The notes beneath the pieces are model-generated. The model was not told where the DNA came from. It did not search any database and worked only from the letters and a program-made list of their open reading frames with translations. Below are positions 1 through 64,000 of a stretch of 64,000 bases of DNA, one piece after another. The position numbers and the translations under genes are program-made. Source of the stretch: Trueperaceae bacterium (lineage in GTDB: Bacteria; Deinococcota; Deinococci; Deinococcales; Trueperaceae). Within the stretch, counting starts at the first letter, position 1. Every line of letters begins with the position of its first letter. Where the stretch lies: the NCBI GenBank assembly GCA_965213925.1, contig OZ243927.1, positions 1 through 64,000 on the forward strand. Reading direction: 5' to 3'.

Positions 1-319
1 CTTCGAACCAGCGCTCTTGCGCCACGGCTTGGCGAAAGCGGCTCACATCAGTTTGGACCGCGAAGCGTAGCCTGTCCGCTTCGACCTCCAGGTTCTCCGC
101 CCAGGGGAGCTGCTTCGCGCCGTTTAGAAGTTTGCGCACGTAGCGCCGCGCTGTGGCTTCGTCCGCTTCGGGGCGGAAGAAAAACGCCAACTCTTCGCGG
201 CTTATCCACTCGCCGTAGTGTGCCAAGTAAAAGAGCAACCAGGAGGGTTTGTTAAGGGGTAGGTCAATCTGTTGCGCGTCCGTATGAACTGTGGGTGAAC
301 CTAAGAGATGAAGCGTCAT
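1..319 (-). CDS. SARP/AfsR-type transcriptional activator, N-terminal part (runs off window)
   Basis: Manual translation from ATG at 319: MTLHLLGSPTV...LLFYLAHYGEWISREELAFFF...DVSRFRQA, typical wHTH leading into a BTAD domain; AAAGGA SD upstream. Confidence 0.75.
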   Translation of the reverse strand, partial: MTLHLLGSPTVHTDAQQIDLPLNKPSWLLFYLAHYGEWISREELAFFFRPEADEATARRYVRKLLNGAKQLPWAENLEVEADRLRFAVQTDVSRFRQAVAQERWFE

Positions 320-758
320 ACACGTCCTTTAGCAGGTGTCAAAGTTTGTCTCACTGGCGTTCGGAGCTGGTTTGGGTGGGTGAAATTAAGTCGCGTGGTA
401 CCGTCGCTAGGTGAAGCAATGCTCTCTATGGAAAAAGCGTGAGTGGGCGCTCATGTTCGGTGATGAAGTTCCGTCGGCTCTCCTCTTCGAAACGCAAAAA
501 CTTTGTAGAGCGAGCTGACATCTGCGACAGGCTGTTTCGAGGTGTCTCGAGCGGGCTGCTTGTAGGGTGAGAGGTCGGGGGCAGTCGTAGAGAAAGAGTG
601 AGGGTGACACGGGTTTCCTCCCCTTGAAGTCCAAGGTACTCCAAAATTCGCTCACCAGGACCGAATGTGACACAACTTCTCACTTTTTTATCATCTCTCT
701 TAAAGGTTAATGAAAGGGACGAGCTTTATGCCCGTACATCCGAGCAACAGCGCGCAGC

Positions 759-1763
759 ATGGCTCTTCTCCGAAGTGACGTAAAGTGGGGAATGCGGTCC
801 TTTGCCCTAAGCTTTCTCATCCTCTTAGGAACGCTTCTAAGCGCGTTTACGCTGGGCAGTTTTTTGGGGCGCTCGAGTTGGTTTTTGGACCTCTTCTCGC
901 ACTTTCACCTGCAGTACGCCGCCCTGCTCGGGCTTTGCTTAGTCGCCGCGCTGCTGCTTCGCGCCGGGCTGCTCGCCGCGCTCCTATTGCCCGCGCTGCT
1001 CGCCAACCTCGCTCTCTTGGCACCTTTTTTTCTGCCCTTTACTCCACCTAGCCCTAGCGCCGCCGAGATCGTTTCTGAGACGACCGAAGCCGCGCCACCT
1101 CGCACCCTCAGCGTGATGGCGCTCAACGTCTACATGGACAACGAGGAGTACGGCACGATCAGCGACTACCTCCGCGAAGAAGCGGCCGACGTAGTGATGC
1201 TCTCCGAGAATAAACCCGCACTCATGCGGGCGTTGGGGGAAACGCTCGGCGACCTTTACCCGCACCTTTACGACGAATCTACTCGAGGTACGTACGGTTT
1301 AGCGCTGCTGAGCCGCTACCCGCTCGAGGAGGCGAAAAGCGTGTCGCTCGGCGGGAGAGGTCGGCGCGTCATCGAAGTGACACTGGCGGAGCCTGCGCGT
1401 ATCACGCTTTTCGGCGTCCACCCCTTGCCGCCACTCGGCAGCCGCTGGGCGGCGCGGCGCAACGACGAAATCGCTAAGATAGGAACGCTCGTTCAGAGAA
1501 CCACGAACCCCGTCGTCCTTCTGGGCGACTTCAACGCCTCGCCCTGGTCGCGCCCACTGGCGCAACTAACGGAAACGACCGCGCTACGCTTCGCCAATCT
1601 GGGTTTCGGTATCCGCCCCACCTGGTCGTACCGCTCACCGCTTCTAAGCGCGCCGATCGACCACATCTTTGTGTCAAGGGCTTGGCAGGTCAGCAGCTAC
1701 CGCGTCGGGCGAGCGGTCGGGTCCGACCATCTGCCCGTGGTGGCGGAGCTTATGTTGCCATAG
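759..1763 (+). CDS. Membrane-anchored endonuclease/exonuclease/phosphatase (EEP) family protein
   Basis: N-terminal TM helices; LNV, GDFN, IDHIF and SDHLP motifs. Confidence 0.85.
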   Translation: MALLRSDVKWGMRSFALSFLILLGTLLSAFTLGSFLGRSSWFLDLFSHFHLQYAALLGLCLVAALLLRAGLLAALLLPALLANLALLAPFFLPFTPPSPSAAEIVSETTEAAPPRTLSVMALNVYMDNEEYGTISDYLREEAADVVMLSENKPALMRALGETLGDLYPHLYDESTRGTYGLALLSRYPLEEAKSVSLGGRGRRVIEVTLAEPARITLFGVHPLPPLGSRWAARRNDEIAKIGTLVQRTTNPVVLLGDFNASPWSRPLAQLTETTALRFANLGFGIRPTWSYRSPLLSAPIDHIFVSRAWQVSSYRVGRAVGSDHLPVVAELMLP

Positions 1764-1817
1764 ACTTCGTAGAGCGTTCGGCAGTACCGAACGCTCTACC
1801 CTGCAGTTTTATTTCAG

Positions 1818-2945
1818 CTACTGTCCTACAAAGATGCGCACTTCGTCCCAAGCGCTGTAGTAGCGCTGCGCCCGCTCGGGGTTCTGCTCGACGAAGAAAA
1901 GGTTGTCCATCGTCTCCTCGCTCGGGTAGATGCCGGGGTCGTTGGCGAGTTCAGGCTCGATGAGCCCTTGATCGAGCGCGACCTTGTTCGGCGTACCGTA
2001 CGCCGTGTAGTTCGAAATCTCAGCGGCGACTTGCGGGTTTAAGAGGTAGTCGATAAAGACCTTCGCAAGCTCGACGTTAGGCGCGTCTACGGGAATCGCC
2101 AGCGTGTCGATCCAGAAGTTCGTGCCGTCCGTGGGGATGACGTAGTTGTAGGTGTCGCATTCACATTCGTCCATTACCTGGAAGATGTCGCCGGAATACT
2201 CGACCACCATATCCGCCTCGCCGCGCACCAAGACCTCTTGCCCGTCGTCCTGGTTGATATAGACGACGTTGTTGCCGTTCTCGACCAAGAAGTCTTTCGC
2301 TTGCTGAATCTCTTCGGGGTCGCTCGTGTTGGGGTCTAAGCCGAGCTTGAGGAGCGCCACGCCCATCATGCCGCGAATGTCCTCCAACCAGCTCACAGAA
2401 CCGCTATAGTTGAACATATCGTCCCAAGAGGTGACCTCACCCTCGACCGCTTCGGTATTGTAGCCGATACCCATCGTCCCCCACTGGTACGGCACGCTGT
2501 AGGTGTTGTCGGGGTCGAAAGGCAGTCCGATAAAGGTCTCGTCCAAGTTGTCGAAGTTGGGGATGGTCGTCATGTCGACCGGTTGCGCGAGGTCTTCGGC
2601 GATCATCAGGGAGAGCACCGTCGCGCTCGGCACCACGACGTCGTAGCCGGGGTTGCCCTGGCGAATTTTGGCGAGCATGTCGTCATCAGTCGGGAAGGTA
2701 TCATACGTGACCGTGACGCCGCAAAGCTCCTCGAAGTTGGGGATGGTGTCCTCAGCGATGTAGGTCGACCAGTTGTACACGCTGAGCTGTTGCCCTTCAA
2801 AGCCTCCAGGACAGGTCCACTCCGATATCTGTCCTCCGGTTTCCTGCCCTCCGGTCTCTTGTCCTCCGGTTCCTTGTCCTCCGGTTTGTTGAGCTGCCGC
2901 GTAACCTAGTAGTAAGATCATCGTTAGAAAAAGCGTCAAGCGCAT
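1818..2945 (-). CDS. potD: Spermidine/putrescine ABC transporter substrate-binding protein (PotD/PotF family)
   Basis: YNWSTYI, GYDVVVPS, YSVPYQWGT motifs; signal peptide; GGAGG SD before ATG 2945. Confidence 0.85.
   Translation of the reverse strand: MRLTLFLTMILLLGYAAAQQTGGQGTGGQETGGQETGGQISEWTCPGGFEGQQLSVYNWSTYIAEDTIPNFEELCGVTVTYDTFPTDDDMLAKIRQGNPGYDVVVPSATVLSLMIAEDLAQPVDMTTIPNFDNLDETFIGLPFDPDNTYSVPYQWGTMGIGYNTEAVEGEVTSWDDMFNYSGSVSWLEDIRGMMGVALLKLGLDPNTSDPEEIQQAKDFLVENGNNVVYINQDDGQEVLVRGEADMVVEYSGDIFQVMDECECDTYNYVIPTDGTNFWIDTLAIPVDAPNVELAKVFIDYLLNPQVAAEISNYTAYGTPNKVALDQGLIEPELANDPGIYPSEETMDNLFFVEQNPERAQRYYSAWDEVRIFVGQ
2829..2888. repeat. 4 x 15-bp coding tandem repeat (xTGGQ linker)
   Basis: ctgtcctccggtttc / ctgccctccggtctc / ttgtcctccggttcc / ttgtcctccggtttg. 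Confidence 0.9.
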
Positions 2946-3058
2946 GGTTGCCTCCTTTAGGGTCATGTTCACCTAGTACTAGTTTTACCCTAAATCGAGC
3001 GCCTGCGTGAAGTACTTCACGCGCTACACCCTCTTAATGAAACTTTTGATAGAGATGT

Positions 3059-3493
3059 TCACTTCACCAGTCGAAGGGTCAACGGATAGCGGTACGAGTC
3101 CCCATTCGCTGCCCTCACACCTGCGACAATAGGCAAAATGAGCCCGGCGATGAGCAGCGCAGCCAGCGCGAGCGAGAAGAGCACGATCCCGGCGACGCTG
3201 TCGTTAATCGAGACGATGACGATAAGCGCGACGAGCGCGACGATATAGATGGAAAGAGAGAGGCTGAAGTTGAGCGCCTCTTTCGCCTGTGCGTCGAAAA
3301 AGTCGCTCTCGCCCTTTTTGATAAGCCACAAGACGAGCGGTCCTAAAAGCCCTGGAATGCCGACGAGACCGACGAGCACCGAGAGGTGCGCGGCGGCAGC
3401 CCAGCGCAAGTCCTCGCGAGGGTCCGTGCCGGTCGCAGTTTGCGATGTGGGCTCCGCAGACGTGTCCGGGTGGGGCGGTTTATTCAAATCCAT
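3059..3493 (-). CDS. DUF4870-like membrane protein
   Basis: WAAAAHLS, GPLVLWL, AKEALNF, YRYPL pattern; GGAGG SD before ATG 3493. Confidence 0.8.
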   Translation of the reverse strand: MDLNKPPHPDTSAEPTSQTATGTDPREDLRWAAAAHLSVLVGLVGIPGLLGPLVLWLIKKGESDFFDAQAKEALNFSLSLSIYIVALVALIVIVSINDSVAGIVLFSLALAALLIAGLILPIVAGVRAANGDSYRYPLTLRLVK

Positions 3494-3609
3494 CGTGTCC
3501 TCCTTAGCGGACAGTGTAGAGCACAACCTAGGAGGTTGCCTAGCGTCCATGAATTCAGCTTCATCGTCTTGCCGTGGTCTTCCTCACAAATACCGGCTAG
3601 AGTAGCCTT

Positions 3610-4206
3610 ATGATTCAAACACTTCTCCTTTGCACCACGCTCTTTTTTACCTCCGCGCACACTGCCACGCAAACGTCTGCACAAGACGACGCCACCTATA
3701 CCCTCAACCTCACGCTCAACGGCGAGCCTATCGACTGGTACGTCGGCGAGTCGGTAAACCGCAACGGCGACTGGTTTAATCCTTACGGTGAGGAGACCGT
3801 CAGGGTGCTCTTCGACGGCGGCAGCATCGACCTCAACGTCGCGGACTGGGGCACGTGGGACAACGCGCACATTATGGGCGTGAGCTATGAACGCACGGAC
3901 GACGAGACCTACACGATGAGCGCTACCGTGCGCCACGCGGACGCCGGCTGGGACGACTACGCGAACGTCATTCACTTCGCGGGCGAAAACGTCCAAAACG
4001 GTCTGCGCGAGCTTTTGCATCCACACGACAACAAGCAGCCTTTCACGCGCTCGAAGCGCGGCGTCGTCGCCTCCGGTGAGGTGCGCGTCAGCGCGAACGA
4101 CAACGTCGAGGGCGAGGACGGCACAGTGGTGACGCTCGAGCTGGACAGCGAAACGTTCACCGCTTTAGACCGCGCGGACTTAGAAATTGACCTGACGCGG
4201 AACTGA
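3610..4206 (+). CDS. Secreted hypothetical protein
   Basis: Signal peptide; VRHADAGWDDYA and LLHPHDNKQPFTRS resemble a conserved uncharacterised domain. Confidence 0.65.
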   Translation: MIQTLLLCTTLFFTSAHTATQTSAQDDATYTLNLTLNGEPIDWYVGESVNRNGDWFNPYGEETVRVLFDGGSIDLNVADWGTWDNAHIMGVSYERTDDETYTMSATVRHADAGWDDYANVIHFAGENVQNGLRELLHPHDNKQPFTRSKRGVVASGEVRVSANDNVEGEDGTVVTLELDSETFTALDRADLEIDLTRN

Positions 4207-4226
4207 GCGGTTCAAAAACCTGTGTG

Positions 4227-4259
4227 AAAAGGCGGGCTCGAGACTCGAGCCCGCTTCTC
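4227..4259. terminator. Bidirectional intrinsic terminator
   Basis: gcgggctcgag-a-ctcgagcccgc hairpin between convergent genes. Confidence 0.7.
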
Positions 4260-4277
4260 TATGTCTCGAGCGTCGCT

Positions 4278-5825
4278 CTACCCCACCGGATTCGCCAAGG
4301 ACGGCAACCACGTCACGATGCTCGGGAAGAGCACGATGAGGAGAAGTGCTACGAGTTGGATGATGATAAAGGGGATAATCCCCCTATAGATATCCGTCGT
4401 CTTAACCTCCGGCGGCGCAACCCCTTTGAGGTAAAAGAGCGCGAACCCGAAGGGCGGCGTGAGGAACGAAGCTTGTAAGTTCATAGCGATCAGCACGCCG
4501 AACCAGGGCATCATGTCCGCGCCGAAGTAGCGCAGGGCGATCGGCGCGATAAAGGGCACGACGATAAAGGTGATCTCGATAAAGTCGATGAAAAAACCCA
4601 AGAGGAAAATGGTGAGCATCGTAAAGAACAGAAAGCCCCACTGACCGCCGGGCAGGTTCAGGAGAAAGCCGTCTACGAGTTGCGGTCCGCGCAGCGCGTT
4701 GAAGACCATGCTAAAGGTCGTCGCGCCGACCAAGATGATAAAGACCATGCTGGTCAGCTTGACGGTCTGGTCCATTGTGTCGAGCATATTCTGCAAGTTG
4801 AGCTTGCGGTTGACGAGCGCTAGGAGCATCGCGCCGATCGCGCCCGCCGCGCCCGCTTCGGTGGGCGTCGCCCAGCCGCCGAAAATCGAGCCCAACACGA
4901 GCAGGATAAGCGCCAAAGGCGGGATGAGGTTGACGACGACCTTGTACATTAAAGGCGAATTCCAGTTGCGGACGAAAAGCCAGCCCATCAGCAGAAAGGC
5001 GACCGCGAAAAGCACGTAGAAGAGCACGTTCGCGCCGCCCGCCGAAATCGCGAAGAGCTGCAAGATGATGAAGATAAACCCGTACAGAAACGCGAAACCG
5101 ACGATCATCAGCGGGATTTTGATGTACGGCGAGACGTCGATTGGCTTAATGGTACGCGCCTCGAGGGGCATCGCGGGGGCTTCTTTGGGGCGCGTAAAGG
5201 CGACGAAGACCACCCACAGCGCGAAGAGCCCCGCTAACATAAAGCCCGGAATCGCCGCGCCCAAGAAAAGCTCGCCGACCGAAACGCCGATCTGGTCTCC
5301 GAGAATCACGAGCACGATGCTCGGCGGGATAATCTGCCCTAACGTGCCCGATGAGGCGATCACCCCCGTCGCGAGCGGTTTGCTGTAGTTGTATTTGAGC
5401 ATGATCGGCAGCGCCAACACGCCCATCGTGACGACCGACGCGCCGACGACGCCCGTCGAGGCGGCAAGAAGTGCGCCCACGGCGACGACCGAGATGGCGA
5501 GGCCGCCGCGCAAGGAGCCGAAAAGGGTGCCCATCGTCTCGAGCAGCTCCTCGGCCAGCCCGGATTTCTCCAGCATCACCCCCATAAAGACGAAAAAGGG
5601 CACCGCGACGAGCGTGTAGTTGTCCATGATGGTGCCGTAGATGCGCTGCGGCAAGATGTTTAAGCGGGCGAGCCGAAAGGCGTCCTCCCAGGGCCAGAAA
5701 GGAACCAAGTCGCTGAAGAAGAGGGTGAACAAGAACGCGGTGCCGCCTAAGCTGAAGGCAACGGGATAACCGATGAGCAGTAGCCCGATGGCGGCGGCGA
5801 ACATCCACAAGCCGAGATATTCCAC
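4278..5825 (-). CDS. dctM: TRAP transporter large permease
   Basis: AVPFFVFMG, GTLGQIIPPS, TPTEA, FLTPPFG motifs. Confidence 0.93.
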   Translation of the reverse strand: MEYLGLWMFAAAIGLLLIGYPVAFSLGGTAFLFTLFFSDLVPFWPWEDAFRLARLNILPQRIYGTIMDNYTLVAVPFFVFMGVMLEKSGLAEELLETMGTLFGSLRGGLAISVVAVGALLAASTGVVGASVVTMGVLALPIMLKYNYSKPLATGVIASSGTLGQIIPPSIVLVILGDQIGVSVGELFLGAAIPGFMLAGLFALWVVFVAFTRPKEAPAMPLEARTIKPIDVSPYIKIPLMIVGFAFLYGFIFIILQLFAISAGGANVLFYVLFAVAFLLMGWLFVRNWNSPLMYKVVVNLIPPLALILLVLGSIFGGWATPTEAGAAGAIGAMLLALVNRKLNLQNMLDTMDQTVKLTSMVFIILVGATTFSMVFNALRGPQLVDGFLLNLPGGQWGFLFFTMLTIFLLGFFIDFIEITFIVVPFIAPIALRYFGADMMPWFGVLIAMNLQASFLTPPFGFALFYLKGVAPPEVKTTDIYRGIIPFIIIQLVALLLIVLFPSIVTWLPSLANPVG

Positions 5826-5826
5826 G

Positions 5827-6393
5827 CTACACCGCCTCCGTCTCTTCAGTCACCTTGTCGTGCTGCTCGTACCCTTCGACGCCGCGCAAGAACGCGGCGC
5901 GCTTGATGATTTCACTAACCGCTTGAAAGATGAGCAGCACGAACGCGACGATGATGACGGTCTTGATAGGATAGACGGGCAAACCGCCCGCGTTGACGTT
6001 CACTTCGCCCTGCTGCCACGAACGCTCCACATAGCCCCAGCTAAAGTAGATGCCCATGATGCAAAAGGGAATGAGGAAAATAAAAGTCATGACGATGTCC
6101 ACCCACGCCTTTAAGCGTGGGCTGTAGTTGGAGAAGAGGATGTCCACGCGCACGTGTGCGTCTTTGTTGAAGACGTACGCCGCACCGAGCAAAAAGATGA
6201 GGTTGTAGGCGTAGGTCTGCAAGGTGATGTAGAGCGTGCCGCCTAGAGATATATTGAGCGCCCGTCCTAAGTTGCGCGTAATCACATTGAACGCGCCTAG
6301 GAGCACCATGACGAGCGTGAGCCAGAACATCACGTAGGCAATCCAAGTTGTAACCGTGTCAATCGCTTTAGAGATGGCTAGAAGACCCCGCAC
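5827..6393 (-). CDS. dctQ: TRAP transporter small permease
   Basis: 4 TM helices, HVRVDIL motif, adjacent to dctM. Confidence 0.9.
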   Translation of the reverse strand: MRGLLAISKAIDTVTTWIAYVMFWLTLVMVLLGAFNVITRNLGRALNISLGGTLYITLQTYAYNLIFLLGAAYVFNKDAHVRVDILFSNYSPRLKAWVDIVMTFIFLIPFCIMGIYFSWGYVERSWQQGEVNVNAGGLPVYPIKTVIIVAFVLLIFQAVSEIIKRAAFLRGVEGYEQHDKVTEETEAV

Positions 6394-6759
6394 AGGGTTT
6401 CGCCTCCTTTCGTAGCAGGCATCATCTGGTCATAGACACGCCCAGCGAGAAAAGCGGGGCGGAGTCTGTGCTTGAGATGAGACTTGCGTAGCTGCGTTGC
6501 GACGCTCGGCAGAACGGCACCTAACCGGAACCACAATTCGCTCGCAACTCGTTAAAACGTATCGTTGTATCGTATCCGTTTGCACAGTTGCGCGTCAATG
6601 CGGAAAGGAGGGGTTTGAGACGGGTTTTCCTTTGTATGAAGGTGAGGCGCTTTATGTTCACAAAGAAGTCTGACGTTTGCCTGGTGGTTGCATGGGAGGG
6701 AGCAAGGAGTTAAAAGCTTTGATTTCTACTCACTACAGCGTTAAGTAAGAAACGAGCTA

Positions 6760-6886
6760 TGTCATTCTGAACGGAGCCCTACGGCGAGCGTAGGATAGAC
6801 TCCGCGGAGTGAAAGAATCTCTGCCCTTGCTGACTCCTCTTGCAGAGATTGCAGGACGAGACCCCTCGACGTGGCTCGGAGTGACA
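6760..6886. repeat. REP/REPIN-like inverted-repeat element, copy 1
   Basis: TGTCATTCTGA...AAGAATCTC...GAGACCCCTC...GAGTGACA; related inverted copy at 22622-22770. Confidence 0.6.
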
Positions 6887-6984
6887 ATAGTGTCGCAGAA
6901 TTTAGTTGACAGAGTACTCATTGCTCGTTACTCACTGCTCGTTACTCGTTTCTCACCACTTCCAACTCGAGCTACACTCTCCCT

Positions 6985-7968
6985 ATGAACCTCCTCATCT
7001 TAGGCGGCACCCGCTTCGTCGGGCGGCACATGACGAGAGCGGCGTTGGAGCGCAACCACAGCGTCACCCTCTTCAACAGGGGCAACACCAACCCAGACCT
7101 CTTCCCGGACGCCGAGCACCTACGCGGTGACAGAGACGGCGACATGAGCGCGCTAGAAGGGAGAGCGTGGGACGCGGTCTTGGACACGAGCGGGTATCTG
7201 CCGCGAATTGTGAGGAGGTCAGCGGAGCTTGTCGACGCGGCGCACTACACGTTCGTCTCGAGCATCTCCGTCTACCCCGACGACATGCCGCCTCGCGCCG
7301 ACGAAAGCGCCCATGTGATTCAACTCGAGGACCCTACCACCGAGGAGGTCGAGGGCGAGACCTACGGCGGTCTCAAGGTACTGTGTGAAGAGGTGGTTAA
7401 AGAGGTCTTCCCTGACTCTGCCCTTCTCTTGCGCCCAGGTCTTATCGTCGGACCCTTCGACTACACCGACCGCTTTGTGTACTGGCCGCACCGCGTAGAC
7501 GAAGGCGGTGAAGTATTAGCACCTGAAAGTCCGGACGTGCCGATTCAATTTATCGACGCGAGAGATTTTGCCGAGTTTACCCTCGCCTCGATTGAAGCGA
7601 GGCTCACGGGCACCTACAACGTCGTGAGCAACGCAGATCACTTCACGGTGGGGGACCTTTTGGAGACGTGCAAGAAGGTGAGCGAAAGTGACGCGCGCTT
7701 TACGTGGGTCGCCGAAGACTTCTTGCTAGAGCAAGGTATCAGACGGTGGAGTTGGGATTTGCCTCTATGGATGAAGGAAGAGGACCGGAACTTCCTCCGC
7801 GTCAGCAGCGAGAAGGCGTTAGGTCAGGGTTTGGAGATAAGACCTTTAGAGCTAACCGTCCGCGACACGCTCGGTTGGAACAAAACCAGACCGGCGGGCG
7901 AGTTCACTAGAGTCGTATCAAAGGAAAGAGAGCAGGAGATTTTAAAAGAGTGGCACGCTCGCACGTAG
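6985..7968 (+). CDS. NAD-dependent epimerase/dehydratase (atypical SDR)
   Basis: GGTRFVG Rossmann motif, SSISVY, YGGLK. Confidence 0.9.
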   Translation: MNLLILGGTRFVGRHMTRAALERNHSVTLFNRGNTNPDLFPDAEHLRGDRDGDMSALEGRAWDAVLDTSGYLPRIVRRSAELVDAAHYTFVSSISVYPDDMPPRADESAHVIQLEDPTTEEVEGETYGGLKVLCEEVVKEVFPDSALLLRPGLIVGPFDYTDRFVYWPHRVDEGGEVLAPESPDVPIQFIDARDFAEFTLASIEARLTGTYNVVSNADHFTVGDLLETCKKVSESDARFTWVAEDFLLEQGIRRWSWDLPLWMKEEDRNFLRVSSEKALGQGLEIRPLELTVRDTLGWNKTRPAGEFTRVVSKEREQEILKEWHART

Positions 7969-7990
7969 AAAGCAACTTCTGAGAAGGATA

Positions 7991-8030
7991 GAAAAAGCCG
8001 CTTCCCGACATTGTCAGGAAGCGGCTTTTC
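7991..8030. terminator. Bidirectional intrinsic terminator
   Basis: aaaagccgcttcc...ggaagcggctttt between SDR gene and tRNA-Ser. Confidence 0.85.
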
Positions 8031-8034
8031 GGTC

Positions 8035-8128
<94 letters not shown>

Positions 8129-8206
8129 AAGCCCGACCGAGCAGTACGCAAGAGTATACCGCATCAAGCGCGGTTTGTCACGCGCCTACGCCGCACGAAC
8201 TTTAAC

Positions 8207-9853
8207 TCAATCCCGCGAACGCCGCGTCCTAAAGAACTCACTGAGCAGCTCGCCCGCTTCACGCGCCAACACGCCCGGACGCACCCCGACCTCTCTCTTC
8301 CAAGGCGACCTCCGCATATCGCTCACGCCGCCTAAGGCACCTTCGCGCAGGTTCGCCGCGCCGTAAACGAGGCGGGGTAGGTGAGCTTGCAGGGCTGCGC
8401 CGAAACACATGGGGCAGGGCTCGAGCGTCACATAGAGCGTACACCTCGTCAAGCGCCAATCGCCGAGGTGCTGCGCCGCGTTTCTCAGCGCGTGCACCTC
8501 GGCGTGGGCGGTGGGGTCGCGCTCAGCTTCGGTCGCGTTGGCACCCGAGCCGATGACGCGCCCTTCGTGAACGACGACTGCACCGATGGGCAGCTCTCCC
8601 CTATCCGCGGCGGCTCGAGCCTGCGCTAGTGCTAAGCGCATCCACTTCATATCGCCATCCTCTTGTACTCGAGCGACCCGAACGTCCGCCGCCACCCCTT
8701 CAACCCACAACACCTCTTCACCTGACGCGAGTAGGCGCAAGGTGTCGCGCGCCTCACGCGGGACTTTGCGCTCGATCAAGAGGTCGCTCAGCTTCTTGCT
8801 GCCGCCGACTAAGCGAATGCGGTCACCGGGGCGGCGCGCGCGGTAGGTGACGTTTGGAAAGGCGCTGAGCTTAGCGGGGTCGAGTTCGGGTGGCAGAGTT
8901 TCAAGCGGAGCGAATTCGAAAGGAGATTCGGATGTGTTAGGGATGACCTCGAGCCGCCCATACGCCCGCCGCGCCGTTTTATCTTTAGGAAGCGAAAGCC
9001 GAAAAGGAGAAGAGGTCGAGAGATGCTCTCGGAGCGTTTCAACATGAAAGAGGTCGGGCGGAACGTCAGCGCGGCGCAAGAGGTCGGCGATGGCTTCACG
9101 CTGCACGGCAGCGTCCTCTTTCTGCAACGCATCAGTGGGCAAGCTCTCCTCTTCGAACAAACTCGAGGCGAGCCGTTTAAAGTGCGCCGCTCCGTCGCGC
9201 TGCAAAAGCGCGAGTTGCGCGAGTTGTCCGGTGAGGTTGGGGTAGCGCGCCTTCAGAAGCGGCAGCACCTCGTGACGTACCCAAGCCCTAGTTTTAGAGA
9301 GGTCCGCGTTACTAGCATCCGTCCGGTAAGACTGACCCATAGCCGCCAAGTAGCGCTCGAGGTCTTCCCTTTGAATGTCCAACAGTGGGCGCACCACCTG
9401 TCTCTGTTTAGCGGGCATTCCCCGCAAATAGGCGGCACCTCTTAGGAGTTGCATCAAGACCGTTTCAGCTTGGTCACTTTGAGTGTGTCCGGTTACCGTA
9501 GCATCCGCGCCTACGCGCTTCGCGGTGCGCGCAAGGTAGGCGTAGCGCAGCCGCCGCGCGGCGTCCTCTAGGTTCCAACCCTTCGCCTGGGCGATGCGGG
9601 CGACCTCGGCGCGTTCGGAGTGAAAAGGTAACGAGAGGTCCGCGCAGAGCGACCTTATGAACTTAGCGTCCTCCTCCGAATCGGGGCGCAGGGCGTGGTC
9701 GAAATGGGCGACCTCTAAGCGGTAGTCCAGGTGTTCGAGCAGCCTGAGCAGCGCCACCGAGTCGGAGCCGCCCGACACCGCCACGAGGAGCGTTCGGGCG
9801 TTCGGCTCGAGCCTCTTCAAACGCTCCTCCACGTGCTGCTCTAAACGCTTCAC
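8207..9853 (-). CDS. tilS: TilS (tRNA-Ile lysidine synthetase) fused to C-terminal TadA-type tRNA adenosine deaminase
   Basis: SGGSDS PP-loop, ARRLRY, GHTQSDQAET, RPLL; C-terminal HAE and TLEPCPMC. Confidence 0.93.
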   Translation of the reverse strand: MKRLEQHVEERLKRLEPNARTLLVAVSGGSDSVALLRLLEHLDYRLEVAHFDHALRPDSEEDAKFIRSLCADLSLPFHSERAEVARIAQAKGWNLEDAARRLRYAYLARTAKRVGADATVTGHTQSDQAETVLMQLLRGAAYLRGMPAKQRQVVRPLLDIQREDLERYLAAMGQSYRTDASNADLSKTRAWVRHEVLPLLKARYPNLTGQLAQLALLQRDGAAHFKRLASSLFEEESLPTDALQKEDAAVQREAIADLLRRADVPPDLFHVETLREHLSTSSPFRLSLPKDKTARRAYGRLEVIPNTSESPFEFAPLETLPPELDPAKLSAFPNVTYRARRPGDRIRLVGGSKKLSDLLIERKVPREARDTLRLLASGEEVLWVEGVAADVRVARVQEDGDMKWMRLALAQARAAADRGELPIGAVVVHEGRVIGSGANATEAERDPTAHAEVHALRNAAQHLGDWRLTRCTLYVTLEPCPMCFGAALQAHLPRLVYGAANLREGALGGVSDMRRSPWKREVGVRPGVLAREAGELLSEFFRTRRSRD

Positions 9854-9890
9854 ACGCTATTATCGCCCATTTAGCCCGTTATACTGAGCC

Positions 9891-11045
9891 ATGACCGTTA
9901 CCGTTATCGTATTAGATTCCGTCGGCGTGGGCGCGTTGCCCGACGCCGAGTCCTTTGGCGACGCGGGCGCGCACACGCTCGACCACACGTTGGGGAAGAC
10001 GGGGGTGACGCTGCCGAACTTTCAGAAGCTGGGGCTGGGCAACATCTCGAGCGTCTCCTCTATCGCTCCCGTTGATATCCCTTCGGGCGCTTATGGACGC
10101 CTGAACGAAGTCTCCCCCGGTAAGGACACCACAACAGGGCACTGGGAATTTATGGGCGTACAACTCGGAGAACCGTTCAACACCTTTGAACATTTCCCGC
10201 AAGAGGTCATGGACGCCTTTAGCGAGGTGACGGGGACGGGGCATCTCGGCAACCGCCCCGCCTCGGGCACGCAGATTATCGAAGACTTGGGGGAGGAACA
10301 TTTAGAGACGGGTCAGCCTATCGTCTACACCAGTGCCGACAGCGTCTTTCAGATTGCGACGCATGTCAACATCACGCCGGTAGAAACGCTCTACGAGTGG
10401 TGCGAGGGCGCGAGGGAGATTCTAAAGGGGAAATACGCGGTCGCGAGGGTGATCGCTCGTCCCTTTAAGGGTGAGCCCGGCAGCTTCATACGCATCGGCG
10501 AAGCGCGCAAGGACTTCTCACTGACGCCGCCGCACCCCACCGTGCTCAACGCGCTGCGTGACGCGGGCAAAGCGGTCATCGGCATCGGAAAAATCCCAGA
10601 TATTTACAACCACAGCGGCTTCACGGAGGAGGTCCACACGGACTCGAACCTAGACGGCGTCGAAAAAACCTTGAACGCGATGCGAGAACGCCCGGACGGT
10701 CTCATCTTCTGTAACCTCGTCGAGTTCGACTCGCTCTACGGTCATCGCCGCGACCCGGAGGGCTACGCTGAGGCGTTGCAAGAGGTAGACGCGCGGTTGC
10801 CGCAGCTTTTAGAAACGGTCGGTGAGGGTGACATGCTCTTTTTCGTGAGCGACCACGGCAACGACCCGACGTGGCACGGCTCCGACCACACGCGGGAGCA
10901 CGGGCTTTTGCTCGCTTGCGGCGGACAGACCGCCGACTTAGGGACGCGCCGAAGTTTCGCCGATTTGGGCTCGAGCGTGGCGGAGCTTCTAGGGGTGGCG
11001 TGGGACGGCGCGGGCGAGAGCTTCGCCGCAAAGTTGAGAGGTTGA
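9891..11045 (+). CDS. deoB: Phosphopentomutase
   Basis: [38 protein letters not shown]. Confidence 0.96.
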
Positions 11046-11046
11046 G

Positions 11047-11616
11047 CTAAAGGGCAAATCTTAAAATGGCTCTAGCCCCGACGAGCAGCAACGCCAGACC
11101 AACAAAAGTGAGGTGCTGTGCAAAGGACACAACGTTGCCTTGCCGCCACACCTGCGCAAGTTCGTTTAGCGAGGGCTCGACGAGGGCAAGAAGTTGCGCT
11201 TCGGCGTCCGTCAAGGAGACGATATCGCTCGTCGTGGTGGCGTAGCGAGGTTCTTCCAACGCCTCGTTCTCATTACCTGCGAATGTACCTACTTGCACAT
11301 TCACAGCGTAGGTGTAAGCGTTCGCGGGGAATCCTAGGTAGGTTTCAGGGTCTAGGTAGCGCGCATCCAGATTCAGGAGTACAGCCGCAGGCTGCCCTGC
11401 GCACGACGCCTGCACCTCATAGCGCACCTCGGCGCGGCTGAGTGTAGCTTGTAAGGCGGTCCCTATTCGCGCCCGAACGTCCTCCAAAGAAGCGTGCGCC
11501 TCACCCTCCGGTCCTACGATGTCGGCTTGAACAGAGAGAGGCTCAATGCAGAGCGTGGTTCCCCCTAATCGCGGCTCGAGTTGTCCGTGGTCCGCTAGTA
11601 CAAACGTGCTAACCAA
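11047..11616 (-). CDS. Hypothetical protein with C-terminal TM helix (start uncertain)
   Basis: 189-aa ORF filling the gap; hydrophobic C-terminus. Confidence 0.55.
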   Translation of the reverse strand: MVSTFVLADHGQLEPRLGGTTLCIEPLSVQADIVGPEGEAHASLEDVRARIGTALQATLSRAEVRYEVQASCAGQPAAVLLNLDARYLDPETYLGFPANAYTYAVNVQVGTFAGNENEALEEPRYATTTSDIVSLTDAEAQLLALVEPSLNELAQVWRQGNVVSFAQHLTFVGLALLLVGARAILRFAL

Positions 11617-11654
11617 AGCGACGAAAAGTACCGGGAAAAGAGTTGGGTAAGCGG

Positions 11655-12998
11655 TCAGTTCTGCGGAACTCCCCTGTACGTTTCAGCCCGGAAGCCGCTC
11701 ACATCACCACCGCGGCCACCTGACCCACTGGTGACGTAGATTTCGCCGTCTATCGCACCACTGACCATCGACTGCAAGGCGACGGGCAGGTCGGTGAGCG
11801 AGGTCCACTCGTCCACTTCCGGGTCATAAGCAAACACGTCGCGAACAGCGTCTAAGTGGTCTATCTCGCCGCCTACCACAATGACGCGCCCGTCCGTCGC
11901 GAAGCTCGAGTTGGAGATGTGGCTGACCGCTTTCGGCAAGCTCTGCACCGCGCTCCAGGTGTCCGCTGCCGGGTCGTAGGCGTAAACGTCGGCGTAGGTC
12001 GTGAGCGCACCATCGTGGTCCGTCTGTCCGCCGATGGCGTAGATTTTGCCGTTCAAGACCGCCGAGCCCAAGTGGTTGCGCGGCGCAGGCAAAGGCGCAG
12101 CTTGGGTCCAAGAGGTCGCGCCGCCCGCTAAGTCGAGAACGAAGTGATGCGTAACGTCGCTTTTGCGGTTCGCGCTCGTCCCGCCGAAGTAGTGAAGCTT
12201 GCCGTTCAAGTATTCCATCTGCCCTGCCGAATGCCGGTTATTGGGTCCGCTCTCCTCGGTCTGTGGCAGGTCAGGTAGGCGGCTGTAGAGGTTCTCGGAG
12301 ACATCATAGGTCCACACTTCGGGTGTACCGAAAATTTGGAAGTCGCCGTCCTTATCTGAGGTGTAGCCCCCTGCGAAGTAGATGTCTTCGCCGTCCGTTG
12401 TCATGCCTGCGTGCGTCACGCCGCCGTAGCCCGTACCGTTCATCGGCGGCATATCCGCGAGAGAGGTCCACGTGTTTTGCTCGGGGTCGTAGATGTACGC
12501 GCGCGCGGTCGGCGTGAAGTTGCCCTCTCGCACCTCTAAGATGTCAAAACCGCCAAAGACGTAGAGCTTGCCGTTCACGACCTCGCCCTGCGCCTCCGCA
12601 ACTTTGTACTCTTGCGGCGCGGTGCGTTCCCAGGTCAATTCGGTGAATGTGGGCGCTGCCTCGCCAACTACGATGGTCGCCGCTTGCACATCCTCCTTTT
12701 CACCGTCGCTTACCGTGAGCGTCACCTGGTAGTTCCCGGCAGCGCCGTACACGTGTGTCGCTTGGACGCCTTCGCCCGTCTCTCCGTCGCCAAAGGTCCA
12801 CGCGTAACTCAGTGCGTCGCCTTCGGGGTCGCTCGAGTTCGAAGCGTCGAAGACAACCTCTAAGGGCGCGTCGCCGTTATCGGGTGTAGCGCTAAAGACC
12901 GCGCGCGGCGCTTCGTTGGGCGGAATTTGCTCTACCTCGGGTTCACAGGCGAGGAGGAAGAGAAGGATAAAAAGGAAAGTTAAGTTGTATGTACGCAT
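11655..12998 (-). CDS. Lipoprotein with PKD domain and Kelch beta-propeller
   Basis: LLAC lipobox; FDASNSSDPEG...WTFGDG PKD motif; repeated YVFGG/YAIGG...YDP...W Kelch motifs. Confidence 0.88.
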   Translation of the reverse strand: MRTYNLTFLFILLFLLACEPEVEQIPPNEAPRAVFSATPDNGDAPLEVVFDASNSSDPEGDALSYAWTFGDGETGEGVQATHVYGAAGNYQVTLTVSDGEKEDVQAATIVVGEAAPTFTELTWERTAPQEYKVAEAQGEVVNGKLYVFGGFDILEVREGNFTPTARAYIYDPEQNTWTSLADMPPMNGTGYGGVTHAGMTTDGEDIYFAGGYTSDKDGDFQIFGTPEVWTYDVSENLYSRLPDLPQTEESGPNNRHSAGQMEYLNGKLHYFGGTSANRKSDVTHHFVLDLAGGATSWTQAAPLPAPRNHLGSAVLNGKIYAIGGQTDHDGALTTYADVYAYDPAADTWSAVQSLPKAVSHISNSSFATDGRVIVVGGEIDHLDAVRDVFAYDPEVDEWTSLTDLPVALQSMVSGAIDGEIYVTSGSGGRGGDVSGFRAETYRGVPQN

Positions 12999-13232
12999 GA
13001 TGCCCCCCTGGGTAGCAGATGTACACGCCTTGGAGTGCGGATATTCGGTTCGAGCTAAGCCACCAGATACTGAACGTTCTTAGCTTGACGGCTTACGCTA
13101 CAGCTTGGCTGCTATTATAACCTTTAGACCCGAGCACCCCTTTAGACCTGTGAACGTTCCGTTAAAATGTTATACCTCAGTTTAGCTTCCTTCCCTATGA
13201 CCGCCGTCACAGCGCAACTGACACAGCGCAAT

Positions 13233-13260
13233 AAAAAAGCTCGAGTCGGACTCGAGCCTT
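13233..13260 (-). terminator. Intrinsic terminator after rplQ
   Basis: gctcgagt-cgg-actcgagc hairpin with T-run on the minus strand. Confidence 0.7.
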
Positions 13261-13282
13261 CTCGTCAACCTAAAATTTAAGT

Positions 13283-13648
13283 TTACTCAGTATCTTCCGC
13301 GACGAGTTCGATGAGCGCTTCCTGCGCTCCGTCCCCGCGCCGCTGCTCTAAGCGGTAGATGCGCGTGTAGCCGCCCGGACGCGACGCAAAGCTCGGCGCG
13401 ATGTCGTCCATGAGCTTGCGCACGACCTCTTGGTCGTGAATCTCGCGCAGCACTAAGCGGCGGGCGTGCAAGTCGCCACCTTTTGCTGTGGTAATGAGCT
13501 TCTCGACATAGGGGCGAAGGTTTTTCGCCTTCGCGAGCGTTGTCTTGATGCGTCCGTGGCGCAAGAGCGCCGTCGTCTGAGCGCGGTTGAGCGCGATGCG
13601 GTGGCTGCTGCTGCGGTTAAGCTTGCGTCCGCTGACTTGGTGTCTCAT
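13283..13648 (-). CDS. rplQ: 50S ribosomal protein L17
   Basis: [20 protein letters not shown]. Confidence 0.98.
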
Positions 13649-13885
13649 GTTTATATCCTTCCTGTTGTAGCGGACGTCTGACCGCTAAACGCTGTAGCAG
13701 GTTCCTTTGGAAGCTTCGCGCAATCAAATATCTGTCTCGCAAAGCTCGGAGCTGGCTCGAGCTAATCTGAGCGCGTAGAGTGTCTACTGTCACTCACTTT
13801 TAGAGATGAAATCCTGCTAGGCTTCGTCTGAGAGCTGCGTCCTTCCGATTCGGTATTTCTATTTACTACTATAGTCAGAGCAGGA

Positions 13886-14821
13886 TTACTCTTTGAGCGA
13901 CAGCCCGCGTGAGTTGAGCTGCTCGATAATCTCCTCTAGCGACTTGTCACCGACGCCGCCCACTTTCTTGAGGTCGCGTTCGCTGAGCGCTAAAAGCGCG
14001 TCCACCGAGTCGATACCCTCTTCTTGAAGGGAGTGAAGGACGCGGCTCGAGAGGTCTAAACTTTCCAAGCTCATACGCACGGGCTCGCTCTTGGTGATGG
14101 TGGACTCGTCTGCAACTTGCGTCGGTGCGCTGACGACGGGTACGGGCTCCTCGACTTCACCCTCGCCGCTAAAGACGCTAAGCTGGTTACGCATCGTCTC
14201 AACCGCCATGTTGAGCGCGCGCTCCGGCTCGACGCTGCCATCCGTCCAAACGCGCAAGACCAAGCGGTCAAGGTCAGTCTTTTGCCCGACGCGGGTGTCC
14301 TCGACGCGGTACGCGACGCGGCGTACAGGGGTGTAGACCGCGTCCACCGGAATCGAGTTGATGCGGTCCTTCGTCGCGTGAATCTCAGCGGGGATGTAGC
14401 CTACGCCCGGTTCGACACGCACTTCCATGATGAGCTTGCCGCCCGTCAACGTCGCGATGTGAAGCTCGGGGTTGATGACCTCCGCGCCCATCGGCACTTC
14501 GAAGTTCGCCGCCGTGACCTCGCCCGATTCTTCGGCGCGGAGCATGAGGGTGACGGGCTCGTTGTCGTGCAGCTTGACGACCAACTCTTTGAGGTTGAGG
14601 ATGATCTGCATGACGTCCTCTTTGACGCCGTCAATGGTGGAGAACTCGTGTAAAACGTCCTCGATGTAGACGCTCGTGACCGCCGTGCCGGGGATGGACG
14701 AGAGCAGGATGCGGCGGAGCGGGTTGCCCAAGGTGACGCCGTAGCCGCGCGGCAGCGGCTCGACGACGAACTCACCATACTTGTCGGTGGCGCTACTTGT
14801 AAATTCTGGGATGATTTGCAT
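13886..14821 (-). CDS. rpoA: RNA polymerase alpha subunit
   Basis: EPLPRGYGVTLGNPLRRILLSSIPG, VLHEFST. Confidence 0.98.
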   Translation of the reverse strand: MQIIPEFTSSATDKYGEFVVEPLPRGYGVTLGNPLRRILLSSIPGTAVTSVYIEDVLHEFSTIDGVKEDVMQIILNLKELVVKLHDNEPVTLMLRAEESGEVTAANFEVPMGAEVINPELHIATLTGGKLIMEVRVEPGVGYIPAEIHATKDRINSIPVDAVYTPVRRVAYRVEDTRVGQKTDLDRLVLRVWTDGSVEPERALNMAVETMRNQLSVFSGEGEVEEPVPVVSAPTQVADESTITKSEPVRMSLESLDLSSRVLHSLQEEGIDSVDALLALSERDLKKVGGVGDKSLEEIIEQLNSRGLSLKE

Positions 14822-14920
14822 AGGGCTCCTAAAGAAAGGACTGAGGACTGAGGACTGAGAGAAAAGTGAAAATCTCAGTCCTTTCGCTTTGCGAAAACTG
14901 CGTAATAGTCCTTTTCTCTT

Positions 14921-15550
14921 TTACCTCGAATAGTACTCGATGACTTGCAACTCGTTCACCGGCACCACGAGGTCTTCGCGGGCGGGTGGGCGCAAGAACT
15001 TGCCCTTTAAGTTTTCGGGGTCGAACTCGAGCCAGGGCGAGAGCTTGCGGCGGCGCGTCGCTTCGACGTTCTCGCGGATCAAACCGAACGAGCGCGCGCT
15101 CGGCAAGACCGAGACCTCTTCGCCAGGGTTGACGGGATAGCTGGCAACATCTAAGCGTCTGCCGTTCACACCAATATGCCCCTGGTTGATGAACTGACGC
15201 GCCTGGGCGCGGCTGCTGGCGATACCTAAACGGTAAACGATGCTATCCAAACGGCTTTCCAGAAGCGATAAGAAAACTTCTCCCGTCGCGCCCTCTTGCC
15301 GGGTGGCTTCGTCGAAGAGATTCTTAAACTGCTTCTCGCTCATACCGTAAAAGCGGCGGAGCTTCTGCTTCTCGCGCAAGCGGATGCCGTAGTCACTCAT
15401 CTTACGGCTGCGGCGCTGTCCGTGTTGTCCGGGCGGGTAGGGACGCTTCTCTATAGCGCACTTCGCGCTGTAGCAGCGGTCCCCCTTGAGGTAAAGCTTC
15501 GTCCCCTCGCGGCGACAGAGCTTACAGACGGGTCCTGTGTAACGTGCCAT
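14921..15550 (-). CDS. rpsD: 30S ribosomal protein S4 (Cys-containing type)
   Basis: MARYTGPVCKLCRRE, LREKQK, LESRLD. Confidence 0.98.
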   Translation of the reverse strand: MARYTGPVCKLCRREGTKLYLKGDRCYSAKCAIEKRPYPPGQHGQRRSRKMSDYGIRLREKQKLRRFYGMSEKQFKNLFDEATRQEGATGEVFLSLLESRLDSIVYRLGIASSRAQARQFINQGHIGVNGRRLDVASYPVNPGEEVSVLPSARSFGLIRENVEATRRRKLSPWLEFDPENLKGKFLRPPAREDLVVPVNELQVIEYYSR

Positions 15551-15679
15551 TGTTCTCCTTCGGTAATTAGATAGCGTTCAGGTGGTACTTCTTAAACTGA
15601 ATAAGAGAAGCAAGAAACAAGGAGTTCGAAGCAAGAAGAACCTTCCTGATTCTTGCCTCCTGCTTCTTAACTTCTGCCT

Positions 15680-16078
15680 TTACATCCTTTTACGCTTACG
15701 CAGCCTACAGCCGTTGTGCGGCACCGGCGTCGAGTCGATGATCGAGCGCACGTTCACGCCCGTGCCTTGAATCGAGCGGATGGCTTGCTCGCGCCCTGAA
15801 CCCGTGCCGCGGATGACGATGTCGAGTTGCGACAAGCCCATGTTTTGTGCCTTGCGCGTGGCGTCGGCGGCAGCGAGTTGGGCGGCGTAGGGCGTGCCCT
15901 TTTTCGAGCCCTTGTAGCCGATGCTGCCCGAGCTAGACCAGGCGACGGGGTTACCGTCCATGTCGGTAATCGTGACGATGGTGTTGTTATAGCTCGCATG
16001 GATAAACGCTTTGCCTTCGGTGAGGTTGCGTTTAGCGCGCTTTTTGGCGCTTCTACCTCTTGCGGGTGTCTTAGCCAT
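15680..16078 (-). CDS. rpsK: 30S ribosomal protein S11
   Basis: ASYNNTIVTITD, TPYAAQ, PHNGCR. Confidence 0.98.
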   Translation of the reverse strand: MAKTPARGRSAKKRAKRNLTEGKAFIHASYNNTIVTITDMDGNPVAWSSSGSIGYKGSKKGTPYAAQLAAADATRKAQNMGLSQLDIVIRGTGSGREQAIRSIQGTGVNVRSIIDSTPVPHNGCRLRKRKRM

Positions 16079-16455
16079 TATTTCGTCGCTTTCTTCTTAC
16101 CGGCAACCGTGCGGCGCGGACCTTTGCGGGTACGGGCGTTCGTCTTGCTGGACTGACCGCGCACGGGCAGACCGCGGCGGTGACGCAGACCTCTGTATGA
16201 GCCAATATCCATGAGACGCTTGATATTTAGTTGAATCTCGCGGCGCAAGTCACCTTCGACCTTGTAGGTGTTCTCGATAATCTCACGGAGCTTAGCGACT
16301 TCGGTTTCCGCTAGGTCTTTCACGCGGGTGTCCGGGTCAACTTCGGCTTGCGCAAGAACGGTTTGCGAGCGGCTCGGACCGATGCCGTAGATATAAGGAA
16401 GCGCCGCCTCGACGCGCTTCTCACGGGGTAAATCAACGCCTGCAATACGTGCCAT
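16078..16455 (-). CDS. rpsM: 30S ribosomal protein S13
   Basis: [25 protein letters not shown]. Confidence 0.98.
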
Positions 16456-16457
16456 GT

Positions 16458-16574
16458 TCAGCCCTGCCTTTGCTTATGCTTAGGGTTCGACGAGCAGATG
16501 ACGTACACCTTGCCGTGCCGACGGATGACTTTACATCTGTCGCAGATGGGTTTAACGGATGCGCGAACTTTCAT
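16458..16574 (-). CDS. rpmJ: 50S ribosomal protein L36 (Zn-ribbon type; absent from ORF track)
   Basis: Manual translation [38 protein letters not shown]. Confidence 0.97.
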
Positions 16575-16708
16575 GTGTACACCTACTTTCCTGTTTCTCT
16601 AATTCTCATTACTGAGTGTGAACAGCGCGGGTATCATCTTCGTAGTGTGCGAGTTTAGTCAACGCTTTCTCAACTAAGAGCGTTTGTGACCGGATGATAC
16701 CCGCTACG

Positions 16709-16996
16709 CTATTTCCTATAAACAATTCTCCCCTTTTCAGGGTCATACGTGCTGATCTCTAAAACGACGCGGTCGCCGGGGAGGATGCGGATGTAGTGGC
16801 GGCGCATCTTGCCGCCGACGTGCGCTAAAATCTCAGGACCGGCGTCTAATTGAATTAAAAACGTCGTGTTAGGGCGTGCCTCTAAGACGACCCCTTCCGT
16901 TCGTATCGTGTCTTGCGTGGTCTCTTCCGGGCTCTCCCGCTCCTTGCGGGGTCCACCGCGGCGGCGAGCGCCACTGCCGGATTTTCTACGCGCCAT
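16709..16996 (-). CDS. infA: Translation initiation factor IF-1 with basic N-terminal extension
   Basis: [34 protein letters not shown] before ATG 16996. Confidence 0.95.
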
Positions 16997-17798
16997 AAGC
17001 GCCTCCTTCCGCCACGAGCGCGCGGGGCGCTTGGTTGTGGGCGGTGAGAATTCGCGGACCGTCAACGGTAATCGCGACGGTGTGTTCGAAGTGCGCGGAG
17101 AGGCTGCCATCTGCGGTGGGAGCTGTCCAGCCGTCTTGTAAGATACTGACCGTGGTTTCGCGTTGCGTCACCATCGGTTCAATCGCCAAGACGAGACCGG
17201 GGCGTAAACGTGGACCTGTTCCTGCGCGTCCATAATTAGGGACATCCGGGCCTTCGTGAAAGCTGCTGCCGATGCCGTGACCGACAAACTCCCTGACGAC
17301 CCAAAAACCTGCCGCCTCAACAACGTCCTGGATTGCCGCGGAAACGTCGCCGAGCCGGTTGCCTGCTTGGGCGGCTTCGATGCCTGCGTAGAGCGAACGC
17401 TCCGTGACATCTAAAAGCCGCTGTGCTTCGGGCGAGACCTGACCGACACGGTAGGTCTTCGCCATATCCGCAGCATACCCCTTATAGAACGTGCCGATGT
17501 CAACGGAGAGAACATCGCCTTCCTTGAGGGGCTTGTTGTCCGGGATACCGTGAACGACGATGTCGTTGACCGAGGTGCAGAGCACGCCAGGAAAAGGGAC
17601 GACTGAATCGGAGGAGCCACGGTAGCCTTTGAAAGCTGGGCGTCCACCACGTGAGCGAATCGCCTTCTCCGCAATCCGGTCCAGCTGCGCCGTCGTCGCG
17701 CCGGGTTTAATGTGGGGCTCGATGCTCTCCAACGCCTCACGGTTCACCACAGCCGCTTCCGCCATCAGCTCAAGCTCGGCTTGGCGCTTCAAGATCAA
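16986..17798 (-). CDS. map: Methionine aminopeptidase type I
   Basis: [28 protein letters not shown]. Confidence 0.97.
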
Positions 17799-18358
17799 GG
17801 CAAGACCTCGGAGATGCGGGCGAAGACCTCTTCGACGGAGCCCGTGCCGTCCACGCGGCGGAGTTTGTTTCTCGAGTCGTAGTAGTCCACGAGCGGCTTC
17901 GTCTTCTCTTCGTAGGTCTCCATGCGGTTGTTGACCGTCTCTTCATTATCGTCCGCGCGTCCTTCTTCTTCAGCGCGTTGGAGGAGGCGGTCAACGAGTT
18001 CTTCTCTCGGCACTTCGATGAGCACAACGGCAGTCATCGGCGCAGACATCTCTTCTAGTAGAGTCTCGAGCGCTTCAGCTTGTCCGGTCGTGCGAGGAAA
18101 GCCATCTAGGAGGACGCGGACCTCATCTTGGTCCGCCATCTCTTTACGTACCATCCCGACGATGATGTCATCCGAAACCAAGCCGCCCTCATTCATGATC
18201 TTCTCAGCTTCTTGCCCAAGCTCCGTCCCGCGCTTGACGTGATCACGGAGCATGTCACCTGTCGAGAGCTTGCGGAGGTTGCGAGCGCGGGCGAGCTTTT
18301 CCGCCTGCGTCCCTTTACCCGCGCCGGGTGGTCCGACGAGCAGCAGAACTTCCGACAT
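17795..18358 (-). CDS. adk: Adenylate kinase (short-LID type)
   Basis: GPPGAGKGTQ, STGDMLR, LDGFPRT; ATGA overlap with secY stop. Confidence 0.96.
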   Translation of the reverse strand: MSEVLLLVGPPGAGKGTQAEKLARARNLRKLSTGDMLRDHVKRGTELGQEAEKIMNEGGLVSDDIIVGMVRKEMADQDEVRVLLDGFPRTTGQAEALETLLEEMSAPMTAVVLIEVPREELVDRLLQRAEEEGRADDNEETVNNRMETYEEKTKPLVDYYDSRNKLRRVDGTGSVEEVFARISEVLP

Positions 18359-19677
18359 CAGAAGCGCCTCCCGCGTCCGCGAATGCGCCCTTTGCTGACG
18401 AACCCGTCGTAGTGGCGCATCATCAGTTGCGACTCCATCTGGCGGAGCGTGTCGAGCGAGACACCGACGACGATGAGGAGACCGATGCCGGAGAAGACGA
18501 GCGAGAGCTGACCGACGCCCGTCATCCAGCCCAAAATCTGCGGTAGCGCGTTGACCGCACCCAAGAAGAGCGCACCCCACAAGGTAATGCGGTTCGTGAT
18601 GCGCGTGAGGTGGTCCGTCGTAGGTTGACCAGGACGCACGCCAGGAACGAAGCCGCCGTACTCGCGCAAGTTCTCGGAGATGCGGCGCGGGTCGAAGGAA
18701 ATCTGCGTGTAGAAGTAGGTGAAGAGCACGATGAGGATGGTACTGACGATGAGCCCTTGCCACTGCTGCGGCGCGAACCACGCGCCCAGTGACTGCACCC
18801 AAGCGACATCCGGGAACGCTGCGATAATCGTACTCGGGATGACGATGACCGACACTGCGAAGATGACCGGAATGACGCCTGCCGCGTTGAGGCGGAGCGG
18901 AATGTAGGTGCTCTGTCCGCCCATCACGCGCCGCCCGACGACTTTACGGGCATACTGCACCGGGATGCGGCGTTCAGCCTGCTGCACCAACACCATCCCG
19001 GCTATAGCGATAACTAACAAGGTAAAGAAGATGAGCAGCCCGAAAATGTTTGACTCACCCGTACCGATGAGCGCGAACTGCTGGCTGATGGCGTTTGGAT
19101 ATGCGGCGACGATGCCCGCGTAGATGATGAGTGAAATCCCGTTGCCGATGCCGTACTCCGAGATTTTCTCCCCGAGCCACATGACGACGGAGATGCCCGC
19201 GATTTGCGTGATCATTACGACGATCCACAAGAAGGGACCGTTGCTCCAACCCACCTTGAGCGCACCCGAGGGACCGATCAGCGCAATCGCTAAGAAAAGC
19301 CCCTGAACCGCGCCGAGCGCTGTCGCGCCGTAGCGCGTGTACTGCGTGATCTTGCGGCGTCCCTCTTCACCCTCTTTGGCGAGTTTTTCAAGAGGCGGAT
19401 AGACCGAGGTGAGAAGCTGAATGATAATGCTCGCCGTGATATAAGGAATTACCCCGAGCGCGAAGATCGAGAACACCTCGATATTGCCACCCGTGATGAA
19501 CCCCAAGAGGTCAAAGACGCCACCGCGCTGCGCGAAGTTTGCCTGAAGCGCGTCAGCGTCCACACCGGGCGTAGGAATAAAGACCCCTAACCGGTAGATG
19601 GCTAAGAGCCCAATGACCACGAGGAGCTTCTGCCTCAAGTCAGGGATGACGAGCGCGTTGCGAAACGCGGCGACCAT
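18358..19677 (-). CDS. secY: Preprotein translocase SecY
   Basis: FSIFALGVIPYITASII, GIGNGISLII, IPVIFA. Confidence 0.98.
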   Translation of the reverse strand: MVAAFRNALVIPDLRQKLLVVIGLLAIYRLGVFIPTPGVDADALQANFAQRGGVFDLLGFITGGNIEVFSIFALGVIPYITASIIIQLLTSVYPPLEKLAKEGEEGRRKITQYTRYGATALGAVQGLFLAIALIGPSGALKVGWSNGPFLWIVVMITQIAGISVVMWLGEKISEYGIGNGISLIIYAGIVAAYPNAISQQFALIGTGESNIFGLLIFFTLLVIAIAGMVLVQQAERRIPVQYARKVVGRRVMGGQSTYIPLRLNAAGVIPVIFAVSVIVIPSTIIAAFPDVAWVQSLGAWFAPQQWQGLIVSTILIVLFTYFYTQISFDPRRISENLREYGGFVPGVRPGQPTTDHLTRITNRITLWGALFLGAVNALPQILGWMTGVGQLSLVFSGIGLLIVVGVSLDTLRQMESQLMMRHYDGFVSKGRIRGRGRRF

Positions 19678-20426
19678 TAGTTCTGCTCCTCGTCTTCCGC
19701 CGCGCCCTCAGATGAACCATTCTCTTCAGGGCTCGAGGGCGCTTCGGACACGCCCTGGCTCATATTATCGTCCTCTGGACCCGACTGGGTTTCTTCCGGC
19801 GAGTCGATGACGGTTTTGCCGTCGTCATCGTCCCCTTCGTCGTCCCCGCTCTGTGATTCATTTGACTGAGCTGCGCTTTGAGCTTGGTTCTCTTCATCTG
19901 ACTGAGCAACCTCTTGATTGGCTTTTTGAGTAGAAACCGCTTGGTTAGAAGGCTGACTCGAGCCCGCTTCTTCCTGCGCACTCTGCTCGAGACCTACAAC
20001 GCTCCCCCCAGCATCTTGCACCGCTTGGGCTGCGCCGCGACTACAGGCGTCTAGCTCGAGCCGCAAGTTCCGCACCGTCAACTCGCCGTCACCTAAGAGC
20101 TTCACAGGACGGTTCGCGTGGCGAATGACGCCCGCGTTGCGAAGGCTCTCAGCGTTCACCGTGCTGCCCTCGTCAAAATCATTGAGGTCACGTAGGTTGA
20201 TAATCTGGTACTCAATCCCCTGATGCGTAAAGCCACGCTTCGGCAGGCGCATGATGAGGCGGCTGCGTCCACCTTCCCAACCGGAGCCTTGCGAAAAACC
20301 ACTCCGGCTAGCTTGCCCTTTCTGACCGCGCCCGGCAGTTTTGCCGCGCCCGCTGCCCAAACCGCGACCCACGCGGCGGCGCGACTTCTTCGCACCGGGG
20401 GCTGGTTTTAAGTCGTTGATCTTCAT
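19677..20426 (-). CDS. rplO: 50S ribosomal protein L15 with long acidic C-terminal tail
   Basis: RVGRGLGSGRGKTAGRGQKGQ, RLPKRGF. Confidence 0.96.
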   Translation of the reverse strand: MKINDLKPAPGAKKSRRRVGRGLGSGRGKTAGRGQKGQASRSGFSQGSGWEGGRSRLIMRLPKRGFTHQGIEYQIINLRDLNDFDEGSTVNAESLRNAGVIRHANRPVKLLGDGELTVRNLRLELDACSRGAAQAVQDAGGSVVGLEQSAQEEAGSSQPSNQAVSTQKANQEVAQSDEENQAQSAAQSNESQSGDDEGDDDDGKTVIDSPEETQSGPEDDNMSQGVSEAPSSPEENGSSEGAAEDEEQN

Positions 20427-20429
20427 GCT

Positions 20430-20600
20430 TTACTGCCCTTCGACTTTGAGGAGATAAGAGACCTTGTTGACCATGCCACGCACGTCGGGCGTGTCCTTGA
20501 CCTCACGGCTATCTCCGGACTTCTTGAGACCTAGAGCGTACACGGTGGCACGCTGGTCTTTCTTGACACCAATTAAACTGCGAACGAGCGTGACCTTCAT
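20430..20600 (-). CDS. rpmD: 50S ribosomal protein L30 (absent from ORF track)
   Basis: Manual translation [27 protein letters not shown]...[17 protein letters not shown]. Confidence 0.95.
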
Positions 20601-21073
20601 CATTCCGCCCGTGCTCTCTCGCGCTGGGACTCTTCAAAAGTTTTAAGCTGCTTGAGCCCGTCCATCACGGCGTACGCGACGTTGGTTTGGTTGCGCGAGC
20701 CCAACTCTTTAGTCAAGAGGTTGCGGAAGCCTGCGAGTTCGATAATCGCACGTGGCACACTCCCCGCAATGACCCCCGTGCCCGCGCCCGCAGGCTTGAG
20801 CATCACTTTGGACGTGCCGTGCTCGCCTAAGACCTCGTGGGGAACCGTTCCAGGCTCTTCAATCGGCACTTCAATAACGTTGCGGCGGGCGACGTACTGA
20901 CCCTTCTGGACTGCGCCCGGAACCTCTTTGGACTTACCTAGACCGACGCCCACGCGACCATTACGGTCACCGACGACGACCATCGCACCGAAGCGGAAGC
21001 GGCGTCCGCCCTGGTAGGTCTTGGCGGTGCGGCGGATGAATATAACCTTATCTTCAAACTCTGTATCTGCCAT
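20600..21073 (-). CDS. rpsE: 30S ribosomal protein S5
   Basis: [22 protein letters not shown]. Confidence 0.97.
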
Positions 21074-21074
21074 T

Positions 21075-21428
21075 TTAGAACTCGAGCCCTCCTTCACGAG
21101 CGCCCTCGGCGAGCGCCTTGACGCGCCCGTGGTAGCGGTACGCTCCTCTGTCGAATACGACTCTTTTGACGCCTGCTTGAGTCGCCCTCTCTGCTAGTGC
21201 CTTGCCAACTGCGGTTGCTTGGTCCGTCTTGTTACCCGAAAGCTCCAAGCTCTTACTGTTCGCTTCGGCGACGGTGTGACCCTTGTTCGCGTCGATGATT
21301 TGCGCGTAGATGTGCTTCGCGCTGCGGAACACACTAAGCCGTAACCGGCCATTATCCACCGGACGCTTGATGCGGCGGCGGGTGCGGAAGGCGCGGCGCT
21401 GTTTTCTGGTTTCTACGTTCATGCTCAT
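21075..21428 (-). CDS. rplR: 50S ribosomal protein L18
   Basis: [29 protein letters not shown]. Confidence 0.97.
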
Positions 21429-21541
21429 TGCTTACCCTTCTAGGTTGCTAAACATCTGTTGATGATTTTGCTGATAGCGTTCGAGCTTACCATCACAGAT
21501 GGGCATCGTTTCGTTTGCAAACGAAACGATGCAACCTGTTT

Positions 21542-22081
21542 TTATCTAGCCGCTGCCTTACCAGCCTTGAGACGGACTTGCTCGCCCTCGTAACGCACGC
21601 CCTTGCCGTGGTACGAGTCGGGCGGACGCACCTCGCGGATGTTCGCCGCCACCTGACCAACGAGTTGCTTGTCGATACCCGAGACCGTGATGCGCGTCGC
21701 TTCGGGCGCAGCAATCGTGATGCCTTCGGGCGGGGTGATAACGACGGGGTGGGAAAAGCCTAGCGCAAGCTCCAGGTTCTGCCCTTTCATCGCGCAGCGG
21801 TAGCCGACGCCCTGAATCTGCAGGTTGCGGGAGAAGCCTTCCGTCACACCGACGATGGCGTTGTTGATGAGGCTCCGCGCCAAGCCGTGCTGCGAGCGGT
21901 CCGTGCGGTTGTCCGTAGGACGCTCGACGTGGATTTCGCCGTCTTCTTGCTTTACAGTGAGGCGTGGGCTAACCGGGACGGTGAGTTGTCCCTTTGAGCC
22001 TTTGACGACGACTTCGGTCTTTTTAATCTCTACATTGACGCCGCTCGGGACGGTGACGGGTGCTCTACCGATTCGAGACAT
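21542..22081 (-). CDS. rplF: 50S ribosomal protein L6
   Basis: MSRIGRAPV, GVGYR, YHGKGVRY. Confidence 0.97.
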   Translation of the reverse strand: MSRIGRAPVTVPSGVNVEIKKTEVVVKGSKGQLTVPVSPRLTVKQEDGEIHVERPTDNRTDRSQHGLARSLINNAIVGVTEGFSRNLQIQGVGYRCAMKGQNLELALGFSHPVVITPPEGITIAAPEATRITVSGIDKQLVGQVAANIREVRPPDSYHGKGVRYEGEQVRLKAGKAAAR

Positions 22082-22476
22082 TACCAAACCTCGCAAATCA
22101 CTTCGCCGCCGACGTTCTGGCGGCGGGCGTCACGGTCCACCATCAAGCCTTGCGGGGTGGAGATCACAGCGATGCCGAGTCCTCCGCGCACTACCGGAAC
22201 CGCTTTCGCCTTGCTGTAGGCGCGGCGTCCGGGCTTGGAGACGCGGGTGAGTTCGTTGATGATGGAGGTGCGCTTAGGTCCGTACTTGAGCCCGATGCGA
22301 ATGACGGGATGACCGTTCACAGTTGCGTTCTCAACGGACTTGAGGTAGCCCTCGCGCACGAGCACCTCGGCTAAAGACTTCTTGAATTTACTCGCTGGCA
22401 CGTCCACGGTGGCGGAGGCGATCGCCGCGCCGTTGCGGATGCGGGTCAGCATGTCAGCAATAGGGTCTGTATACAT
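22081..22476 (-). CDS. rpsH: 30S ribosomal protein S8
   Basis: MYTDPIADMLTRIRN, SKPGRRAY. Confidence 0.97.
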   Translation of the reverse strand: MYTDPIADMLTRIRNGAAIASATVDVPASKFKKSLAEVLVREGYLKSVENATVNGHPVIRIGLKYGPKRTSIINELTRVSKPGRRAYSKAKAVPVVRGGLGIAVISTPQGLMVDRDARRQNVGGEVICEVW

Positions 22477-22621
22477 TAGCCTATTTATCCTTCTTTCTGG
22501 CGAGGTTGGTATCAATGCAATCACATTGACCATCACCTCTGGAAAACAGTTTCTGTGTTTATGGGTTGCTCTCGAGAAGTCAAGACTGAGAGCGATAGAA
22601 ACTTGAGATTTCACCTTCACT

Positions 22622-22770
22622 TGTCACCCTGTTCACGTAGTCAGACAAAGTCCGGCGAAGGCGTGAGGGTCTCGTTTGACTGCGTCAAAACTGCGTAACG
22701 CGCCATCTCTGTTAGAGGAGGAGGCGAATGCAGAGATTCTTCTCTCCACTTCGTTACGCTCAGAATGACA
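22622..22770. repeat. REP/REPIN-like inverted-repeat element, copy 2 (between rpsN and rpsH)
   Basis: TGTCACCCTG...GAGGGTCTC...GCAGAGATTCTT...CAGAATGACA, reverse-complement match to 6760-6886. Confidence 0.6.
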
Positions 22771-22787
22771 CAGGGCGGCGGGTAGGT

Positions 22788-22973
22788 TTACCAGCTCGCC
22801 TTACGTACTCCAGGCAAATACCCGCTATGCGCCATCTCCCGCATACAAATCCGGCAGAGACCGAAGTCGCGCATATAGCTCTTGGCGCGTCCGCAACGCT
22901 GGCAGCGGTTCACTCCTCTGGTCGAAAACTTAGGCGTCCGTTTGGACTTCGCGATATGTGCTTTCGTTGCCAT
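22788..22973 (-). CDS. rpsN: 30S ribosomal protein S14, zinc-binding type Z
   Basis: 61 aa; RCQRCGR...[13 protein letters not shown]. Confidence 0.97.
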
Positions 22974-22982
22974 GTCTCTCCT

Positions 22983-23534
22983 TTACTTTCTGAAGGGCAT
23001 TCCGAGCAGCTCGAGCAAGTTCCGCGCTTCCTCGTCCGTCTCCGCCGTCGTAATGATGGCGATGTCCATACCGCGCGTGGCGTCGATCTGGTCATACGAG
23101 AGTTCGGGGAAGACGATTTGCTCGCGCAAGCCGAGGTTGTAGTTGCCGCGCCCGTCGAAGGCGTTGGGGTTGATGCCGCGAAAGTCGCGCACGCGGGGGA
23201 GGGCGACATTGATGAGCTTCTCTAAGAAGACCCACATGCGGTCGCCGCGAAGGGTTACTTTTAAGCCGATAGGCATCCCGGCGCGGACCTTGAAGTTCGA
23301 GACCGACTTCTTCGTGCGGGTGACGACGGGGCGTTGGAGGGCGATTTGGGCGAGTTCGCGAGAGGCGCGTTCTAACACCTTCGAGTCGTCGCGTGCTTCG
23401 CCTAAGCCCATGTTGATGACGATCTTTTCCAACTTAGGAATCGCCATAACGTTGGCGTAGTTGTGGCGCTCCTGCATGGCAGAGACGACGTTGTCTTTAT
23501 AGTTCTGCCGGAGCCCGACGGTATTCGTGCTCAT
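22983..23534 (-). CDS. rplE: 50S ribosomal protein L5
   Basis: [25 protein letters not shown]. Confidence 0.98.
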
Positions 23535-23881
23535 GCGTCCACCTGCTCATCTAAGCGTGCGCCGCTCTTGCTGCTCACGCGGATTTTCTCGCCGTCTTCC
23601 ATCTTGTAGCTGATGCGCGTCGGCTCGCCCGTTTCGGGGTCGAGGATGCGCACGTTGGAGGCGTGGATGGGCATCTCGCGCTCGCTGAAGCCGCCGCGCG
23701 GGTTCTCCTGCGTGGGGCGTTGGGTCTTCGTCGCGACGTTCACGTCTTTGACGACGACGCGGTTCTTCTCGGGCATGACGGCGACGATTTCGCCCTCTGC
23801 GCCTTTGTCTTTGCCCGCCATTACGCGCACTTGGTCACCGCGCTTGAGCTTGATGCGGGTTGCGTTCTGCTTCTGTGCCAT
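23531..23881 (-). CDS. rplX: 50S ribosomal protein L24
   Basis: [16 protein letters not shown] motif, PIHASNV. Confidence 0.97.
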
Positions 23882-24249
23882 TAGAGGACCTCCGGCGCGA
23901 GCGAGACGATGCGCATGAAACGGCGTTCGCGCAGTTCGCGGGCAACGGGTCCGAAGACGCGCGTGCCGCGCGGCTCGTTCTGGTTATTGATTAAGACAGC
24001 GGCGTTGCGGTCGAAGCGGATGCTCGAGCCGTCCGCCCGGTTGATCTCCTTAGCAGTGCGTACGATGACAGCTTTGACCACGTCACCCTTCTTCACGCCC
24101 GCACGCGGAATCGCGTCTTTAACGGCTGCAACGATAATATCGCCCACGCCGCCAAAGGTCTGTGCGCCGGTGCCGAGCACGCGGATACACTGAATGCGGC
24201 GTGCGCCGGAATTATCGGCAACATCTAGGTAGGACTCTTGTTGAATCAT
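23881..24249 (-). CDS. rplN: 50S ribosomal protein L14
   Basis: [31 protein letters not shown]. Confidence 0.98.
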
Positions 24250-24333
24250 GGTAGTGGGTAGTGGACAGTAGGTAGTGGACAGTGATTTGTTTTACCTCTT
24301 CACTCTTCACCCTTCACTCTTCACTCTCTCCCC

Positions 24334-24579
24334 TCACCCCCTCGCTTTCTCTAGCAGTTTCGTCACCGCGAAGCGCTTGCGCTTGCTGATAGGGCGGCGA
24401 GTGATGATCTCCACCGTGTCGCCGACACCGTATTCGTTCGCTTCGTCGTGGGCTAAGTACTTTTTCGATACCGTTACGACTTTGCCGTAGAGCGGGTGCT
24501 TGAAGCGGCGCTCGACCAGGACGGTCACAGTCTTGTCCGCTTTGTCACTCACGACACGACCTTGTAGCGTCTTTTTCAT
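24334..24579 (-). CDS. rpsQ: 30S ribosomal protein S17
   Basis: [24 protein letters not shown]. Confidence 0.97.
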
Positions 24580-24767
24580 CGGCTTGCCTCTTCCTGCGCT
24601 ACCGTCAACAGCCGCGCGATTTCACGTTTCGCGGCGCGGATGCGTCTTGGGTTATTCGCCTGACCGACGGAGGCTTGGATGCGCAAGTCGAGGAGTTCCT
24701 CGCGGCGCTTGTTGACCTCGTCTTGAATCTCGTCACGGGTCAGGTTACGAATCTCATTGGACTTCAT
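24576..24767 (-). CDS. rpmC: 50S ribosomal protein L29
   Basis: [15 protein letters not shown]; position in S10 operon. Confidence 0.95.
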
Positions 24768-25178
24768 CGTAAACCTCGCGTTTGACCATCTTGGTCTTGA
24801 TGGGCAGCTTGTGACCCGCTAAGCGAAATGCCTCTTTTGCCTGCGCCTCGGTCACGTTGGCGACCTCGAAGAGGATGCGCCCCGGCTTGACCACGGACAC
24901 CCAGTATTCCACCGCGCCCTTACCCTTACCCATGCGGACCTCGGCGGGTTTCTTAGTGACGGGCTTGTCCGGGAAGATGCGGATGTAGATTTTACCCCCG
25001 CGCCGGAAGTAGCGGCTCATGGTGATGCGGCAGGCTTCTATCTGGTTCGACTTGATCCAAGCCGGCTCCATCGCGACCATACCGAAGTCACCGAAGGCGA
25101 CGTAATCGCCCCCTTTGGTGTCGCCGGTCATGCGCCCGCGCATCTGCTTGCGGTACTTTACACGTTTCGGTAACAGCA

Positions 25179-25179
<1 letters not shown>
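24754..25179 (-). CDS. rplP: 50S ribosomal protein L16
   Basis: [18 protein letters not shown]. Confidence 0.98.
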
Positions 25180-25990
<811 letters not shown>

Positions 25991-25991
<1 letters not shown>

Positions 25992-26332
25992 TACGCTTCC
26001 TTTTCTTCCAGGATGATGGTGACGTGGCTCGTGCGCTTGCGCAAGAGGTCAGCGCGACCCCGCGCACGCGGCAAGTACCGCTTGATCGTTGGACCTTCGT
26101 TGACCATGATTTTGGAAACGAACAAATCATCCTCGAACATGTCGTGATTGTTGACCGCGTTCGCTTTGGCGCTTTTGAGAAGCTTGAGGAGCGGCTGCGC
26201 GGAGCCTTTCGGCGTGAAGCGCAGGATGCTCTCGGCTTCGGTGACGTTTTTGCCCCGGATGAGGTCCGCGACGAGCCGCGTCTTCTGCGGCGTCACGCGG
26301 AGCATGGTGAGATGGGCTTTCGCTTCCACCAT
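25991..26332 (-). CDS. rplV: 50S ribosomal protein L22
   Basis: KTRLVADLIRG, PRARGRA, TSHVT. Confidence 0.98.
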
Positions 26333-26598
26333 TATCTCCGGTTCCCGCTGTGTGTGCGGAAGGTGCGCGTCGGCGAAAACTCGCCGAGCTTGTGCCCGAC
26401 CATGTTCTCTTGCACGAACACAGGAACGTGTTGGCGACCGTTGTACACGCCGATGGTGTGCCCGATCATCTCGGGTACAACCGTCGAGCGGCGGCTCCAG
26501 GTGCGGATGACTTTGCGGTCCCCGGATTCATTGGCGGCGTCCACCTTGTCTAATAAGTGATCGTCCACGAAGGGACCTTTTTTAGCGCTGCGTGCCAT
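26332..26598 (-). CDS. rpsS: 30S ribosomal protein S19
   Basis: [24 protein letters not shown]. Confidence 0.98.
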
Positions 26599-27434
26599 TA
26601 TTTCTTCCCTTTCCGGCGGCGGACGATGAAGCGGCTGCTGACCTTACGCTTCGTGCGCGTCTTGTAGCCCTTCGCCTTCTGACCCCACGGGCTTACGGGC
26701 GGGCGTCCGCTCGTCGAGCGACCTTCGCCGCCGCCGTGAGGGTGGTCAACGGGGTTCATCGCGCGACCGCGCACGTGCGGCTTGCGACCCATCCAGCGGG
26801 TGCGTCCAGCTTTGCCGATGACGACGTTTTTGTGCTCCGAGTTGCTCACGACACCGACCGTCGCGTAGCACTCGCCGTGGACGCGGCGGAGTTCGCCGCT
26901 AGGCAGTCTCAGGGTGACGTAGTTGCCGTCACGACCCTGAATCTGGATGCTCGTACCCGCACTGCGGGCGAGCTGTGCGCCTTTGCCGGGGACGAGTTCG
27001 ACGTTGTGGATGACCGTACCCACGGGGATAAAGCGGAGCGGCAGGGCGTTGCCGCGAACCGGCTCAGCCTCGGGTCCGGCGACGACGTGCGAGCCGACCT
27101 CGATGCCTTCAGGCGCGAGGATGTAGCGCTTCTCGCCGTCTACGTAGTGCAGTAGCGCGATGCGGGCGCTACGATTCGGATCGTATTCGATGGTGGCGAC
27201 CTTCGCCGGGACGCTCTCTTTATCGCGGCGGCGGAAGTCGATGATGCGGTAGCGGCGCTTATGCCCGCCGCCCCGGAAGCGCGTGGTGATGCGCCCCCTA
27301 TTGTTGCGTCCCCCGGTGCGCTTGCGGGTGTCCAAGAGGGACTTTTCCGGCGTGTCAGTGGTGACCCCGGCAAAGTCCGAGGTGGTCATGAAGCGCCTCG
27401 AGGGGGTGTATGGACGGTAACTCTTAGTCGGCAT
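26598..27434 (-). CDS. rplB: 50S ribosomal protein L2
   Basis: [22 protein letters not shown]. Confidence 0.99.
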
Positions 27435-27443
27435 AAACCCTCC

Positions 27444-27731
27444 TTAGGTGAGACCCTCGAGCTGCTGGATACGCTGTCCAGGTCTCAGGGTAACGATAGC
27501 TTTCTTGCGCTTAGGGCGGAGCCCACGGTAGCGACCGAGCGTCTTCTCCTTGCCGCGCACGTTAGCGAGGTTGATCTTCATGACGTCCACGCTGAAAACC
27601 GTTTCGATGGCGTCTTTGATCTGCGTGCGATTCGCACTCGGGTGGACGTAGAAAGCGTACTTGCTGTTTTCAACCGTAGCGAGCGCTTTTTCGGATAGAA
27701 CGGGTCTGAGGATGACGTCGTGAACGTTCAT
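27444..27731 (-). CDS. rplW: 50S ribosomal protein L23
   Basis: PVLSEKA, KKAIVTL. Confidence 0.97.
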   Translation of the reverse strand: MNVHDVILRPVLSEKALATVENSKYAFYVHPSANRTQIKDAIETVFSVDVMKINLANVRGKEKTLGRYRGLRPKRKKAIVTLRPGQRIQQLEGLT

Positions 27732-28339
27732 GCAGCGTCCTCCATGTCGGAGCCCTCGAGGTCAAAAAGCCCCGCGTCCGCAATCAGGTGATCGTGGCGC
27801 AAGATATCGTAGACGTTCAAGGCGTTGCCCGGCAGCACGCTGACCCAGGGCAGGTTCCGCGCGGCGCGGCGTACCATTTCGTCGTCGGTGACGAGGAGGA
27901 TGCGCTCTTTGCCGTCGAAGCCGTTGTCCTTCGCCCAGGAAACGAACTCTTTCGTCTTACCGCCAATGTCGAAGCTATCCACTAGGGTCAGCTTGTCGTC
28001 GTTAGCCCTTGCCGAAAGCGCCATATGCAACCCTAAACGGCGCACGCGCTTCGGCAACGTGTACGAGTAGTCGCGCGGATGCGGACCGAAAGCGATGCCG
28101 CCGCCCACGAAGATCGGCGCTTTGTACGAGCCGTGACGCGCACGCCCCGTACCTTTTTGCGGGTACATCTTCGCCGTCGTGCCTGACATTGTGCCGCGCG
28201 TCTTCGTCGCTGCTGTTCCTCTGCGCCGCTTCGAAAGCTGCCACTGCACGACCTCATGCAGCACAGCCTCTTTCGGCTCCGGTAAGTCGAGCGTGACGGT
28301 GCGTCCGCTCCCTAAAATCTCTATGGTCACAGCCATCAT
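27728..28339 (-). CDS. rplD: 50S ribosomal protein L4
   Basis: [19 protein letters not shown]. Confidence 0.98.
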
Positions 28340-28971
28340 GACCCCCTTGTATTTCTGCTGTCCCGTTTCGAGTCTTTGATTGTCAAGACGCCGCCGTTAG
28401 GTCCAGGAACCGCACCTTTGACGAGCAAGAGGTTCTCTTCGGGGCGGACCTCTACGAGTTCTAGTCCGACCGTCGTAACGCGCTCGCTACCGTAGTGCCC
28501 TGCCATCTTCTTACCCTTGTAGACGCGACCTGGCGACTTACGCTGCCCAATCGAGCCGGGCGAGCGGTGCTTCTTCTTCACGCCGTGCGTCGCAGGCAGA
28601 CCGCTGAAGTTCCAGCGCTTGATGACGCCCGCCGTGCCGCGACCTTTAGAGGTTCCCGTCACGTCGAGCTTCTGCCCCGCTTCGAAGATGTCCACCGTCA
28701 CGGTGTCCTCGTCGGGCGTGTAGTCGCGAAACTCTAAGAGGTGACGCTGGGCGGAGACGCCCGCTTTCTTCGTGTGACCCAGCTCGGGCTTGTTTGCCCG
28801 GCGCTCGAGTTTCTCCATCCAGCCGAGTTGGACGGCGCTGTAGCCGTCCGTCTCGGGCGTTTTACGTTGCACGACGGGGCAGGGACCCGCCAGAATGACC
28901 GTCACCGGCACGAGCCGGTTGTCCTGCCATATCTGGGTCATCCCTACCTTCGTGCCTAACATCCCTTTCAC
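28336..28971 (-). CDS. rplC: 50S ribosomal protein L3
   Basis: [21 protein letters not shown]. Confidence 0.98.
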
Positions 28972-29291
28972 TAGCGACCTCCAACCGTCTTGATTTCGAT
29001 GTCCACCCCGGTTGGGAGGTCGAGGTGCATGAGGCTGTCGATGGTGCTCTTCGTCGGCGTCTTAATGTCGATGAGGCGGTTATGCGTCCGAATCTCGAAG
29101 TGCTCGCGGCTGTCCTTGTTGACAAAGGGGCTGCGGAGCACGCAGAAGCGGCGGATGCGGGTAGGTAGCGGAACGGGTCCTGCCACCTTCGCTCCAGTGC
29201 GCTTGACCGTATCGACGATTTTGGTCGCCGAGGAGTCGAGGCTCCGGTGATCGAACGCGCGGAGTTTAATGCGAATACGAGGTGCAGCCAT
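28971..29291 (-). CDS. rpsJ: 30S ribosomal protein S10
   Basis: [22 protein letters not shown]. Confidence 0.98.
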
Positions 29292-29294
29292 AAC

Positions 29295-30512
29295 TTACTT
29301 CGTCACTTCCGTCACGACGCCTGCACCCACGGTCCGACCACCTTCACGAATGGCAAAGCGCAAGCCCTCCTCCATCGCAATCGGCTTGATCAGTTCAACG
29401 TCAAGTTCGACGTTGTCCCCAGGCATCACCATCTCTACCCCGTCAGGCAAGGTGCACACACCCGTGACGTCCGTCGTGCGGAAGTAGAACTGCGGGCGGT
29501 AGCCCGTGAAAAAAGCAGAGTGGCGTCCGCCCTCCTCTTTCTTGAGGATATACACCGAGCCCTTGAAGCCCGTGTGCGGGGTGATGGTGCCCGGCTTGGC
29601 TAAGACTTGTCCTCGTTCGATGTCGTCACGCTGGACGCCGCGCAAGAGGACGCCCACGTTATCGCCCGCGATACCCGAGTCCAACGTCTTACGGTGCATC
29701 TCGACGCCCGTGACAACTGACTTGCGGGTATCAGTTAAGCCGACGATGGCGATCTCTTCGCCGGTCTTGACCTGTCCACGCTCAACTCTACCGGTGGCAA
29801 CCGTGCCACGACCCGTGATGGTGAACACGTCTTCGACGGGCATCAAGAAGGGTTTGTCCACGTCGCGCTCAGGCGTGGGGATGTAGGAGTCCACCGCGTC
29901 AAGCAGGTCCCATATCTTATCGACCCACTCGTTCTCGCCTCTTTGGGTGTTGGGGTTCTCGCCCAGGGCTTCGAGGGCTTTAAGAGCCGAGCCTGCGACA
30001 ATCGGGGTGTCGTCGCCGGGGAACTCATAGGAATCTAGGAGTTCGCGCACTTCCATCTCGACGAGTTCTAATAACTCTTCGTCGTCGACCATGTCGGTCT
30101 TATTCATGAACACGACGATGTAGGGGACGCCCACCTGACGCGCCAAGAGGATATGTTCTCTCGTTTGCGGCATAGGACCATCTGCTGCCGAGACGACCAG
30201 GATTGCGCCGTCCATCTGGGCAGCTCCGGTAATCATGTTCTTGACGTAGTCGGCGTGTCCGGGGCAGTCCACGTGCGAGTAGTGGCGCTCTTTCGTCTGG
30301 TACTCCACGTGCGAGGTGTTGATGGTGATGCCCCGCGCTTTTTCCTCGGGGGCTTTGTCGATCATATCGTAGCTGAGTGTTTCCACCGTAGGATCAGCGG
30401 CGGCGGCTGTAAAGGTGATCGCAGCCGTTAAGGTGGTCTTGCCGTGGTCTACATGTCCTACCGTGCCGATGTTCACGTGCGGTTTCGTGCGGTTGAATGT
30501 GGCTTTGGCCAT
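29295..30512 (-). CDS. tuf: Elongation factor Tu
   Basis: [29 protein letters not shown]. Confidence 0.99.
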
Positions 30513-30632
30513 GAGATTATCTCCTTAATCTCTGAACTTGAGTGAGAGGTTTTTCGTCTTCGGAATGATGTTCCTCTGACAGAAGGGGTGAGAAGAGGTA
30601 TCACCTGAAATTGAAGGTGATACCTCCGAGGT

Positions 30633-32720
30633 TTACTTCTTGACTAAGTCGTCCTGAATATTCTTGGGCACTTGTGCATAGTGGTCCAAGAACATCGTGA
30701 AGGTCGCGCGTCCCTGCGAGATGCTGCGCAAATCCGTCGCGTAGCCGAACATCTCAGAGAGTGGCACGTGCGCGTTGATGATCTGGGCATTGCCGCGCGG
30801 CTGCATCCCTTGAATCTGTCCACGGCGCGAGTTAAGGCTACCGATGACGTCGCCCATGTACTGCTCGGGGCTAACGACTTCGACGCGCATGACGGGCTCG
30901 AGCACGGACGCCGCACCCTTCGTCATCGCCTCTTTAATCGCCATCGACGCCGCAATCTTAAACGCCATCTCGGACGAGTCAACCTCGTGGTACGAGCCGT
31001 CGTAGAGCTTGACCTTCATATCCACGATGGGGAAGCCGAGGAGCGGTCCATTTTGCATCGCTTCTTCGATGCCCTTCTGTACAGCGGGAATGTATTCCTT
31101 AGGGATCGTCCCACCGACGACAGCGTTCTCGAACTCGAAGCCGCTGCCGCGCTCCAAAGGCTCCGCTTGAATCTTCACGTCACCGTACTGACCGCGTCCA
31201 CCCGACTGACGGACGAACTTACCTTGTACGTCGACGGGCTTAGTAATGGTCTCGCGGTAGGCGACCTGCGGCGCACCGACATTCGCGTTGACGTTGAACT
31301 CGCGGCGGAGGCGGTCCACGATGATCTCCAAGTGAAGCTCACCCATGCCCGAGATTTTGGTTTGACCCGTTTCACTGTCCGTTTCGACGCGGAAGGTGGG
31401 GTCCTCTTCGGCGAGCTTGACCATGCCGCTGCTGAGCTTGTCCTGATCCGCTTTCGAGGCGGGCTCGATGGCGACGGTGATGACGGGCTCGGGGATTTCG
31501 ATGGACTCCAACTCGATGGGGTGGTCCTGATCCGCAAGCGTATCCCCTGTCGAGGTGTCTTTAAGACCAATGACCGCACCCAAGTCACCTGCGCCAATTT
31601 GCTCGATCTCTTCGCGCGAGTTCGCGTGCATCTTCAAGAGACGCCCGATGCGCTCTTTTTTGCCCTTTGAGACGTTGTAGACGTAGGAGCCGGACTCCAA
31701 CACGCCCGAGTACACGCGAACAAAGGTCAAACGCCCGACGTAGGGGTCGGTCATGACCTTGAAGGCTAGCGCCGAGGTTGGCGCAGTTTCGTCGGCGGGG
31801 CGGGTGTCCTCTTCGCCGGTCTCGAGGATCACCCCACGAATCGCCGGAACATCCAGTGGGCTCGGCAGGTAGAGCGCCACGCAATCTAAGAGACGCTGCA
31901 CACCTTTGTTCTTGAGTGCAGAGCCGCAGAGAACGGGGAAAAGTTCCAACGCAATTGTCCCTTTGCGAATTGCCGCGTTAATTATATCGGCGGGAACCTC
32001 TTCGCCTTCCAAAAAGAGCATCGCTACATCGTCGTCGGCGTCCGCGAGCTTCTCGATCATGAGGTTGCGCTTCTCTTCAGCGAGTTCCGCGAATTCGGCG
32101 GGCACATCCGTCACTTCGATATCTTGACCTAAGTCGTCCTTGAAGGTGTACGCCTTCATGTCGATGAGGTCGATCAAGCCTTTGAACGAATCCTCTTGCC
32201 CCATCGGCCACTGGATCGGCACGGCGTTCGCCGCTAAGCGCTCCTCCATCGAATCCAAGACGAGCTGGAAGTCCGCGCCTGTCTTGTCCATCTTGTTGGC
32301 GAACGCTAAGCGCGGCACGCGGTAGCGGTCCGCTTGACGCCAAACGGTCTCAGATTGCGGCTCGACGCCCTGCGACGCATCGAAGACGGCGACGGCGGCG
32401 TCTAAAACGCGCATGGAGCGCTCGACTTCCATCGTGAAGTCCACGTGTCCGGGCGTGTCGATAATGTTGATGCGGGTATCCGCCCAGAACGCCTGCGTCA
32501 CCGCTGAGGTAATCGTGATGCCGCGCTCTTTCTCCTGTGCCATCCAGTCCATCTGGCTCGCACCCTCATGGGTCTCACCGATTTTGTGAATACGCCCCGC
32601 GTAGAAGAGGATGCGCTCGGTCAAGGTGGTCTTGCCCGCGTCGATATGTGCGGCAATCCCGATATTACGGGTCTTACTTAGGTCAACACCTGTTTTAGTT
32701 CCTGTTGTGTTGGTTGCCAT
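30633..32720 (-). CDS. fusA: Elongation factor G
   Basis: [28 protein letters not shown]. Confidence 0.99.
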
Positions 32721-32823
32721 AAAAGTTCAGAAAGAAGTGGGAAGTGAGAAATAGGAAGTGAGAAAGGTTCAACCTTCTAACTTCACTCTTCGTCCTTCAC
32801 GCTTCAATCTTTTTCCTCCTCTC

Positions 32824-33294
32824 TTACCAGCGGTAGTGCGCGTAGGCGCGGTTAGCTTCTGCCATACGTTCGACGTCGTCTTTTTTCTTGACTGCGCCCC
32901 CACGTCCGGCGGCGGCGTCTAGGAGTTCGCCTGCGACGCGCTCGCTCGCGGTGCGTTCAGGACGGGCGTCCGAGGCAGCGGCGAGCCAGCGGAGTGAGAG
33001 CGATTGGGCGCGGCGTGGGCTCACTTCAACGGGGACCTGATAGGTCGCCCCACCAACGCGGCGGCTCTTGACTTCAATCTTAGGACGGACGTTATCGATG
33101 CCCTGACGGAAGACTTTGAGCGGTTCTTGTCCACTGCGCTCTTGAATCAGGCGGCACGCGCCGTAAAAGATGCGGCTGGATAAGTTCTTCTTCCCGTCGC
33201 GCATGAGCTTGTTGATGAACGCCGTGACCGTCGTGTCGCTGTAGACGAGGTCGGGCTCGAGCCTTCTGACTTCTGCTCTTCTTCTGCGTCCCAT
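32824..33294 (-). CDS. rpsG: 30S ribosomal protein S7
   Basis: SRRVGGATYQVP, MAEANRAYAHYRW. Confidence 0.98.
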   Translation of the reverse strand: MGRRRRAEVRRLEPDLVYSDTTVTAFINKLMRDGKKNLSSRIFYGACRLIQERSGQEPLKVFRQGIDNVRPKIEVKSRRVGGATYQVPVEVSPRRAQSLSLRWLAAASDARPERTASERVAGELLDAAAGRGGAVKKKDDVERMAEANRAYAHYRW

Positions 33295-33296
33295 AC

Positions 33297-33686
33297 TTAC
33301 CCTTTCGGTTTCTTCGTGCCGTACTTGCTGCGGCCCTGGTTGCGCTGCACGTAACGACCTACGCCCACGCCCTGTGTATCTAACGCGCCGCGCACGATGT
33401 GGTAGCGCACGCCCGGCAAATCCTTGACACGCCCGCCGCGAATTAAGACAACCGAGTGCTCTTGCAAGTTATGCTTCTCGCCGGGGATGTACGCGGTAAC
33501 TTCATAGCCGGACGAGAGACGCACACGCGCGATTTTGCGCAGTGCCGAGTTCGGCTTCTTGGGGGTTTGTGTCTTGACAACCGTGCACACGCCACGGCGC
33601 TGCGGGCTGCCCTTGAGTGCGGGGACTTTATTCTTTTTCGGTAGGGCTTTGCGACCCTTACGCAGTAACTGGTTGACGGTTGGCAG
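33297..33686 (-). CDS. rpsL: 30S ribosomal protein S12 (probable CTG start at 33686; alternative GTG at 33695)
   Basis: [21 protein letters not shown] spacing favours the CTG. Confidence 0.97.
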
Positions 33687-33850
33687 CGTGACCACTCCCT
33701 CTTTCTTTGACTTGAGCCCGCAGCAGCGCTACGGACGCAGAGCTTCCGGTTAAATAACGACACTTGTTGGACCTAAAAGGTGGGGTAACAAGCACACGAC
33801 GACGGTGCCCCCTGACTTATCGCTGCAAGCCGGGAAGGGCAAACTCAAGT

Positions 33851-33880
33851 AGTATATAGGGGTGTATAGGGAGAAATCAA
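33851..33880 (-). promoter_or_regulatory. Probable sigma70 promoter of the str operon
   Basis: Minus strand TTGATT-N18-TATACT upstream of rpsL. Confidence 0.55.
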
Positions 33881-34027
33881 GGTCTAGCCTTACGTTCTGG
33901 TACGTGAAGTGCTGAAACCTTTGAACCTCATGAGAGGTTGGGCGCGGTGAAGCGCCGGAAGTTGAGATTATGGTACGCGAATCTTTGAGGAGATGCAGTG
34001 TGGGGTTTCACGTGGAGGACGTTTCAG

Positions 34028-34438
34028 CTAACTCAACAGATTTATGAAGTCTCGCGCTGTTACGATAGAAACACCTTCAACACGCGCTAAGGCGAGCAAA
34101 TCCCCTTTATCACCGGAAACGATGTACTGCGCGTCTCCTGTAAGAGCCACCGCGATAATGGGATTATCGTCTGGGTCGGGCGAGTAGTCCACCTTTGGTA
34201 GCTCGCGGAGCATCACACCTCGCTTTCTGAGGTGATTTATTAGCGCACCAACCTGATATGGCTTGAGGAGCGGAGCCAGGTGATCGTAACGACTCACAGC
34301 CTTAATCTCTTCAATTTGCCATTCAGAGATGACGAGGTCGAAGGCTCTATCTACTCACAGGTCGAGCGCTTTATAAGGATAGCCTCTATCGGAAATTAGA
34401 GCGGAGATGAAGATACCAGTGTCGAGGACAACCCGCAT
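34028..34438 (-). pseudogene. PIN-domain toxin with internal TGA stop
   Basis: MRVVLDTGIFISALI...KALDL*VDRAFDLVIS...DPDDN...IVSGD; stop at 34355-34357. Confidence 0.85.
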
Positions 34439-34672
34439 TTAGCGGTTGCGCTGGCTACGGCGGTGTTCCCTGACCACATCTTCGACCATTGCTTCGATCT
34501 CTTCCGGGTCAAGGTGAGCGTTACGCTGGTGCGCCTCTTGCAACGCTTGTCGGAACAAGAAGTCAGCGATGGCTTCTTCTGCCACCTCGGACATTGCCTC
34601 CTTCTGCAACCCTCTTTCCGTAAGATATGCTTCTAAGGACTGCTCAGTCTCTTTGCTCAGTTCAATTGTCAT
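34439..34672 (-). CDS. Putative antitoxin (RHH/CopG-like) upstream of PIN gene
   Basis: 77 aa; MTIELSKE; abuts the PIN start codon. Confidence 0.7.
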   Translation of the reverse strand: MTIELSKETEQSLEAYLTERGLQKEAMSEVAEEAIADFLFRQALQEAHQRNAHLDPEEIEAMVEDVVREHRRSQRNR

Positions 34673-34725
34673 AGCTTAAGGATAGACGGTTTCAATAGGT
34701 CGGTCAATTGGAGCAGCTAGATAGA

Positions 34726-35538
34726 TTACGTATCTGTTGAAATATCGTCCCACTCTTGGTTCAAATAACCGATAAGCCAATTTAGAGCGTAGTGTCGCTC
34801 ATAAGTAATTCCAGAGTCCAAGTTAGAAGGCGGTTGTTGACCTTTAACTCTCGCATCCACAACCGCCCAATTATAGCGGTAAACCAAATCTGCTTGATCT
34901 AAGATTTCCGAGAATGGGCGTAGCTGCGCATCAGCAGTGAATTCCTCAGCAGTTCGAGACCACATATAGCGAACAGCTTGACCCGCATCAGCAATTGAAT
35001 CAGCGTCAGGCTTACCAAGCTCGTCAGCATATCCGAGTGCCCATAGCAACGTCCAAGCGGACTCATATCGCCAAGTGAAGTTCACTGAATCTTGCTTCGG
35101 AGGATCAGGATTGTTGATGTAATTTTTTTCTGACGGCGTAAAATGCGTCTCGAGCTGATACTTCTCAATGACCTGCTCAATGACTTCTTGGGGTAAAGGG
35201 TCGCCCTGCGAGTGACTTTCGCCTTTTACAGCGACGACCAATAGAGCTAAGCAGCGATAGGCAATTTCCTCTACTGGACGCGGTGCAGTGTTGCTTTCAG
35301 CTTCGATAACTGGCAACCAATTATTAACGGGCACACCTTGAGCTTTCAAAATCTTTTCTGAACGGACTTTTCTGTCTGAGGCTCCCTGCATATCCTTTGA
35401 TACCATCTGGCTGACCGTAAAATTTTCACTCTTGTCGGCTGCTACTTGACTGAAAGCCACGAAAGCTAGAGGTAAAAGCAGCGAAATAGGTACAAGAGCA
35501 AATCTGAATAGAATATTGGTATCAACGACGACGCGCAT
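34726..35538 (-). CDS. DUF4272-like protein (N-terminus looks chimeric)
   Basis: WRYESAWTLLWALG, YRYNWA, ERHYALNWL, WDDISTDT. Confidence 0.75.
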   Translation of the reverse strand: MRVVVDTNILFRFALVPISLLLPLAFVAFSQVAADKSENFTVSQMVSKDMQGASDRKVRSEKILKAQGVPVNNWLPVIEAESNTAPRPVEEIAYRCLALLVVAVKGESHSQGDPLPQEVIEQVIEKYQLETHFTPSEKNYINNPDPPKQDSVNFTWRYESAWTLLWALGYADELGKPDADSIADAGQAVRYMWSRTAEEFTADAQLRPFSEILDQADLVYRYNWAVVDARVKGQQPPSNLDSGITYERHYALNWLIGYLNQEWDDISTDT

Positions 35539-35725
35539 TTAGCACAGCTTCGTCGATAAGCCTCATGAGTTGGTCTTGGTCTTCGCCTTTGTTGCGCTCT
35601 TTAATGACGCTCACCATCTCAATGAAAACTTGAGTCAGGTCACCCTCTTGCTGCTCTAAAACGTCCATCTGTGCTGCTAATCGCTCGAGCATAGTTTCAT
35701 CGTAGCCCGCCATACGCTGCTGCAA
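35522..35725 (-). pseudogene. Antitoxin-like fragment
   Basis: C-terminus LIDEAVLNARRR overlaps a MRVVVDTN PIN-type start; no good 5' end. Confidence 0.45.
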
Positions 35726-35741
35726 CTTCTGCTGTAATTCC

Positions 35742-36218
35742 TCAGACGCCTACATCTTGAGAAAAGACGACGAAGGAAAAAGCGTCCTCCAAGCCGCAGC
35801 GTTCTGGGTAACTGTTACCGTTCGAGATAAGCCCACAAGGTAGATGTTGATTCAGAAATTTCAGCGTGGGTTTAACGTCTCCATAAAGCTCGATATCTTC
35901 GAAGCGGTGTTTGAGATAGAGCGCGTTGAGGCGAGCAGCGAGGTTTGCGTCGTCCACGCCTATAGATTTGAGCGTTTGAACGAAGGCTTGCAGACGTATG
36001 TGCTCGAGATTCGTCACTTCACCCCTCAACGACTCAGCGACCTCGTTACGAATACGAATCATATCCTCGATGGTCATTTGAGCGGCTGAGACCTCTTTTT
36101 TCAGGTAGGCGAGCACTTTAGATAGAGCGTGACGCATCACCTTCTCAAAATCCCAAAGGGTCATATCGCCGTCGAATGAGATGGCTTGGCATTGTTGTAT
36201 TTTAGCTAAATTACTCAT
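35742..36218 (-). pseudogene. C-terminally truncated HAD hydrolase
   Basis: FDGDMTL motif I and ISNG motif II present; stops at SQDVGV before the KP and GD motifs. Confidence 0.7.
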
Positions 36219-36325
36219 AAGTATTTTACCTTCGCTTATGGCTTCTCTTTTCGGTATTGGCTCGAGGCTTGTAAGAGGTAACTTTCGAAATAGAAGTTTT
36301 ACCTTTGCTCATAGCTTCTCCTCTG

Positions 36326-37006
36326 TCAGTAAAACTGACACGACCAGCGCCATTCACCCGAAGAATCTTTGAAGAAATAGCCGATACCGTTATCAGCCCA
36401 CATCCACTGAGCTTTTTCTTCGCTGCCCACTTGAAAAATAAATTCTTCGATACCTACGCCGTGCTGAACCTCTCGAGGATAACCGCCTACTTTAGTTTGA
36501 TGGTATCTGTTGAATTCCATATAGAAAGCTTCCGATGCTCTCTCATCATTGTTGACATCTGTTAAATCAACGATGTCCCAGGCATCTTCCCACCCCGGTG
36601 CATCATCACTCACAAAATTCCACCTGATAGGAAATGGTCTAACGGGTGACGAGTCAACTTCAGGTAAAGGCCCGAGTCCATCTGTAGAACTGTATTCGCG
36701 AATGAGCCAGCCCTCACCATGAGGGTTGTCGAAGGGATAGTCGTCTCTTTGAAGAAACAGAACGAGTAGCGCAACCTCTTCAAGCGCAGGGGGAGTATAT
36801 GGCAAATCAGAAACTCTGATTTGCAAAAGGGGAAATAACGGTTCACTTTTGTAAACAGGCAAACCCTCATCTGGTTTACAGACACCTCGCCCAAACCAAG
36901 AGGTTGTAGGGTCATCTGATGGGCGAAATCCACCAACTTGGGCAACAGACGCTTTCCTAAGTTTTTGCCTCAGCAAATCAAGAGTTTCCTTAGCTTCTAG
37001 TGTCAT
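36326..37006 (-). CDS. YwqG/DUF1963-like protein
   Basis: PLLQI, TKVGGYP..VQ, WADNGIGYFF, QFY C-terminus. Confidence 0.7.
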   Translation of the reverse strand: MTLEAKETLDLLRQKLRKASVAQVGGFRPSDDPTTSWFGRGVCKPDEGLPVYKSEPLFPLLQIRVSDLPYTPPALEEVALLVLFLQRDDYPFDNPHGEGWLIREYSSTDGLGPLPEVDSSPVRPFPIRWNFVSDDAPGWEDAWDIVDLTDVNNDERASEAFYMEFNRYHQTKVGGYPREVQHGVGIEEFIFQVGSEEKAQWMWADNGIGYFFKDSSGEWRWSCQFY

Positions 37007-37061
37007 AACCTTGTACTACGCTCAATCCGATTTATCAGCTTTACGTGCTAATCCACAACCC

Positions 37062-37994
37062 TCACTTCTCATACGGCTTCCCAATCGCCTTAGGCGGCAC
37101 CGCCCGCCCGATAAAGCCCGCTAACACGAGCATCGTCAGGATAAAGGGAATGCTCTGCACGACGGTGGGGGGCATGAGTTGACCGCCGCCCAAAAGCGTC
37201 GCCGCCGCCTCGAACGCACCGAAGAGGAGCGTTGCGCCGAGGACGCCTAAGGGGTGCCATTTGCCGAAGATCAAGGCGGCCAGCGCGATGAAGCCGCGGC
37301 CGCCGGACATCTCCGCGATGAACTGATTGAGGTTGCCTATAGATAAGTACGCGCCGCCGAGCCCCGCCAAAACGCCCGAGAGGACGACGCCGTAGTAGCG
37401 CATCCGTTTGACGCCGATGCCGACGCTGTCCGCCGCTTCGGGGTGCTCGCCGACCGAGCGCAGGCGCAACCCGAAGGGCGTGCGGAAGACGACGTAGTAG
37501 ACAACGGGGACGAGCGCGAAGGAGAGGTAGACCAGGGGGCTGAACTGAAACGCGCCGCTGCCGATTTCGGGTAGGCGGTTGCGTATGGGCTCGCTCGTGG
37601 CGTTGTTGCCGTAGAGGGCGACGAGGAGCACGGAGGGCAGTCCTATCGCCATGAGGTTGATCGCGGTCCCGGAGATGATCTGGTCCGCCTTGTAGCGAAT
37701 CGAGATGACCGCGTGAACCCAGCCGACGAAGCCGCCGACAACTGCAGCAGCCAGAACGCCGAGCCAGGGGGCGAAGGGGACGTAGGCCCTTGGGTTCTCT
37801 GCTAAATAGGGCGCTTCGATGAGCTGCGTCGTCACGGCGGCGGCGAACGCGCCGAAGAGGATAATGCCCTCTAAAGCGATGTTGACGACGCCTGCACGTT
37901 CGCTGAAGAGCCCGCCTAGCGCGGCGAGGAGGAGGGGCGCGGTGGCGCGTAAGGTCGAGCCGATGAGCGTGAGGAGGAGCGCAGTTTCGATCAT
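37062..37994 (-). CDS. Nucleoside/sugar ABC transporter permease
   Basis: SERAGVVNIALEG, GLRLRSVGEHP, GRGFIALAALIFGKW. Confidence 0.92.
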   Translation of the reverse strand: MIETALLLTLIGSTLRATAPLLLAALGGLFSERAGVVNIALEGIILFGAFAAAVTTQLIEAPYLAENPRAYVPFAPWLGVLAAAVVGGFVGWVHAVISIRYKADQIISGTAINLMAIGLPSVLLVALYGNNATSEPIRNRLPEIGSGAFQFSPLVYLSFALVPVVYYVVFRTPFGLRLRSVGEHPEAADSVGIGVKRMRYYGVVLSGVLAGLGGAYLSIGNLNQFIAEMSGGRGFIALAALIFGKWHPLGVLGATLLFGAFEAAATLLGGGQLMPPTVVQSIPFILTMLVLAGFIGRAVPPKAIGKPYEK

Positions 37995-40240
37995 GCTTGT
38001 CCTCCCGTGGTGTTGCTTGCCGTATCACTCCGCACAGGTTTGCCAGGCGGGTCTAGGGGTTCGCTTTCGTCGGGGTCTAAACCCTGCTCGGTTTCGGCTT
38101 GGCGGCGGATGGGGTTGGTCAGCCTATCTGGAAGGAAACCTTTAGCGGCAATGAAGAGTACGACTAAAGCGAGAATCATGTTGACAACGTCTCTCGTCAG
38201 GTCACTAAAGGTGATGTTCAGAATCGAGCCGCCGTTCTTGAGGACCCCGAACAAAAAGGCGGACAAGACGACGCCGAGGGGCGTATTGCCGCCTAAGAGG
38301 GCGACGGCGATGCCGTCGAAGCCGTCGTTGGTGGGCAACGATTGGCGCAGGGAGTAGTCCTCTAAGGCTCCACCCAACACGTAGTGGCACGCTGTGAGCC
38401 CGGCGAACGCGCCGCTGATCGCCATCGCCAAGACGATATTACGCGAGATGCTCGCGCCGCCATACTCCGCCGCTTTCGGCGCTAAGCCTACAGCGCGAAG
38501 TTCGTAGCCCCATTTGGTGCGCCACATGAGGACGTACATGAACAAAGCGGAGAGAATCGCGAGGATAAACGAGGTGTTGAGCTTGGTCGGGGGGATGTCG
38601 GTCTCCCAAGCGGCGAGACCGGCGAGGGCGGCGACGCCGTAGACGACGCCTCCCATGAGGGCGGCTGCGCCTGCTCTGGCTCCCCAGCCGCTCAACCTCT
38701 TGTTTACTTTAGGCGCGTAAGCGAGCGCTAAAAGCGCCGCAACTATTGCGAGAGGGAGCGCGTAATTGATAGCGACCGCGTTCACCCCGACCGCACCTCT
38801 TTCCACGCCGACGAGCGCGGGCACTTGCGAGAGCCGTGCGGCTTCGGAGAGGGGGTAAGACTTAGGTTCGGAGCCGGGAGCTTTGAAAGGTAAGCCCAAA
38901 TTGACGGGCGCGTCACCCGCGCGCGGCACGCCTGCGATGACCACAAAGACCAAAAGAACGACGCCGAACCCTGCGAAGGAGAGCCTGGGGGCTCTAGCCA
39001 AAAGCCGCCGCGCAGGTGGAATGAGGCTGATGATGATAGCGATAAGGGCAAAAATCGCAATCGTCTGAATGATGCGCAGGGCGGGCGCGGCGAAGATTTG
39101 GCGGCTCGAGAGGATAAACAGTAGCAAAGACGCCGCGATATAATTCAGAAGAATCGTGTTGATGACCTCGTTCGCCCCGAACCGCGCCTTGAGCCAGCCA
39201 GGTAGCGCGCCCCACAGTCCGCCGCCGAGCGCCGCCGATAGGACCGCGAGCGGCAACACGACAAAACGCGGACCCGGCATGTAAATGCCAACGAGCCCTG
39301 CAAAAATCGCCCCCAAGACCATCTGCCCCGGCGCGCCGATGTTGAAGAGCCCCGCCCGAAAGCCGAACGCCACCGCTAAACCCGTGAAGATAAGGGGTGT
39401 GGCGAACTTCAAGGATTCCATGAAGCCGCCGAGCGTGCCCAAAGAATCGGAAAAGAGCGTCTCGTAAGAGAAGTAGAGCGTGTCGAGCCTGCCTGCTAGA
39501 TACATCAGCAGTCCGTCTATCTCGACGCCTTGTCCGACCGCCGTCGGCTGCAAGCCGAGCACGACGAACGCCGCCGCGACGAGGGCGAGGGCGATGGAAA
39601 CCGCGGGCACGGCGACGGTGGCGAAGGCGCGGTCTAACGCCCGGCTGAGGCGGGGCGAGATGCGCAAGCCTAAAAGAAGGGCGAGCCCGCCGATGGCAAA
39701 CGACAAGAACGCCGCGAAGTTCGTCCCTGAACCCGTAAAGGGCAAACGGCGCACGCGCACGCCCGCGTCGCGAATGGCGCTCAAGGTCTCATCGAACGAA
39801 GCGTCTTCGGCGTTCGCGATGGCGGCGCGTAGCGCCTCTTCGTCGAAGCGTCCGCGTCCGCGCTCTAAAGTCCTCTCCGCGCTCCGTACGATCACCCCGG
39901 TACGCGCCTCGTTGAGCGCGCCCGTCAAGTTGGCGAGCCCAGTCGCTGTCGTCGCAATGAGGATGAGACCCGAAGCGAGCCACACGGCGTAGCGCCGACG
40001 CCCTCTCAAAAACGCCCCGCCCGCAATCGCTGCGAGCGAGAGGGCGCTTACAGCCAGTACGACCCCTTGCCCCGGCACGTCGATGGGGTTAGCGCGTCCG
40101 GTGAAGTCCACCGTGCGACTCGGCAACAAGAGGAGCGAACTGCGCGCTCCGATCTCGCGTTCCAAGGTCGCCCAGGGCGCGAAGAAGAGGCTGAGGAGCG
40201 TCAAGACAGCGAGGGCGCTGAGCGCGAGGCGTTCGTTCAT
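37991..40240 (-). CDS. Nucleoside/sugar ABC transporter permease, extended form
   Basis: GLFNIGAPGQ, NEVINTILLNY, GYELRAVG, GFDGIAVALLG. Confidence 0.9.
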   Translation of the reverse strand: MNERLALSALAVLTLLSLFFAPWATLEREIGARSSLLLLPSRTVDFTGRANPIDVPGQGVVLAVSALSLAAIAGGAFLRGRRRYAVWLASGLILIATTATGLANLTGALNEARTGVIVRSAERTLERGRGRFDEEALRAAIANAEDASFDETLSAIRDAGVRVRRLPFTGSGTNFAAFLSFAIGGLALLLGLRISPRLSRALDRAFATVAVPAVSIALALVAAAFVVLGLQPTAVGQGVEIDGLLMYLAGRLDTLYFSYETLFSDSLGTLGGFMESLKFATPLIFTGLAVAFGFRAGLFNIGAPGQMVLGAIFAGLVGIYMPGPRFVVLPLAVLSAALGGGLWGALPGWLKARFGANEVINTILLNYIAASLLLFILSSRQIFAAPALRIIQTIAIFALIAIIISLIPPARRLLARAPRLSFAGFGVVLLVFVVIAGVPRAGDAPVNLGLPFKAPGSEPKSYPLSEAARLSQVPALVGVERGAVGVNAVAINYALPLAIVAALLALAYAPKVNKRLSGWGARAGAAALMGGVVYGVAALAGLAAWETDIPPTKLNTSFILAILSALFMYVLMWRTKWGYELRAVGLAPKAAEYGGASISRNIVLAMAISGAFAGLTACHYVLGGALEDYSLRQSLPTNDGFDGIAVALLGGNTPLGVVLSAFLFGVLKNGGSILNITFSDLTRDVVNMILALVVLFIAAKGFLPDRLTNPIRRQAETEQGLDPDESEPLDPPGKPVRSDTASNTTGGQA

Positions 40241-40318
40241 GGAGGTATTGTAACTCGGTGGACGGAGGTCCTACCCGAGTCCATTCAAATTCATGAAGTC
40301 AGAACGTAGTGAAGCGCG

Positions 40319-41089
40319 TCAGAGGTTGTGTAAGCGCCGAAGTTCCACCGCCATCTGCGCTGCTGACGGTCTCGCCTTAGCGTCCTTAGACAACAACTCG
40401 AGACACAGTGCGTCAAAGGGCGCTAACGCGGGGTCGAAGCTCGAGGGCGCTAGCGGCGTCGCCTCGCGGTGCATGGTGATGACCTCATTTACGCTGCCGC
40501 TAAAGGGGACCTCTCCGGTTAAAACGCGGTAGAGTAGCACGCCAACCGCGTAGAGGTCCGAAGCGGGTGCGGTCCTTTCACCCCTCGCCTGTTCCGGGCT
40601 GAGGTACGCAACCGTACCTGCGCTCTTCTGAGGCGGCTCATTCACGTGAACGGCTAAGTCGAAGTCGATGAGGTAGGGCGCGCCTTGTAGATCAACTAGG
40701 ATATTATCCGGCTTGATGTCGCGGTGGACGATGCCCTCGCCGTGGAGGTACTCGAGCCCCTCCAACACCTGACCCAGCAGGGCTAGAAAGCGCGACAAAT
40801 CCGCCTGAACGAGCCACTCGCTGAGCTGCACACCGCGCACGTAGGGCATGATGACGCCGGGGTAACTATCCAGCTCGAGGCCTGCTTCGACCGGATTGAG
40901 GCGTGGATGCGCTAAGCTGCAACCGACGCGCAGTTCACGCTCGGCTCTCGCGGCGAAGTCGGGCGGAAAGAGCTTCAAGACTTTGACGCTCTTTCCATCG
41001 CTCACGAGAAAAATCCGGGCAAGCGTGCCCCTAGCGAGCTGACGCACAACCCGGAAGTTCCCCCCGACGTTTGCGCCGATGACCTTCAC
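40319..41089 (-). CDS. Hanks-type Ser/Thr protein kinase (catalytic domain only)
   Basis: HRDIKPDN, DFD (DFG variant), GTVAYLSPE, SDLYAVG. Confidence 0.9.
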   Translation of the reverse strand: MKVIGANVGGNFRVVRQLARGTLARIFLVSDGKSVKVLKLFPPDFAARAERELRVGCSLAHPRLNPVEAGLELDSYPGVIMPYVRGVQLSEWLVQADLSRFLALLGQVLEGLEYLHGEGIVHRDIKPDNILVDLQGAPYLIDFDLAVHVNEPPQKSAGTVAYLSPEQARGERTAPASDLYAVGVLLYRVLTGEVPFSGSVNEVITMHREATPLAPSSFDPALAPFDALCLELLSKDAKARPSAAQMAVELRRLHNL

Positions 41090-41115
41090 GTAGGGGCATT
41101 CTACCGCAAAGCGCT

Positions 41116-41991
41116 CTAACGCCGAATTAAAATCCCCGCTTTTATAAGCGCGGCGAACGCGCTCCGCTCCAGCGCCTCTTGTTCGCGCTCCGGGTCCTCG
41201 TCGCCCACTTTGAGCAGCGTGTGGCGAAACCCCGCTTGCAGGACCGTCTTGCGGGTGCGCTCCACAAACGCAGAGACCGCCTGACGGTACGCCCTGACCT
41301 CGTCGGGTCCAACCGTGAGGCGTGCGCCGCTCTCAGCGTCGACGACCTCCAAGCGGCTAGGTTGCGGCTCTAAGTCGTTCACCGACATGAGCTGCAAAAA
41401 GCTCGCGTCGAGCTTGCGGGCGCGCAGGGCGACGAGCGACTTCTGCAGCGGCTCCTCGTCGAAGAGGTCGGAGATGATAAGCGCTAAACCCGTGCCCGCT
41501 TCGAAACGGGAACGCAGGGCGAAGTTTTTGATCGCCGCACCTGGCGGCAGCTCGCCGCTCAGCGCCGGGGCGTCGTCGATAAACGACCACGCCGCCGGAA
41601 CTTGCTGCTTGCCTGTGAGCGGCCGGCTCGTCTCCCCGCTGAAGAGGTGAATCTGCGCCGCCGAGCCCTGCGCGGCGTAGGCGAGGAGCTGCGCGACGAT
41701 GCGGGCGTAAGGGAGCTTGTTGCCTAGCGTCATGCTGGGGCTCGAGTCGAGCAAGATATGCACCGCGATGTTGCGCTCCGCCTGGTAGAGCCGCGTGTAG
41801 AGCCTGCCCGTGCGCCCATAAACTTTCCAGTCCACGTAACGAAGCTCGTCGCCCGGACCGTACGGGCGAAAGTCGTGAAACTCGACGCTCTGCCCCGCCT
41901 CGCTCGCTAAGCGCTCGCCGGAGGTGCGGCTCAGCGCCCGAGACGCTAACGTGTAGCGCTCTAAGAGGGCTCTGGAACGGGGCGAAATCAT
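41116..41991 (-). CDS. DUF58 family protein
   Basis: EFHDFRPYGPGDELRYVDWK, DSSPSM, IISD. Confidence 0.9.
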   Translation of the reverse strand: MISPRSRALLERYTLASRALSRTSGERLASEAGQSVEFHDFRPYGPGDELRYVDWKVYGRTGRLYTRLYQAERNIAVHILLDSSPSMTLGNKLPYARIVAQLLAYAAQGSAAQIHLFSGETSRPLTGKQQVPAAWSFIDDAPALSGELPPGAAIKNFALRSRFEAGTGLALIISDLFDEEPLQKSLVALRARKLDASFLQLMSVNDLEPQPSRLEVVDAESGARLTVGPDEVRAYRQAVSAFVERTRKTVLQAGFRHTLLKVGDEDPEREQEALERSAFAALIKAGILIRR

Positions 41992-42009
41992 GAAGGCATC
42001 GGCAGCGTC

Positions 42010-42504
42010 CTAGCTCGTTCGGCGTCCCTTAGCCAACGTCGCTCTGGAGATGGCGGCGCAGAGTTCGCCGGGCTTATCCGTGCCGACGATGAGCGTACGC
42101 CCGTCCGCGAGTTTGAGTTCGACGCCTTCCGGACTGAGGAAGCCGAAAAGCCACCTCGAGGGGTCCGAGGAGAAACGCAGCCCCGTCTTGCGCCACGCGG
42201 GTATGGCGACCTCTTCGTGCCCTAAAATGTCCTCCACAGGAATCGCCACCCTATCGATTGGCAACCCGAACCAGACGACCACGCGCTCGTGCGCCACCTC
42301 CACCGTGACCGTCGAAAAGGCGTAGAGGAGCCCGCCGACGAGTGCCAGTAGGAGAAGCAAGGGTTCAGAGGGCAAGCTCGGGTACGCCAGCGTCATGACA
42401 AAGACGCCAGCAACAAGAGAGATAAAAAGCCAGCTTAGCGCCGGGGCGCGCTGGGTGTGGCGGTAAAACGCGTTCGTGTTTTGGGGCAAGTAGTTCGTTT
42501 CCAT
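42010..42504 (-). CDS. Hypothetical membrane protein
   Basis: Two TM helices then a beta-rich domain ending VGTDKPGEL. Confidence 0.6.
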   Translation of the reverse strand: METNYLPQNTNAFYRHTQRAPALSWLFISLVAGVFVMTLAYPSLPSEPLLLLLALVGGLLYAFSTVTVEVAHERVVVWFGLPIDRVAIPVEDILGHEEVAIPAWRKTGLRFSSDPSRWLFGFLSPEGVELKLADGRTLIVGTDKPGELCAAISRATLAKGRRTS

Positions 42505-42538
42505 AGGGGAACCTAAAATGGGTCAGGCGTAGACGCCG

Positions 42539-43525
<987 letters not shown>

Positions 43526-43793
43526 AGGCTCCCTAAATATCTCAACAGATGAGTATTGGCGCTCGAGGCTTATCAAACGCGACGACTAATCAGTACAGGT
43601 CAGCGACGCGTCAATGCTAAAAGCATAAACATTCTCGGCGCTAAGCTGTGTAATCGGTGGTCGAAAGGACGATGAGGGAATGAGGAAGAGCGACGCCACC
43701 TTTCCTCAATCTCTCCGCTGCGCCGTCTCCACATCCCCCACCGCCCGGAACGCAATCTGTAGCAGGGCTACCGCAAGTCACGTCAGTCGCAGC

Positions 43794-43823
43794 TTGACAC
43801 AAGGTAGACGAGGCCCATATACT
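43794..43823 (+). promoter_or_regulatory. sigma70 promoter of the tRNA cluster
   Basis: TTGACA-N18-TATACT, 12 nt before tRNA-Lys. Confidence 0.8.
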
Positions 43824-43835
43824 GCTAAAGCTGTT

Positions 43836-43911
<76 letters not shown>

Positions 43912-43915
43912 AAAT

Positions 43916-43990
43916 GGCCCCTTCGACTAGCGGTTAGGTCACCACCCTTTCAAGGTGGCGGCACGGGTTCGAACCCCGTAGGGGTCACCA
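43916..43990 (+). tRNA. tRNA-Glu(TTC)
   Basis: CCACC-CTTTCAA-GGTGG, GGTTCGAAC, CCA. Confidence 0.97.
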
Positions 43991-44116
43991 GCAGTTGAAA
44001 AGAGATTGGTATCATCCTAGAGGTGATACCAGCTTTTTTCTCAAGAGGTATCAGAAACAACTTTAAGTCGAGCAGGTTACAACCAATAGCGCTTACTAGT
44101 TGATGATACCGACCTC

Positions 44117-44189
44117 GGGCGATTAGCTCAGTTGGAAGAGCGCCTCCCTTACAAGGAGGATGTCGGCGGTTCGAGCCCGTCATCGCCCA
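44117..44189 (+). tRNA. tRNA-Val(TAC), integration target, no encoded CCA
   Basis: GGGCGAT acceptor, CCTCC-CTTACAA-GGAGG, GGTTCGAG. Confidence 0.96.
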
Positions 44190-44214
44190 CTCAAAAAAGA
44201 GCGTCAGAGACGCA
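44147..44214 (+). repeat. attL
   Basis: 51 bp identical to 53605-53655, extending to 68 bp with 2 mismatches. Confidence 0.95.
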
Positions 44215-44215
44215 G

Positions 44216-44254
44216 TAACCGGAGTAGTCAAAGAAGCTACTCCGGTTCTCTTTT
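44216..44254 (+). terminator. Terminator after tRNA-Val, supplied by the element
   Basis: aaccggagtag...ctactccggtt followed by ctctttt. Confidence 0.75.
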
Positions 44255-44298
44255 GGCAAATGGCTGCTTAACGGCTGCTACGGATAGCAAGGCTAGAT

Positions 44299-45717
44299 AT
44301 GTCTAGCTCGCTACCATCACACAGCACAGATAAAAACTTCTTTGAAGTCGAACGCCCCTTAGAGGGTTTCAAGACAGGTATCACGCATGACGAGTGGCTC
44401 GAGCGCGTCAAGCAGTCGTTTGGCGTAGATGATGCAGGGTGGCAAACGCTCATAGAACGTAGCAGGGACACGCCTTCCCCCTTGTTACCTTCTAGGAACA
44501 ATTCAAAGCCAGCCCAAAAGCAGCCTGACCCCTGGACGGAACGCCCCGCGTTCCGCTTCCCCCGCGCTTATGTCCAAGCGTGCGGCAAAGGCACGTTGGG
44601 TCTCAAGTACGAGTCTGGGCGCATCGCCTTCAGTGCCCTTTCCTGTAACTCCTGGAGTTGCCCGTCATGCCGCCCCGCAAAATCAGCGGGATTGTTAGAT
44701 CGCCTGAGACGTGGTTTAGAATCGCGCCCCGATAGCAACCTCGGTCTAGTCACACCGACGCTTGACCCGGCACGCTTCGGCGGCGTTTGCGTGGGTACGG
44801 GCTACTACACCCAAGAAGGTCAGCCCTGGCAACCCTACGCCACGAATAAAACGCAGTTGGACACGCTGTTACGGTCAGGTCAGATACGCGCCGCGAAGAT
44901 GTACGCCGCGCCTACCCCTACGCAGTACGAACGCGCTTATAGAGCGATGAGTAAAGAAATCAACCGTCTCCTCTCTCGACTTCGCCATATTTGTAAAAAA
45001 CTCAACCTGCCTATGTTCGGTTATTTTCGCGTGGTGGAGTTGCACCGCAACGGATGGCCGCACTATCATTTAATCTTTCAACATCCAACGCTGACGGTTG
45101 ACGACGTTGCTACACAGCTTGAGGGATGGTCACTAGGGAGAATTCACTTCGAAGTGATTGAGGCTGACTTTGAGAACGGTAAGAGCGCTATTGATGTCGC
45201 TGTGGGTGAGGTTGCGCCCTACCTCGTAACCTCTGAAAGCTCGCACAAGGCGTACCAGTTTGCAGCGGACGCGCTACCCGCTAACTTTCGCTTGTGGACA
45301 TGCTCACGCGGCTTTCTAGCCGATGCACAGCCCTCCGAGTCAGAAGACCCTGTAGTGCAAGGTATCGCGCTTAAAGGGCACTTCACAGACTATCAGCGGA
45401 TGTACGAGCAGCACATGGTTTCGCGTGAACCGCTCAGCACGTCGTTAGAGCTTGTCCATGTTAAAAAAGGAACGGTGCGCGTTATACCCCCTCAACACAG
45501 ATACAGTGTTACAGCGCTCCCAGACGCGAAAAAACCGAATCAGCCTGTACGTGCAATTTCACATGTCTACCTCAAAGGAGACGACGCGCCTTTGTTCTTT
45601 GCGAACTTGGTTCACGCTGAAACGTTGCACGTGCCGCCGAAGTGGATTGCGCCTGATGGGAAGTTTAGCCAAGAGGACAGATACAAGTTTTTTAAGCTAT
45701 TAGTACGCCGTAGTTAG
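44299..45717 (+). CDS. Rolling-circle replication initiator (HUH endonuclease)
   Basis: CNSWSCPSC Cys cluster, LVTPTLDP motif 1, YFRVVELHRNGWPHYHLI motif 2 (HUH), VAPYLVT candidate motif 3 Tyr. Confidence 0.8.
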   Translation: MSSSLPSHSTDKNFFEVERPLEGFKTGITHDEWLERVKQSFGVDDAGWQTLIERSRDTPSPLLPSRNNSKPAQKQPDPWTERPAFRFPRAYVQACGKGTLGLKYESGRIAFSALSCNSWSCPSCRPAKSAGLLDRLRRGLESRPDSNLGLVTPTLDPARFGGVCVGTGYYTQEGQPWQPYATNKTQLDTLLRSGQIRAAKMYAAPTPTQYERAYRAMSKEINRLLSRLRHICKKLNLPMFGYFRVVELHRNGWPHYHLIFQHPTLTVDDVATQLEGWSLGRIHFEVIEADFENGKSAIDVAVGEVAPYLVTSESSHKAYQFAADALPANFRLWTCSRGFLADAQPSESEDPVVQGIALKGHFTDYQRMYEQHMVSREPLSTSLELVHVKKGTVRVIPPQHRYSVTALPDAKKPNQPVRAISHVYLKGDDAPLFFANLVHAETLHVPPKWIAPDGKFSQEDRYKFFKLLVRRS

Positions 45718-45751
45718 CTCGCATCAGGTATTGCTTGTGCAGCTTATCCGC

Positions 45752-45785
45752 TTGACAATTATAGGACACAACATTATTGTTGTGT
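45752..45785 (+). promoter_or_regulatory. Cargo operon promoter with overlapping operator palindrome
   Basis: TTGACA-N17-TATTGT, 6 nt before ATG; ACACAACA-ttat-TGTTGTGT at 45766-45785. Confidence 0.75.
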
Positions 45786-45786
45786 T

Positions 45787-46347
45787 ATGATACCTCTTTT
45801 TGAAGCCAATGGGAATCTTCCACCGGGGCTTCATGAAGCTACTTGGCAAGAATTTACTTCGAGGTTTGGAGAAACTAAGCACAGGAGGGAGTTGCTTAAA
45901 GGTCTATATATCGCATTAAAAGCTTTGAAGTTGGCAGGATGTAAGCACGCCTATATAGATGGAAGCTTTACTACTACGAAAGCAGTGCCAGACTTTGATG
46001 GTTGTTGGGATGAGGAAGGAGTCAATGTAGAACTACTATTTGCCACGGAACCCGCTCTTCTTCAGTTTGACAATAAAAGGGCGGCACAGAAAGCAAGATT
46101 GCCAGACGACTTTGATGGTTGTTGGGATGAGGAAGGAGTCAATGTAGAACTACTATTTGCCACGGAACCCGCTCTTCTTCAGTTTGACAATAAAAGGGCG
46201 GCACAGAAAGCAAGATTCGGGGGTGAACTTTTTCCCTCTGGATTTCCCGCCGATAAACAACAGAGAACATTTCTTCAGTTCTTTCAGATAGATAGGGATG
46301 GTAATCCGAAGGGAATTATAGTTCTCGCATTGGAGAGCTTGCCATGA
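45787..46347 (+). CDS. Nucleotidyltransferase-fold protein (DUF6932-like) with internal duplication
   Basis: GNLPPG.H, IDGSF...P(D)DFD pol-beta-like motif, PKGII C-terminus. Confidence 0.65.
   Translation: MIPLFEANGNLPPGLHEATWQEFTSRFGETKHRRELLKGLYIALKALKLAGCKHAYIDGSFTTTKAVPDFDGCWDEEGVNVELLFATEPALLQFDNKRAAQKARLPDDFDGCWDEEGVNVELLFATEPALLQFDNKRAAQKARFGGELFPSGFPADKQQRTFLQFFQIDRDGNPKGIIVLALESLP
45991..46217 (+). repeat. 110-bp exact direct repeat, period 117 bp, in frame
   Basis: 45991-46100 identical to 46108-46217. Confidence 0.95.
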
Positions 46348-47801
46348 TCAAGAATGAGCGACAATACAAGATCACAAAGAATCAAGCAGAGCGTTTTCAA
46401 GCTGCTTTAGAAGACTTAACTCGCACTCAAAATAAAGCGGACATTCACCCTATTCTACTCAAAGCTCAACAAGAGTCTTTAAGTAGTCAATTGGATGATC
46501 TCCTCGAGGAGATTGAAGAATACGAAGCTTTGCAAAGTGGTCACTACTCAGTTGTTGAACTAACCTCGCTAGAAAACTTCGCTCTTGCATTGATTCAAGC
46601 TCGTATAGCTGCAGGACTCACTCAGAATGACCTTGCTGCAAAATTGGGAATGAGAGAGCAGCAAATTCAAAGATATGAAGCAACGGAATATGCATCAGCG
46701 AGCCTTGCTGTCATACAAAAAGTGATTGATGCATTGGGAATAAGTATTCGAGAGGATATATTCTTACCAGGTGTCGATGTATCCCTCAAAAAGTTGTTCA
46801 GCCGATTAAGCAGTATTGGTATTGATCGCGAGTTCGCAACTAAAAGGCTTATACCAACTTCTATCGATCCTGACTTAGAAGAGTACGATGGAAGTCAGGT
46901 AGCTCTACAAATTGCAGCTAATGTGAACCGTGTCTTCGGTATTAGCGCTTCCCAAATCTTTGGAGATAGCACTTTGTTGCTTCCTAGTACGCCCTTAGTA
47001 GCTGCTCGTTTCAAAAAGTCGGAAGTAGTTAATGAGAATCGATTACATGCGTTTACGGTATATGCGCATTACATTGCGGCATTAGTTTTTGATGCCGTAC
47101 AACATCTACCGAAGAGAGCTATTCCCAATGAAGCTGATTTTGTTAGAGAAGCCATTCTGTCAACTGAGGGTACTATTTCTTTTGAAAGCGCTTTGAAGTA
47201 CGCATGGAGTTTAGGTATAGCAGTGATTCCTCTAGCTGACGCAGGGGCTTTTCATGGAGCATTCTGGCGCATAAGGGGGCGTAATTTGATCATACTAAAG
47301 CAACGAAATCAATCACAGGTCAGATGGCTCTTTGACCTTCTCCACGAGATGTATCACGCTGCTCAAGAACCTGAAGCTGAAGAAAGAATGATCATCGAAG
47401 AGGAAGAAATCACGCACTCTGAAGGGGGTTCGGATGATTTCAGCGATTCCGAATGGGAAGAGGTTGAAGCAAGCGATTTTGCAGATGATGTTGTGCTTGC
47501 TGGTATAGCGGATGATCTTGCTAAGCGTGCAGTTGAGCGAGCTAACGGTAGAACTGAGCGCTTGAAAGCTGTTGTGCCTCAAATTGCAGAGGAGGCAAAT
47601 GTACCCGTTGATTCTTTGGCTAATTACATTGCTTATCGTCTATCCCTACAAGGTATGGATTGGTGGGGTGCTGCCACGAATCTTCAGCAAATTGAGCCGC
47701 AGCCTTGGGAGATCGCACGAGAGTTTTTGATAGCGAATGTAGACCTCTCAAAAATTAACCCCATTGATCAAAAACTGCTTATGCAGGCTATAAGTTATTA
47801 G
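46344..47801 (+). CDS. XRE HTH plus ImmA/IrrE-type Zn metallopeptidase
   Basis: ARIAAGLTQNDLAAKLG..QQIQRYE HTH; FDLLHEMYH (HExxH); EVEASDFA. Confidence 0.85.
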   Translation: MIKNERQYKITKNQAERFQAALEDLTRTQNKADIHPILLKAQQESLSSQLDDLLEEIEEYEALQSGHYSVVELTSLENFALALIQARIAAGLTQNDLAAKLGMREQQIQRYEATEYASASLAVIQKVIDALGISIREDIFLPGVDVSLKKLFSRLSSIGIDREFATKRLIPTSIDPDLEEYDGSQVALQIAANVNRVFGISASQIFGDSTLLLPSTPLVAARFKKSEVVNENRLHAFTVYAHYIAALVFDAVQHLPKRAIPNEADFVREAILSTEGTISFESALKYAWSLGIAVIPLADAGAFHGAFWRIRGRNLIILKQRNQSQVRWLFDLLHEMYHAAQEPEAEERMIIEEEEITHSEGGSDDFSDSEWEEVEASDFADDVVLAGIADDLAKRAVERANGRTERLKAVVPQIAEEANVPVDSLANYIAYRLSLQGMDWWGAATNLQQIEPQPWEIAREFLIANVDLSKINPIDQKLLMQAISY

Positions 47802-47810
47802 GAGTTTACA

Positions 47811-48434
47811 ATGACAAAGCAAAGGCGTAAGAAAAGCGACCTTGAACCCCTGAAAATTTCTTGTACTAGTTCGAATTGCGATGAAGATTTACATTGCTTC
47901 AAAGCTACTAGACGAATGAAATTGGACGATGAAATAGGCATGTGTCGTTCTTGTGGCGTTGATCTTGTAGAGTGGGATCGCTTGAATGAGCGTAACTTAA
48001 ATGATGTCGCATATACTTTCGAAGCGTTGAGGAGAGAGCTTATAAGACATTTCTTTTGGCATGTGGATATAGATCAGAAGGCTATAAACTACGCCCGTCG
48101 TAAAGGTAAAAAAGGGATGAAAGAAGCCGTTCGCAAACGCATAGAAAGCTCAGTTGGTCCAGAGCAACCTTATCGCGACGGAACTCAAACTAAAATGCAA
48201 GATTGTGGCAACCCAATTCACTATGCACAACATGCAACCGCCTCGTGCTGTCGCACTTGCATCGAGTACTGGCATGGGATACCAAAAGGGCGTGAATTAA
48301 GTGGAGAAGAAGTAGAATACCTGTCTCAGTTAGTCATCTTGTATGTAAACGAAAGACTACCTTTTCTTTCTGAAAACGGAGAGAAGGTAGCGCCGATTCG
48401 TAAACCAAAACAGAAGGAATTGAGTGCTAAGTAA
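47811..48434 (+). CDS. DUF4186-like Cys/His-rich protein with extra N-terminal Cys cluster
   Basis: PIHYAQHATASCCRTCIEYWHGIPKGREL; CTSSNC..HC and CRSC. Confidence 0.75.
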   Translation: MTKQRRKKSDLEPLKISCTSSNCDEDLHCFKATRRMKLDDEIGMCRSCGVDLVEWDRLNERNLNDVAYTFEALRRELIRHFFWHVDIDQKAINYARRKGKKGMKEAVRKRIESSVGPEQPYRDGTQTKMQDCGNPIHYAQHATASCCRTCIEYWHGIPKGRELSGEEVEYLSQLVILYVNERLPFLSENGEKVAPIRKPKQKELSAK

Positions 48435-49460
48435 ATGGGTTCAGCAAAAGCTATAAATACTGAGTCTGTATCTGCAAGTTATCGCTCAAAAGCTATCGAT
48501 TTAACAAATAAACGAATACTCATCACCAATTTCTTAGACACAGAACAGGAAAAAGACCTTACAACCCCGCCAAACTGTAACGGTTTTGGAAGAATAAGAC
48601 ATTTCCGCCGCCAGACAAGCGATGGTTGGCCTGTCAACCCGCTTCCTATAGACCCGGCGAGTAAGGCTCTAGGCTTATCGCATAGCGATATGATTAGGGC
48701 TCAGGTTTTCCAGAATGCTGTTTGCAATTGGAGATGTTTTTACTGCTTCGTCCCCTTCAGTCTGCTTTCGGCTAATTCTAAGTATTCAGACTGGCTTTCT
48801 GCGTCCGAACTGATGGGTCTCTATCTCGAGCAAAGCACTCCACCATCAATTATTGATCTCACTGGTGGACAACCCGATTTAGTACCCGAGTGGCTTGTAT
48901 GGATGATGCAAGAAATTACTGATCGTAAACTTGAGGAGAAAGTATATCTTTGGTCAGACGATAATCTCAGCACCGACTACTTTTGGAAATACCTTTCGAG
49001 TCGCGAGATTGATCTGATTCAGAACTATGAAGCTTATGGTCGCGTATGCTGCTTCAAAGGTTTCAATGAGTCTTCGTTTGCCTTCAATACACTGGCTGAG
49101 CCTAGCTTATTCTTCCAACAGTTTGAATTGATGAAAAGGCTGCTTTCGCTAAACCTTGATTTGTACTGTTACGTCACCTTCACCACACCTTCTCCCAAAT
49201 ATATCGAACGCGATATGAGTGATTTTATTGATCGGTTGCAAGAACTTGACGAACAGCTACCTTTGAGAACAATTCCTCTCGAAATACAAGTATTTACACC
49301 CGTAGAAAAACGCCTCAAAGATATTCATAGAACGGCGCTGGACAATCAACAAATTGCTGTGCGAGCTTGGCAGGCTGAGTTAGAGCAACGTTTTTCTCAG
49401 GAGGAACGCACACTCAACATAACAGCTATCAAGCTTAGGTCTAGGCAAAGATATAGTTAA
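48435..49460 (+). CDS. Radical SAM protein of unknown function
   Basis: CNWRCFYC (CxxxCxxC); IDLTGGQP (GGEP-like). Confidence 0.9.
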   Translation: MGSAKAINTESVSASYRSKAIDLTNKRILITNFLDTEQEKDLTTPPNCNGFGRIRHFRRQTSDGWPVNPLPIDPASKALGLSHSDMIRAQVFQNAVCNWRCFYCFVPFSLLSANSKYSDWLSASELMGLYLEQSTPPSIIDLTGGQPDLVPEWLVWMMQEITDRKLEEKVYLWSDDNLSTDYFWKYLSSREIDLIQNYEAYGRVCCFKGFNESSFAFNTLAEPSLFFQQFELMKRLLSLNLDLYCYVTFTTPSPKYIERDMSDFIDRLQELDEQLPLRTIPLEIQVFTPVEKRLKDIHRTALDNQQIAVRAWQAELEQRFSQEERTLNITAIKLRSRQRYS

Positions 49461-49480
49461 TGCTTTACTTAGAATAGCTT

Positions 49481-50011
49481 ATGATCAATCCTTCAGTCGA
49501 GCTTTATACGAAGCTCAAGAAAGCTGTATCAGGTGATGTCAAGTGGGAACATCGTATAGAAGCCCTGTCCCATCTCTACAATAGTGGAAATTCCACCCTT
49601 CACATTGCAATATTTATTGAGCCATTTCTTCAATTTGTACTTGATGGAACAAAAACATTGGAGTCACGTTTTTCGGTAAATAAACAAGCACCGTACTTAA
49701 CCTTAAATAGATACGATATCGTTTTAGTAAAACGGTCTGGAGGACCAATCGTAGCCATATCGTATGTAGAAGATGTTTGGTACTACGAACTAGACCCTTC
49801 TACCTGGAATACTATAAAAGATGATTTTTCTGTTCCTTTATGTATAAACAACACCTCTTTCTGGGATCAGAAATCTGCATCACAGTATGCAACTTTGATG
49901 CGGTTAGTCGATGTATTCCCTATTTCACCTATCGAATATAAGAAGCGTGATCAGCGAGGATGGGTAATTGTTGATTTAGAGCCTGTACAAGCGTATATGC
50001 TAGAGCTATGA
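49481..50011 (+). CDS. ASCH/PUA-like domain protein
   Basis: EPFLQFVLDGTKTLESR (GxKxxExR); DQRGW near the C-terminus. Confidence 0.75.
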   Translation: MINPSVELYTKLKKAVSGDVKWEHRIEALSHLYNSGNSTLHIAIFIEPFLQFVLDGTKTLESRFSVNKQAPYLTLNRYDIVLVKRSGGPIVAISYVEDVWYYELDPSTWNTIKDDFSVPLCINNTSFWDQKSASQYATLMRLVDVFPISPIEYKKRDQRGWVIVDLEPVQAYMLEL

Positions 50012-50565
50012 GCACTGTAGTAGTGAGTTTTGCTGGAGCAATAGCAAGCGGAAAAACGACGCTGACAGTAGAAGTGGCGCGGCTACTTAACTGCAAACGA
50101 GTAAGCTTTGGGGATCAAGTTCGTGCTATTGCATTGAAGTGCGGTAAAGAGCCCTCACGCGAAAATCTGCAAGCGATTGGCGAACAGCTAGTAACATACG
50201 ATATTGAGAATTTTTGCCGCGCAGTTCTCAAGCAAGGAGTATGGAAGCCAGGTCGATCTTTAGTAGTTGACGGTATCCGCCATAAAGAAGTACTAGATAC
50301 ATTGAAGATGATAGTCGCTCCGGCAAAGTTGGTACTGGTGTTTATTGATGTAAACCAAAGTACCCTTAGAGAACGTATTGAAGATAGAGCGCTATCAAAT
50401 AGAGAAATTGATGATATCCGACAGCACTCTACAGAAGTACAAGTAAGAAATGTTCTCCCTCTTGTAGCAGACCTTACGCTAGACGGTCGTAAATCGGTTG
50501 ACAAGTTGTCCAAAGAAGTAGTCGACTGGCTTTCTATGTACTCAATTCGAAACAATAAAATCTGA
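50008..50565 (+). CDS. P-loop kinase, NMP/dephospho-CoA kinase-like
   Basis: GAIASGKTT Walker A, SFGDQVR, VVDGIRH, LRERIEDR lid. Confidence 0.85.
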   Translation: MSTVVVSFAGAIASGKTTLTVEVARLLNCKRVSFGDQVRAIALKCGKEPSRENLQAIGEQLVTYDIENFCRAVLKQGVWKPGRSLVVDGIRHKEVLDTLKMIVAPAKLVLVFIDVNQSTLRERIEDRALSNREIDDIRQHSTEVQVRNVLPLVADLTLDGRKSVDKLSKEVVDWLSMYSIRNNKI

Positions 50566-50632
50566 GCAACCCAATACAACATGCCGATTACATACCCTTT
50601 TTATATTGGAAGTGGAGATAGATATTCGATTT

Positions 50633-51415
50633 TCAGGCAATCTTCCACACCTCATCAACCGCTCGAGTCACATCCACCGTAAAATGAGATCGTCTTTTGG
50701 TATCGTGAATGTTACGTAGCGGGTTTATCTCAATCACTTCATCAATATGGTGCATCGCCCAAGCTTCTGCGATAAGCCTCTCGAGTAACGGCACTTTGCG
50801 CGGCATACCCTGAGTACCGCCAAGAATAGTGTTAGAACTTACCTCTCGCTTTTCGTGAAAGTAGTCTTTGTAGTCGATAAATATGCCTGATGCTCTGAGC
50901 GCCCGCTCAACATCTATAACCTCATGCTTGCTCGTAAACTTATCAAGCTCGTTGATTTTGTACCAAAAGTTTCCTAGTGCTGTCATTTCGAGTTTTCTTG
51001 GTTTTTCTTGTTCCTTGAGCAATCCCAAAAGCGTCCACATTTGCTCATACGCGCTTTTCTTTCGCTCTTCAAGCTCTCTTTTAGGAACATTAAGCCCAGC
51101 TAGGTCGTAAGCAGGGTAAATCGTAAAGGTAACGGGTCTTTCCCAGCACTTAGCAAGAATTTCTAAAGTACTAGGTCTATGCTGTAGATAACGATAGGCT
51201 ACAGCACCCTCACGAAGTTTGCGCTTCTCTTGACGTGTGATAATCGCTAGTACGTAAAGGGCGAACGCTTCATCTAGGGTGAAGCTACCTCTCTGACCAT
51301 AGTTTCCCGGCGAGCTTGGCGGCGGGACGTAACCCCTATTCCACCAGCTATAAATAGTAACCGCCGGAGTCTCGAGAAGCCTCTCCAACTCATCGCGGTC
51401 TATACGCTTCTCCAC
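50633..51415 (-). CDS. Putative regulator with N-terminal MerR-like HTH
   Basis: ELERLLETPAVTIYSWWNRGYVPP...FTLDE; divergent from the xis-int unit. Confidence 0.55.
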   Translation of the reverse strand: MEKRIDRDELERLLETPAVTIYSWWNRGYVPPPSSPGNYGQRGSFTLDEAFALYVLAIITRQEKRKLREGAVAYRYLQHRPSTLEILAKCWERPVTFTIYPAYDLAGLNVPKRELEERKKSAYEQMWTLLGLLKEQEKPRKLEMTALGNFWYKINELDKFTSKHEVIDVERALRASGIFIDYKDYFHEKREVSSNTILGGTQGMPRKVPLLERLIAEAWAMHHIDEVIEINPLRNIHDTKRRSHFTVDVTRAVDEVWKIA

Positions 51416-51511
51416 GCCACACTTTACCTGTTACAATGTGAAATTCTTTACCCTAGATAGTATCTTGCGATTTACTACAAGGTAAGATAAGCTGTAACCA
51501 CCCGATAGGAG

Positions 51512-51790
51512 GTGGTAACGCTGTCTACTAAACTGGCACGCATAAGAAGCGAAACTCACCAGCAAGTTACGGAGCTTGCTGAAAGGGAGGGCGTTTCGTT
51601 CGCTGATGCTTTAGAACAGCTTGTGAGGCGCGAAGGCGAAACAGCCGATGCGACCCCGCCAGAGTCCAAAGCGAACGGTCCCATTGAATACGAGGAGCTA
51701 CCACAAGACGAAGAAAGCTCTTCTTTCGGCTCTATCGCAGTAGCGGTTATTGGAGGGCTTATAGGATTAACCCTACTGACACGACGCTAG
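51512..51790 (+). CDS. Small protein with RHH-like N-terminus and C-terminal TM helix
   Basis: LARIRSETHQQVTELAEREGVSFADALEQLV; IAVAVIGGLIGLTLL; AGGAGG nearby. Confidence 0.55.
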   Translation: MVTLSTKLARIRSETHQQVTELAEREGVSFADALEQLVRREGETADATPPESKANGPIEYEELPQDEESSSFGSIAVAVIGGLIGLTLLTRR

Positions 51791-51914
51791 ACCAAAAGTA
51801 AAAAAGCCCGGATGCCACCGGACTTTCTACCGAGTCACCGCGCGGTTACGCAGACTCTTTGCTTCCTAGCTATAGAGTAACACAAATTGCGTGGTGAATT
51901 CGAAAGGATTTGTC

Positions 51915-52070
51915 ATGCAATTTTTCATAGAGAGATTTCCTAAGCATTATCGCTTTCGTGTTCGTAACTTGCTCTTTGCCATGAAGCATGGTTTACCCGC
52001 GTGTAAGCGTTGGGCAAGAAGCGAACTAAAGCAACTAATAGACGACGCAAATTCAAGGCGTACTAGATGA
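51915..52070 (+). CDS. 51-aa basic hypothetical protein (absent from ORF track)
   Basis: AAAGGA SD; MQFFIERFPKHYRFRVRNLL...; ATGA overlap with xis. Confidence 0.55.
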   Translation: MQFFIERFPKHYRFRVRNLLFAMKHGLPACKRWARSELKQLIDDANSRRTR

Positions 52071-52294
52071 GTACTTCGGCGGCGAAGCTGGAAAACTCAG
52101 ATAAACTCGAGCGTGAAGCCTACACCGTTGCTGAAGTGTCGCAAATGTTCGGCATGTCCTGTAACGCGATCTACGCTTACGTTCGTGCCGGGGACATTCC
52201 CCATAAGCGTCTCGGAAACCGCATCCTCATCCCTAAAAAGCTCTTCCACGCATGGTTAAACAGCGCTGACGCTTGGGAATCCTCCAATGGGTGA
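52067..52294 (+). CDS. Excisionase-like HTH protein
   Basis: YTVAEVSQMFGMS..AIYAYVRAGDIPHKRLGNRILIP; overlaps integrase start. Confidence 0.85.
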   Translation: MSTSAAKLENSDKLEREAYTVAEVSQMFGMSCNAIYAYVRAGDIPHKRLGNRILIPKKLFHAWLNSADAWESSNG

Positions 52295-53438
52295 GGGTAA
52301 GCGCAAGAAGAAGCGAAGTAGGGGTAACGGAGAGGGCTCAATCTACCAACTTGAAAACGGTACTTGGCGGGGACACGTTACGCGCGGTTACAACGATAAA
52401 GGTCGGCAAATCAAGAAGTGGTTTAGAGGACGCACGCGGCGTGATGTAGCCAAACAGCTTAACCAGTACCTGATGCGTTCGGGCTCACGCCTTATCTCTA
52501 TGCCTGAGAAGGTCACGGTACGTGAATGGCTCGAGCGCTACGCTTTGGAGAAAGAAGTCAAGGAGAAGACACGCGAAAGCTATCACTGGATTATACACAA
52601 TCACGTCTTTCCTGTGCTCGGAGAGATGCAGCTTTCCAAGGTGACACCGCTTCATCTCAGACAGTTTCACGCCGCACTGACAGAAAAAGAGCTTTCGGCG
52701 GACTATCGGCGCAAAATCTACTACTTCCTCAATGGAGCGTTTAGAACTGCGTTGCGCGTCGAATTGATAGAGCGTAACCCCGTCAAAGCGTTAGACCCGC
52801 CAAAATCCGCACCGCCGAAAGAAACGCCGATGTGGACGGCAAAAGAAGCGGCGGCGTTTATGAAGCATGTCAAAGAGGAACGACTATACAACGCTTACTA
52901 CATCATGCTCGCTTTAGGGTTGCGTGCTGGAGAGTGTTTCGGGCTCATGTGGGATGACCTCGAGGGCGACGCGCTTCACATAAGAAGAACGCTTACAGTT
53001 GTGAGGCACGAACTTTCTCTCGAGGCACCGAAAACGCCTAGCTCACTTCGAACGCTCTACCTATCGCCCGATCAGATTGAAATTTTTAGGTGTCAGCGTG
53101 AACAACAGAGGCTCGAGCGCAGCACCGCGAAGAGGTGGATGAAGAGCAATTTAATTTTCACTTCAAACGTAGGAACGCCGCTCAGCTTTCGTAACGTCCG
53201 CCGACGCCTTGACCAACTGACAGACCGCGCGGCGGTGACGAGGATAGGGTTACACGGTTTTAGACACACCTACGCGACGTTAGCGTTACTCAGTGGTCTA
53301 CCGCTGAAGGTTGTTTCAGAACGCTTAGGTCATAGCGACATCCGCGTTACCTCACGCATCTATGAGCACATCCACGACAAGCAGCGCCGCGCCGCCGCGC
53401 TGTCGTTGGATGAACTTCTCGAGGAGGTTGAAAAATGA
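52287..53438 (+). CDS. Tyrosine integrase
   Basis: RGNGEGSIYQ arm-binding N-terminus; GLRAGE, PKT, HGFRH, LGH, IYEH catalytic residues all intact. Confidence 0.96.
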   Translation: MGEGKRKKKRSRGNGEGSIYQLENGTWRGHVTRGYNDKGRQIKKWFRGRTRRDVAKQLNQYLMRSGSRLISMPEKVTVREWLERYALEKEVKEKTRESYHWIIHNHVFPVLGEMQLSKVTPLHLRQFHAALTEKELSADYRRKIYYFLNGAFRTALRVELIERNPVKALDPPKSAPPKETPMWTAKEAAAFMKHVKEERLYNAYYIMLALGLRAGECFGLMWDDLEGDALHIRRTLTVVRHELSLEAPKTPSSLRTLYLSPDQIEIFRCQREQQRLERSTAKRWMKSNLIFTSNVGTPLSFRNVRRRLDQLTDRAAVTRIGLHGFRHTYATLALLSGLPLKVVSERLGHSDIRVTSRIYEHIHDKQRRAAALSLDELLEEVEK

Positions 53439-53604
53439 ATTTGACATACGCTGTTACTGGCTGCTTCGTGGCTGCTACGGAAACCCGAAAGACCTGTGAA
53501 GAGGGCAACGCGCCCCTTCACTCCTCTTCACAGGTCTTTCGGGAAAGCTGTGCAGCACGGGAAAACGTCATCACTTTATGCTTACTGGTAAAAGGGAGCG
53601 AGAA

Positions 53605-53672
53605 CCTTACAAGGAGGATGTCGGCGGTTCGAGCCCGTCATCGCCCACTCAAAAATAAGCGTCAGAGACGCA
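53605..53672 (+). repeat. attR (duplicated 3' half of tRNA-Val)
   Basis: ccttacaaggaggatgtcggcggttcgagcccgtcatcgcccactcaaaaa identical to 44147-44197. Confidence 0.95.
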
Positions 53673-54162
53673 AAGTAGAAGCCTCGTGTAATAGCGGGGC
53701 TATCCTTTTAGCACGTTTTGACAGCTATCTTACAGCTATGGGCTCAGTTGAGCCTTTCAGATGAGCACAACATAGCGGAGGCCAGAGCCTCCGCTAATAC
53801 CTTAGAGTCGGGTTGTCCTATTACAAGTTGTTGACCTTGAGCCAATACTTATGAATACGCAACATCTCAGCGTCAGGGTGGTCTTGCGGTATTAGGTCGA
53901 GGGCGTCACCCAAATTCCCTCGATCAACGCGCCTCTATTCCAGGGGTGGCAGTCGAGCCAAACGAGTGTGCCTGTGAGGTCGCTCTCGGTGTCGCGCACA
54001 GTTGCGCCAAGGGTATAGGTGTATCAATGATATGCTGCATGTCAATCCTCCAACAGGGATTCCGAAGAGGCGAGGTTGGTAGCCGGTTGCCTCTTTGGTG
54101 CTTCTATAGTACTATCTAGTTGTACTATTGTCAACTATCTATATTAGGAGTAAGATAGTGCT

Positions 54163-54555
54163 ATGGATATACGGATACGCTTAGGAGATTACTTAGATGA
54201 GCACGACATCACCCCTTACCGCTTAGCAGCGCAGGCTGAAGGCAAAGCCGCAAAAGGCACGATCTACTCACTGTCTCGAGGTGACGTTAAACGCCTCGAT
54301 CTTGCAACTTTGTCCACTGTGATAGCTGCTTTGGAGGAGCTGACCGGGAAAAGCGTCGAAATCACCGACCTTTTGGAAAAGGTGCAGCCGCGTGAAGCAG
54401 GTATGAGTGCGGCGGGCGTGCCCTACACGGGAGACCCGGAGACCGACGCGGTACTCGACGACCACCCCGACATCTTAGAGCGCATCAAGCGCGTGGAGAC
54501 GGGAAAAGAGGGCAGTCGTCCGCTTAGCGAGGTCATGGCGGAGCTGGGGCTCTGA
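54163..54555 (+). CDS. Cro/C1-type HTH antitoxin
   Basis: RLGDYLDEHDITPYRLA...RLDLATLSTV; antitoxin-like tail RPLSEVMAELGL; directly upstream of RelE. Confidence 0.75.
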   Translation: MDIRIRLGDYLDEHDITPYRLAAQAEGKAAKGTIYSLSRGDVKRLDLATLSTVIAALEELTGKSVEITDLLEKVQPREAGMSAAGVPYTGDPETDAVLDDHPDILERIKRVETGKEGSRPLSEVMAELGL

Positions 54556-54854
54556 CGTACACCGTCAAGCTCAGTGACAGCGCGGCGGCGGACTTGCGGC
54601 GCATCAAGGATAGGCGCACGCAGAAAGCCATTGCGAACGGCTTAGAGCGGCTCGAGACGGAGCCCGCGAAGCGTGGCAAGGAGCTAAAAAAAGACCTACA
54701 GGGCTACTACAGCATCCGCTTAGCGGGGCAGCGCTACCGGGCGATCTATAGCGTCGTCGTGAGTGAGGGCGAGGTAGAGGTGTTGGTTATCGGTATTAGG
54801 AAAGAGAGGGACAAGCGCGATGTTTACGAAGTCGGGAAGAAGCGTCTTCGCTGA
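54552..54854 (+). CDS. RelE/ParE family toxin (probable CTG start)
   Basis: (M)TYTVKLSDSAAADLRRI...LQGYYSIRLAGQRYRAIY...IGIR..RDVY. Confidence 0.85.
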   Translation: MTYTVKLSDSAAADLRRIKDRRTQKAIANGLERLETEPAKRGKELKKDLQGYYSIRLAGQRYRAIYSVVVSEGEVEVLVIGIRKERDKRDVYEVGKKRLR

Positions 54855-54867
54855 GGAGGTGCAAAAT

Positions 54868-55113
54868 ATGACTGTGAACGACTACATGAGGCTCGAGTAC
54901 CCTCACGAGGTCATCTCTTTACCCGCCGACGAGGGTGGCAGTGTATACGTTCGCTGTCCTGACTTCGGCGCAGCAGCGGCGCAGGGCGACGGGGCGACCT
55001 TAGAGGCAGCGCTCGCCGAGGCGAACGAAGCGAAGCGCCTTACTATTGAGGTCTTGTTAGAGGACGGTCGGGATGTAGAGCCACTGCTGATCAGCAGTGG
55101 CTCTGTGCGTTAG
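54868..55113 (+). CDS. HicB-like antitoxin (no HicA seen)
   Basis: DEGGSVYVRCPDF...GDGATLEAALAEANEA; GAGGAGG SD. Confidence 0.75.
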   Translation: MTVNDYMRLEYPHEVISLPADEGGSVYVRCPDFGAAAAQGDGATLEAALAEANEAKRLTIEVLLEDGRDVEPLLISSGSVR

Positions 55114-55344
55114 CGCGGTTACAACCCTACAACCACAGCGTCAACCGAGGTCGTCTGGCCCAACTCTATTCTTGTAGCCTTTGCATCAATTATTGACACA
55201 CTGAGAGCGTTGCTTCGCAAAACTGCGTACACCATTGGTACAAAGCTTCGCGTCCGCGTGGTCGCGTCCCGCTAGCGACTTCGTGAACGCATCCGCTCGG
55301 GGGTCTTTAACAGGTGTGGCAAAGACCCCTGCAAATACTATTGG

Positions 55345-55440
55345 TTAAAAAGCTTGTCAGGCTTGCGGCGCTGCTTACCCTTTGCTCACCGGAAAGGTGC
55401 GCGTATACATCCACCATGAAGCCCACCTTCGCGTGACCTG
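55345..55440 (-). pseudogene. C-terminal remnant of a tyrosine integrase
   Basis: GHAKVGFMVDVYAHLSGEQRVSSAASLTSFL aligns with LGHSDIRVTSRIYEHIHDKQRRAAALSLDELL of the intact integrase. Confidence 0.6.
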
Positions 55441-55655
55441 AGGGTCCGCCAGCACTTTTGGGTCCATGCCCTCTCGGATGGCGAGCGAAGCGTGGAGGTG
55501 GTGCAGACCATGTAGACGAGCACGAGGCACCCCTGCTTCGACGTTGCTTGCCTCTTGCCAAATAGTGCGTCAACGTTTTACAGTGGCTTCAAAGCTCACA
55601 GGAAGGCTCCGAAGCGTCGCCTAAAGAGACGCTGGAAACCAAGGAGGCAGGCAAG

Positions 55656-56699
55656 GTGATTGCAGCGCGGATACACGGCACGCGCGACGTGCGGCTCGAC
55701 GAGGTGGCGCAGCCTGAACCCGGAGGGGACGAACTGCTCGTGCGCGTCCTGTCGGTAGGACTTTGCGGTAGCGACCTGCACTACTACGCGGAGTCGGGCA
55801 TCGGCGCAGTGAAGGTGGCGGAGCCTGCGATTTTGGGGCACGAGTTCGCCGCCGAAGTGGTGGACGAACGCGCTGAGGAATTCGGGCTAATAAGAGGTCA
55901 ACTCGTCGCGGTGGACCCGGCGCTGCCCTGCTTTTCATGCGAGTGGTGCCTGCGCGGACACCACAACCTCTGCCCGAACGTGCGCTTCGCGGGTGCGCCG
56001 CCCTATCCTGGCGGGTTAGCGGAGTACTTCACCGCGCCGCGCCATCTCCTTTTTCCTGTGCCCGATACGTTCACGGCAGACGAAACTGCGCTCTTGGAAC
56101 CGCTCGGCGTGGCGATCCACGCGCTCGACTTGGCGCGGCTTAAACCTCTCGAGAGCGTCGCTATCTTAGGCGCGGGACCGATTGGGCTTTTGCTGTTGCA
56201 AGTTGCAAGGCAGGTGGGCGCAGGTGACATCTACGTCATCGACCCCTTAGCGTACCGCGCAGAGAAGGCGAAGGAACTCGGTGCGGATGAGGTCTCAACG
56301 GGCTTGGGGTCCATCCAAACCTGGACGAAAGAGCGCGGCGTGGATGTCGTGCTCGAGGCGACCAACTCACCTGAGGGCGTTCAGCACGCCATAGAAGCGG
56401 TGCGCATCGGCGGCAGAATCGTCTTGGTCGGCATCCCCGACGGAGACACGAACACCTTTACGGCGTCCCACGCGCGGCGCAAGGGGCTCACCATCAAATA
56501 TTCACGCCGCATGAACCACGTCTACCCGAGGGCGATAGACCTCCTCCGCAAAGGGCTCGTCAACCTCTCCACGCTCGTCACGCACCGCTTTTTGCTCAGC
56601 CAAACGGACGAGGCGTTCGCGCTGCAAGCGAGCTATGAGGATGGCGTCATCAAGACCGTCGTGTACCAAGAGGCGCACCAGGAGGACGAACCGATGTAA
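55656..56699 (+). CDS. Zn-dependent polyol (sorbitol/iditol-type) dehydrogenase
   Basis: [11 protein letters not shown], CxxCxxC-x7-C, GAGPIG. Confidence 0.9.
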
Positions 56700-56775
56700 A
56701 ACGCCAAGCATCACGCAACCGCCCCCCTACCCATCTGCCTTCCCGACGAAATCCTCGACGAAAAGGAGACCCGCT

Positions 56776-58104
56776 ATGAAACGAACCCTCGGAGCCCTGC
56801 TCATCCTCAGCTTAGGTGTTTTAGGTTACGCGCAGGAGTGGAGCTTATCCGAAGCCGCCGCGCCCTATGAGGGCACGACCATCACCGCGATGTTTTTAGA
56901 CCGCCCCGGCTACCAAGCGGCGATAGAACTCATCCCGCAGTTCGAGGAGCAGACCGGCATCAACGTGGAGTGGGAAATCTTGCCGTACGAGAACACGCGC
57001 GAGCGCGAGGTTTTGGACTTCACCTCGGGCAGTTCCGAACTCGACGTGATCTTAGTGGACGTGGTGTGGATAGGCGAGTTCGCGGCGGCGGGCTGGCTCG
57101 AGCCCTTAGAGCAGTACTACAACGACCCCGAGTTGGCCAACCCCAACCTCAACTTGGACGACTTCTTCCCGGTGCTGCTCGACTCATTCGGCACCTGGGA
57201 CGGCACGGTTTACGGCTTGCCCTTCGACAACTACTCCGGGCTGCTGTTCTACAACCAGTGCATGTTAGAAGAAGCCGGCTTTGACGGTCCGCCCGAGACC
57301 TGGACGGCGCTCAAAGACGAATACGGACCCGCACTGACGGGCGACGGTCAGTACGCTTTCGCCTTGCAGTCGCGGCGCGGCGAGACGCAGAGCGCCGACT
57401 CGTTCATGCGCGTTTTATGGCCCTTCGGCGGTGCGCTTATCAACAACGAGACCTTCGAGCCCGTCGTCGCGGATGAGAACAGCTTGCAAGGCCTCACCTT
57501 CCGGCAGGAGCTGATGGAGTACATGCCCGAAGGCATCGTGGACTACGACCACGCCGAGGCGGTGCAGGCGCTCGCGCAGGGCAACGTGGCGATGATCACC
57601 GAGTGGTCGTCCTTTTACGCCACGCTGAACGACCCGGAGCAGTCGCAGATCGTGGACTGCTTGGGGGTCGCGCCTGAACCCGCCGGTAGTGACGGGCGCG
57701 TGCCCGCGCTGGGCGGCTTTTCGCTCGGCGTCAATACGAACTCGAGCGACGACGAAAAGACCGCCTCCTGGCTCTTCATCCAGTGGGTCACCTCCGCCGA
57801 ACTCGCCGAGGAATACGTGCGGGCAGGCGGCGTGAGCGGGCGGCAGAGCGCCTACGAAGGTTCTGAGATTTTAGAGGAATTCTCCTACATCGAGCCGATG
57901 ATCGCAGGTTGGGAAGCGACTGTGCCGTATTTCCGTCCGCGCTTCCCGGAGTGGCCCGCCATCTCTGAAATCATCGCCGAGGTCGGCACGACCATGATGC
58001 TCGGTCAGATTTCGGTCGAAGAGGGGGCGCAGCAGGTCGCGGACCAAACACGCGCAATTCTGGAGCAGGCGGGCTACTACGGCGACCGGGAGAAGATTCA
58101 GTAG
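56776..58104 (+). CDS. Carbohydrate ABC transporter substrate-binding protein
   Basis: Signal peptide; [28 protein letters not shown] before ATG 56776. Confidence 0.9.
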
Positions 58105-58652
58105 TGTTGGAGCAAGCGGACAAGGCGCTTGACGAGGTGAGGTCGGTCTTCCAAAACCTCACCTCCGAAGCGTCCGAAACGCTCGTCCGCGAGGTAAGCA
58201 GCGCAGAGCGTCTCGCGCTCTACGGCGTTGGGCGCGAAGGGCTCATGATGAAAGCCTTTGCGATGCGGCTCTTTCACTTGGGGTTGAACGCACACGTAGT
58301 CGGCGACATGACCGCGCCACCTCTTGGCGCGGGCGACCTCTTGGTGGTGAGCGCCGGACCGGGGGAGTTCTCGACGGTACTCGCGCTCATGGGCGTCGCA
58401 AAGGAGGCGGGCGCGAAGACGCTGGTGGTCACGGCGCAACCGGGGGGCGAAGCGGCGAGGCGTGCGGACGCAGTGGTGCACTTGCCCGCGCAGACGATGG
58501 CGGATGACCAAGCAGGAGACTCCGTGCTGCCGATGGGCAGCCTTTACGAAACGGCGCAGCTCCTCTTTTTCGAGTTCATCGTGCTCGAGTTACGCGACCA
58601 TCTAAACGAAAGTGCCGAGACGATGCGCTCGAGGCACACGAACCTCGAGTAG
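58104..58652 (+). CDS. SIS-domain isomerase, 6-phospho-3-hexuloisomerase (HxlB/PHI)-like
   Basis: [31 protein letters not shown]. Confidence 0.85.
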
Positions 58653-58765
58653 AAGGAGGCCTATTTTGATTTTGTGTACGCACGTTCAACAGGCTTACTG
58701 TGGAAGCAATTCAATCTCGTGCGCACAAAATTATCTCGAGTTGAAGTCATGTTTGGAGTCTTGAT

Positions 58766-59644
58766 ATGTGGCGTGCAAGAGGTATAACCTGGCTCTTTTT
58801 ACTCCCCGCCGTCGTCACCCTGTTGGCGGTCGGGCTCTACCCGCTCCTCTTCGCGCTCAGCATCTCATTTCGCCAGTACGTCATCACTAAGCCGTACCTG
58901 GGCACGGGCTTTATCGGCTTTAGTAACTACGCTCAAGTGATGAACGACCCGACCTTTTGGTCGTCACTCGGGCGCACCTTTTGGTTTTTGGTCATCGTTT
59001 TATCGGTACAAGTGATCCTCGGGCTCTTTATCGCCCTCTTGCTCAACCGACCCGGCTTGACTTTTCTAAAACGCCTCACCCAAACGACGCTGGTCATCCC
59101 GCTCGCCACGACCTACGCCGTCGTCGGGCTTATCGGGCGGCTCATGTTCAACGACGCCTTTGGCATCGTCAACTTCTTCTTGACGCGCTTAGGTCTCGAG
59201 CGGATTCAGTGGCTCGGCAACCCCGACACCGCCTTCGCCGCGATTATGCTCATGGACATCTGGCAGTGGACGCCCTTCGTGGCGCTCGTCTTTTTGGCAG
59301 GGCTTTCGACCGTGCCCGAGGACATCAAAGACGCCGCGCGGTTAGAAACCAACAATCCCTTTAGGTTCTTTCGCGCGATTCAACTGCCCTACCTGTTGCC
59401 GGGGCTGACCATCATCCTTATCCTGCGGAGCGCCGACATCTTGAAGCTCTTCGATATGGTCTTCGTGATGACGCGAGGGGGTCCCGGCACAGCGACCGAA
59501 CTCATCAGCATCTATATCCAGCGGGTCGGCTTTCGGGTCTTCGACCAAGGGGTCGCCTCGGCGATGGCGATTCTGCTCCTTATCATGACGATCATCTTGG
59601 CGCAGCTCTACATGCGCTTCTTCTACCGCGAGGGGGTGAGCTGA
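58766..59644 (+). CDS. Carbohydrate ABC transporter permease
   Basis: [18 protein letters not shown]-like loop DAARLE. Confidence 0.92.
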
Positions 59645-60525
59645 TGGCAACACAAGCACCGACCAGGACGCAGAGCGAGGCGTCTTCGCCTGCCAAAAAG
59701 AGGGCGCGGCGGCGCTGGGTGGGCGCGGCGCTCGAGGGCGCGGCGCTCGTCCTCATCCTGCTCTTCACGCTCTTCCCCTTCTATTGGATGGTCGCGACCT
59801 CGCTCAAGACGACGAACCAGACCTTCGCGTTTCCGCCGGTCTGGTTGTTCACGCCGACCTTTGAGCACTACCAGACGGCGCTCGGTCGGGGCAACGTCGG
59901 CGGTGCACTCCTCAACTCGCTCATCGTCTCGGGGCTGACGACCTTTCTGGCGGTCGCTTTAGGTGCGCCTGCTTCCTACGCGCTGGCACGCTTCGACTTT
60001 CCCGGCAAAAAGCACCTTTTCTTCTGGTTTATCACCAACCGGATGGTCTCGCCCATCGTCTTGGCGCTGCCCTTCTTCTTGCTCGGACGCAGCGTCGGGC
60101 TCATCGACACCTACTGGATTCTGGTGCTGGTTTACCTGACCTTCACCACGCCCATCGTCGTCTGGATTTGCACCGACCAGTTTCGGACCATCCCTAGAGA
60201 GTTAGACGAAGCGGCGCTCCTAGACGGCGCGACCATCCCGACTGCCTTTTTCCGCGTCGTCTTGCCCTTGGCCCGCCCCGGTATCGTCGTCTCGGCGATT
60301 CTATGCTTTATCTTTTCTTGGAACGAACTGCTCTATCCGCTGGTCTTAACCCGCAACACTGCGACCACCGCGCCCGTCGCGGCGACCTCGTTCATGAGCG
60401 GCTACGAACTGCCTTGGGGTGAAATCATGGCGACAGGGAGCCTCATCGTCTTGCCCGTCATCGTCTTTGCGCTCTTGGTGTCGCGCCAGTTTATTCGTGG
60501 GCTCACGATGGGAGCCGTTAAATGA
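59644..60525 (+). CDS. Carbohydrate ABC transporter permease
   Basis: [28 protein letters not shown]. Confidence 0.92.
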
Positions 60526-61421
60526 GTGCGGCTTTCGGGCTCAACCTCTCGTTCGCCGCCAAGCGCTGGCCGGAGCCCGAGGTGTGGGCGGACAAGGTGA
60601 GAGAGCTAGACGTCACTCTCGTCCAGTTCTCCTTCGACCTCTTAGACCCCTGGTGGCCCGCCGAACTCGCCTATCCTTTAGCTAAACGTGTGCGGCAAGC
60701 GGCTGAAGCGAACGATTTGGAGATACACAGCGCCTTTGTAGGCTTGGCAGCCTACACCTACAACGCGCTCTTGCACCCCGACAGGGAGGGTCGTGAGGCG
60801 GCGCTCAAATGGTTCAAAAATGCCGTAGACCTCGCGGCGGAAATGGGCGTCAAGGCGATAGGGGGTCCGGTCGGAGGCTTGAGCGTCGCGCACGCGCAGA
60901 GACCCGAGCACGCCAGAAAGGGCTATCAGCACCTTTTGGAAAGCCTCGTCGAACTGACCGACTACGCAAAGGCTCAGGGTTTGACGGGCTGGCTCATCGA
61001 GCCGACGCCGTTAGAGAGAGAAGTCCCCTGGACGGTTCAAGGTGCGGAGACGCTGCTGAGCGATCTAGGCGAGACTGCGGTGCCCGTCACCTACACGGTG
61101 GATGTGGGGCACGCCCTTTACAGACCTCTTTACGGCGATGGTGCGGGGCTAGAACCCTGGTTCCGGGGGCTCGGTGAGCACATCGGCCTCATCCACCTGC
61201 AACAGACCGACGGGCAAAGCGACTCGCACTGGGGCTTTACGAAAGAGGGCGTTGTACGGCCCGGAGAGGTGGCGCGGTTCGCTAAGGAGGCTGGCTTAAA
61301 CGTGCCGCTAGTGCTCGAGGTCTTCTACCCCTTCGAGTTAGACGACAAAGAGGTCTGGGCGGACCTCAAAGAGAGCGTGCGTGTCTGTCAAGAGAGGTTG
61401 GGGTCTCTTCGGATACCGTAG
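60522..61421 (+). CDS. TIM-barrel sugar-phosphate isomerase/epimerase (EryC-like)
   Basis: [34 protein letters not shown]. Confidence 0.75.
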
Positions 61422-61429
61422 CGAGGAAG

Positions 61430-62932
61430 CTAACCTCTCAATCCCTGCGCTAAAGCGTAATAAAGGTCGTTTTGCCGCAATTCATCCTTGAAGTCTCTAA
61501 GCCGCGTGTCGCTGCCGATCACGACGAGTTCGACGCCCGCAATCTCAGCGAAGTCCTCCATGTGCTCCGCTCTAAGTGCGTAGCTGTACACCGTGTGATG
61601 CGCTCCGCCTGCGTAAATCCAGGCGGCGAGCGCCGTCTTAAAGTCGGGCTGGCACTCCCAGACCGCGCGGGCAACGGGTAGTTTAGGAAGGTCAGGATGC
61701 TCAACTGCCGTCACCTCGTTTAAGACGAGCCGAAAGCGGTTGCCCATATCGATGAGTGACACATTGACGGCGTCACCCGGCGGCGCGTCGAACACCAGGC
61801 GCACCGGGTCTTCCTTGCCGCCGATGCCCAAGGGGTGAACCTCGAGCCTCGGTTTACCCTTGGCGATACTCGGACAAACCTCCAACATATGCGAGCCCAA
61901 GACCTGCTGCTTGCCCGGCTCTAAGTGATAGGTGTAGTCCTCCATAAACGAAGTCCGCTCCCCGCTCGCCATCACCTTCATCGCACGGAGTAAAACGGCG
62001 GTTTTCCAGTCGCCTTCCGCCCCGAAGCCGTAACCGTCCTTCATCAAGCGTTGGACGGCTAAGCCGGGGAGCTGCTTGAGCCCGTACAAATCCTCAAACG
62101 TCGTGGTGAAGCCTTTGAAACCGCCCGCTTCTAAAAAGCTGCGGAGTCCTAATTCTTGCCGCGCTCCGTATCTGAGCGATTCGTGTTGCTCACCGCCCTT
62201 ACGAAGCTCAGGCGTCACCTCATAAGCCGCTTCGTATTCCTCTATTAGGTCATCTACTGCACCCTCAGCGACCGCGTCGACCTCTCCGACTAAATCGCCT
62301 ACGCCGTAACCGTTGACCGAGCAGCCGAACCTCATCTCGGCGGCGACCTTGTCCCCTTCGGTCACGGCGACTTGGCGCATGTTGTCACCGAAGCGGGCGA
62401 ACTTGGCACCCTGCAAATCGCTCCAGGCGTGCGCGACCCTCGCCCACACGCCGACCTCCTCTTGCACGTCAGGGTCAGACCAGTGTCCCACCACAACCTT
62501 GCGCCCCAAACGCATCCTGGAGTGCAAAAAGCCCGCCTCGCGGTCGCCGTGCGCCGCCTGGTTGAGGTTCATAAAGTCCATGTCAATCTCAGACCAGGGC
62601 AGGTCGCGGTTGTATTGGGTATGGAGGTGACAAAAAGGCTTAGTAAGTTGGGAAAGCCCGCCTATCCACATCTTGGCAGGGGAAAAGGTGTGCATCCATA
62701 GGATCAGCCCGGCGCAACTTGGGTCGGCGTTCGCGTCTAGCAGCAGCTTGCGAACGTCGTCCGGAGTGGTTAGGAGCGCTTTGTACCTGATGCTTAAAGG
62801 GACAGCGTCGCTGTCATTCAGGGCGTTCGCGACCTCTTTGGCGTTCGCCGCGACCTCGTCTAAGGGACCGGGTCCATAGAGGTGCTGCGAGCCGCAGACG
62901 AACCAGATCGAGGGGTGCTCGAGGTGCTTCAA
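61430..62932 (-). CDS. araA: L-arabinose isomerase
   Basis: [47 protein letters not shown]. Confidence 0.97.
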
Positions 62933-62953
62933 GGTGTGGTCTCACTGTTCACG

Positions 62954-63646
62954 TCACTGCCCGTAGACCTTTTGATAGCGTTCGTAAAGCTTGACGATGT
63001 TCTCCTCTTCAATAGGGATGGGCGAGCCGAGGTGCACCGCCAAGTAAGAGGTGCGAGCCACGTCTTCACACATGACGGCAGCTTTCACGGCGTCTTTAGG
63101 CGTTTTGCCGAGTGCGAACACGCCGTGGTTTTGCAAGATGAGCGCGGGCGAAAGGTGGTCTTTCAAAACGCGCACGACCTCTTTGCCGATCTCCTCGCCG
63201 CCGATGAGCGCAAAGCCGCCGATGGGAATCGGACCGCCGAATTCGTCCGCCATCGCCGTTAAAAAGCAGGGAATCTCTTTACCCACGGCTGCCCACGCCG
63301 TGGCGTAGGGGCTGTGCGTATGAACGATACCCCCGACTTCAGGCATGTGTTTGTAGATATAAGCGTGCGTCGCGGTGTCAGACGAAAACTTGTTTTCGCT
63401 GCGATTCTCCAAGGTCTCAAGCTCGACTTCGCACATGCTCTCAGGCGTTAAATCTTCAAACATCACACCCGAGGGCTTGATGACCATCGTGCCGCTGTCT
63501 AAGCGTCCGCTGATGTTGCCGCTCGTCCAACTCACCAAATTGTTTTCGGGTAGATAGGCGTGGAGTCTGCAGACCTCATGGTACAAGTTTAGGAGATTGA
63601 GGTCGGTTGTTCCGAGGGACTTTTTAGGAGGGTTGGCTGAGGTCAC
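62954..63646 (-). CDS. araD: L-ribulose-5-phosphate 4-epimerase
   Basis: WTSGNIS, IKPSGV, SSDTATH, HTHS, NHG. Confidence 0.93.
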   Translation of the reverse strand: MTSANPPKKSLGTTDLNLLNLYHEVCRLHAYLPENNLVSWTSGNISGRLDSGTMVIKPSGVMFEDLTPESMCEVELETLENRSENKFSSDTATHAYIYKHMPEVGGIVHTHSPYATAWAAVGKEIPCFLTAMADEFGGPIPIGGFALIGGEEIGKEVVRVLKDHLSPALILQNHGVFALGKTPKDAVKAAVMCEDVARTSYLAVHLGSPIPIEEENIVKLYERYQKVYGQ

Positions 63647-64000
63647 GTCTCTACCTCCCGAGCCCCCGCTTCCACTTGTTCTCGAGCCTCCCCCCGGCGC
63701 TTTCTCGCTTGACGCCGCACCCTCTTGAGCGTCTTCATGACACCGTTCTCGCCCCGCCCGAAGAGGTCGTAGAGCCGCTTGTACTCTCTGTAAAGCGTAT
63801 TGTAAGCCTCTTGGTTTTCGGGGATTGGGGAGATGACGTCGTCCTCGAGCTTGCCCATCTTTTCAGCCGCACGCTGAATATCGGGGTAGACCCCGGCGGC
63901 GACGGCGGCGTGCATCGCAGAGCCTAGCGCGGGCGCTTGCGACGAGCCCGCCAGCTTGAGCGTTCGTCCGGTTACGTCGGCGTAGATTTGTAGGAGCAGG
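63643..64000 (-). CDS. araB: Ribulokinase, C-terminal part (runs off window)
   Basis: LLQIYADVTG...ALGSAMHAAVAAG...LYREYKRLYDLFGRG; upstream of araD and araA. Confidence 0.85.
   Translation of the reverse strand, partial: LLLQIYADVTGRTLKLAGSSQAPALGSAMHAAVAAGVYPDIQRAAEKMGKLEDDVISPIPENQEAYNTLYREYKRLYDLFGRGENGVMKTLKRVRRQARKRRGEAREQVEAGAREVET

Follow-up and report, generated by a model that had tools for sequence, protein, structure and literature searches.

A horizontally mobile module of HTH-metallopeptidase, radical SAM and kinase genes, carried by a tRNA-integrated element in a Trueperaceae bacterium, as a candidate nucleotide- or nucleic-acid-modifying conflict system

What is the role of six tightly packed genes of low GC content on an integrative element in a Trueperaceae bacterium, and do they form a unit that recurs in other genomes? 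The genes lie in a stretch of 64,000 nt (GCA_965213925.1, contig OZ243927.1, positions 1 to 64,000, forward strand), hereafter the window, where a reading from sequence alone had proposed an undescribed nucleotide-modifying defence system. Here, we compare the genes with family models, predicted structures and related loci, and weigh the explanations that these comparisons allow. The features of the element are as follows.

44117..44190, + strand: tRNA-Val(tac), the integration target (ARAGORN)
44138-44214: left att repeat copy, starting with the 3′ half of tRNA-Val (direct-repeat search)
44299..45717, + strand: rolling-circle-type replication initiator, 472 aa, element backbone (Pfam REP_ORF2-G2P, 9e-8)
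45752..45780, + strand: promoter-like site TTGACA-17-TATTGT (10/12, the best site within 44100-53800)
45766..45785, no strand: candidate operator with core ACACAA-N8-TTGTGT, a perfect 8+8 inverted repeat with a 4-nt spacer
45787-46347, + strand: ORF1, 186 aa, DUF6932, with a GS...DxD pattern
45991..46217, + strand: perfect in-frame tandem duplication in ORF1, 117-nt unit, 1.9 copies (TRF, 100% matches)
46344-47801, + strand: ORF2, 485 aa, XRE-type HTH fused to a HExxH metallopeptidase, with a helical N-terminal extension
47811-48434, + strand: ORF3, 207 aa, Cys/His-rich N-terminal module and DUF4186 domain
48435-49460, + strand: ORF4, 341 aa, radical SAM enzyme with an N-terminal extension of ~90 aa
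49481-50011, + strand: ORF5, 176 aa, ASCH/PUA-like protein (labelled via its orthologues)
50008-50565, + strand: ORF6, 185 aa, P-loop NMP-kinase-like protein
50633..51415, − strand: convergent 260-aa ORF, sharing the low-GC block (GC 0.43-0.47)
52067-52294, + strand: excisionase-like HTH_17 protein, element backbone (Pfam HTH_17, 1e-12)
52287-53438, + strand: tyrosine integrase, element backbone (Pfam Phage_integrase, 9.3e-20)
53596..53672, + strand: right att repeat copy, duplicating the tRNA-Val 3′ half and the downstream hairpin

The operon rides on an element of ~9.5 kb integrated at tRNA-Val, as the sequence-only reading had proposed: the tRNA, the integrase, the excisionase-like protein and a 77-nt att direct repeat (44138-44214 versus 53596-53672, 92% identical) are all in place, and the same hairpin occurs in both att copies (44201-44213 and 53659-53671). 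The replication initiator at 44299..45717 also matches a PHROG replication initiation protein (7.7e-6). The sequence-only reading took the operon for the only cargo; it is the main one, but the same low-GC block holds a further ORF at 50633-51415. This ORF has no match in Pfam, PADLOC, NCBIfam or PHROG, nor by tblastn in any of the 80 related loci described below, and it lies outside the conserved module.

According to the ORF list of the window, positions 45787-50565 hold six co-oriented, tightly packed ORFs on the + strand, joined exactly as first described: ORF1/ORF2 and ORF5/ORF6 share 4-nt ATGA overlaps (at 46344 and 50008), the TAA of ORF3 abuts the ATG of ORF4 (48434/48435), and gaps of 9 nt and 20 nt separate ORF2 from ORF3 and ORF4 from ORF5. 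The block is also AT-richer than its host, with a GC content of 0.38-0.44 versus 0.60-0.65 in the flanks. The promoter scan of 44100-53800 was overall not above chance (8 sites versus 11.2 expected); in its best site, 6 nt lie between the −10 hexamer and the ORF1 ATG, so the transcript would be leaderless or nearly so.

To place the operon among its relatives, we used a comparison set of 80 related loci, fetched with a radical SAM profile, in which genes were located by tblastn. ORF2 and ORF3 were each found in 77/80 loci, ORF5 in 69/80, ORF6 in 67/80 and ORF1 in 58/80 (undetected in 22), and four more loci carry diverged AAA_18 kinases seen by Pfam. In 69/80 loci a methyltransferase-like gene with a DPPW motif separates the radical SAM gene from the ASCH gene; the whole 64-kb window lacks it. 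As these comparisons depict it, the canonical module is ordered DUF6932, HTH-metallopeptidase, Zn/Cys-rich DUF4186 protein, radical SAM, methyltransferase-like, ASCH and NMP-kinase-like. The sequence-only reading had staked its proposal on co-occurrence across genomes, and this emerged strongly, with the same genes in the same order and all seven collinear on one strand in 44/80 loci (ORF1 alone missing in 10 more); its six genes do recur in order, but the canonical set numbers seven. Module edges are sharp: when 1337 flank ORFs were clustered, no other family occurred in more than 8/80 loci.

The window-like six-gene order, without the methyltransferase, recurs in two loci (L039 and L064), and two others lack ORF1 as well (L036 and L046). 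Three loci have neither ASCH nor methyltransferase (L024, L040 and L047); in L049 and L069, neither ORF2 nor ORF3 lies within 8 kb of the enzymatic half. The minimal recurrent set is ORF2, ORF3, the radical SAM gene and the kinase. The methyltransferase gene is missing in 9/80 loci besides the window and reduced to a fragment in one further locus, these cases being scattered on the tree, and signs of decay include an IS disruption (L019) and, in the methyltransferase gene, an insertion (L020), reduction to a fragment (L026) and an in-frame stop (L016). Because the window has no methyltransferase-like gene and an aberrant ORF1, its operon reads as a methyltransferase-less variant or a partly decayed copy of the seven-gene module.

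Hosts of the module include Cyanobacteriota, Chloroflexota, Acidobacteriota, Planctomycetota, Bacteroidota, Actinomycetota, Bacillota, Pseudomonadota and a Thaumarchaeote. Radical SAM identity across these phyla is 51–67%, the tree is incongruent with taxonomy, and seven plasmid records carry the radical SAM gene; together with the integrative element, these observations argue for horizontal transfer of what appears to be a widespread, self-contained and mobile module. No homologue of the radical SAM gene was found among 50,697 phage records. The defence-island setting that the sequence-only reading had suggested checking is seen elsewhere, in a raw tally with no background control and a domain choice that is a matter of judgement: ~30/142 nearest neighbours carry defence-typical domains (dGTPase-like HD+HD_assoc, dCTP-deaminase-like DCD, Piwi, PD-(D/E)XK, TIR, Fic, HsdM, Eco57I, ResIII, HNH and AbiEi) and ~15/142 encode transposases, integrases or conjugation functions. 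Housekeeping genes also occur next to some loci (RelA/SpoT, acetyl-CoA synthetase, HflX, ABC transporters and dehydrogenases). In agreement with the view that the combination belongs to no named system, none covers the gene set in PADLOC 2.0 (PADLOC-DB of 2023), NCBIfam or Pfam, and we could not find a description in the literature searched; in these sources the module appears undescribed.

Evidence on regulation comes from ORF2 and the palindrome. The candidate operator shares bases with the −10 hexamer and leaves 1 nt between its end and the ORF1 ATG. Its core, ACACAA-N8-TTGTGT, has this one exact match in the 64-kb window and 43 exact matches in the 1.196 Mb of the 80 loci, versus ~0.07 expected; all 43 fall in ORF1-bearing loci, in 42 cases no more than 100 nt ahead of where ORF1 approximately starts, the remaining one being 47 nt into ORF1. 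The palindrome is present in 41/58 ORF1-bearing loci and in 0/22 loci without detected ORF1, where the ORF2 N-terminus is also different and beta-rich. ORF2 matches Pfam HTH_3 (6e-11), the PADLOC models RmrA (6.7e-8) and capH (1e-5), both collinear in local stretches, and, locally, the NCBIfam spr1629 repressor/antitoxin model (6e-7). The HExxH residues H334, E335 and H338 are invariant in 72/72 aligned sequences, which, with the conserved operator palindrome, strengthens the earlier suggestion of HTH-peptidase control and makes ORF2 a candidate autorepressor and sensor of the operon.

ORF3 combines a DUF4186 domain (Pfam, 2.5e-28), whose CCRxC motif is invariant in a 41-sequence alignment, with an N-terminal module bearing C18, C23, H28, C45 and C48. 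Its AF2 model (pLDDT 90.8) has no PDB fold match at E ≤ 1e-3 and one BFVD match, an uncharacterised Pithovirus protein; its basic, Cys/His-rich character suggests nucleic-acid binding. The DUF4186 gene accompanies the HTH-peptidase gene rather than the radical SAM gene where the module is split, and so the protein may belong to the sensing or regulatory half.

ORF1 belongs to Pfam DUF6932 (5.9e-38), has a local match to PADLOC PDC-M63A (3.3e-11) and no PDB sequence match. G59, S60 and D110 are invariant in its alignment and D108 nearly so; the GS...DxD pattern on which the sequence-only reading relied is thus conserved, but the family match is to DUF6932 and the label comes from the motif alone, making ORF1 a possible minimal nucleotidyltransferase. 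The 117-nt duplication adds 39 aa beginning at the DxD motif, is absent from all 32 aligned orthologues (0/32) and could be an assembly artefact.

In the enzymatic half, ORF4 scores 22 bits against Pfam radical SAM, below the family cut-off of 29.5 bits, but its CxxxCxxC cysteines (C97, C101 and C104) are invariant in 53/53 sequences and its AF2 model (pLDDT 95.3) has a radical SAM fold, so that the motif and predicted fold bear out the earlier assignment while the Pfam score does not. It belongs to a distinct, highly conserved and unusual radical SAM family, with 3249 homologues at E ≤ 1e-3; Foldseek's top matches are QueE and PFL-AE, at ~1e-4. A viperin identity was rejected: ORF4 fails the viperin tests (NCBIfam, Foldseek), viperins appearing only at ranks 38 and 43. 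ORF5 itself matches no family in Pfam, PADLOC or NCBIfam; the ASCH label given to it holds through its orthologues, 21/44 of which match Pfam ASCH (best 3.9e-6), that of L010 scoring 23.9 bits, above the cut-off of 21.2. ORF6 matches Pfam AAA_18 (3.5e-12), AAA_17 (2.4e-9) and PADLOC VakA (1.7e-6), and more weakly NCBIfam adk (7e-5, below cut-off) and a PDB adenylate kinase (0.018). The methyltransferase-like protein has an invariant DPPWY (35/35) and long flanking regions. Two loci of different phyla have ASCH fused to the kinase, and one locus has the methyltransferase fused to ASCH. The ASCH-kinase pair has a precedent in (PIN)-GNAT-EVE conflict operons, where ASCH and an AAA_17 ATPase repeatedly occur together (PMC7641849).

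We regard it as very probable that this is a genuine, conserved module of conflict type, controlled by the HTH-peptidase, and anti-phage or anti-mobile-element defence as its probable role, judging by genomic context alone. As the best explanation we tentatively favour an inducible conflict system that modifies nucleotides or nucleic acids, with the HTH-metallopeptidase as its control and a methyltransferase-less variant as its copy in the window; that its product is specifically a free nucleotide is doubtful. The folds that ORF4 matches best are of a generic kind, among them those of the protein- and peptide-modifying enzymes PFL-AE, SuiB and SkfB. Methyltransferases with (D/N)PP(Y/F/W) motifs normally act on a polymer base or a protein side chain, so a polymer substrate would suit the DPPW-type enzyme better than a free nucleotide. 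We could identify no effector in the module, the DUF4186 gene stays with ORF2 in split loci, L049 and L069 dispense with both nearby, and the window copy, with no methyltransferase and an internal duplication in ORF1, may be impaired in function. ASCH domains, for their part, mostly bind nucleic acids (PMC7641849). The enzymatic half might instead act directly on DNA or RNA (tRNA/rRNA), adding a complex modification to bases, either to mark or arrest nucleic acid during infection, with DarT-like logic, or to hypermodify DNA of the carrier itself; ASCH would then serve as reader of the modified base and the kinase as activator of a base substituent, as in phage thymidine hypermodification. The invariant DPPWY with its long flanks, the ASCH/PUA-like ORF5 and the presumed nucleic-acid binding of ORF3 favour this unlikely reading, as do ASCH + AAA_17 operons predicted to act on modified nucleic-acid bases (PMC7641849, in excerpt) and a phage pathway pairing P-loop kinase and radical SAM chemistry on DNA thymidine (PMC8989533, in excerpt). 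Yet the methyltransferase and ASCH genes are repeatedly lost with the rest intact (both in three loci), the kinase sequence resembles NMP kinases, and the module has neither a nuclease or other reader-coupled effector nor a base-supplying enzyme (hydroxymethylase, transglycosylase).

The window copy might, whatever the family does, be a decaying, non-functional remnant; the missing methyltransferase, the ORF1 duplication and clear decay elsewhere point that way, but the six ORFs, their coupling, the promoter and the perfect operator are intact, the same gene order recurs elsewhere, a 99%-identical radical SAM protein lies on another contig and the duplication is in frame, making this, too, unlikely. 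It is quite improbable that the module has no part in immunity and acts instead in metabolism or repair, induced by stress or DNA damage, or for its mobile carrier (e.g. by anti-restriction self-modification), neighbouring defence genes only since both ride mobile DNA. ImmA/IrrE-type switches also control prophage/ICE induction and DNA-damage regulons, many neighbours are merely mobile-element genes, and others are housekeeping genes, as in the window, where ordinary metabolic host genes flank the element; but dGTPase-like, dCTP-deaminase-like, pAgo + nuclease, TIR, Fic and restriction-modification neighbours recur in different phyla, the phage records searched lack the radical SAM gene, and the patchy, transfer-driven distribution with gain and loss (L019, L020, L016) seems typical of defence genes. 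A core of ORF1 as NTase-like toxin and ORF2 as antitoxin, resembling a RosmerTA pair, with the downstream enzymes accessory or an independent cassette, is very improbable as the real effector. Its appeal lies in the ATGA overlap of ORF1 and ORF2, the local RmrA and spr1629 matches, the way that ORF1 tracks a specific ORF2 N-terminus and operator, and the two-gene PADLOC candidate PDC-M63AB, which DUF6932-like proteins define; but that candidate showed no activity in the one defence test found (PMC12409345), and ORF1 matches no RmrT model. Conservation is strongest in the radical SAM enzyme. ORF1, in contrast to ORF2, ORF3 and the radical SAM gene, which nearly all loci carry, is missing in 22/80 loci, 10 of them with the other six genes collinear, and therefore cannot be the essential effector.

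Under the preferred explanation of an inducible modifying system, the HTH of ORF2 would sit on the palindrome and keep the operon off until a phage or DNA-damage cue activated the ImmA/IrrE-like peptidase fused to it, with ORF1 and the DUF4186 protein perhaps acting as co-sensors; the repressor would be destroyed and the operon expressed. The sequence-only reading had envisaged a pathway that might make, phosphorylate, transfer and sense or remove a modified nucleotide. In our scheme, the enzymatic half would subject a nucleotide to radical chemistry. Recognition and phosphorylation of the nucleoside or nucleotide would fall to the ASCH-kinase pair, and the methyltransferase, where present, would tailor it. 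The modified nucleotide would then poison phage replication or transcription, with no need for a nuclease effector—a viperin-like logic carried out by a radical SAM enzyme that is not viperin.

The sequence-only reading had proposed an undescribed six-gene nucleotide-modifying defence system, and the operon is arranged as it described: six open reading frames fill 45787–50565, all on the plus strand, and adjoining genes overlap by ATGA twice, abut as TAA/ATG once and are otherwise 9 or 20 nt apart.

Genes of the operon and its carrier element
44299–45717, rolling-circle-type Rep, element gene
45787–46347, plus strand, ORF1, DUF6932 protein, 186 aa
46344–47801, plus strand, ORF2, HTH-metallopeptidase, 485 aa
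47811–48434, plus strand, ORF3, DUF4186 protein, 207 aa
48435–49460, plus strand, ORF4, radical SAM enzyme, 341 aa
49481–50011, plus strand, ORF5, ASCH-like protein, 176 aa
50008–50565, plus strand, ORF6, NMP-kinase-like protein, 185 aa
50633–51415, minus strand, convergent to the operon, 260-aa ORF of no known family

The carrier element ends in a 77-nt direct repeat (44138–44214 and 53596–53672; 92% identical) that copies the 3′ half of the tRNA-Val(tac) gene at 44117–44190, and it also encodes an excisionase-like HTH protein and a tyrosine integrase. The reported AT-richness was confirmed, with GC of 0.38–0.44 over 45.5–51.5 kb against 0.60–0.65 in host DNA on both sides; the remainder of the element lies at about 0.50–0.58. 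Flanking host genes are ordinary (MoxR/DUF58, protein kinase, EF-G, sugar ABC transport, arabinose isomerase). The operon is the element's main cargo but not, as had been thought, its sole cargo, because the 260-aa ORF sits in the same low-GC block. This ORF, which may be separate cargo or an element regulator, had no homologue beside the module in the 80 related loci described below when searched by tblastn, and neither Rep nor the integrase was matched there. A second direct repeat (24 nt, 88% identical) at 44261–44284 and 53458–53481, just inside both element ends, could represent integrase arm-type sites. To the right of the att repeat, about 2 kb (53672–55650) of intermediate GC (0.52–0.60) contains no ORF of ≥150 aa and could be the remnant of another element integrated at the same tRNA site.

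In a large protein collection, the radical SAM protein found 3249 homologues at E ≤ 1e-3; bar one 99% twin, the best are 60–68% identical and named just ‘hypothetical’ or ‘radical SAM superfamily’. When one genome per species was scanned with a profile, 181 relatives emerged, and 80 loci (numbered L001 onwards) were kept for analysis, ten of them truncated at contig ends. Their hosts include Cyanobacteriota, Chloroflexota, Acidobacteriota, Planctomycetota, Bacteroidota, Actinomycetota, Bacillota, Pseudomonadota, several other phyla and one Thaumarchaeote. The co-occurrence across genomes on which the sequence-only reading depended was borne out: the same gene set recurs in these loci, seven genes being collinear on one strand in 44/80, with ten more lacking ORF1 only.

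Matches to window proteins among the 80 loci (tblastn)
ORF2, 77/80
ORF3, 77/80
ORF5, 69/80
ORF6, 67/80, plus four diverged AAA_18 kinases (Pfam) directly after the ASCH gene
ORF1, 58/80

The seventh gene occupies the roughly 1.3 kb that separates the radical SAM and ASCH genes in most loci. It codes for a methyltransferase-like protein of ~430 aa with a DPPWY motif invariant in 35/35 sequences; the match of this protein to Pfam N6-adenineMlase is weak (6e-4) and does not reach the cut-off. Of the 80 loci, 69 have the gene; it is missing from the whole window and from L024, L036, L039, L040, L046, L047, L054, L064 and L078. Two of these (L039 and L064) repeat the window's exact six-gene order, and in three (L024, L040 and L047) the ASCH gene is missing too, leaving ORF1, ORF2, ORF3, the radical SAM gene and the kinase gene. 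Loci without the methyltransferase gene did not group with the window as one clade on a quick maximum-likelihood tree of radical SAM proteins with many unresolved forks (10 changes for 10 rows, equal to shuffled labels); as they are scattered on this tree, the gene appears to have been lost repeatedly. Signs of decay are seen in four copies: in L019 the module is interrupted (5120–7998; 9249–9866), ~2.9 kb separating ORF3 from the radical SAM gene and a transposase gene adjoining a truncated methyltransferase gene; in L020 (9002–12383) the methyltransferase gene is split by a ~2-kb insertion; in L016 (8999–10306) it contains an in-frame stop; and in L026 (9277–9618) it is reduced to a fragment.

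Clustering of all 1337 ORFs in the loci found no further family common to more than eight of them, so the module is sharply bounded and its flanks vary. It is compact, at about 6 kb, and variants with six and with seven genes occur naturally. In RefSeq its genes are named hypothetical protein, XRE family regulator, DUF4186 family protein, ASCH domain protein and AAA family ATPase. The radical SAM gene was found in seven plasmid records and had no match among 50,697 phage records. Cultured strains with the module include Paenibacillus sp. HW567 and Kribbella sindirgiensis, and it is carried on plasmids of Tolypothrix, Nostoc, Rhizobium and Roseovarius. On one of these, from Rhizobium sp. WYJ-E13 (L082), the operon has an eighth member, an extra DUF763 gene (10327–11589) that overlaps the kinase gene's end, with an N-6 DNA methylase, VapBC and an integrase close by.

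The order of the module is not rigid. In six loci it is split, with [ORF1]-ORF2-ORF3 apart from radical SAM-methyltransferase-ASCH-kinase: four (L052, L057, L067 and L070) have the two halves on opposite strands and two (L051 and L078) show other rearrangements, the ASCH gene of L051 lying apart on the other strand and no kinase match being found there. The radical SAM-methyltransferase-ASCH-kinase part stands alone in L049 and L069. Because split loci keep ORF2 and ORF3 together, DUF4186 belongs with the regulatory half no less than with the radical SAM enzyme, and the idea that it is a fixed subunit of that enzyme is weakened.

ORF4 belongs to a radical SAM family separate from the viperins. 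The cysteines of its CxxxCxxC motif (C97, C101 and C104), of the kind that ligates a [4Fe-4S] cluster, are invariant in 22/22 and 53/53 aligned sequences, and its AF2 model (pLDDT 95.3) predicts a radical SAM barrel of partial TIM-barrel fold. All 14 PDB matches to the model at E ≤ 1e-3 (best E about 1e-4; TMq ≤ 0.43) are radical SAM enzymes, the fold matches including QueE, PFL-AE, SuiB, SkfB, MqnE, DesII and LIAS. The protein scored 22.0 bits against Pfam PF04055, short of the 29.5-bit cut-off, and many homologues carry precomputed PF04055 annotation. Its sequence had no significant match in PDB, and an ESM Atlas search returned its own family only. A viperin assignment was rejected on the grounds that viperin structures 6b4c and 9dfn came only 38th and 43rd in rank, at E 3e-3 to 4e-3, with QueE, PFL-AE and others ahead of them, and that NCBIfam viperin model NF038283 gave 17.6 bits against a cut-off of 180; the PADLOC pVip model reached 18.7 bits, over residues 95–161 only.

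ORF2 combines an XRE-type HTH (HTH_3, 6e-11) with a HEMYH motif, around which it matches RmrA (6.7e-8), the spr1629 repressor/antitoxin (6e-7) and capH (1e-5) locally; H334, E335 and H338 are invariant in 72/72 aligned sequences, and Pfam Peptidase_M78 gave no match at E ≤ 0.01. Immediately upstream of the operon, a perfect inverted repeat, ACACAACA-TTAT-TGTTGTGT (45766–45785), overlaps the −10 hexamer of the promoter-like site with the best score and stops 1 base before the ATG. Its core, ACACAA-N8-TTGTGT, occurs once in the 64-kb window and has 43 exact matches across the 80 loci (1.196 Mb in all), against an expectation of about 0.07. All 43 are in ORF1-bearing loci; relative to the approximate start of ORF1, 42 lie at most 100 nt upstream and one lies 47 nt into the gene. 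The palindrome is centred at −11, as in the window, in 12 loci. It is present in 41/58 loci with ORF1 and in 0/22 where ORF1 was not found. The N-terminus of ORF2 (~90 residues) has two forms, helical in the presence of ORF1 and different, beta-rich, in ORF1-less loci. The helical form (for example in the window, L010 and L016) accompanies both ORF1 and the ACACAA-N8-TTGTGT operator and the beta-rich form (for example in L036, L046, L050, L061, L067 and L080) accompanies neither; upstream of ORF2 in some loci of the beta-rich type lies a gene of an 84-aa family found in eight loci.

From these patterns we infer that ORF2 is an autorepressor whose candidate operator is 45766–45785, with ORF1 the probable partner of its helical N-terminus. 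The conserved palindrome over a promoter is what would be expected of an autorepressor of the ImmR/ImmA, DdrO/IrrE or CapH/CapP type, and by analogy with such switches the fused peptidase may bring about ImmA/IrrE- or CapP-like proteolytic induction.

ORF1 is a DUF6932 protein (Pfam, 5.9e-38). Its proposed identity as a pol-beta-fold nucleotidyltransferase stood only in part: the GS...DxD pattern is present, with G59, S60 and D110 invariant and D108 nearly so in 33 sequences, but no nucleotidyltransferase family was linked to the protein, DUF6932 alone being matched. The two elements are about 12 residues apart in orthologues. Against PDB, the single sequence gave nothing significant (one chance-level match, E 0.89, to an unrelated RNA-binding protein) and the profile gave 0 matches at E ≤ 5. 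The window copy contains a perfect 117-nt in-frame tandem duplication (45991–46217), adding 39 residues from the DxD motif on, that was found in 0/32 aligned orthologues, all of about 146 aa; it either arose very recently or is an artefact of the assembly. With the methyltransferase missing and ORF1 duplicated, the window copy of the module may be impaired.

The DUF4186 domain of ORF3 (PF13811; 2.5e-28, 98.7 bits against a cut-off of 25) spans residues 69–179 and contains an invariant C146-C147-R148-x-C150; N-terminal to it lies a Cys/His-rich stretch in which C18, C23, H28, C45 and C48 are invariant. The protein was modelled confidently (pLDDT 90.8), and the predicted structure had 0 matches among PDB folds at E ≤ 1e-3; sequence searches gave nothing significant in PDB and no usable match in ESM Atlas. 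A search of BFVD with the model gave one significant match, the uncharacterised Pithovirus protein A0A481Z275 (E 1.8e-5, 25% identity), so that the DUF4186 protein fold is also represented in a giant virus. Searches found no longer fused forms of ORF3 or ORF4, which is weak evidence. Two apparent DUF4186-radical SAM fusions were rejected: L034 appears to be two in-frame genes, the tblastn alignment having run across the stop between them, and L001 has a frame shift relative to the near-identical L007. In the literature searched, DUF4186 is mentioned by four papers, without any functional account, and DUF6932 by none.

For ORF5, the ASCH assignment had to be moved from the window protein, which matched no model in the family searches and had no PF04266 match at E ≤ 0.01, to its family: 21 of 44 orthologues match (best 3.9e-6), that of L010 passing the Pfam ASCH cut-off (23.9 bits; cut-off 21.2). 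The ORF5 sequence found nothing significant in PDB, and its profile retrieved PH0355 alone (E 0.49, not significant). ORF6 has a visible Walker A motif (GxxxxGKT) in its translation and passes the cut-offs for AAA_18 (47.3 bits; cut-off 29.4) and AAA_17 (38; cut-off 27), remaining below those of the adenylate and cytidylate kinase models.

The setting of the module was surveyed by scanning the 142 nearest neighbours of the 80-locus set with Pfam. About 30 have defence-typical domains, which is suggestive of enrichment next to defence genes, on a raw tally not set against a matched background and with the choice of defence-type domains a matter of judgement. About 15 are transposases, integrases, resolvases or conjugation proteins and some others are housekeeping genes. 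Besides the domains listed here, Eco57I methylase, ResIII helicases, HNH and AbiEi were found.

Neighbour domains and the loci in which they occur
dGTPase-like HD+HD_assoc, L004–L007 and L012
dCTP-deaminase-like DCD, L016, L027, L034 and L035
Piwi, L006
PD-(D/E)XK, L003–L005, L008 and L013
TIR, L029 and L035
Fic, L001, L009 and L043
HsdM, L066 and L078

In several cyanobacterial loci a dGTPase-like gene directly follows the kinase gene in either orientation (L004, L005, L006 and L012, about 11389–12825, plus strand; L007, 11650–13080, minus; L081, 10466–11875, minus). RefSeq names this neighbour deoxyguanosinetriphosphate triphosphohydrolase in Nostoc NIES-3756, and its position could mean that the two share an island or that the module is functionally tied to dNTP pools. 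Dctp-deaminase-like DCD genes, a further neighbour of the dNTP-depleting kind, belong to a family that flank clustering found in seven loci, and they adjoin the module in Chloroflexota (L016, 11399–12208; L027, 11473–12276; L034, 11799–12602; L035, 4176–4997). In Leptolyngbya-type cyanobacteria (L003–L008, about 2200–5300), a pAgo-like Piwi-domain protein of ~750 aa and a PD-(D/E)XK nuclease are encoded immediately upstream of the module.

The PADLOC check called for by the sequence-only reading was run, and no PADLOC 2.0 system (2023 database) and no NCBIfam model covers the six-gene set. The literature searched, a scope ending short of preprint supplements, held no description of the gene set as a system, and the supplement of 10.1101/2025.09.30.679545, which lists >500 candidate systems, may bear on novelty. 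The only mention of the module genes found is in one of the DUF4186 papers (PMC9679502), which places them in a plasmid insertion of 18.4 kb in Tolypothrix PCC 7712.

Partial likenesses are several. The module resembles pVip with its kinase VakA in pairing a radical SAM gene with an NMP-kinase-like gene, in its defence-type contexts and in having no nuclease effector; ORF6 matches VakA (1.7e-6) and ORF4 matches pVip weakly over the CxxxCxxC region. Unlike pVip, however, ORF4 has a conserved N-terminal extension of ~90 aa, and the module adds DUF4186, the methyltransferase, ASCH, DUF6932 and its own repressor-protease. Multi-gene anti-phage systems centred on non-viperin radical SAM enzymes have been described in Ophion (rSAM + PHP + PRTase; bioRxiv 10.1101/2025.09.30.679545) and HXS (PMC13128918), but the partner genes in the available parts of these sources are entirely different, with 0 occurrences of ASCH and DUF4186 in that part of the Ophion preprint. 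ORF1 matches the PADLOC candidate PDC-M63A locally (3.3e-11, residues 12–69), whereas the PDC-M63AB candidate has two genes, and comes from an E. coli prophage, and no PDC-M63 model matches the other five window proteins; the one test of PDC-M63AB found, in the available part of PMC12409345, showed no defence activity.

As a multi-gene unit the module is genuine and mobile; it bears the marks of a conflict system and is putatively self-regulated. In the mechanism that we propose, the HTH of ORF2 would repress the operon until a phage or DNA-damage cue set its fused protease to work, inducing expression; radical SAM-centred nucleotide modification would follow, with help from the ASCH-kinase pair and from the methyltransferase in loci that have it, and the end product would be an antimetabolite. 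An antimetabolite is favoured because the core that remains consists of the radical SAM enzyme and the kinase, because the module has no nuclease, because pVip with its associated kinase offers a precedent and because enzymes of dNTP-depleting type are repeatedly encoded next to it. The strongest competing view is that the module modifies DNA or RNA directly. The DPPW methyltransferase and the ASCH domain both speak for this, as does a precedent for the ASCH-P-loop pair: according to the available portion of Bell et al. 2020 (PMC7641849), ASCH accompanies an AAA_17 ATPase in (PIN)-GNAT-EVE operons, and ASCH and AAA_17/18 P-loop proteins recur as a pair in operons that are mobile and linked to defence and whose predicted role involves modified bases. 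The genes of this pair overlap in our window and form continuous ORFs in two loci of different phyla (L041 and L042), and a continuous methyltransferase-ASCH ORF occurs in L075; the module nevertheless differs from those operons in having no GNAT, EVE or PIN and in its partners (radical SAM, DUF4186 and DPPW methyltransferase). Phage thymidine hypermodification (PMC8989533) also brings a P-loop kinase to bear on a nucleobase together with a radical SAM enzyme and enzymes for tailoring, but those pathways are phage-encoded and start from 5-hmdU in DNA, whereas the module is absent from the phage records searched and has no hydroxymethylase or amino-acid transferase.

A toxin–antitoxin function centred on ORF1 and ORF2 is a lesser rival. 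Like the RmrA antitoxin of RosmerTA, ORF2 joins an XRE HTH and a HExxH zinc peptidase in one protein; yet it exceeds the RmrA profiles by about 100 aa in length and aligns with them only in two short stretches (residues 306–340 on positions 186–220 and 82–134 on 14–65), ORF1 has no RmrT model match, and there are six or seven genes rather than two. Compared with RosmerTA and ImmA-type switches, ORF2 heads a five-gene enzymatic operon instead of a single toxin. The other lesser rival is a non-immune stress or mobile-element function. A more far-reaching reading would make the module a new class of inducible immune pathway, which we consider possible though rather doubtful as a whole. It would have a non-viperin radical SAM enzyme and an ASCH-kinase pair, usually with the DPPW methyltransferase, produce a novel modified nucleotide or base adduct that blocks phage replication; the on-switch would be a repressor-protease reading a module-specific operator, conserved from cyanobacteria to archaea; and infection would be sensed by new parts, namely DUF6932 and DUF4186, for whose fold no relative has been solved.

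If the module is immune, it would contribute antiviral radical SAM chemistry of a new, non-viperin kind and perhaps a new nucleotide analogue; DUF4186 (also present in E. coli YneG) and DUF6932 would gain their first functions, and the module's repressor-protease with a 20-bp operator conserved across phyla would constitute a portable, self-contained regulatory unit. Its compact size, natural six- and seven-gene variants and cultured hosts make it readily testable. Even if its role is not defence, the >50% identity of a seven-gene operon across at least nine phyla points to strong selection.

Follow-up and report, generated by a model that had tools for sequence, protein, structure and literature searches.

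A mobile operon with a non-viperin radical SAM enzyme and a probable role in anti-phage defence through altered nucleotides or nucleic acids

Introduction

Could a radical SAM enzyme that is not a viperin, encoded close to a nucleoside-monophosphate (NMP)-kinase-like protein, belong to an antiviral system? To our knowledge, viperins are the sole radical SAM family established in antiviral immunity. The question was raised by the first 64,000 nucleotides of contig OZ243927.1 of a Trueperaceae bacterium (the window), for which the initial annotation had proposed that a radical SAM gene, an ASCH-like gene and a kinase gene parallel the viperin arrangement and may form an independent route to an antiviral nucleotide analogue or a base modification, with ASCH as a putative reader or detoxifier.

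Results

The three genes belong to a six-gene operon

The trio was confirmed: three plus-strand open reading frames occupy positions 48435-50565 and encode a radical SAM protein of 341 aa (48435-49460), an ASCH-like protein of 176 aa (49481-50011) and a P-loop kinase of 185 aa with NMP-kinase-like motifs (50008-50565). All four motifs that had been quoted for the first of these (AQVFQNAVCNWRCFYCFVP at residues 89-107, DLTGGQP, WSDDNLS and VCCFKGF) are present in its translation. The interval is only the 3' half of an operon (45787-50565), in which the genes for a DUF6932 protein, an XRE-type HTH protein with an HExxH Zn-peptidase domain, a DUF4186 protein, the radical SAM protein, the ASCH-like protein and the kinase follow each other on a single strand, with spacings from 5' to 3' of -4, 9, 0, 20 and -4 nt. 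Thus, the DUF6932 and HTH-peptidase genes overlap by 4 nt, as do the ASCH and kinase genes, and the stop codon of the DUF4186 gene directly abuts the start codon of the radical SAM gene.

We found the cassette again in 80 genome loci, which represent more than a dozen phyla. When these loci, several of which are cut by contig ends, were searched by tblastn with the proteins of the window, the HTH-peptidase and DUF4186 were each found in 77, ASCH in 68, the kinase in 67 and DUF6932 in 57. The radical SAM protein and the kinase do not form a self-contained pair: DUF4186 and the HTH-peptidase are more constant companions than ASCH and the kinase, most cassettes also contain a DPPW methyltransferase-like gene (gene X), and one protein fuses the radical SAM domain to ASCH. 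We also considered that ASCH and the kinase might be parts of a neighbouring system, and dropped this idea because their genes overlap each other and follow the radical SAM gene in most loci, and because ASCH occurs in the radical SAM-ASCH fusion. In three loci (L025, L049 and L060), the kinase gene comes directly after the radical SAM gene, without ASCH.

The radical SAM protein is not a viperin

The CxxxCxxC motif (C97, C101 and C104) as well as G144 and G145 are invariant in all 45 aligned family members. A search of the PDB with the AlphaFold2 model (mean pLDDT 96.3), performed with Foldseek, gave 22 matches at E≤0.001; the 16 rows listed to this threshold, which leave out further chains of the same PDB entries, are all radical SAM enzymes with a probability of 1.00. 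The 341-aa protein is a genuine radical SAM enzyme, and its cysteine triad is no chance motif. It reaches no curated family cutoff in Pfam, PADLOC or NCBIfam, the score with Pfam PF04055 being 22.0 bits for a gathering threshold of 29.5. Among its close homologues, many are labelled PF04055 in precomputed annotations.

Homologues at E≤0.001 numbered 3249, and the family is sharply bounded, with 402 clusters at this threshold among 1.84 billion representatives. An Atlas search with the radical SAM protein returned only the unnamed family to which it belongs, and a sequence search of the PDB with this protein alone gave nothing useful. At the level of the family (n=45), weak matches were obtained with the models for viperin (34/45, best E 1.7e-6), NrdG2 (25/45, best E 5.5e-10), QueE (20/45) and MoaA (16/45). 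The nearest weak models are mostly nucleotide-related, and all matches to families that use nucleotides are confined to the region binding the cluster and SAM, with scores far under the cutoffs; ArsS and peptide maturases are also among the weak matches. The best fold and profile matches were QueE (5th5, E 2.3e-5), pyruvate formate-lyase (PFL)-activase (3c8f, TM-score 0.47/0.62) and NrdG, but identity to these enzymes is 10-14%, the TM-score on the query does not exceed 0.47, and the model includes parts peculiar to this family, namely 85 additional residues at the N-terminus and a helical region at the C-terminus.

That the enzyme is not a viperin, as had been suspected, was borne out by three comparisons. 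The NCBIfam viperin model NF038283 gave 17.6 bits, as compared to a cutoff of 180, over residues 95-161 only; the PADLOC pVip model matched the same residues (E 2.3e-4); and with Foldseek the TM-scores on the query were 0.37-0.46 for viperin or viperin-like chains versus 0.47 for PFL-activase. In viperins, an N.H segment precedes the cysteine triad and is among the nucleotide-binding residues; in the window protein, C97 is preceded by QVFQNAV. The enzyme is neither a viperin nor a member of any other named family. It has a single additional near-invariant cysteine, C206, and such an extra cysteine is used by some radical SAM enzymes acting on nucleic acids. Prediction of a complex with DUF4186 gave a score of 0.00, which has no bearing either way.

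The kinase and the ASCH-like protein

The kinase passed the Pfam cutoffs for AAA_18 (47.3 bits for a threshold of 29.4) and AAA_17 (38 for 27), and fell below those for Pfam ADK (17.3 for 26.8) and the NCBIfam adenylate kinase model TIGR01351 (22.5 for 168, E 7e-5). G10, G15 and K16 of the Walker A motif are invariant, as are G35, R51, G89, R91, H92, R123 and E143. The motifs SFGD..R and DG(I/V)RH, likewise invariant, are similar to those with which adenylate kinases bind NMPs. A sequence search of the PDB found nothing useful, the sole match being an adenylate kinase with an E value of 0.018. That this kinase is of the sort that accompanies viperins is supported by the PADLOC comparisons: the VakA model, for a viperin-associated kinase, matched the window protein with E 1.7e-6 and 19/32 members of the family, with E values down to 1.2e-9; the pVip-kinase model matched 4/32. 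The PADLOC 'dCTPase' model was matched by 12/32.

With Pfam ASCH (PF04266), the window copy gave E=0.014 and 16.5 bits (cutoff 21.2), which is weak when taken alone. Of 34 homologues, however, 27 matched the model at E≤1, with a best E value of 3.9e-6, and the proteins conserve the sequence LDGTKTLESRF, a GxKxxExR-type motif that we take to be the signature of the ASCH family; K58 and R63 are invariant in it, and G56 and E61 are conserved in at least 90%. Because of these two observations, the ASCH label holds at the level of the family. The other invariant residues are H41, K155, D157 and W161. A sequence search of the PDB gave nothing useful, and a profile search no significant match, the best being two ASCH-type chains with E values of about 1. 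The fusion mentioned above (P0224) is a single chain that consists of the radical SAM domain, the gene X C-terminal domain and ASCH. No fused forms longer than 598 aa were found, an outcome that counts as weak evidence.

The upstream genes and the methyltransferase-like gene

The first gene of the operon (45787-46347, plus strand) encodes a nucleotidyltransferase-like protein matching Pfam DUF6932 (PF22014, 130.9 bits for a cutoff of 27) and PADLOC PDC-M63A (E 3.3e-11), with a conserved DGSF..P.D.D motif. Among the named Atlas clusters, NTP_transf_2/Polbeta came nearest (0.80-0.83), which we consider as a lead only, and a profile search of the PDB gave no significant match. In the window, the gene contains a perfect in-frame 117-bp tandem duplication (45991-46217, detected with TRF), and the cassette lacks gene X. 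In view of these two features, the window copy may be less than fully functional.

The second protein (485 aa; 46344-47801, plus strand) starts with an XRE-type HTH domain (Pfam HTH_3, E 6e-11) and contains an HExxH motif in which H334 and H338 are conserved in 77/77 sequences and E335 in 76/77. With PADLOC RmrA, the matches were partial, spanning 35 to about 80 residues each; the best had an E value of 6.7e-8 and covered 35 residues. The NCBIfam spr1629 repressor/antitoxin model gave an E value of 6e-7, far under its cutoff. From these similarities, the protein appears to be an RmrA/ImmA-like regulator or antitoxin. RmrA-type HTH-peptidase antitoxins pair with varied toxins in phage-defensive RosmerTA systems, according to two reports (PMC10440598; bioRxiv 10.1101/2022.05.11.491447).

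The third protein (207 aa; 47811-48434, plus strand) belongs to DUF4186 (PF13811, 98.7 bits for a cutoff of 25) and has a Cys/His-rich N-terminal extension; C18, C23, H28, C45 and C48 are invariant, as are C146, C147, R148 and C150. With its structural model (pLDDT 91.1), Foldseek found no PDB structure at E≤0.001, and a sequence search of the PDB gave nothing useful. In locus L001 (6326-8011), DUF4186 and the radical SAM protein are read as one open reading frame. The DUF4186 family includes E. coli YneG. In the literature searched, we found no functional paper on DUF4186 and no paper at all on DUF6932.

Gene X, the usual seventh gene of the cassette, is present in 56/79 rows. A DPPWY motif is invariant in its products, whose N-terminus resembles a winged helix; a profile search of the PDB gave no significant match, the best being the HI0767 methylase (E 0.13).

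The operon is carried by an element integrated in a tRNA gene

A 9.46-kb element of low GC content (0.40-0.49, as compared to about 0.60 outside), integrated in a tRNA-Val gene (44117-44190, plus strand, found with ARAGORN), carries the operon as its cargo. The element is bounded by a 77-nt direct repeat (D2, plus strand), of which attL (44138-44214) overlaps the tRNA gene and attR (53596-53672) is a copy of its 3' part; the two are 92% identical over 77 nt and are spaced by 9458 nt. Close to attR lie genes for an excisionase-type HTH protein (52067-52294, plus strand; Pfam HTH_17, 48.6 bits; NCBIfam excise, 33.5 bits for a cutoff of 28.8) and a tyrosine integrase (52287-53438, plus strand; Pfam Phage_integrase, 71.5 bits, and Phage_int_SAM_3). 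A gene for a Rep-like protein of 472 aa (44299-45717, plus strand; Pfam REP_ORF2-G2P, 32.8 bits for a cutoff of 27.8) precedes the operon. It was found in 0/80 related loci and was therefore assigned to the backbone of the element, outside the cassette. Two further open reading frames were also found in 0/80 loci: one of 260 aa (50633-51415, minus strand), without a family match in Pfam, PADLOC or NCBIfam, and a small one of 92 aa (51512-51790, plus strand), with a weak NCBIfam YlcI/YnfO match below the cutoff.

The cassette is widespread and often lies near defence genes

Homologues of the radical SAM protein sharing 49-67% sequence identity with it were found in Cyanobacteriota, Chloroflexota, Acidobacteriota, Planctomycetota, Bacteroidota, Actinomycetota, Pseudomonadota, Bacillota and a Thaumarchaeota MAG. 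On a quick tree of the radical SAM protein, members of different phyla are interspersed; the cassette has spread horizontally. Gene X has been lost repeatedly, six changes being needed to explain the six rows that have ASCH and lack X, at least two of them forced by well-supported branches.

The defence-like setting that had been suggested was supported by the neighbourhood of the cassette. A PADLOC match with E≤1e-20 lies within two open reading frames of the cassette in 14/36 loci, a raw count, taken without a baseline from random genes and including cyanobacterial loci that share ancestry; no strong defence neighbour was found in the other 22. The neighbours include pAgo, Pycsar, CBASS parts, dGTPase, AbiE, DruE and SoFic, as well as type I and type IIG restriction-modification enzymes. 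An integrase, transposase, relaxase, recombinase, coupling protein or ParB gene is close to the cassette in 13/36 loci, and the radical SAM gene was found on seven plasmid records, six of them conjugative. Cultured carriers include Paenibacillus sp. HW567 (L060) and Kribbella sindirgiensis DSM 27082 (L040), and plasmids of Nostoc sp. C117 and Tolypothrix (L007 and L010) bear the cassette as well. Also consistent with a defence-like setting, no homologue of the radical SAM protein was present in 50,697 phage records. PADLOC has no model for the radical SAM, DUF4186 or ASCH proteins, and no description of the cassette was found in the literature searched, a search whose scope left aside subscription journals and preprint supplements.

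Discussion

Taken together, the results point to a probable anti-phage defence that operates by altering nucleotides or nucleic acids. Within this frame, we tentatively prefer the idea that it is an inducible defence-type system making or modifying a nucleotide. The RmrA/ImmA-like HTH-Zn-peptidase would restrain the operon or its effector, either alone or together with the nucleotidyltransferase-like DUF6932 protein. Once released, the DUF4186-radical SAM pair would use a radical generated from SAM to alter a nucleoside monophosphate or a similar nucleotide, the NMP-kinase-like protein would phosphorylate the altered nucleotide to an active di- or triphosphate, and this form would interfere with the synthesis of phage nucleic acids. 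ASCH, together with the DPPW methyltransferase-like protein in most relatives, may tailor, read or clear the modified base. The original proposal of a nucleotide-analogue or base-modification route is supported in part, by the exclusion of a viperin, the type of kinase and the genomic context; the pair is not self-contained, and its partners fit free nucleotides and nucleic acids about equally well as substrates.

The cassette can be compared with several known systems. Like prokaryotic viperins and their VakA or pVip-kinase partners, it combines a radical SAM protein with an NMP-kinase-like P-loop kinase in a defence-island or mobile context. It differs from them in that its radical SAM protein fails the viperin models and shares with viperins only the generic radical SAM fold, and in that it brings along obligate partners with no counterpart in viperin systems: DUF4186, the HTH-Zn-peptidase, ASCH and usually the methyltransferase-like gene. 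The pairing of a P-loop kinase with a radical SAM enzyme also occurs in phage thymidine hypermodification, where these enzymes act on a nucleobase; that machinery is however phage-encoded and acts on phage DNA, while the phage records contain no homologue of the present enzyme. As in RosmerTA (RmrT/RmrA), a protein with an XRE-type HTH N-terminus and an HExxH Zn-peptidase adjoins a variable partner, and the two genes overlap, but the RmrA matches are partial and the present unit has five or six genes more, including four for enzymes. The (PIN)-GNAT-EVE operons of Bell et al. (2020, PMC7641849) similarly associate ASCH and an AAA_17-type P-loop protein with a predicted base-modifying enzyme. 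In the present cassette a radical SAM enzyme takes the place of the GNAT protein, EVE and PIN are absent, and the likeness concerns gene content only.

This last comparison leads to the principal alternative, in which the bases modified by the cassette would be those of a nucleic acid polymer. The DUF4186-radical SAM pair would then act on DNA, tRNA or rRNA, with the participation of gene X in most relatives, ASCH docking on or reading the base and the kinase activating a position on a base or a sugar. Such a modification could label the mobile element as self or shield it from restriction, or it could be a toxic one that is unleashed upon infection. We consider this explanation possible, and base modification of DNA or RNA nearly as likely as a nucleotide product, the partner genes fitting both about equally well. 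It would account for ASCH, which has a PUA-like fold and reportedly binds RNA or modified DNA, and for its recurrence next to GNAT, often with an AAA_17 ATPase, in predicted base-modifying operons (both PMC7641849). It would also suit the chain in which the radical SAM, gene X C-terminal and ASCH domains are fused, the DPPWY motif and winged-helix-like N-terminus of a gene X present in 56/79 rows, the Cys/His-rich extension of DUF4186, the near-invariant C206 and the frequency of the cassette on plasmids and islands. Against it, Pfam and PADLOC revealed no nuclease or other obvious restriction partner in the cassette, gene X was repeatedly lost and ASCH is absent too in three loci, the motifs of the kinase look like those of small-molecule NMP kinases, and no DNA- or RNA-modifying radical SAM family is prominent among the matches. 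For its part, the synthesis of a modified free nucleotide must contend, besides the partner genes that also fit a nucleic-acid substrate, with ArsS and peptide maturases among the weak matches, with a kinase under the Pfam ADK cutoff and with the 22/36 loci lacking a strong defence neighbour.

The other explanations are less satisfactory. An addiction module of the RosmerTA kind, with DUF6932 or the radical SAM module as toxin and the HTH-Zn-peptidase as antitoxin, could stabilise the element without any dedicated anti-phage chemistry. The HTH plus HExxH architecture of RmrA, the toxin-first gene order with its 4-nt overlap and the location on islands and plasmids agree with this, and HTH-peptidase pairs are known as toxin-antitoxin systems (PMC10440598; bioRxiv 10.1101/2022.05.11.491447). 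We consider it unlikely, since four further enzymes are conserved alongside and DUF6932 is missing in 23/80 loci in which the HTH-peptidase, DUF4186 and the radical SAM protein stay; moreover, the known RosmerTA systems are themselves phage-defensive (PMC10440598), so that this explanation overlaps with our preferred one. A small biosynthetic cluster for a secreted natural product of the nucleoside or peptide type is less probable still. It would explain the weak matches of the radical SAM protein to the peptide maturases PapB, HxsB/C and SkfB and to the nucleoside-pathway enzymes BlsE and DesII, but the ORF list and Pfam disclosed no precursor peptide, transporter or scaffold enzyme in the cassette, which is moreover very uniform over phyla and lies within defence and mobile contexts. 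Least probable of all, to the point of being negligible, is a divergent true viperin making a ddh-nucleotide: most members match the viperin model and a VakA-like kinase is nearby, but the 17.6 bits (of 180) are confined to residues 95-161, the TM-scores to viperin structures do not rise above that to PFL-activase, and the family is sharply bounded at 402 clusters.

Stated in full, the scheme that we favour would make the cassette an unrecognised prokaryote-wide immune system, in which a new radical SAM family and DUF4186 would generate a new modified nucleotide by non-viperin chemistry, the kinase would activate it, ASCH and the methyltransferase-like protein would tailor it or keep it under surveillance, and a protease of the RmrA type would be the switch restraining the whole; in this complete form it is a speculative proposal. 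If it is true, a second radical SAM family, unrelated to viperins, would participate in antiviral immunity. It would bring new nucleotide or nucleic-acid chemistry, possibly including chain-terminator-like compounds. The cassette also provides the orphan families DUF4186 and DUF6932 with their first functional context. The compact six- or seven-gene operon occurs in cultured strains, which makes it directly testable.

The radical SAM protein and its family

The initial annotation had read window positions 48435–50565 as a viperin-like pairing of a radical SAM enzyme with a kinase, with an ASCH gene between them, and this gene content was confirmed. Three ORFs on the + strand encode the radical SAM protein (48435–49460, 341 aa), an ASCH-like protein (49481–50011, 176 aa) and a P-loop kinase (50008–50565, 185 aa). 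All the motifs quoted there were present in the 341-aa protein, which is a genuine radical SAM protein. C97, C101, C104 and G144-G145 showed no variation across the 45 aligned relatives, and an AlphaFold2 model built on this alignment (mean pLDDT 96.3) matched 22 PDB chains at E ≤ 0.001 with Foldseek, all radical SAM enzymes among the matches listed. The best included PFL-activase (3c8f, TM 0.47/0.62), a viperin-like enzyme (9dfn, TM 0.45/0.53) and QueE (5th5, E 2.3e-5, TM 0.29).

The protein reached no curated family model in Pfam, NCBIfam or PADLOC, and did not cluster with a characterised family acting on substrates other than nucleotides. It scored 22 bits with Pfam Radical_SAM (cutoff 29.5), 17.6 bits with NCBIfam viperin (cutoff 180) and similarly low with the ArsS, NrdG2, MoaA and QueE models, while PADLOC pVip gave an E of 2.3e-4; all these sub-cutoff matches were confined to residues about 86–167. 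Across 45 family members, the commonest models were viperin (34), ArsS (30), NrdG2 (25, best E 5.5e-10) and QueE (20), all far under the model cutoffs. A family profile searched against PDB sequences found QueE (E 7e-4) and viperin (E 6e-3) over the cluster region. The earlier opinion that the enzyme is not a viperin thus held, as it fell outside the viperins in membership tests and did not cluster with them.

A word-indexed search found 3249 homologues at E ≤ 0.001, the best 120 of which shared 60–99% identity and bore source names no finer than 'radical SAM' or 'hypothetical'. The family has sharp limits: when 1.84 billion cluster representatives were scanned in full with phmmer, only 402 clusters reached E ≤ 0.001. 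An Atlas search returned the protein's own family alone.

A six-gene operon carried by an integrative element

The full unit is larger than 48435–50565. It comprises six same-strand genes, the three additional ones lying upstream and encoding a DUF6932 protein (45787–46347, +), an XRE-type HTH protein (46344–47801, +, 485 aa) and a DUF4186 protein (47811–48434, +). The intergenic spacings are −4, 9, 0, 20 and −4 nt, and the GC content is 0.40–0.49 across 45–52 kb versus about 0.60 around. A 77-nt direct repeat (92% identity) is formed by the 3' part of a tRNA-Val gene (44138–44214) and positions 53596–53672. This gene is the last of a tRNA cluster (Lys-UUU, Glu-UUC, Val-UAC; 43836–44190) that precedes the element, and is the integration site. 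The repeats bracket a Rep-like gene (44299–45717; Pfam REP_ORF2-G2P and a weak Phage_GPA match), the operon, two ORFs with no assignment, and genes for an excisionase and a tyrosine integrase, so that the operon rides as cargo on an integrative element of 9.46 kb. With a Rep-like protein encoded in addition to the integrase and excisionase, this element may, once excised, replicate in the manner of a small plasmid.

Just outside attR, the right-hand repeat, are three small + strand ORFs (54163–55113), probably a toxin–antitoxin set because the second of them resembles ParE/Gp49 (Pfam ParE_toxin, 25.5 bits). A second low-GC patch (34000–37000, 0.46–0.49), adjoining a branched-chain amino-acid permease gene, contains minus-strand DUF4272, HAD-like hydrolase and DUF1963 genes and may be another acquired islet.

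The partner proteins

The window ASCH-like protein scored 16.5 bits with Pfam ASCH, under the cutoff of 21.2; the model was matched by 27 of its 34 homologues, and a GxKxxExR-type stretch is conserved. The kinase (Pfam AAA_18, 47.3 bits) belongs to a family in which the Walker A motif and the stretches SFGD..R and DG(I/V)RH do not vary; we take these stretches to resemble the motifs with which adenylate kinases bind NMP. Members of this family matched the PADLOC models VakA (19/32), 'dCTPase' (12/32) and pVip-kinase (4/32).

In the DUF6932 protein (Pfam DUF6932), which matches the PADLOC candidate PDC-M63A, a DGSF..P.D.D stretch is conserved; the nearest named Atlas clusters were NTP_transf_2/Polbeta (0.80–0.83), a lead only. 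The HTH protein has a HExxH motif (H334 in 77/77 sequences, E335 in 76/77, H338 in 77/77) and matches in part PADLOC RmrA and the NCBIfam spr1629 repressor/antitoxin. RmrA is described as the HTH-Zn-peptidase antitoxin of RosmerTA defence systems, partnered with varied toxins (PMC10440598; bioRxiv 10.1101/2022.05.11.491447). The two proteins are alike in architecture, but a full-length match is absent. The DUF4186 protein (Pfam DUF4186) contains two invariant Cys/His groups, and its confident model (pLDDT 91.1) had no analogue in the PDB at E ≤ 0.001 with Foldseek. E. coli YneG is reported to be a DUF4186 orphan of unknown function.

The cassette in other genomes

When one genome was scanned for each species, 182 loci were confirmed; the best 80 of them (several cut off by contig ends) were searched by tblastn with eleven element proteins. 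The HTH and DUF4186 proteins were each found in 77 of these 80 loci, ASCH in 68, the kinase in 67, DUF6932 in 57 and the integrase in 1, while Rep, orf260, orf92 and the excisionase were found in none. The gene order was nearly always as in the window. In most loci the gap between the radical SAM and ASCH genes was about 1.3 kb and contained one gene (gene X), whose product of about 425 aa carries the invariant motif DPPWY, matches Pfam N6-adenineMlase weakly and has a conserved C-terminal domain of its own.

Among 79 architectures (78 loci and the window), gene X and ASCH were both present in 56; ASCH occurred without gene X in 6 (the window, L038, L041, L046, L048 and L067), and the kinase directly followed the radical SAM gene in 3 (L025, L049 and L060). 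Seven of the remainder were too short to tell and 7 were otherwise arranged. L057, also devoid of gene X, was left out of the tree. In this quick maximum-likelihood tree, the rows lacking gene X were scattered and phyla were intermixed, a Thaumarchaeota MAG lying among bacteria and Paenibacillus with Planctomycetota and Chloroflexota, a pattern indicative of horizontal transfer and of gene X having been lost more than once.

In the window copy, the absence of gene X leaves a gap of only 20 nt between the radical SAM and ASCH genes, and the DUF6932 gene contains a perfect 117-bp tandem duplication (45991–46217, 1.9 copies, 100% match). This duplication, possibly disruptive, must be recent, because the 39 in-frame residues that it adds are found in no relative. 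With gene X missing and a duplication inside DUF6932, the window copy may be reduced or partly impaired.

Fusions support the joint action of the radical SAM protein with DUF4186 and ASCH. In locus L001, DUF4186 and the radical SAM protein read as a single ORF (6326–8011, 561 aa) and gene X is split over two ORFs (7972–8703 and 8764–9276); these may be real variants or MAG assembly errors. In the fusion protein P0224 (490 aa), a single chain combines ASCH with the C-terminal part of a radical SAM protein and the C-terminal domain of gene X. In another, P0130 (559 aa), the radical SAM part is preceded by a region that weakly matches a Polbeta nucleotidyltransferase, so that joint action with a nucleotidyltransferase is perhaps also indicated. 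The cassette is interrupted in L019 (about 2.9 kb between DUF4186 and radical SAM genes, 4117–7001) and in L020 (about 3.4 kb between radical SAM and ASCH genes, 7993–11413), the latter with transposase genes nearby.

Defence and mobile neighbourhoods

In 36 loci we inspected the two closest ORFs of at least 110 aa on either flank of the cassette, 139 ORFs in all. Fourteen loci had a neighbour that matched a PADLOC model at E ≤ 1e-20; the matches included pAgo and its nuclease, PycC and PycTM, a CBASS cyclase or E2, dGTPase, AbiEi/Eii, type I and IIG restriction enzymes, DruE, SoFic, NsnB and HmaA. One further locus, whose only match was to an ABC-ATPase-like model, was discounted, and 22 of the 36 had no strong defence neighbour. 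The association, which is not a measured enrichment and includes interrelated cyanobacterial loci, is suggestive.

Thirteen of the 36 loci had an integrase, transposase, relaxase, recombinase, coupling protein or ParB gene nearby. Seven plasmid matches were found for the radical SAM protein, six on conjugative plasmids, and in Roseovarius pTHAF8_a the cassette lies between transfer genes; tblastn against 50,697 phage records gave no match. In Tolypothrix, HTH, DUF4186, ASCH and AAA ATPase genes occur in an 18.4-kb plasmid insertion, with no function assigned in the available part of the report (PMC9679502).

In Dehalococcoidia, a dCTP-deaminase-like gene lies beside the cassette (L016 10399–11208; L022 3176–3997; L028 10473–11276; L030 2277–3152), in L016 immediately after the kinase gene and on the same strand; the two proteins may be functionally linked. 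In cyanobacteria, a dGTPase-type HD protein (PADLOC dGTPase, E down to 7e-77) adjoins the kinase end (L001 10781–11404, a fragment only; L005 10389–11825; L007 10650–12080; L012 10398–11822).

Possible function

The operon is mobile, has been widely transferred, keeps the catalytic motifs of its radical SAM protein, kinase and peptidase intact, and lies in neighbourhoods of a defence type. By analogy with RosmerTA, the HTH-peptidase protein would act as a switch. The DUF4186–radical SAM pair would act on a nucleotide by radical chemistry, the product would be brought towards its active form by the NMP-kinase-like enzyme, and ASCH and gene X would tailor, read or clear the modified base.

We have a slight and tentative preference for a free nucleotide as the substrate, because almost all cassettes include the kinase, which resembles a small-molecule NMP kinase, and because some lineages can do without ASCH and gene X. 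The main alternative, which we consider only a little less likely, is that the cassette modifies a base inside DNA or RNA. In its favor are the fusion of ASCH to the radical SAM protein, the DPPW methyltransferase-like gene and the known association of ASCH and AAA_17 proteins with enzymes predicted to modify bases (PMC7641849). It is less likely that the cassette is a plain addiction module or a natural-product cluster, or that the radical SAM protein is a true viperin. Of the viperin-like logic initially proposed, the pairing with a kinase stands in outline, and the likeness to viperin–kinase pairs goes no further.

We found no description of the cassette or of its radical SAM family in the literature searched, subscription journals and preprint supplements aside, and PADLOC 2.0.0 has no model for the radical SAM, DUF4186 or ASCH proteins. 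The cassette would belong with radical-SAM-based, nucleotide-centred defence, and there is a fair chance that its chemistry is categorically new.
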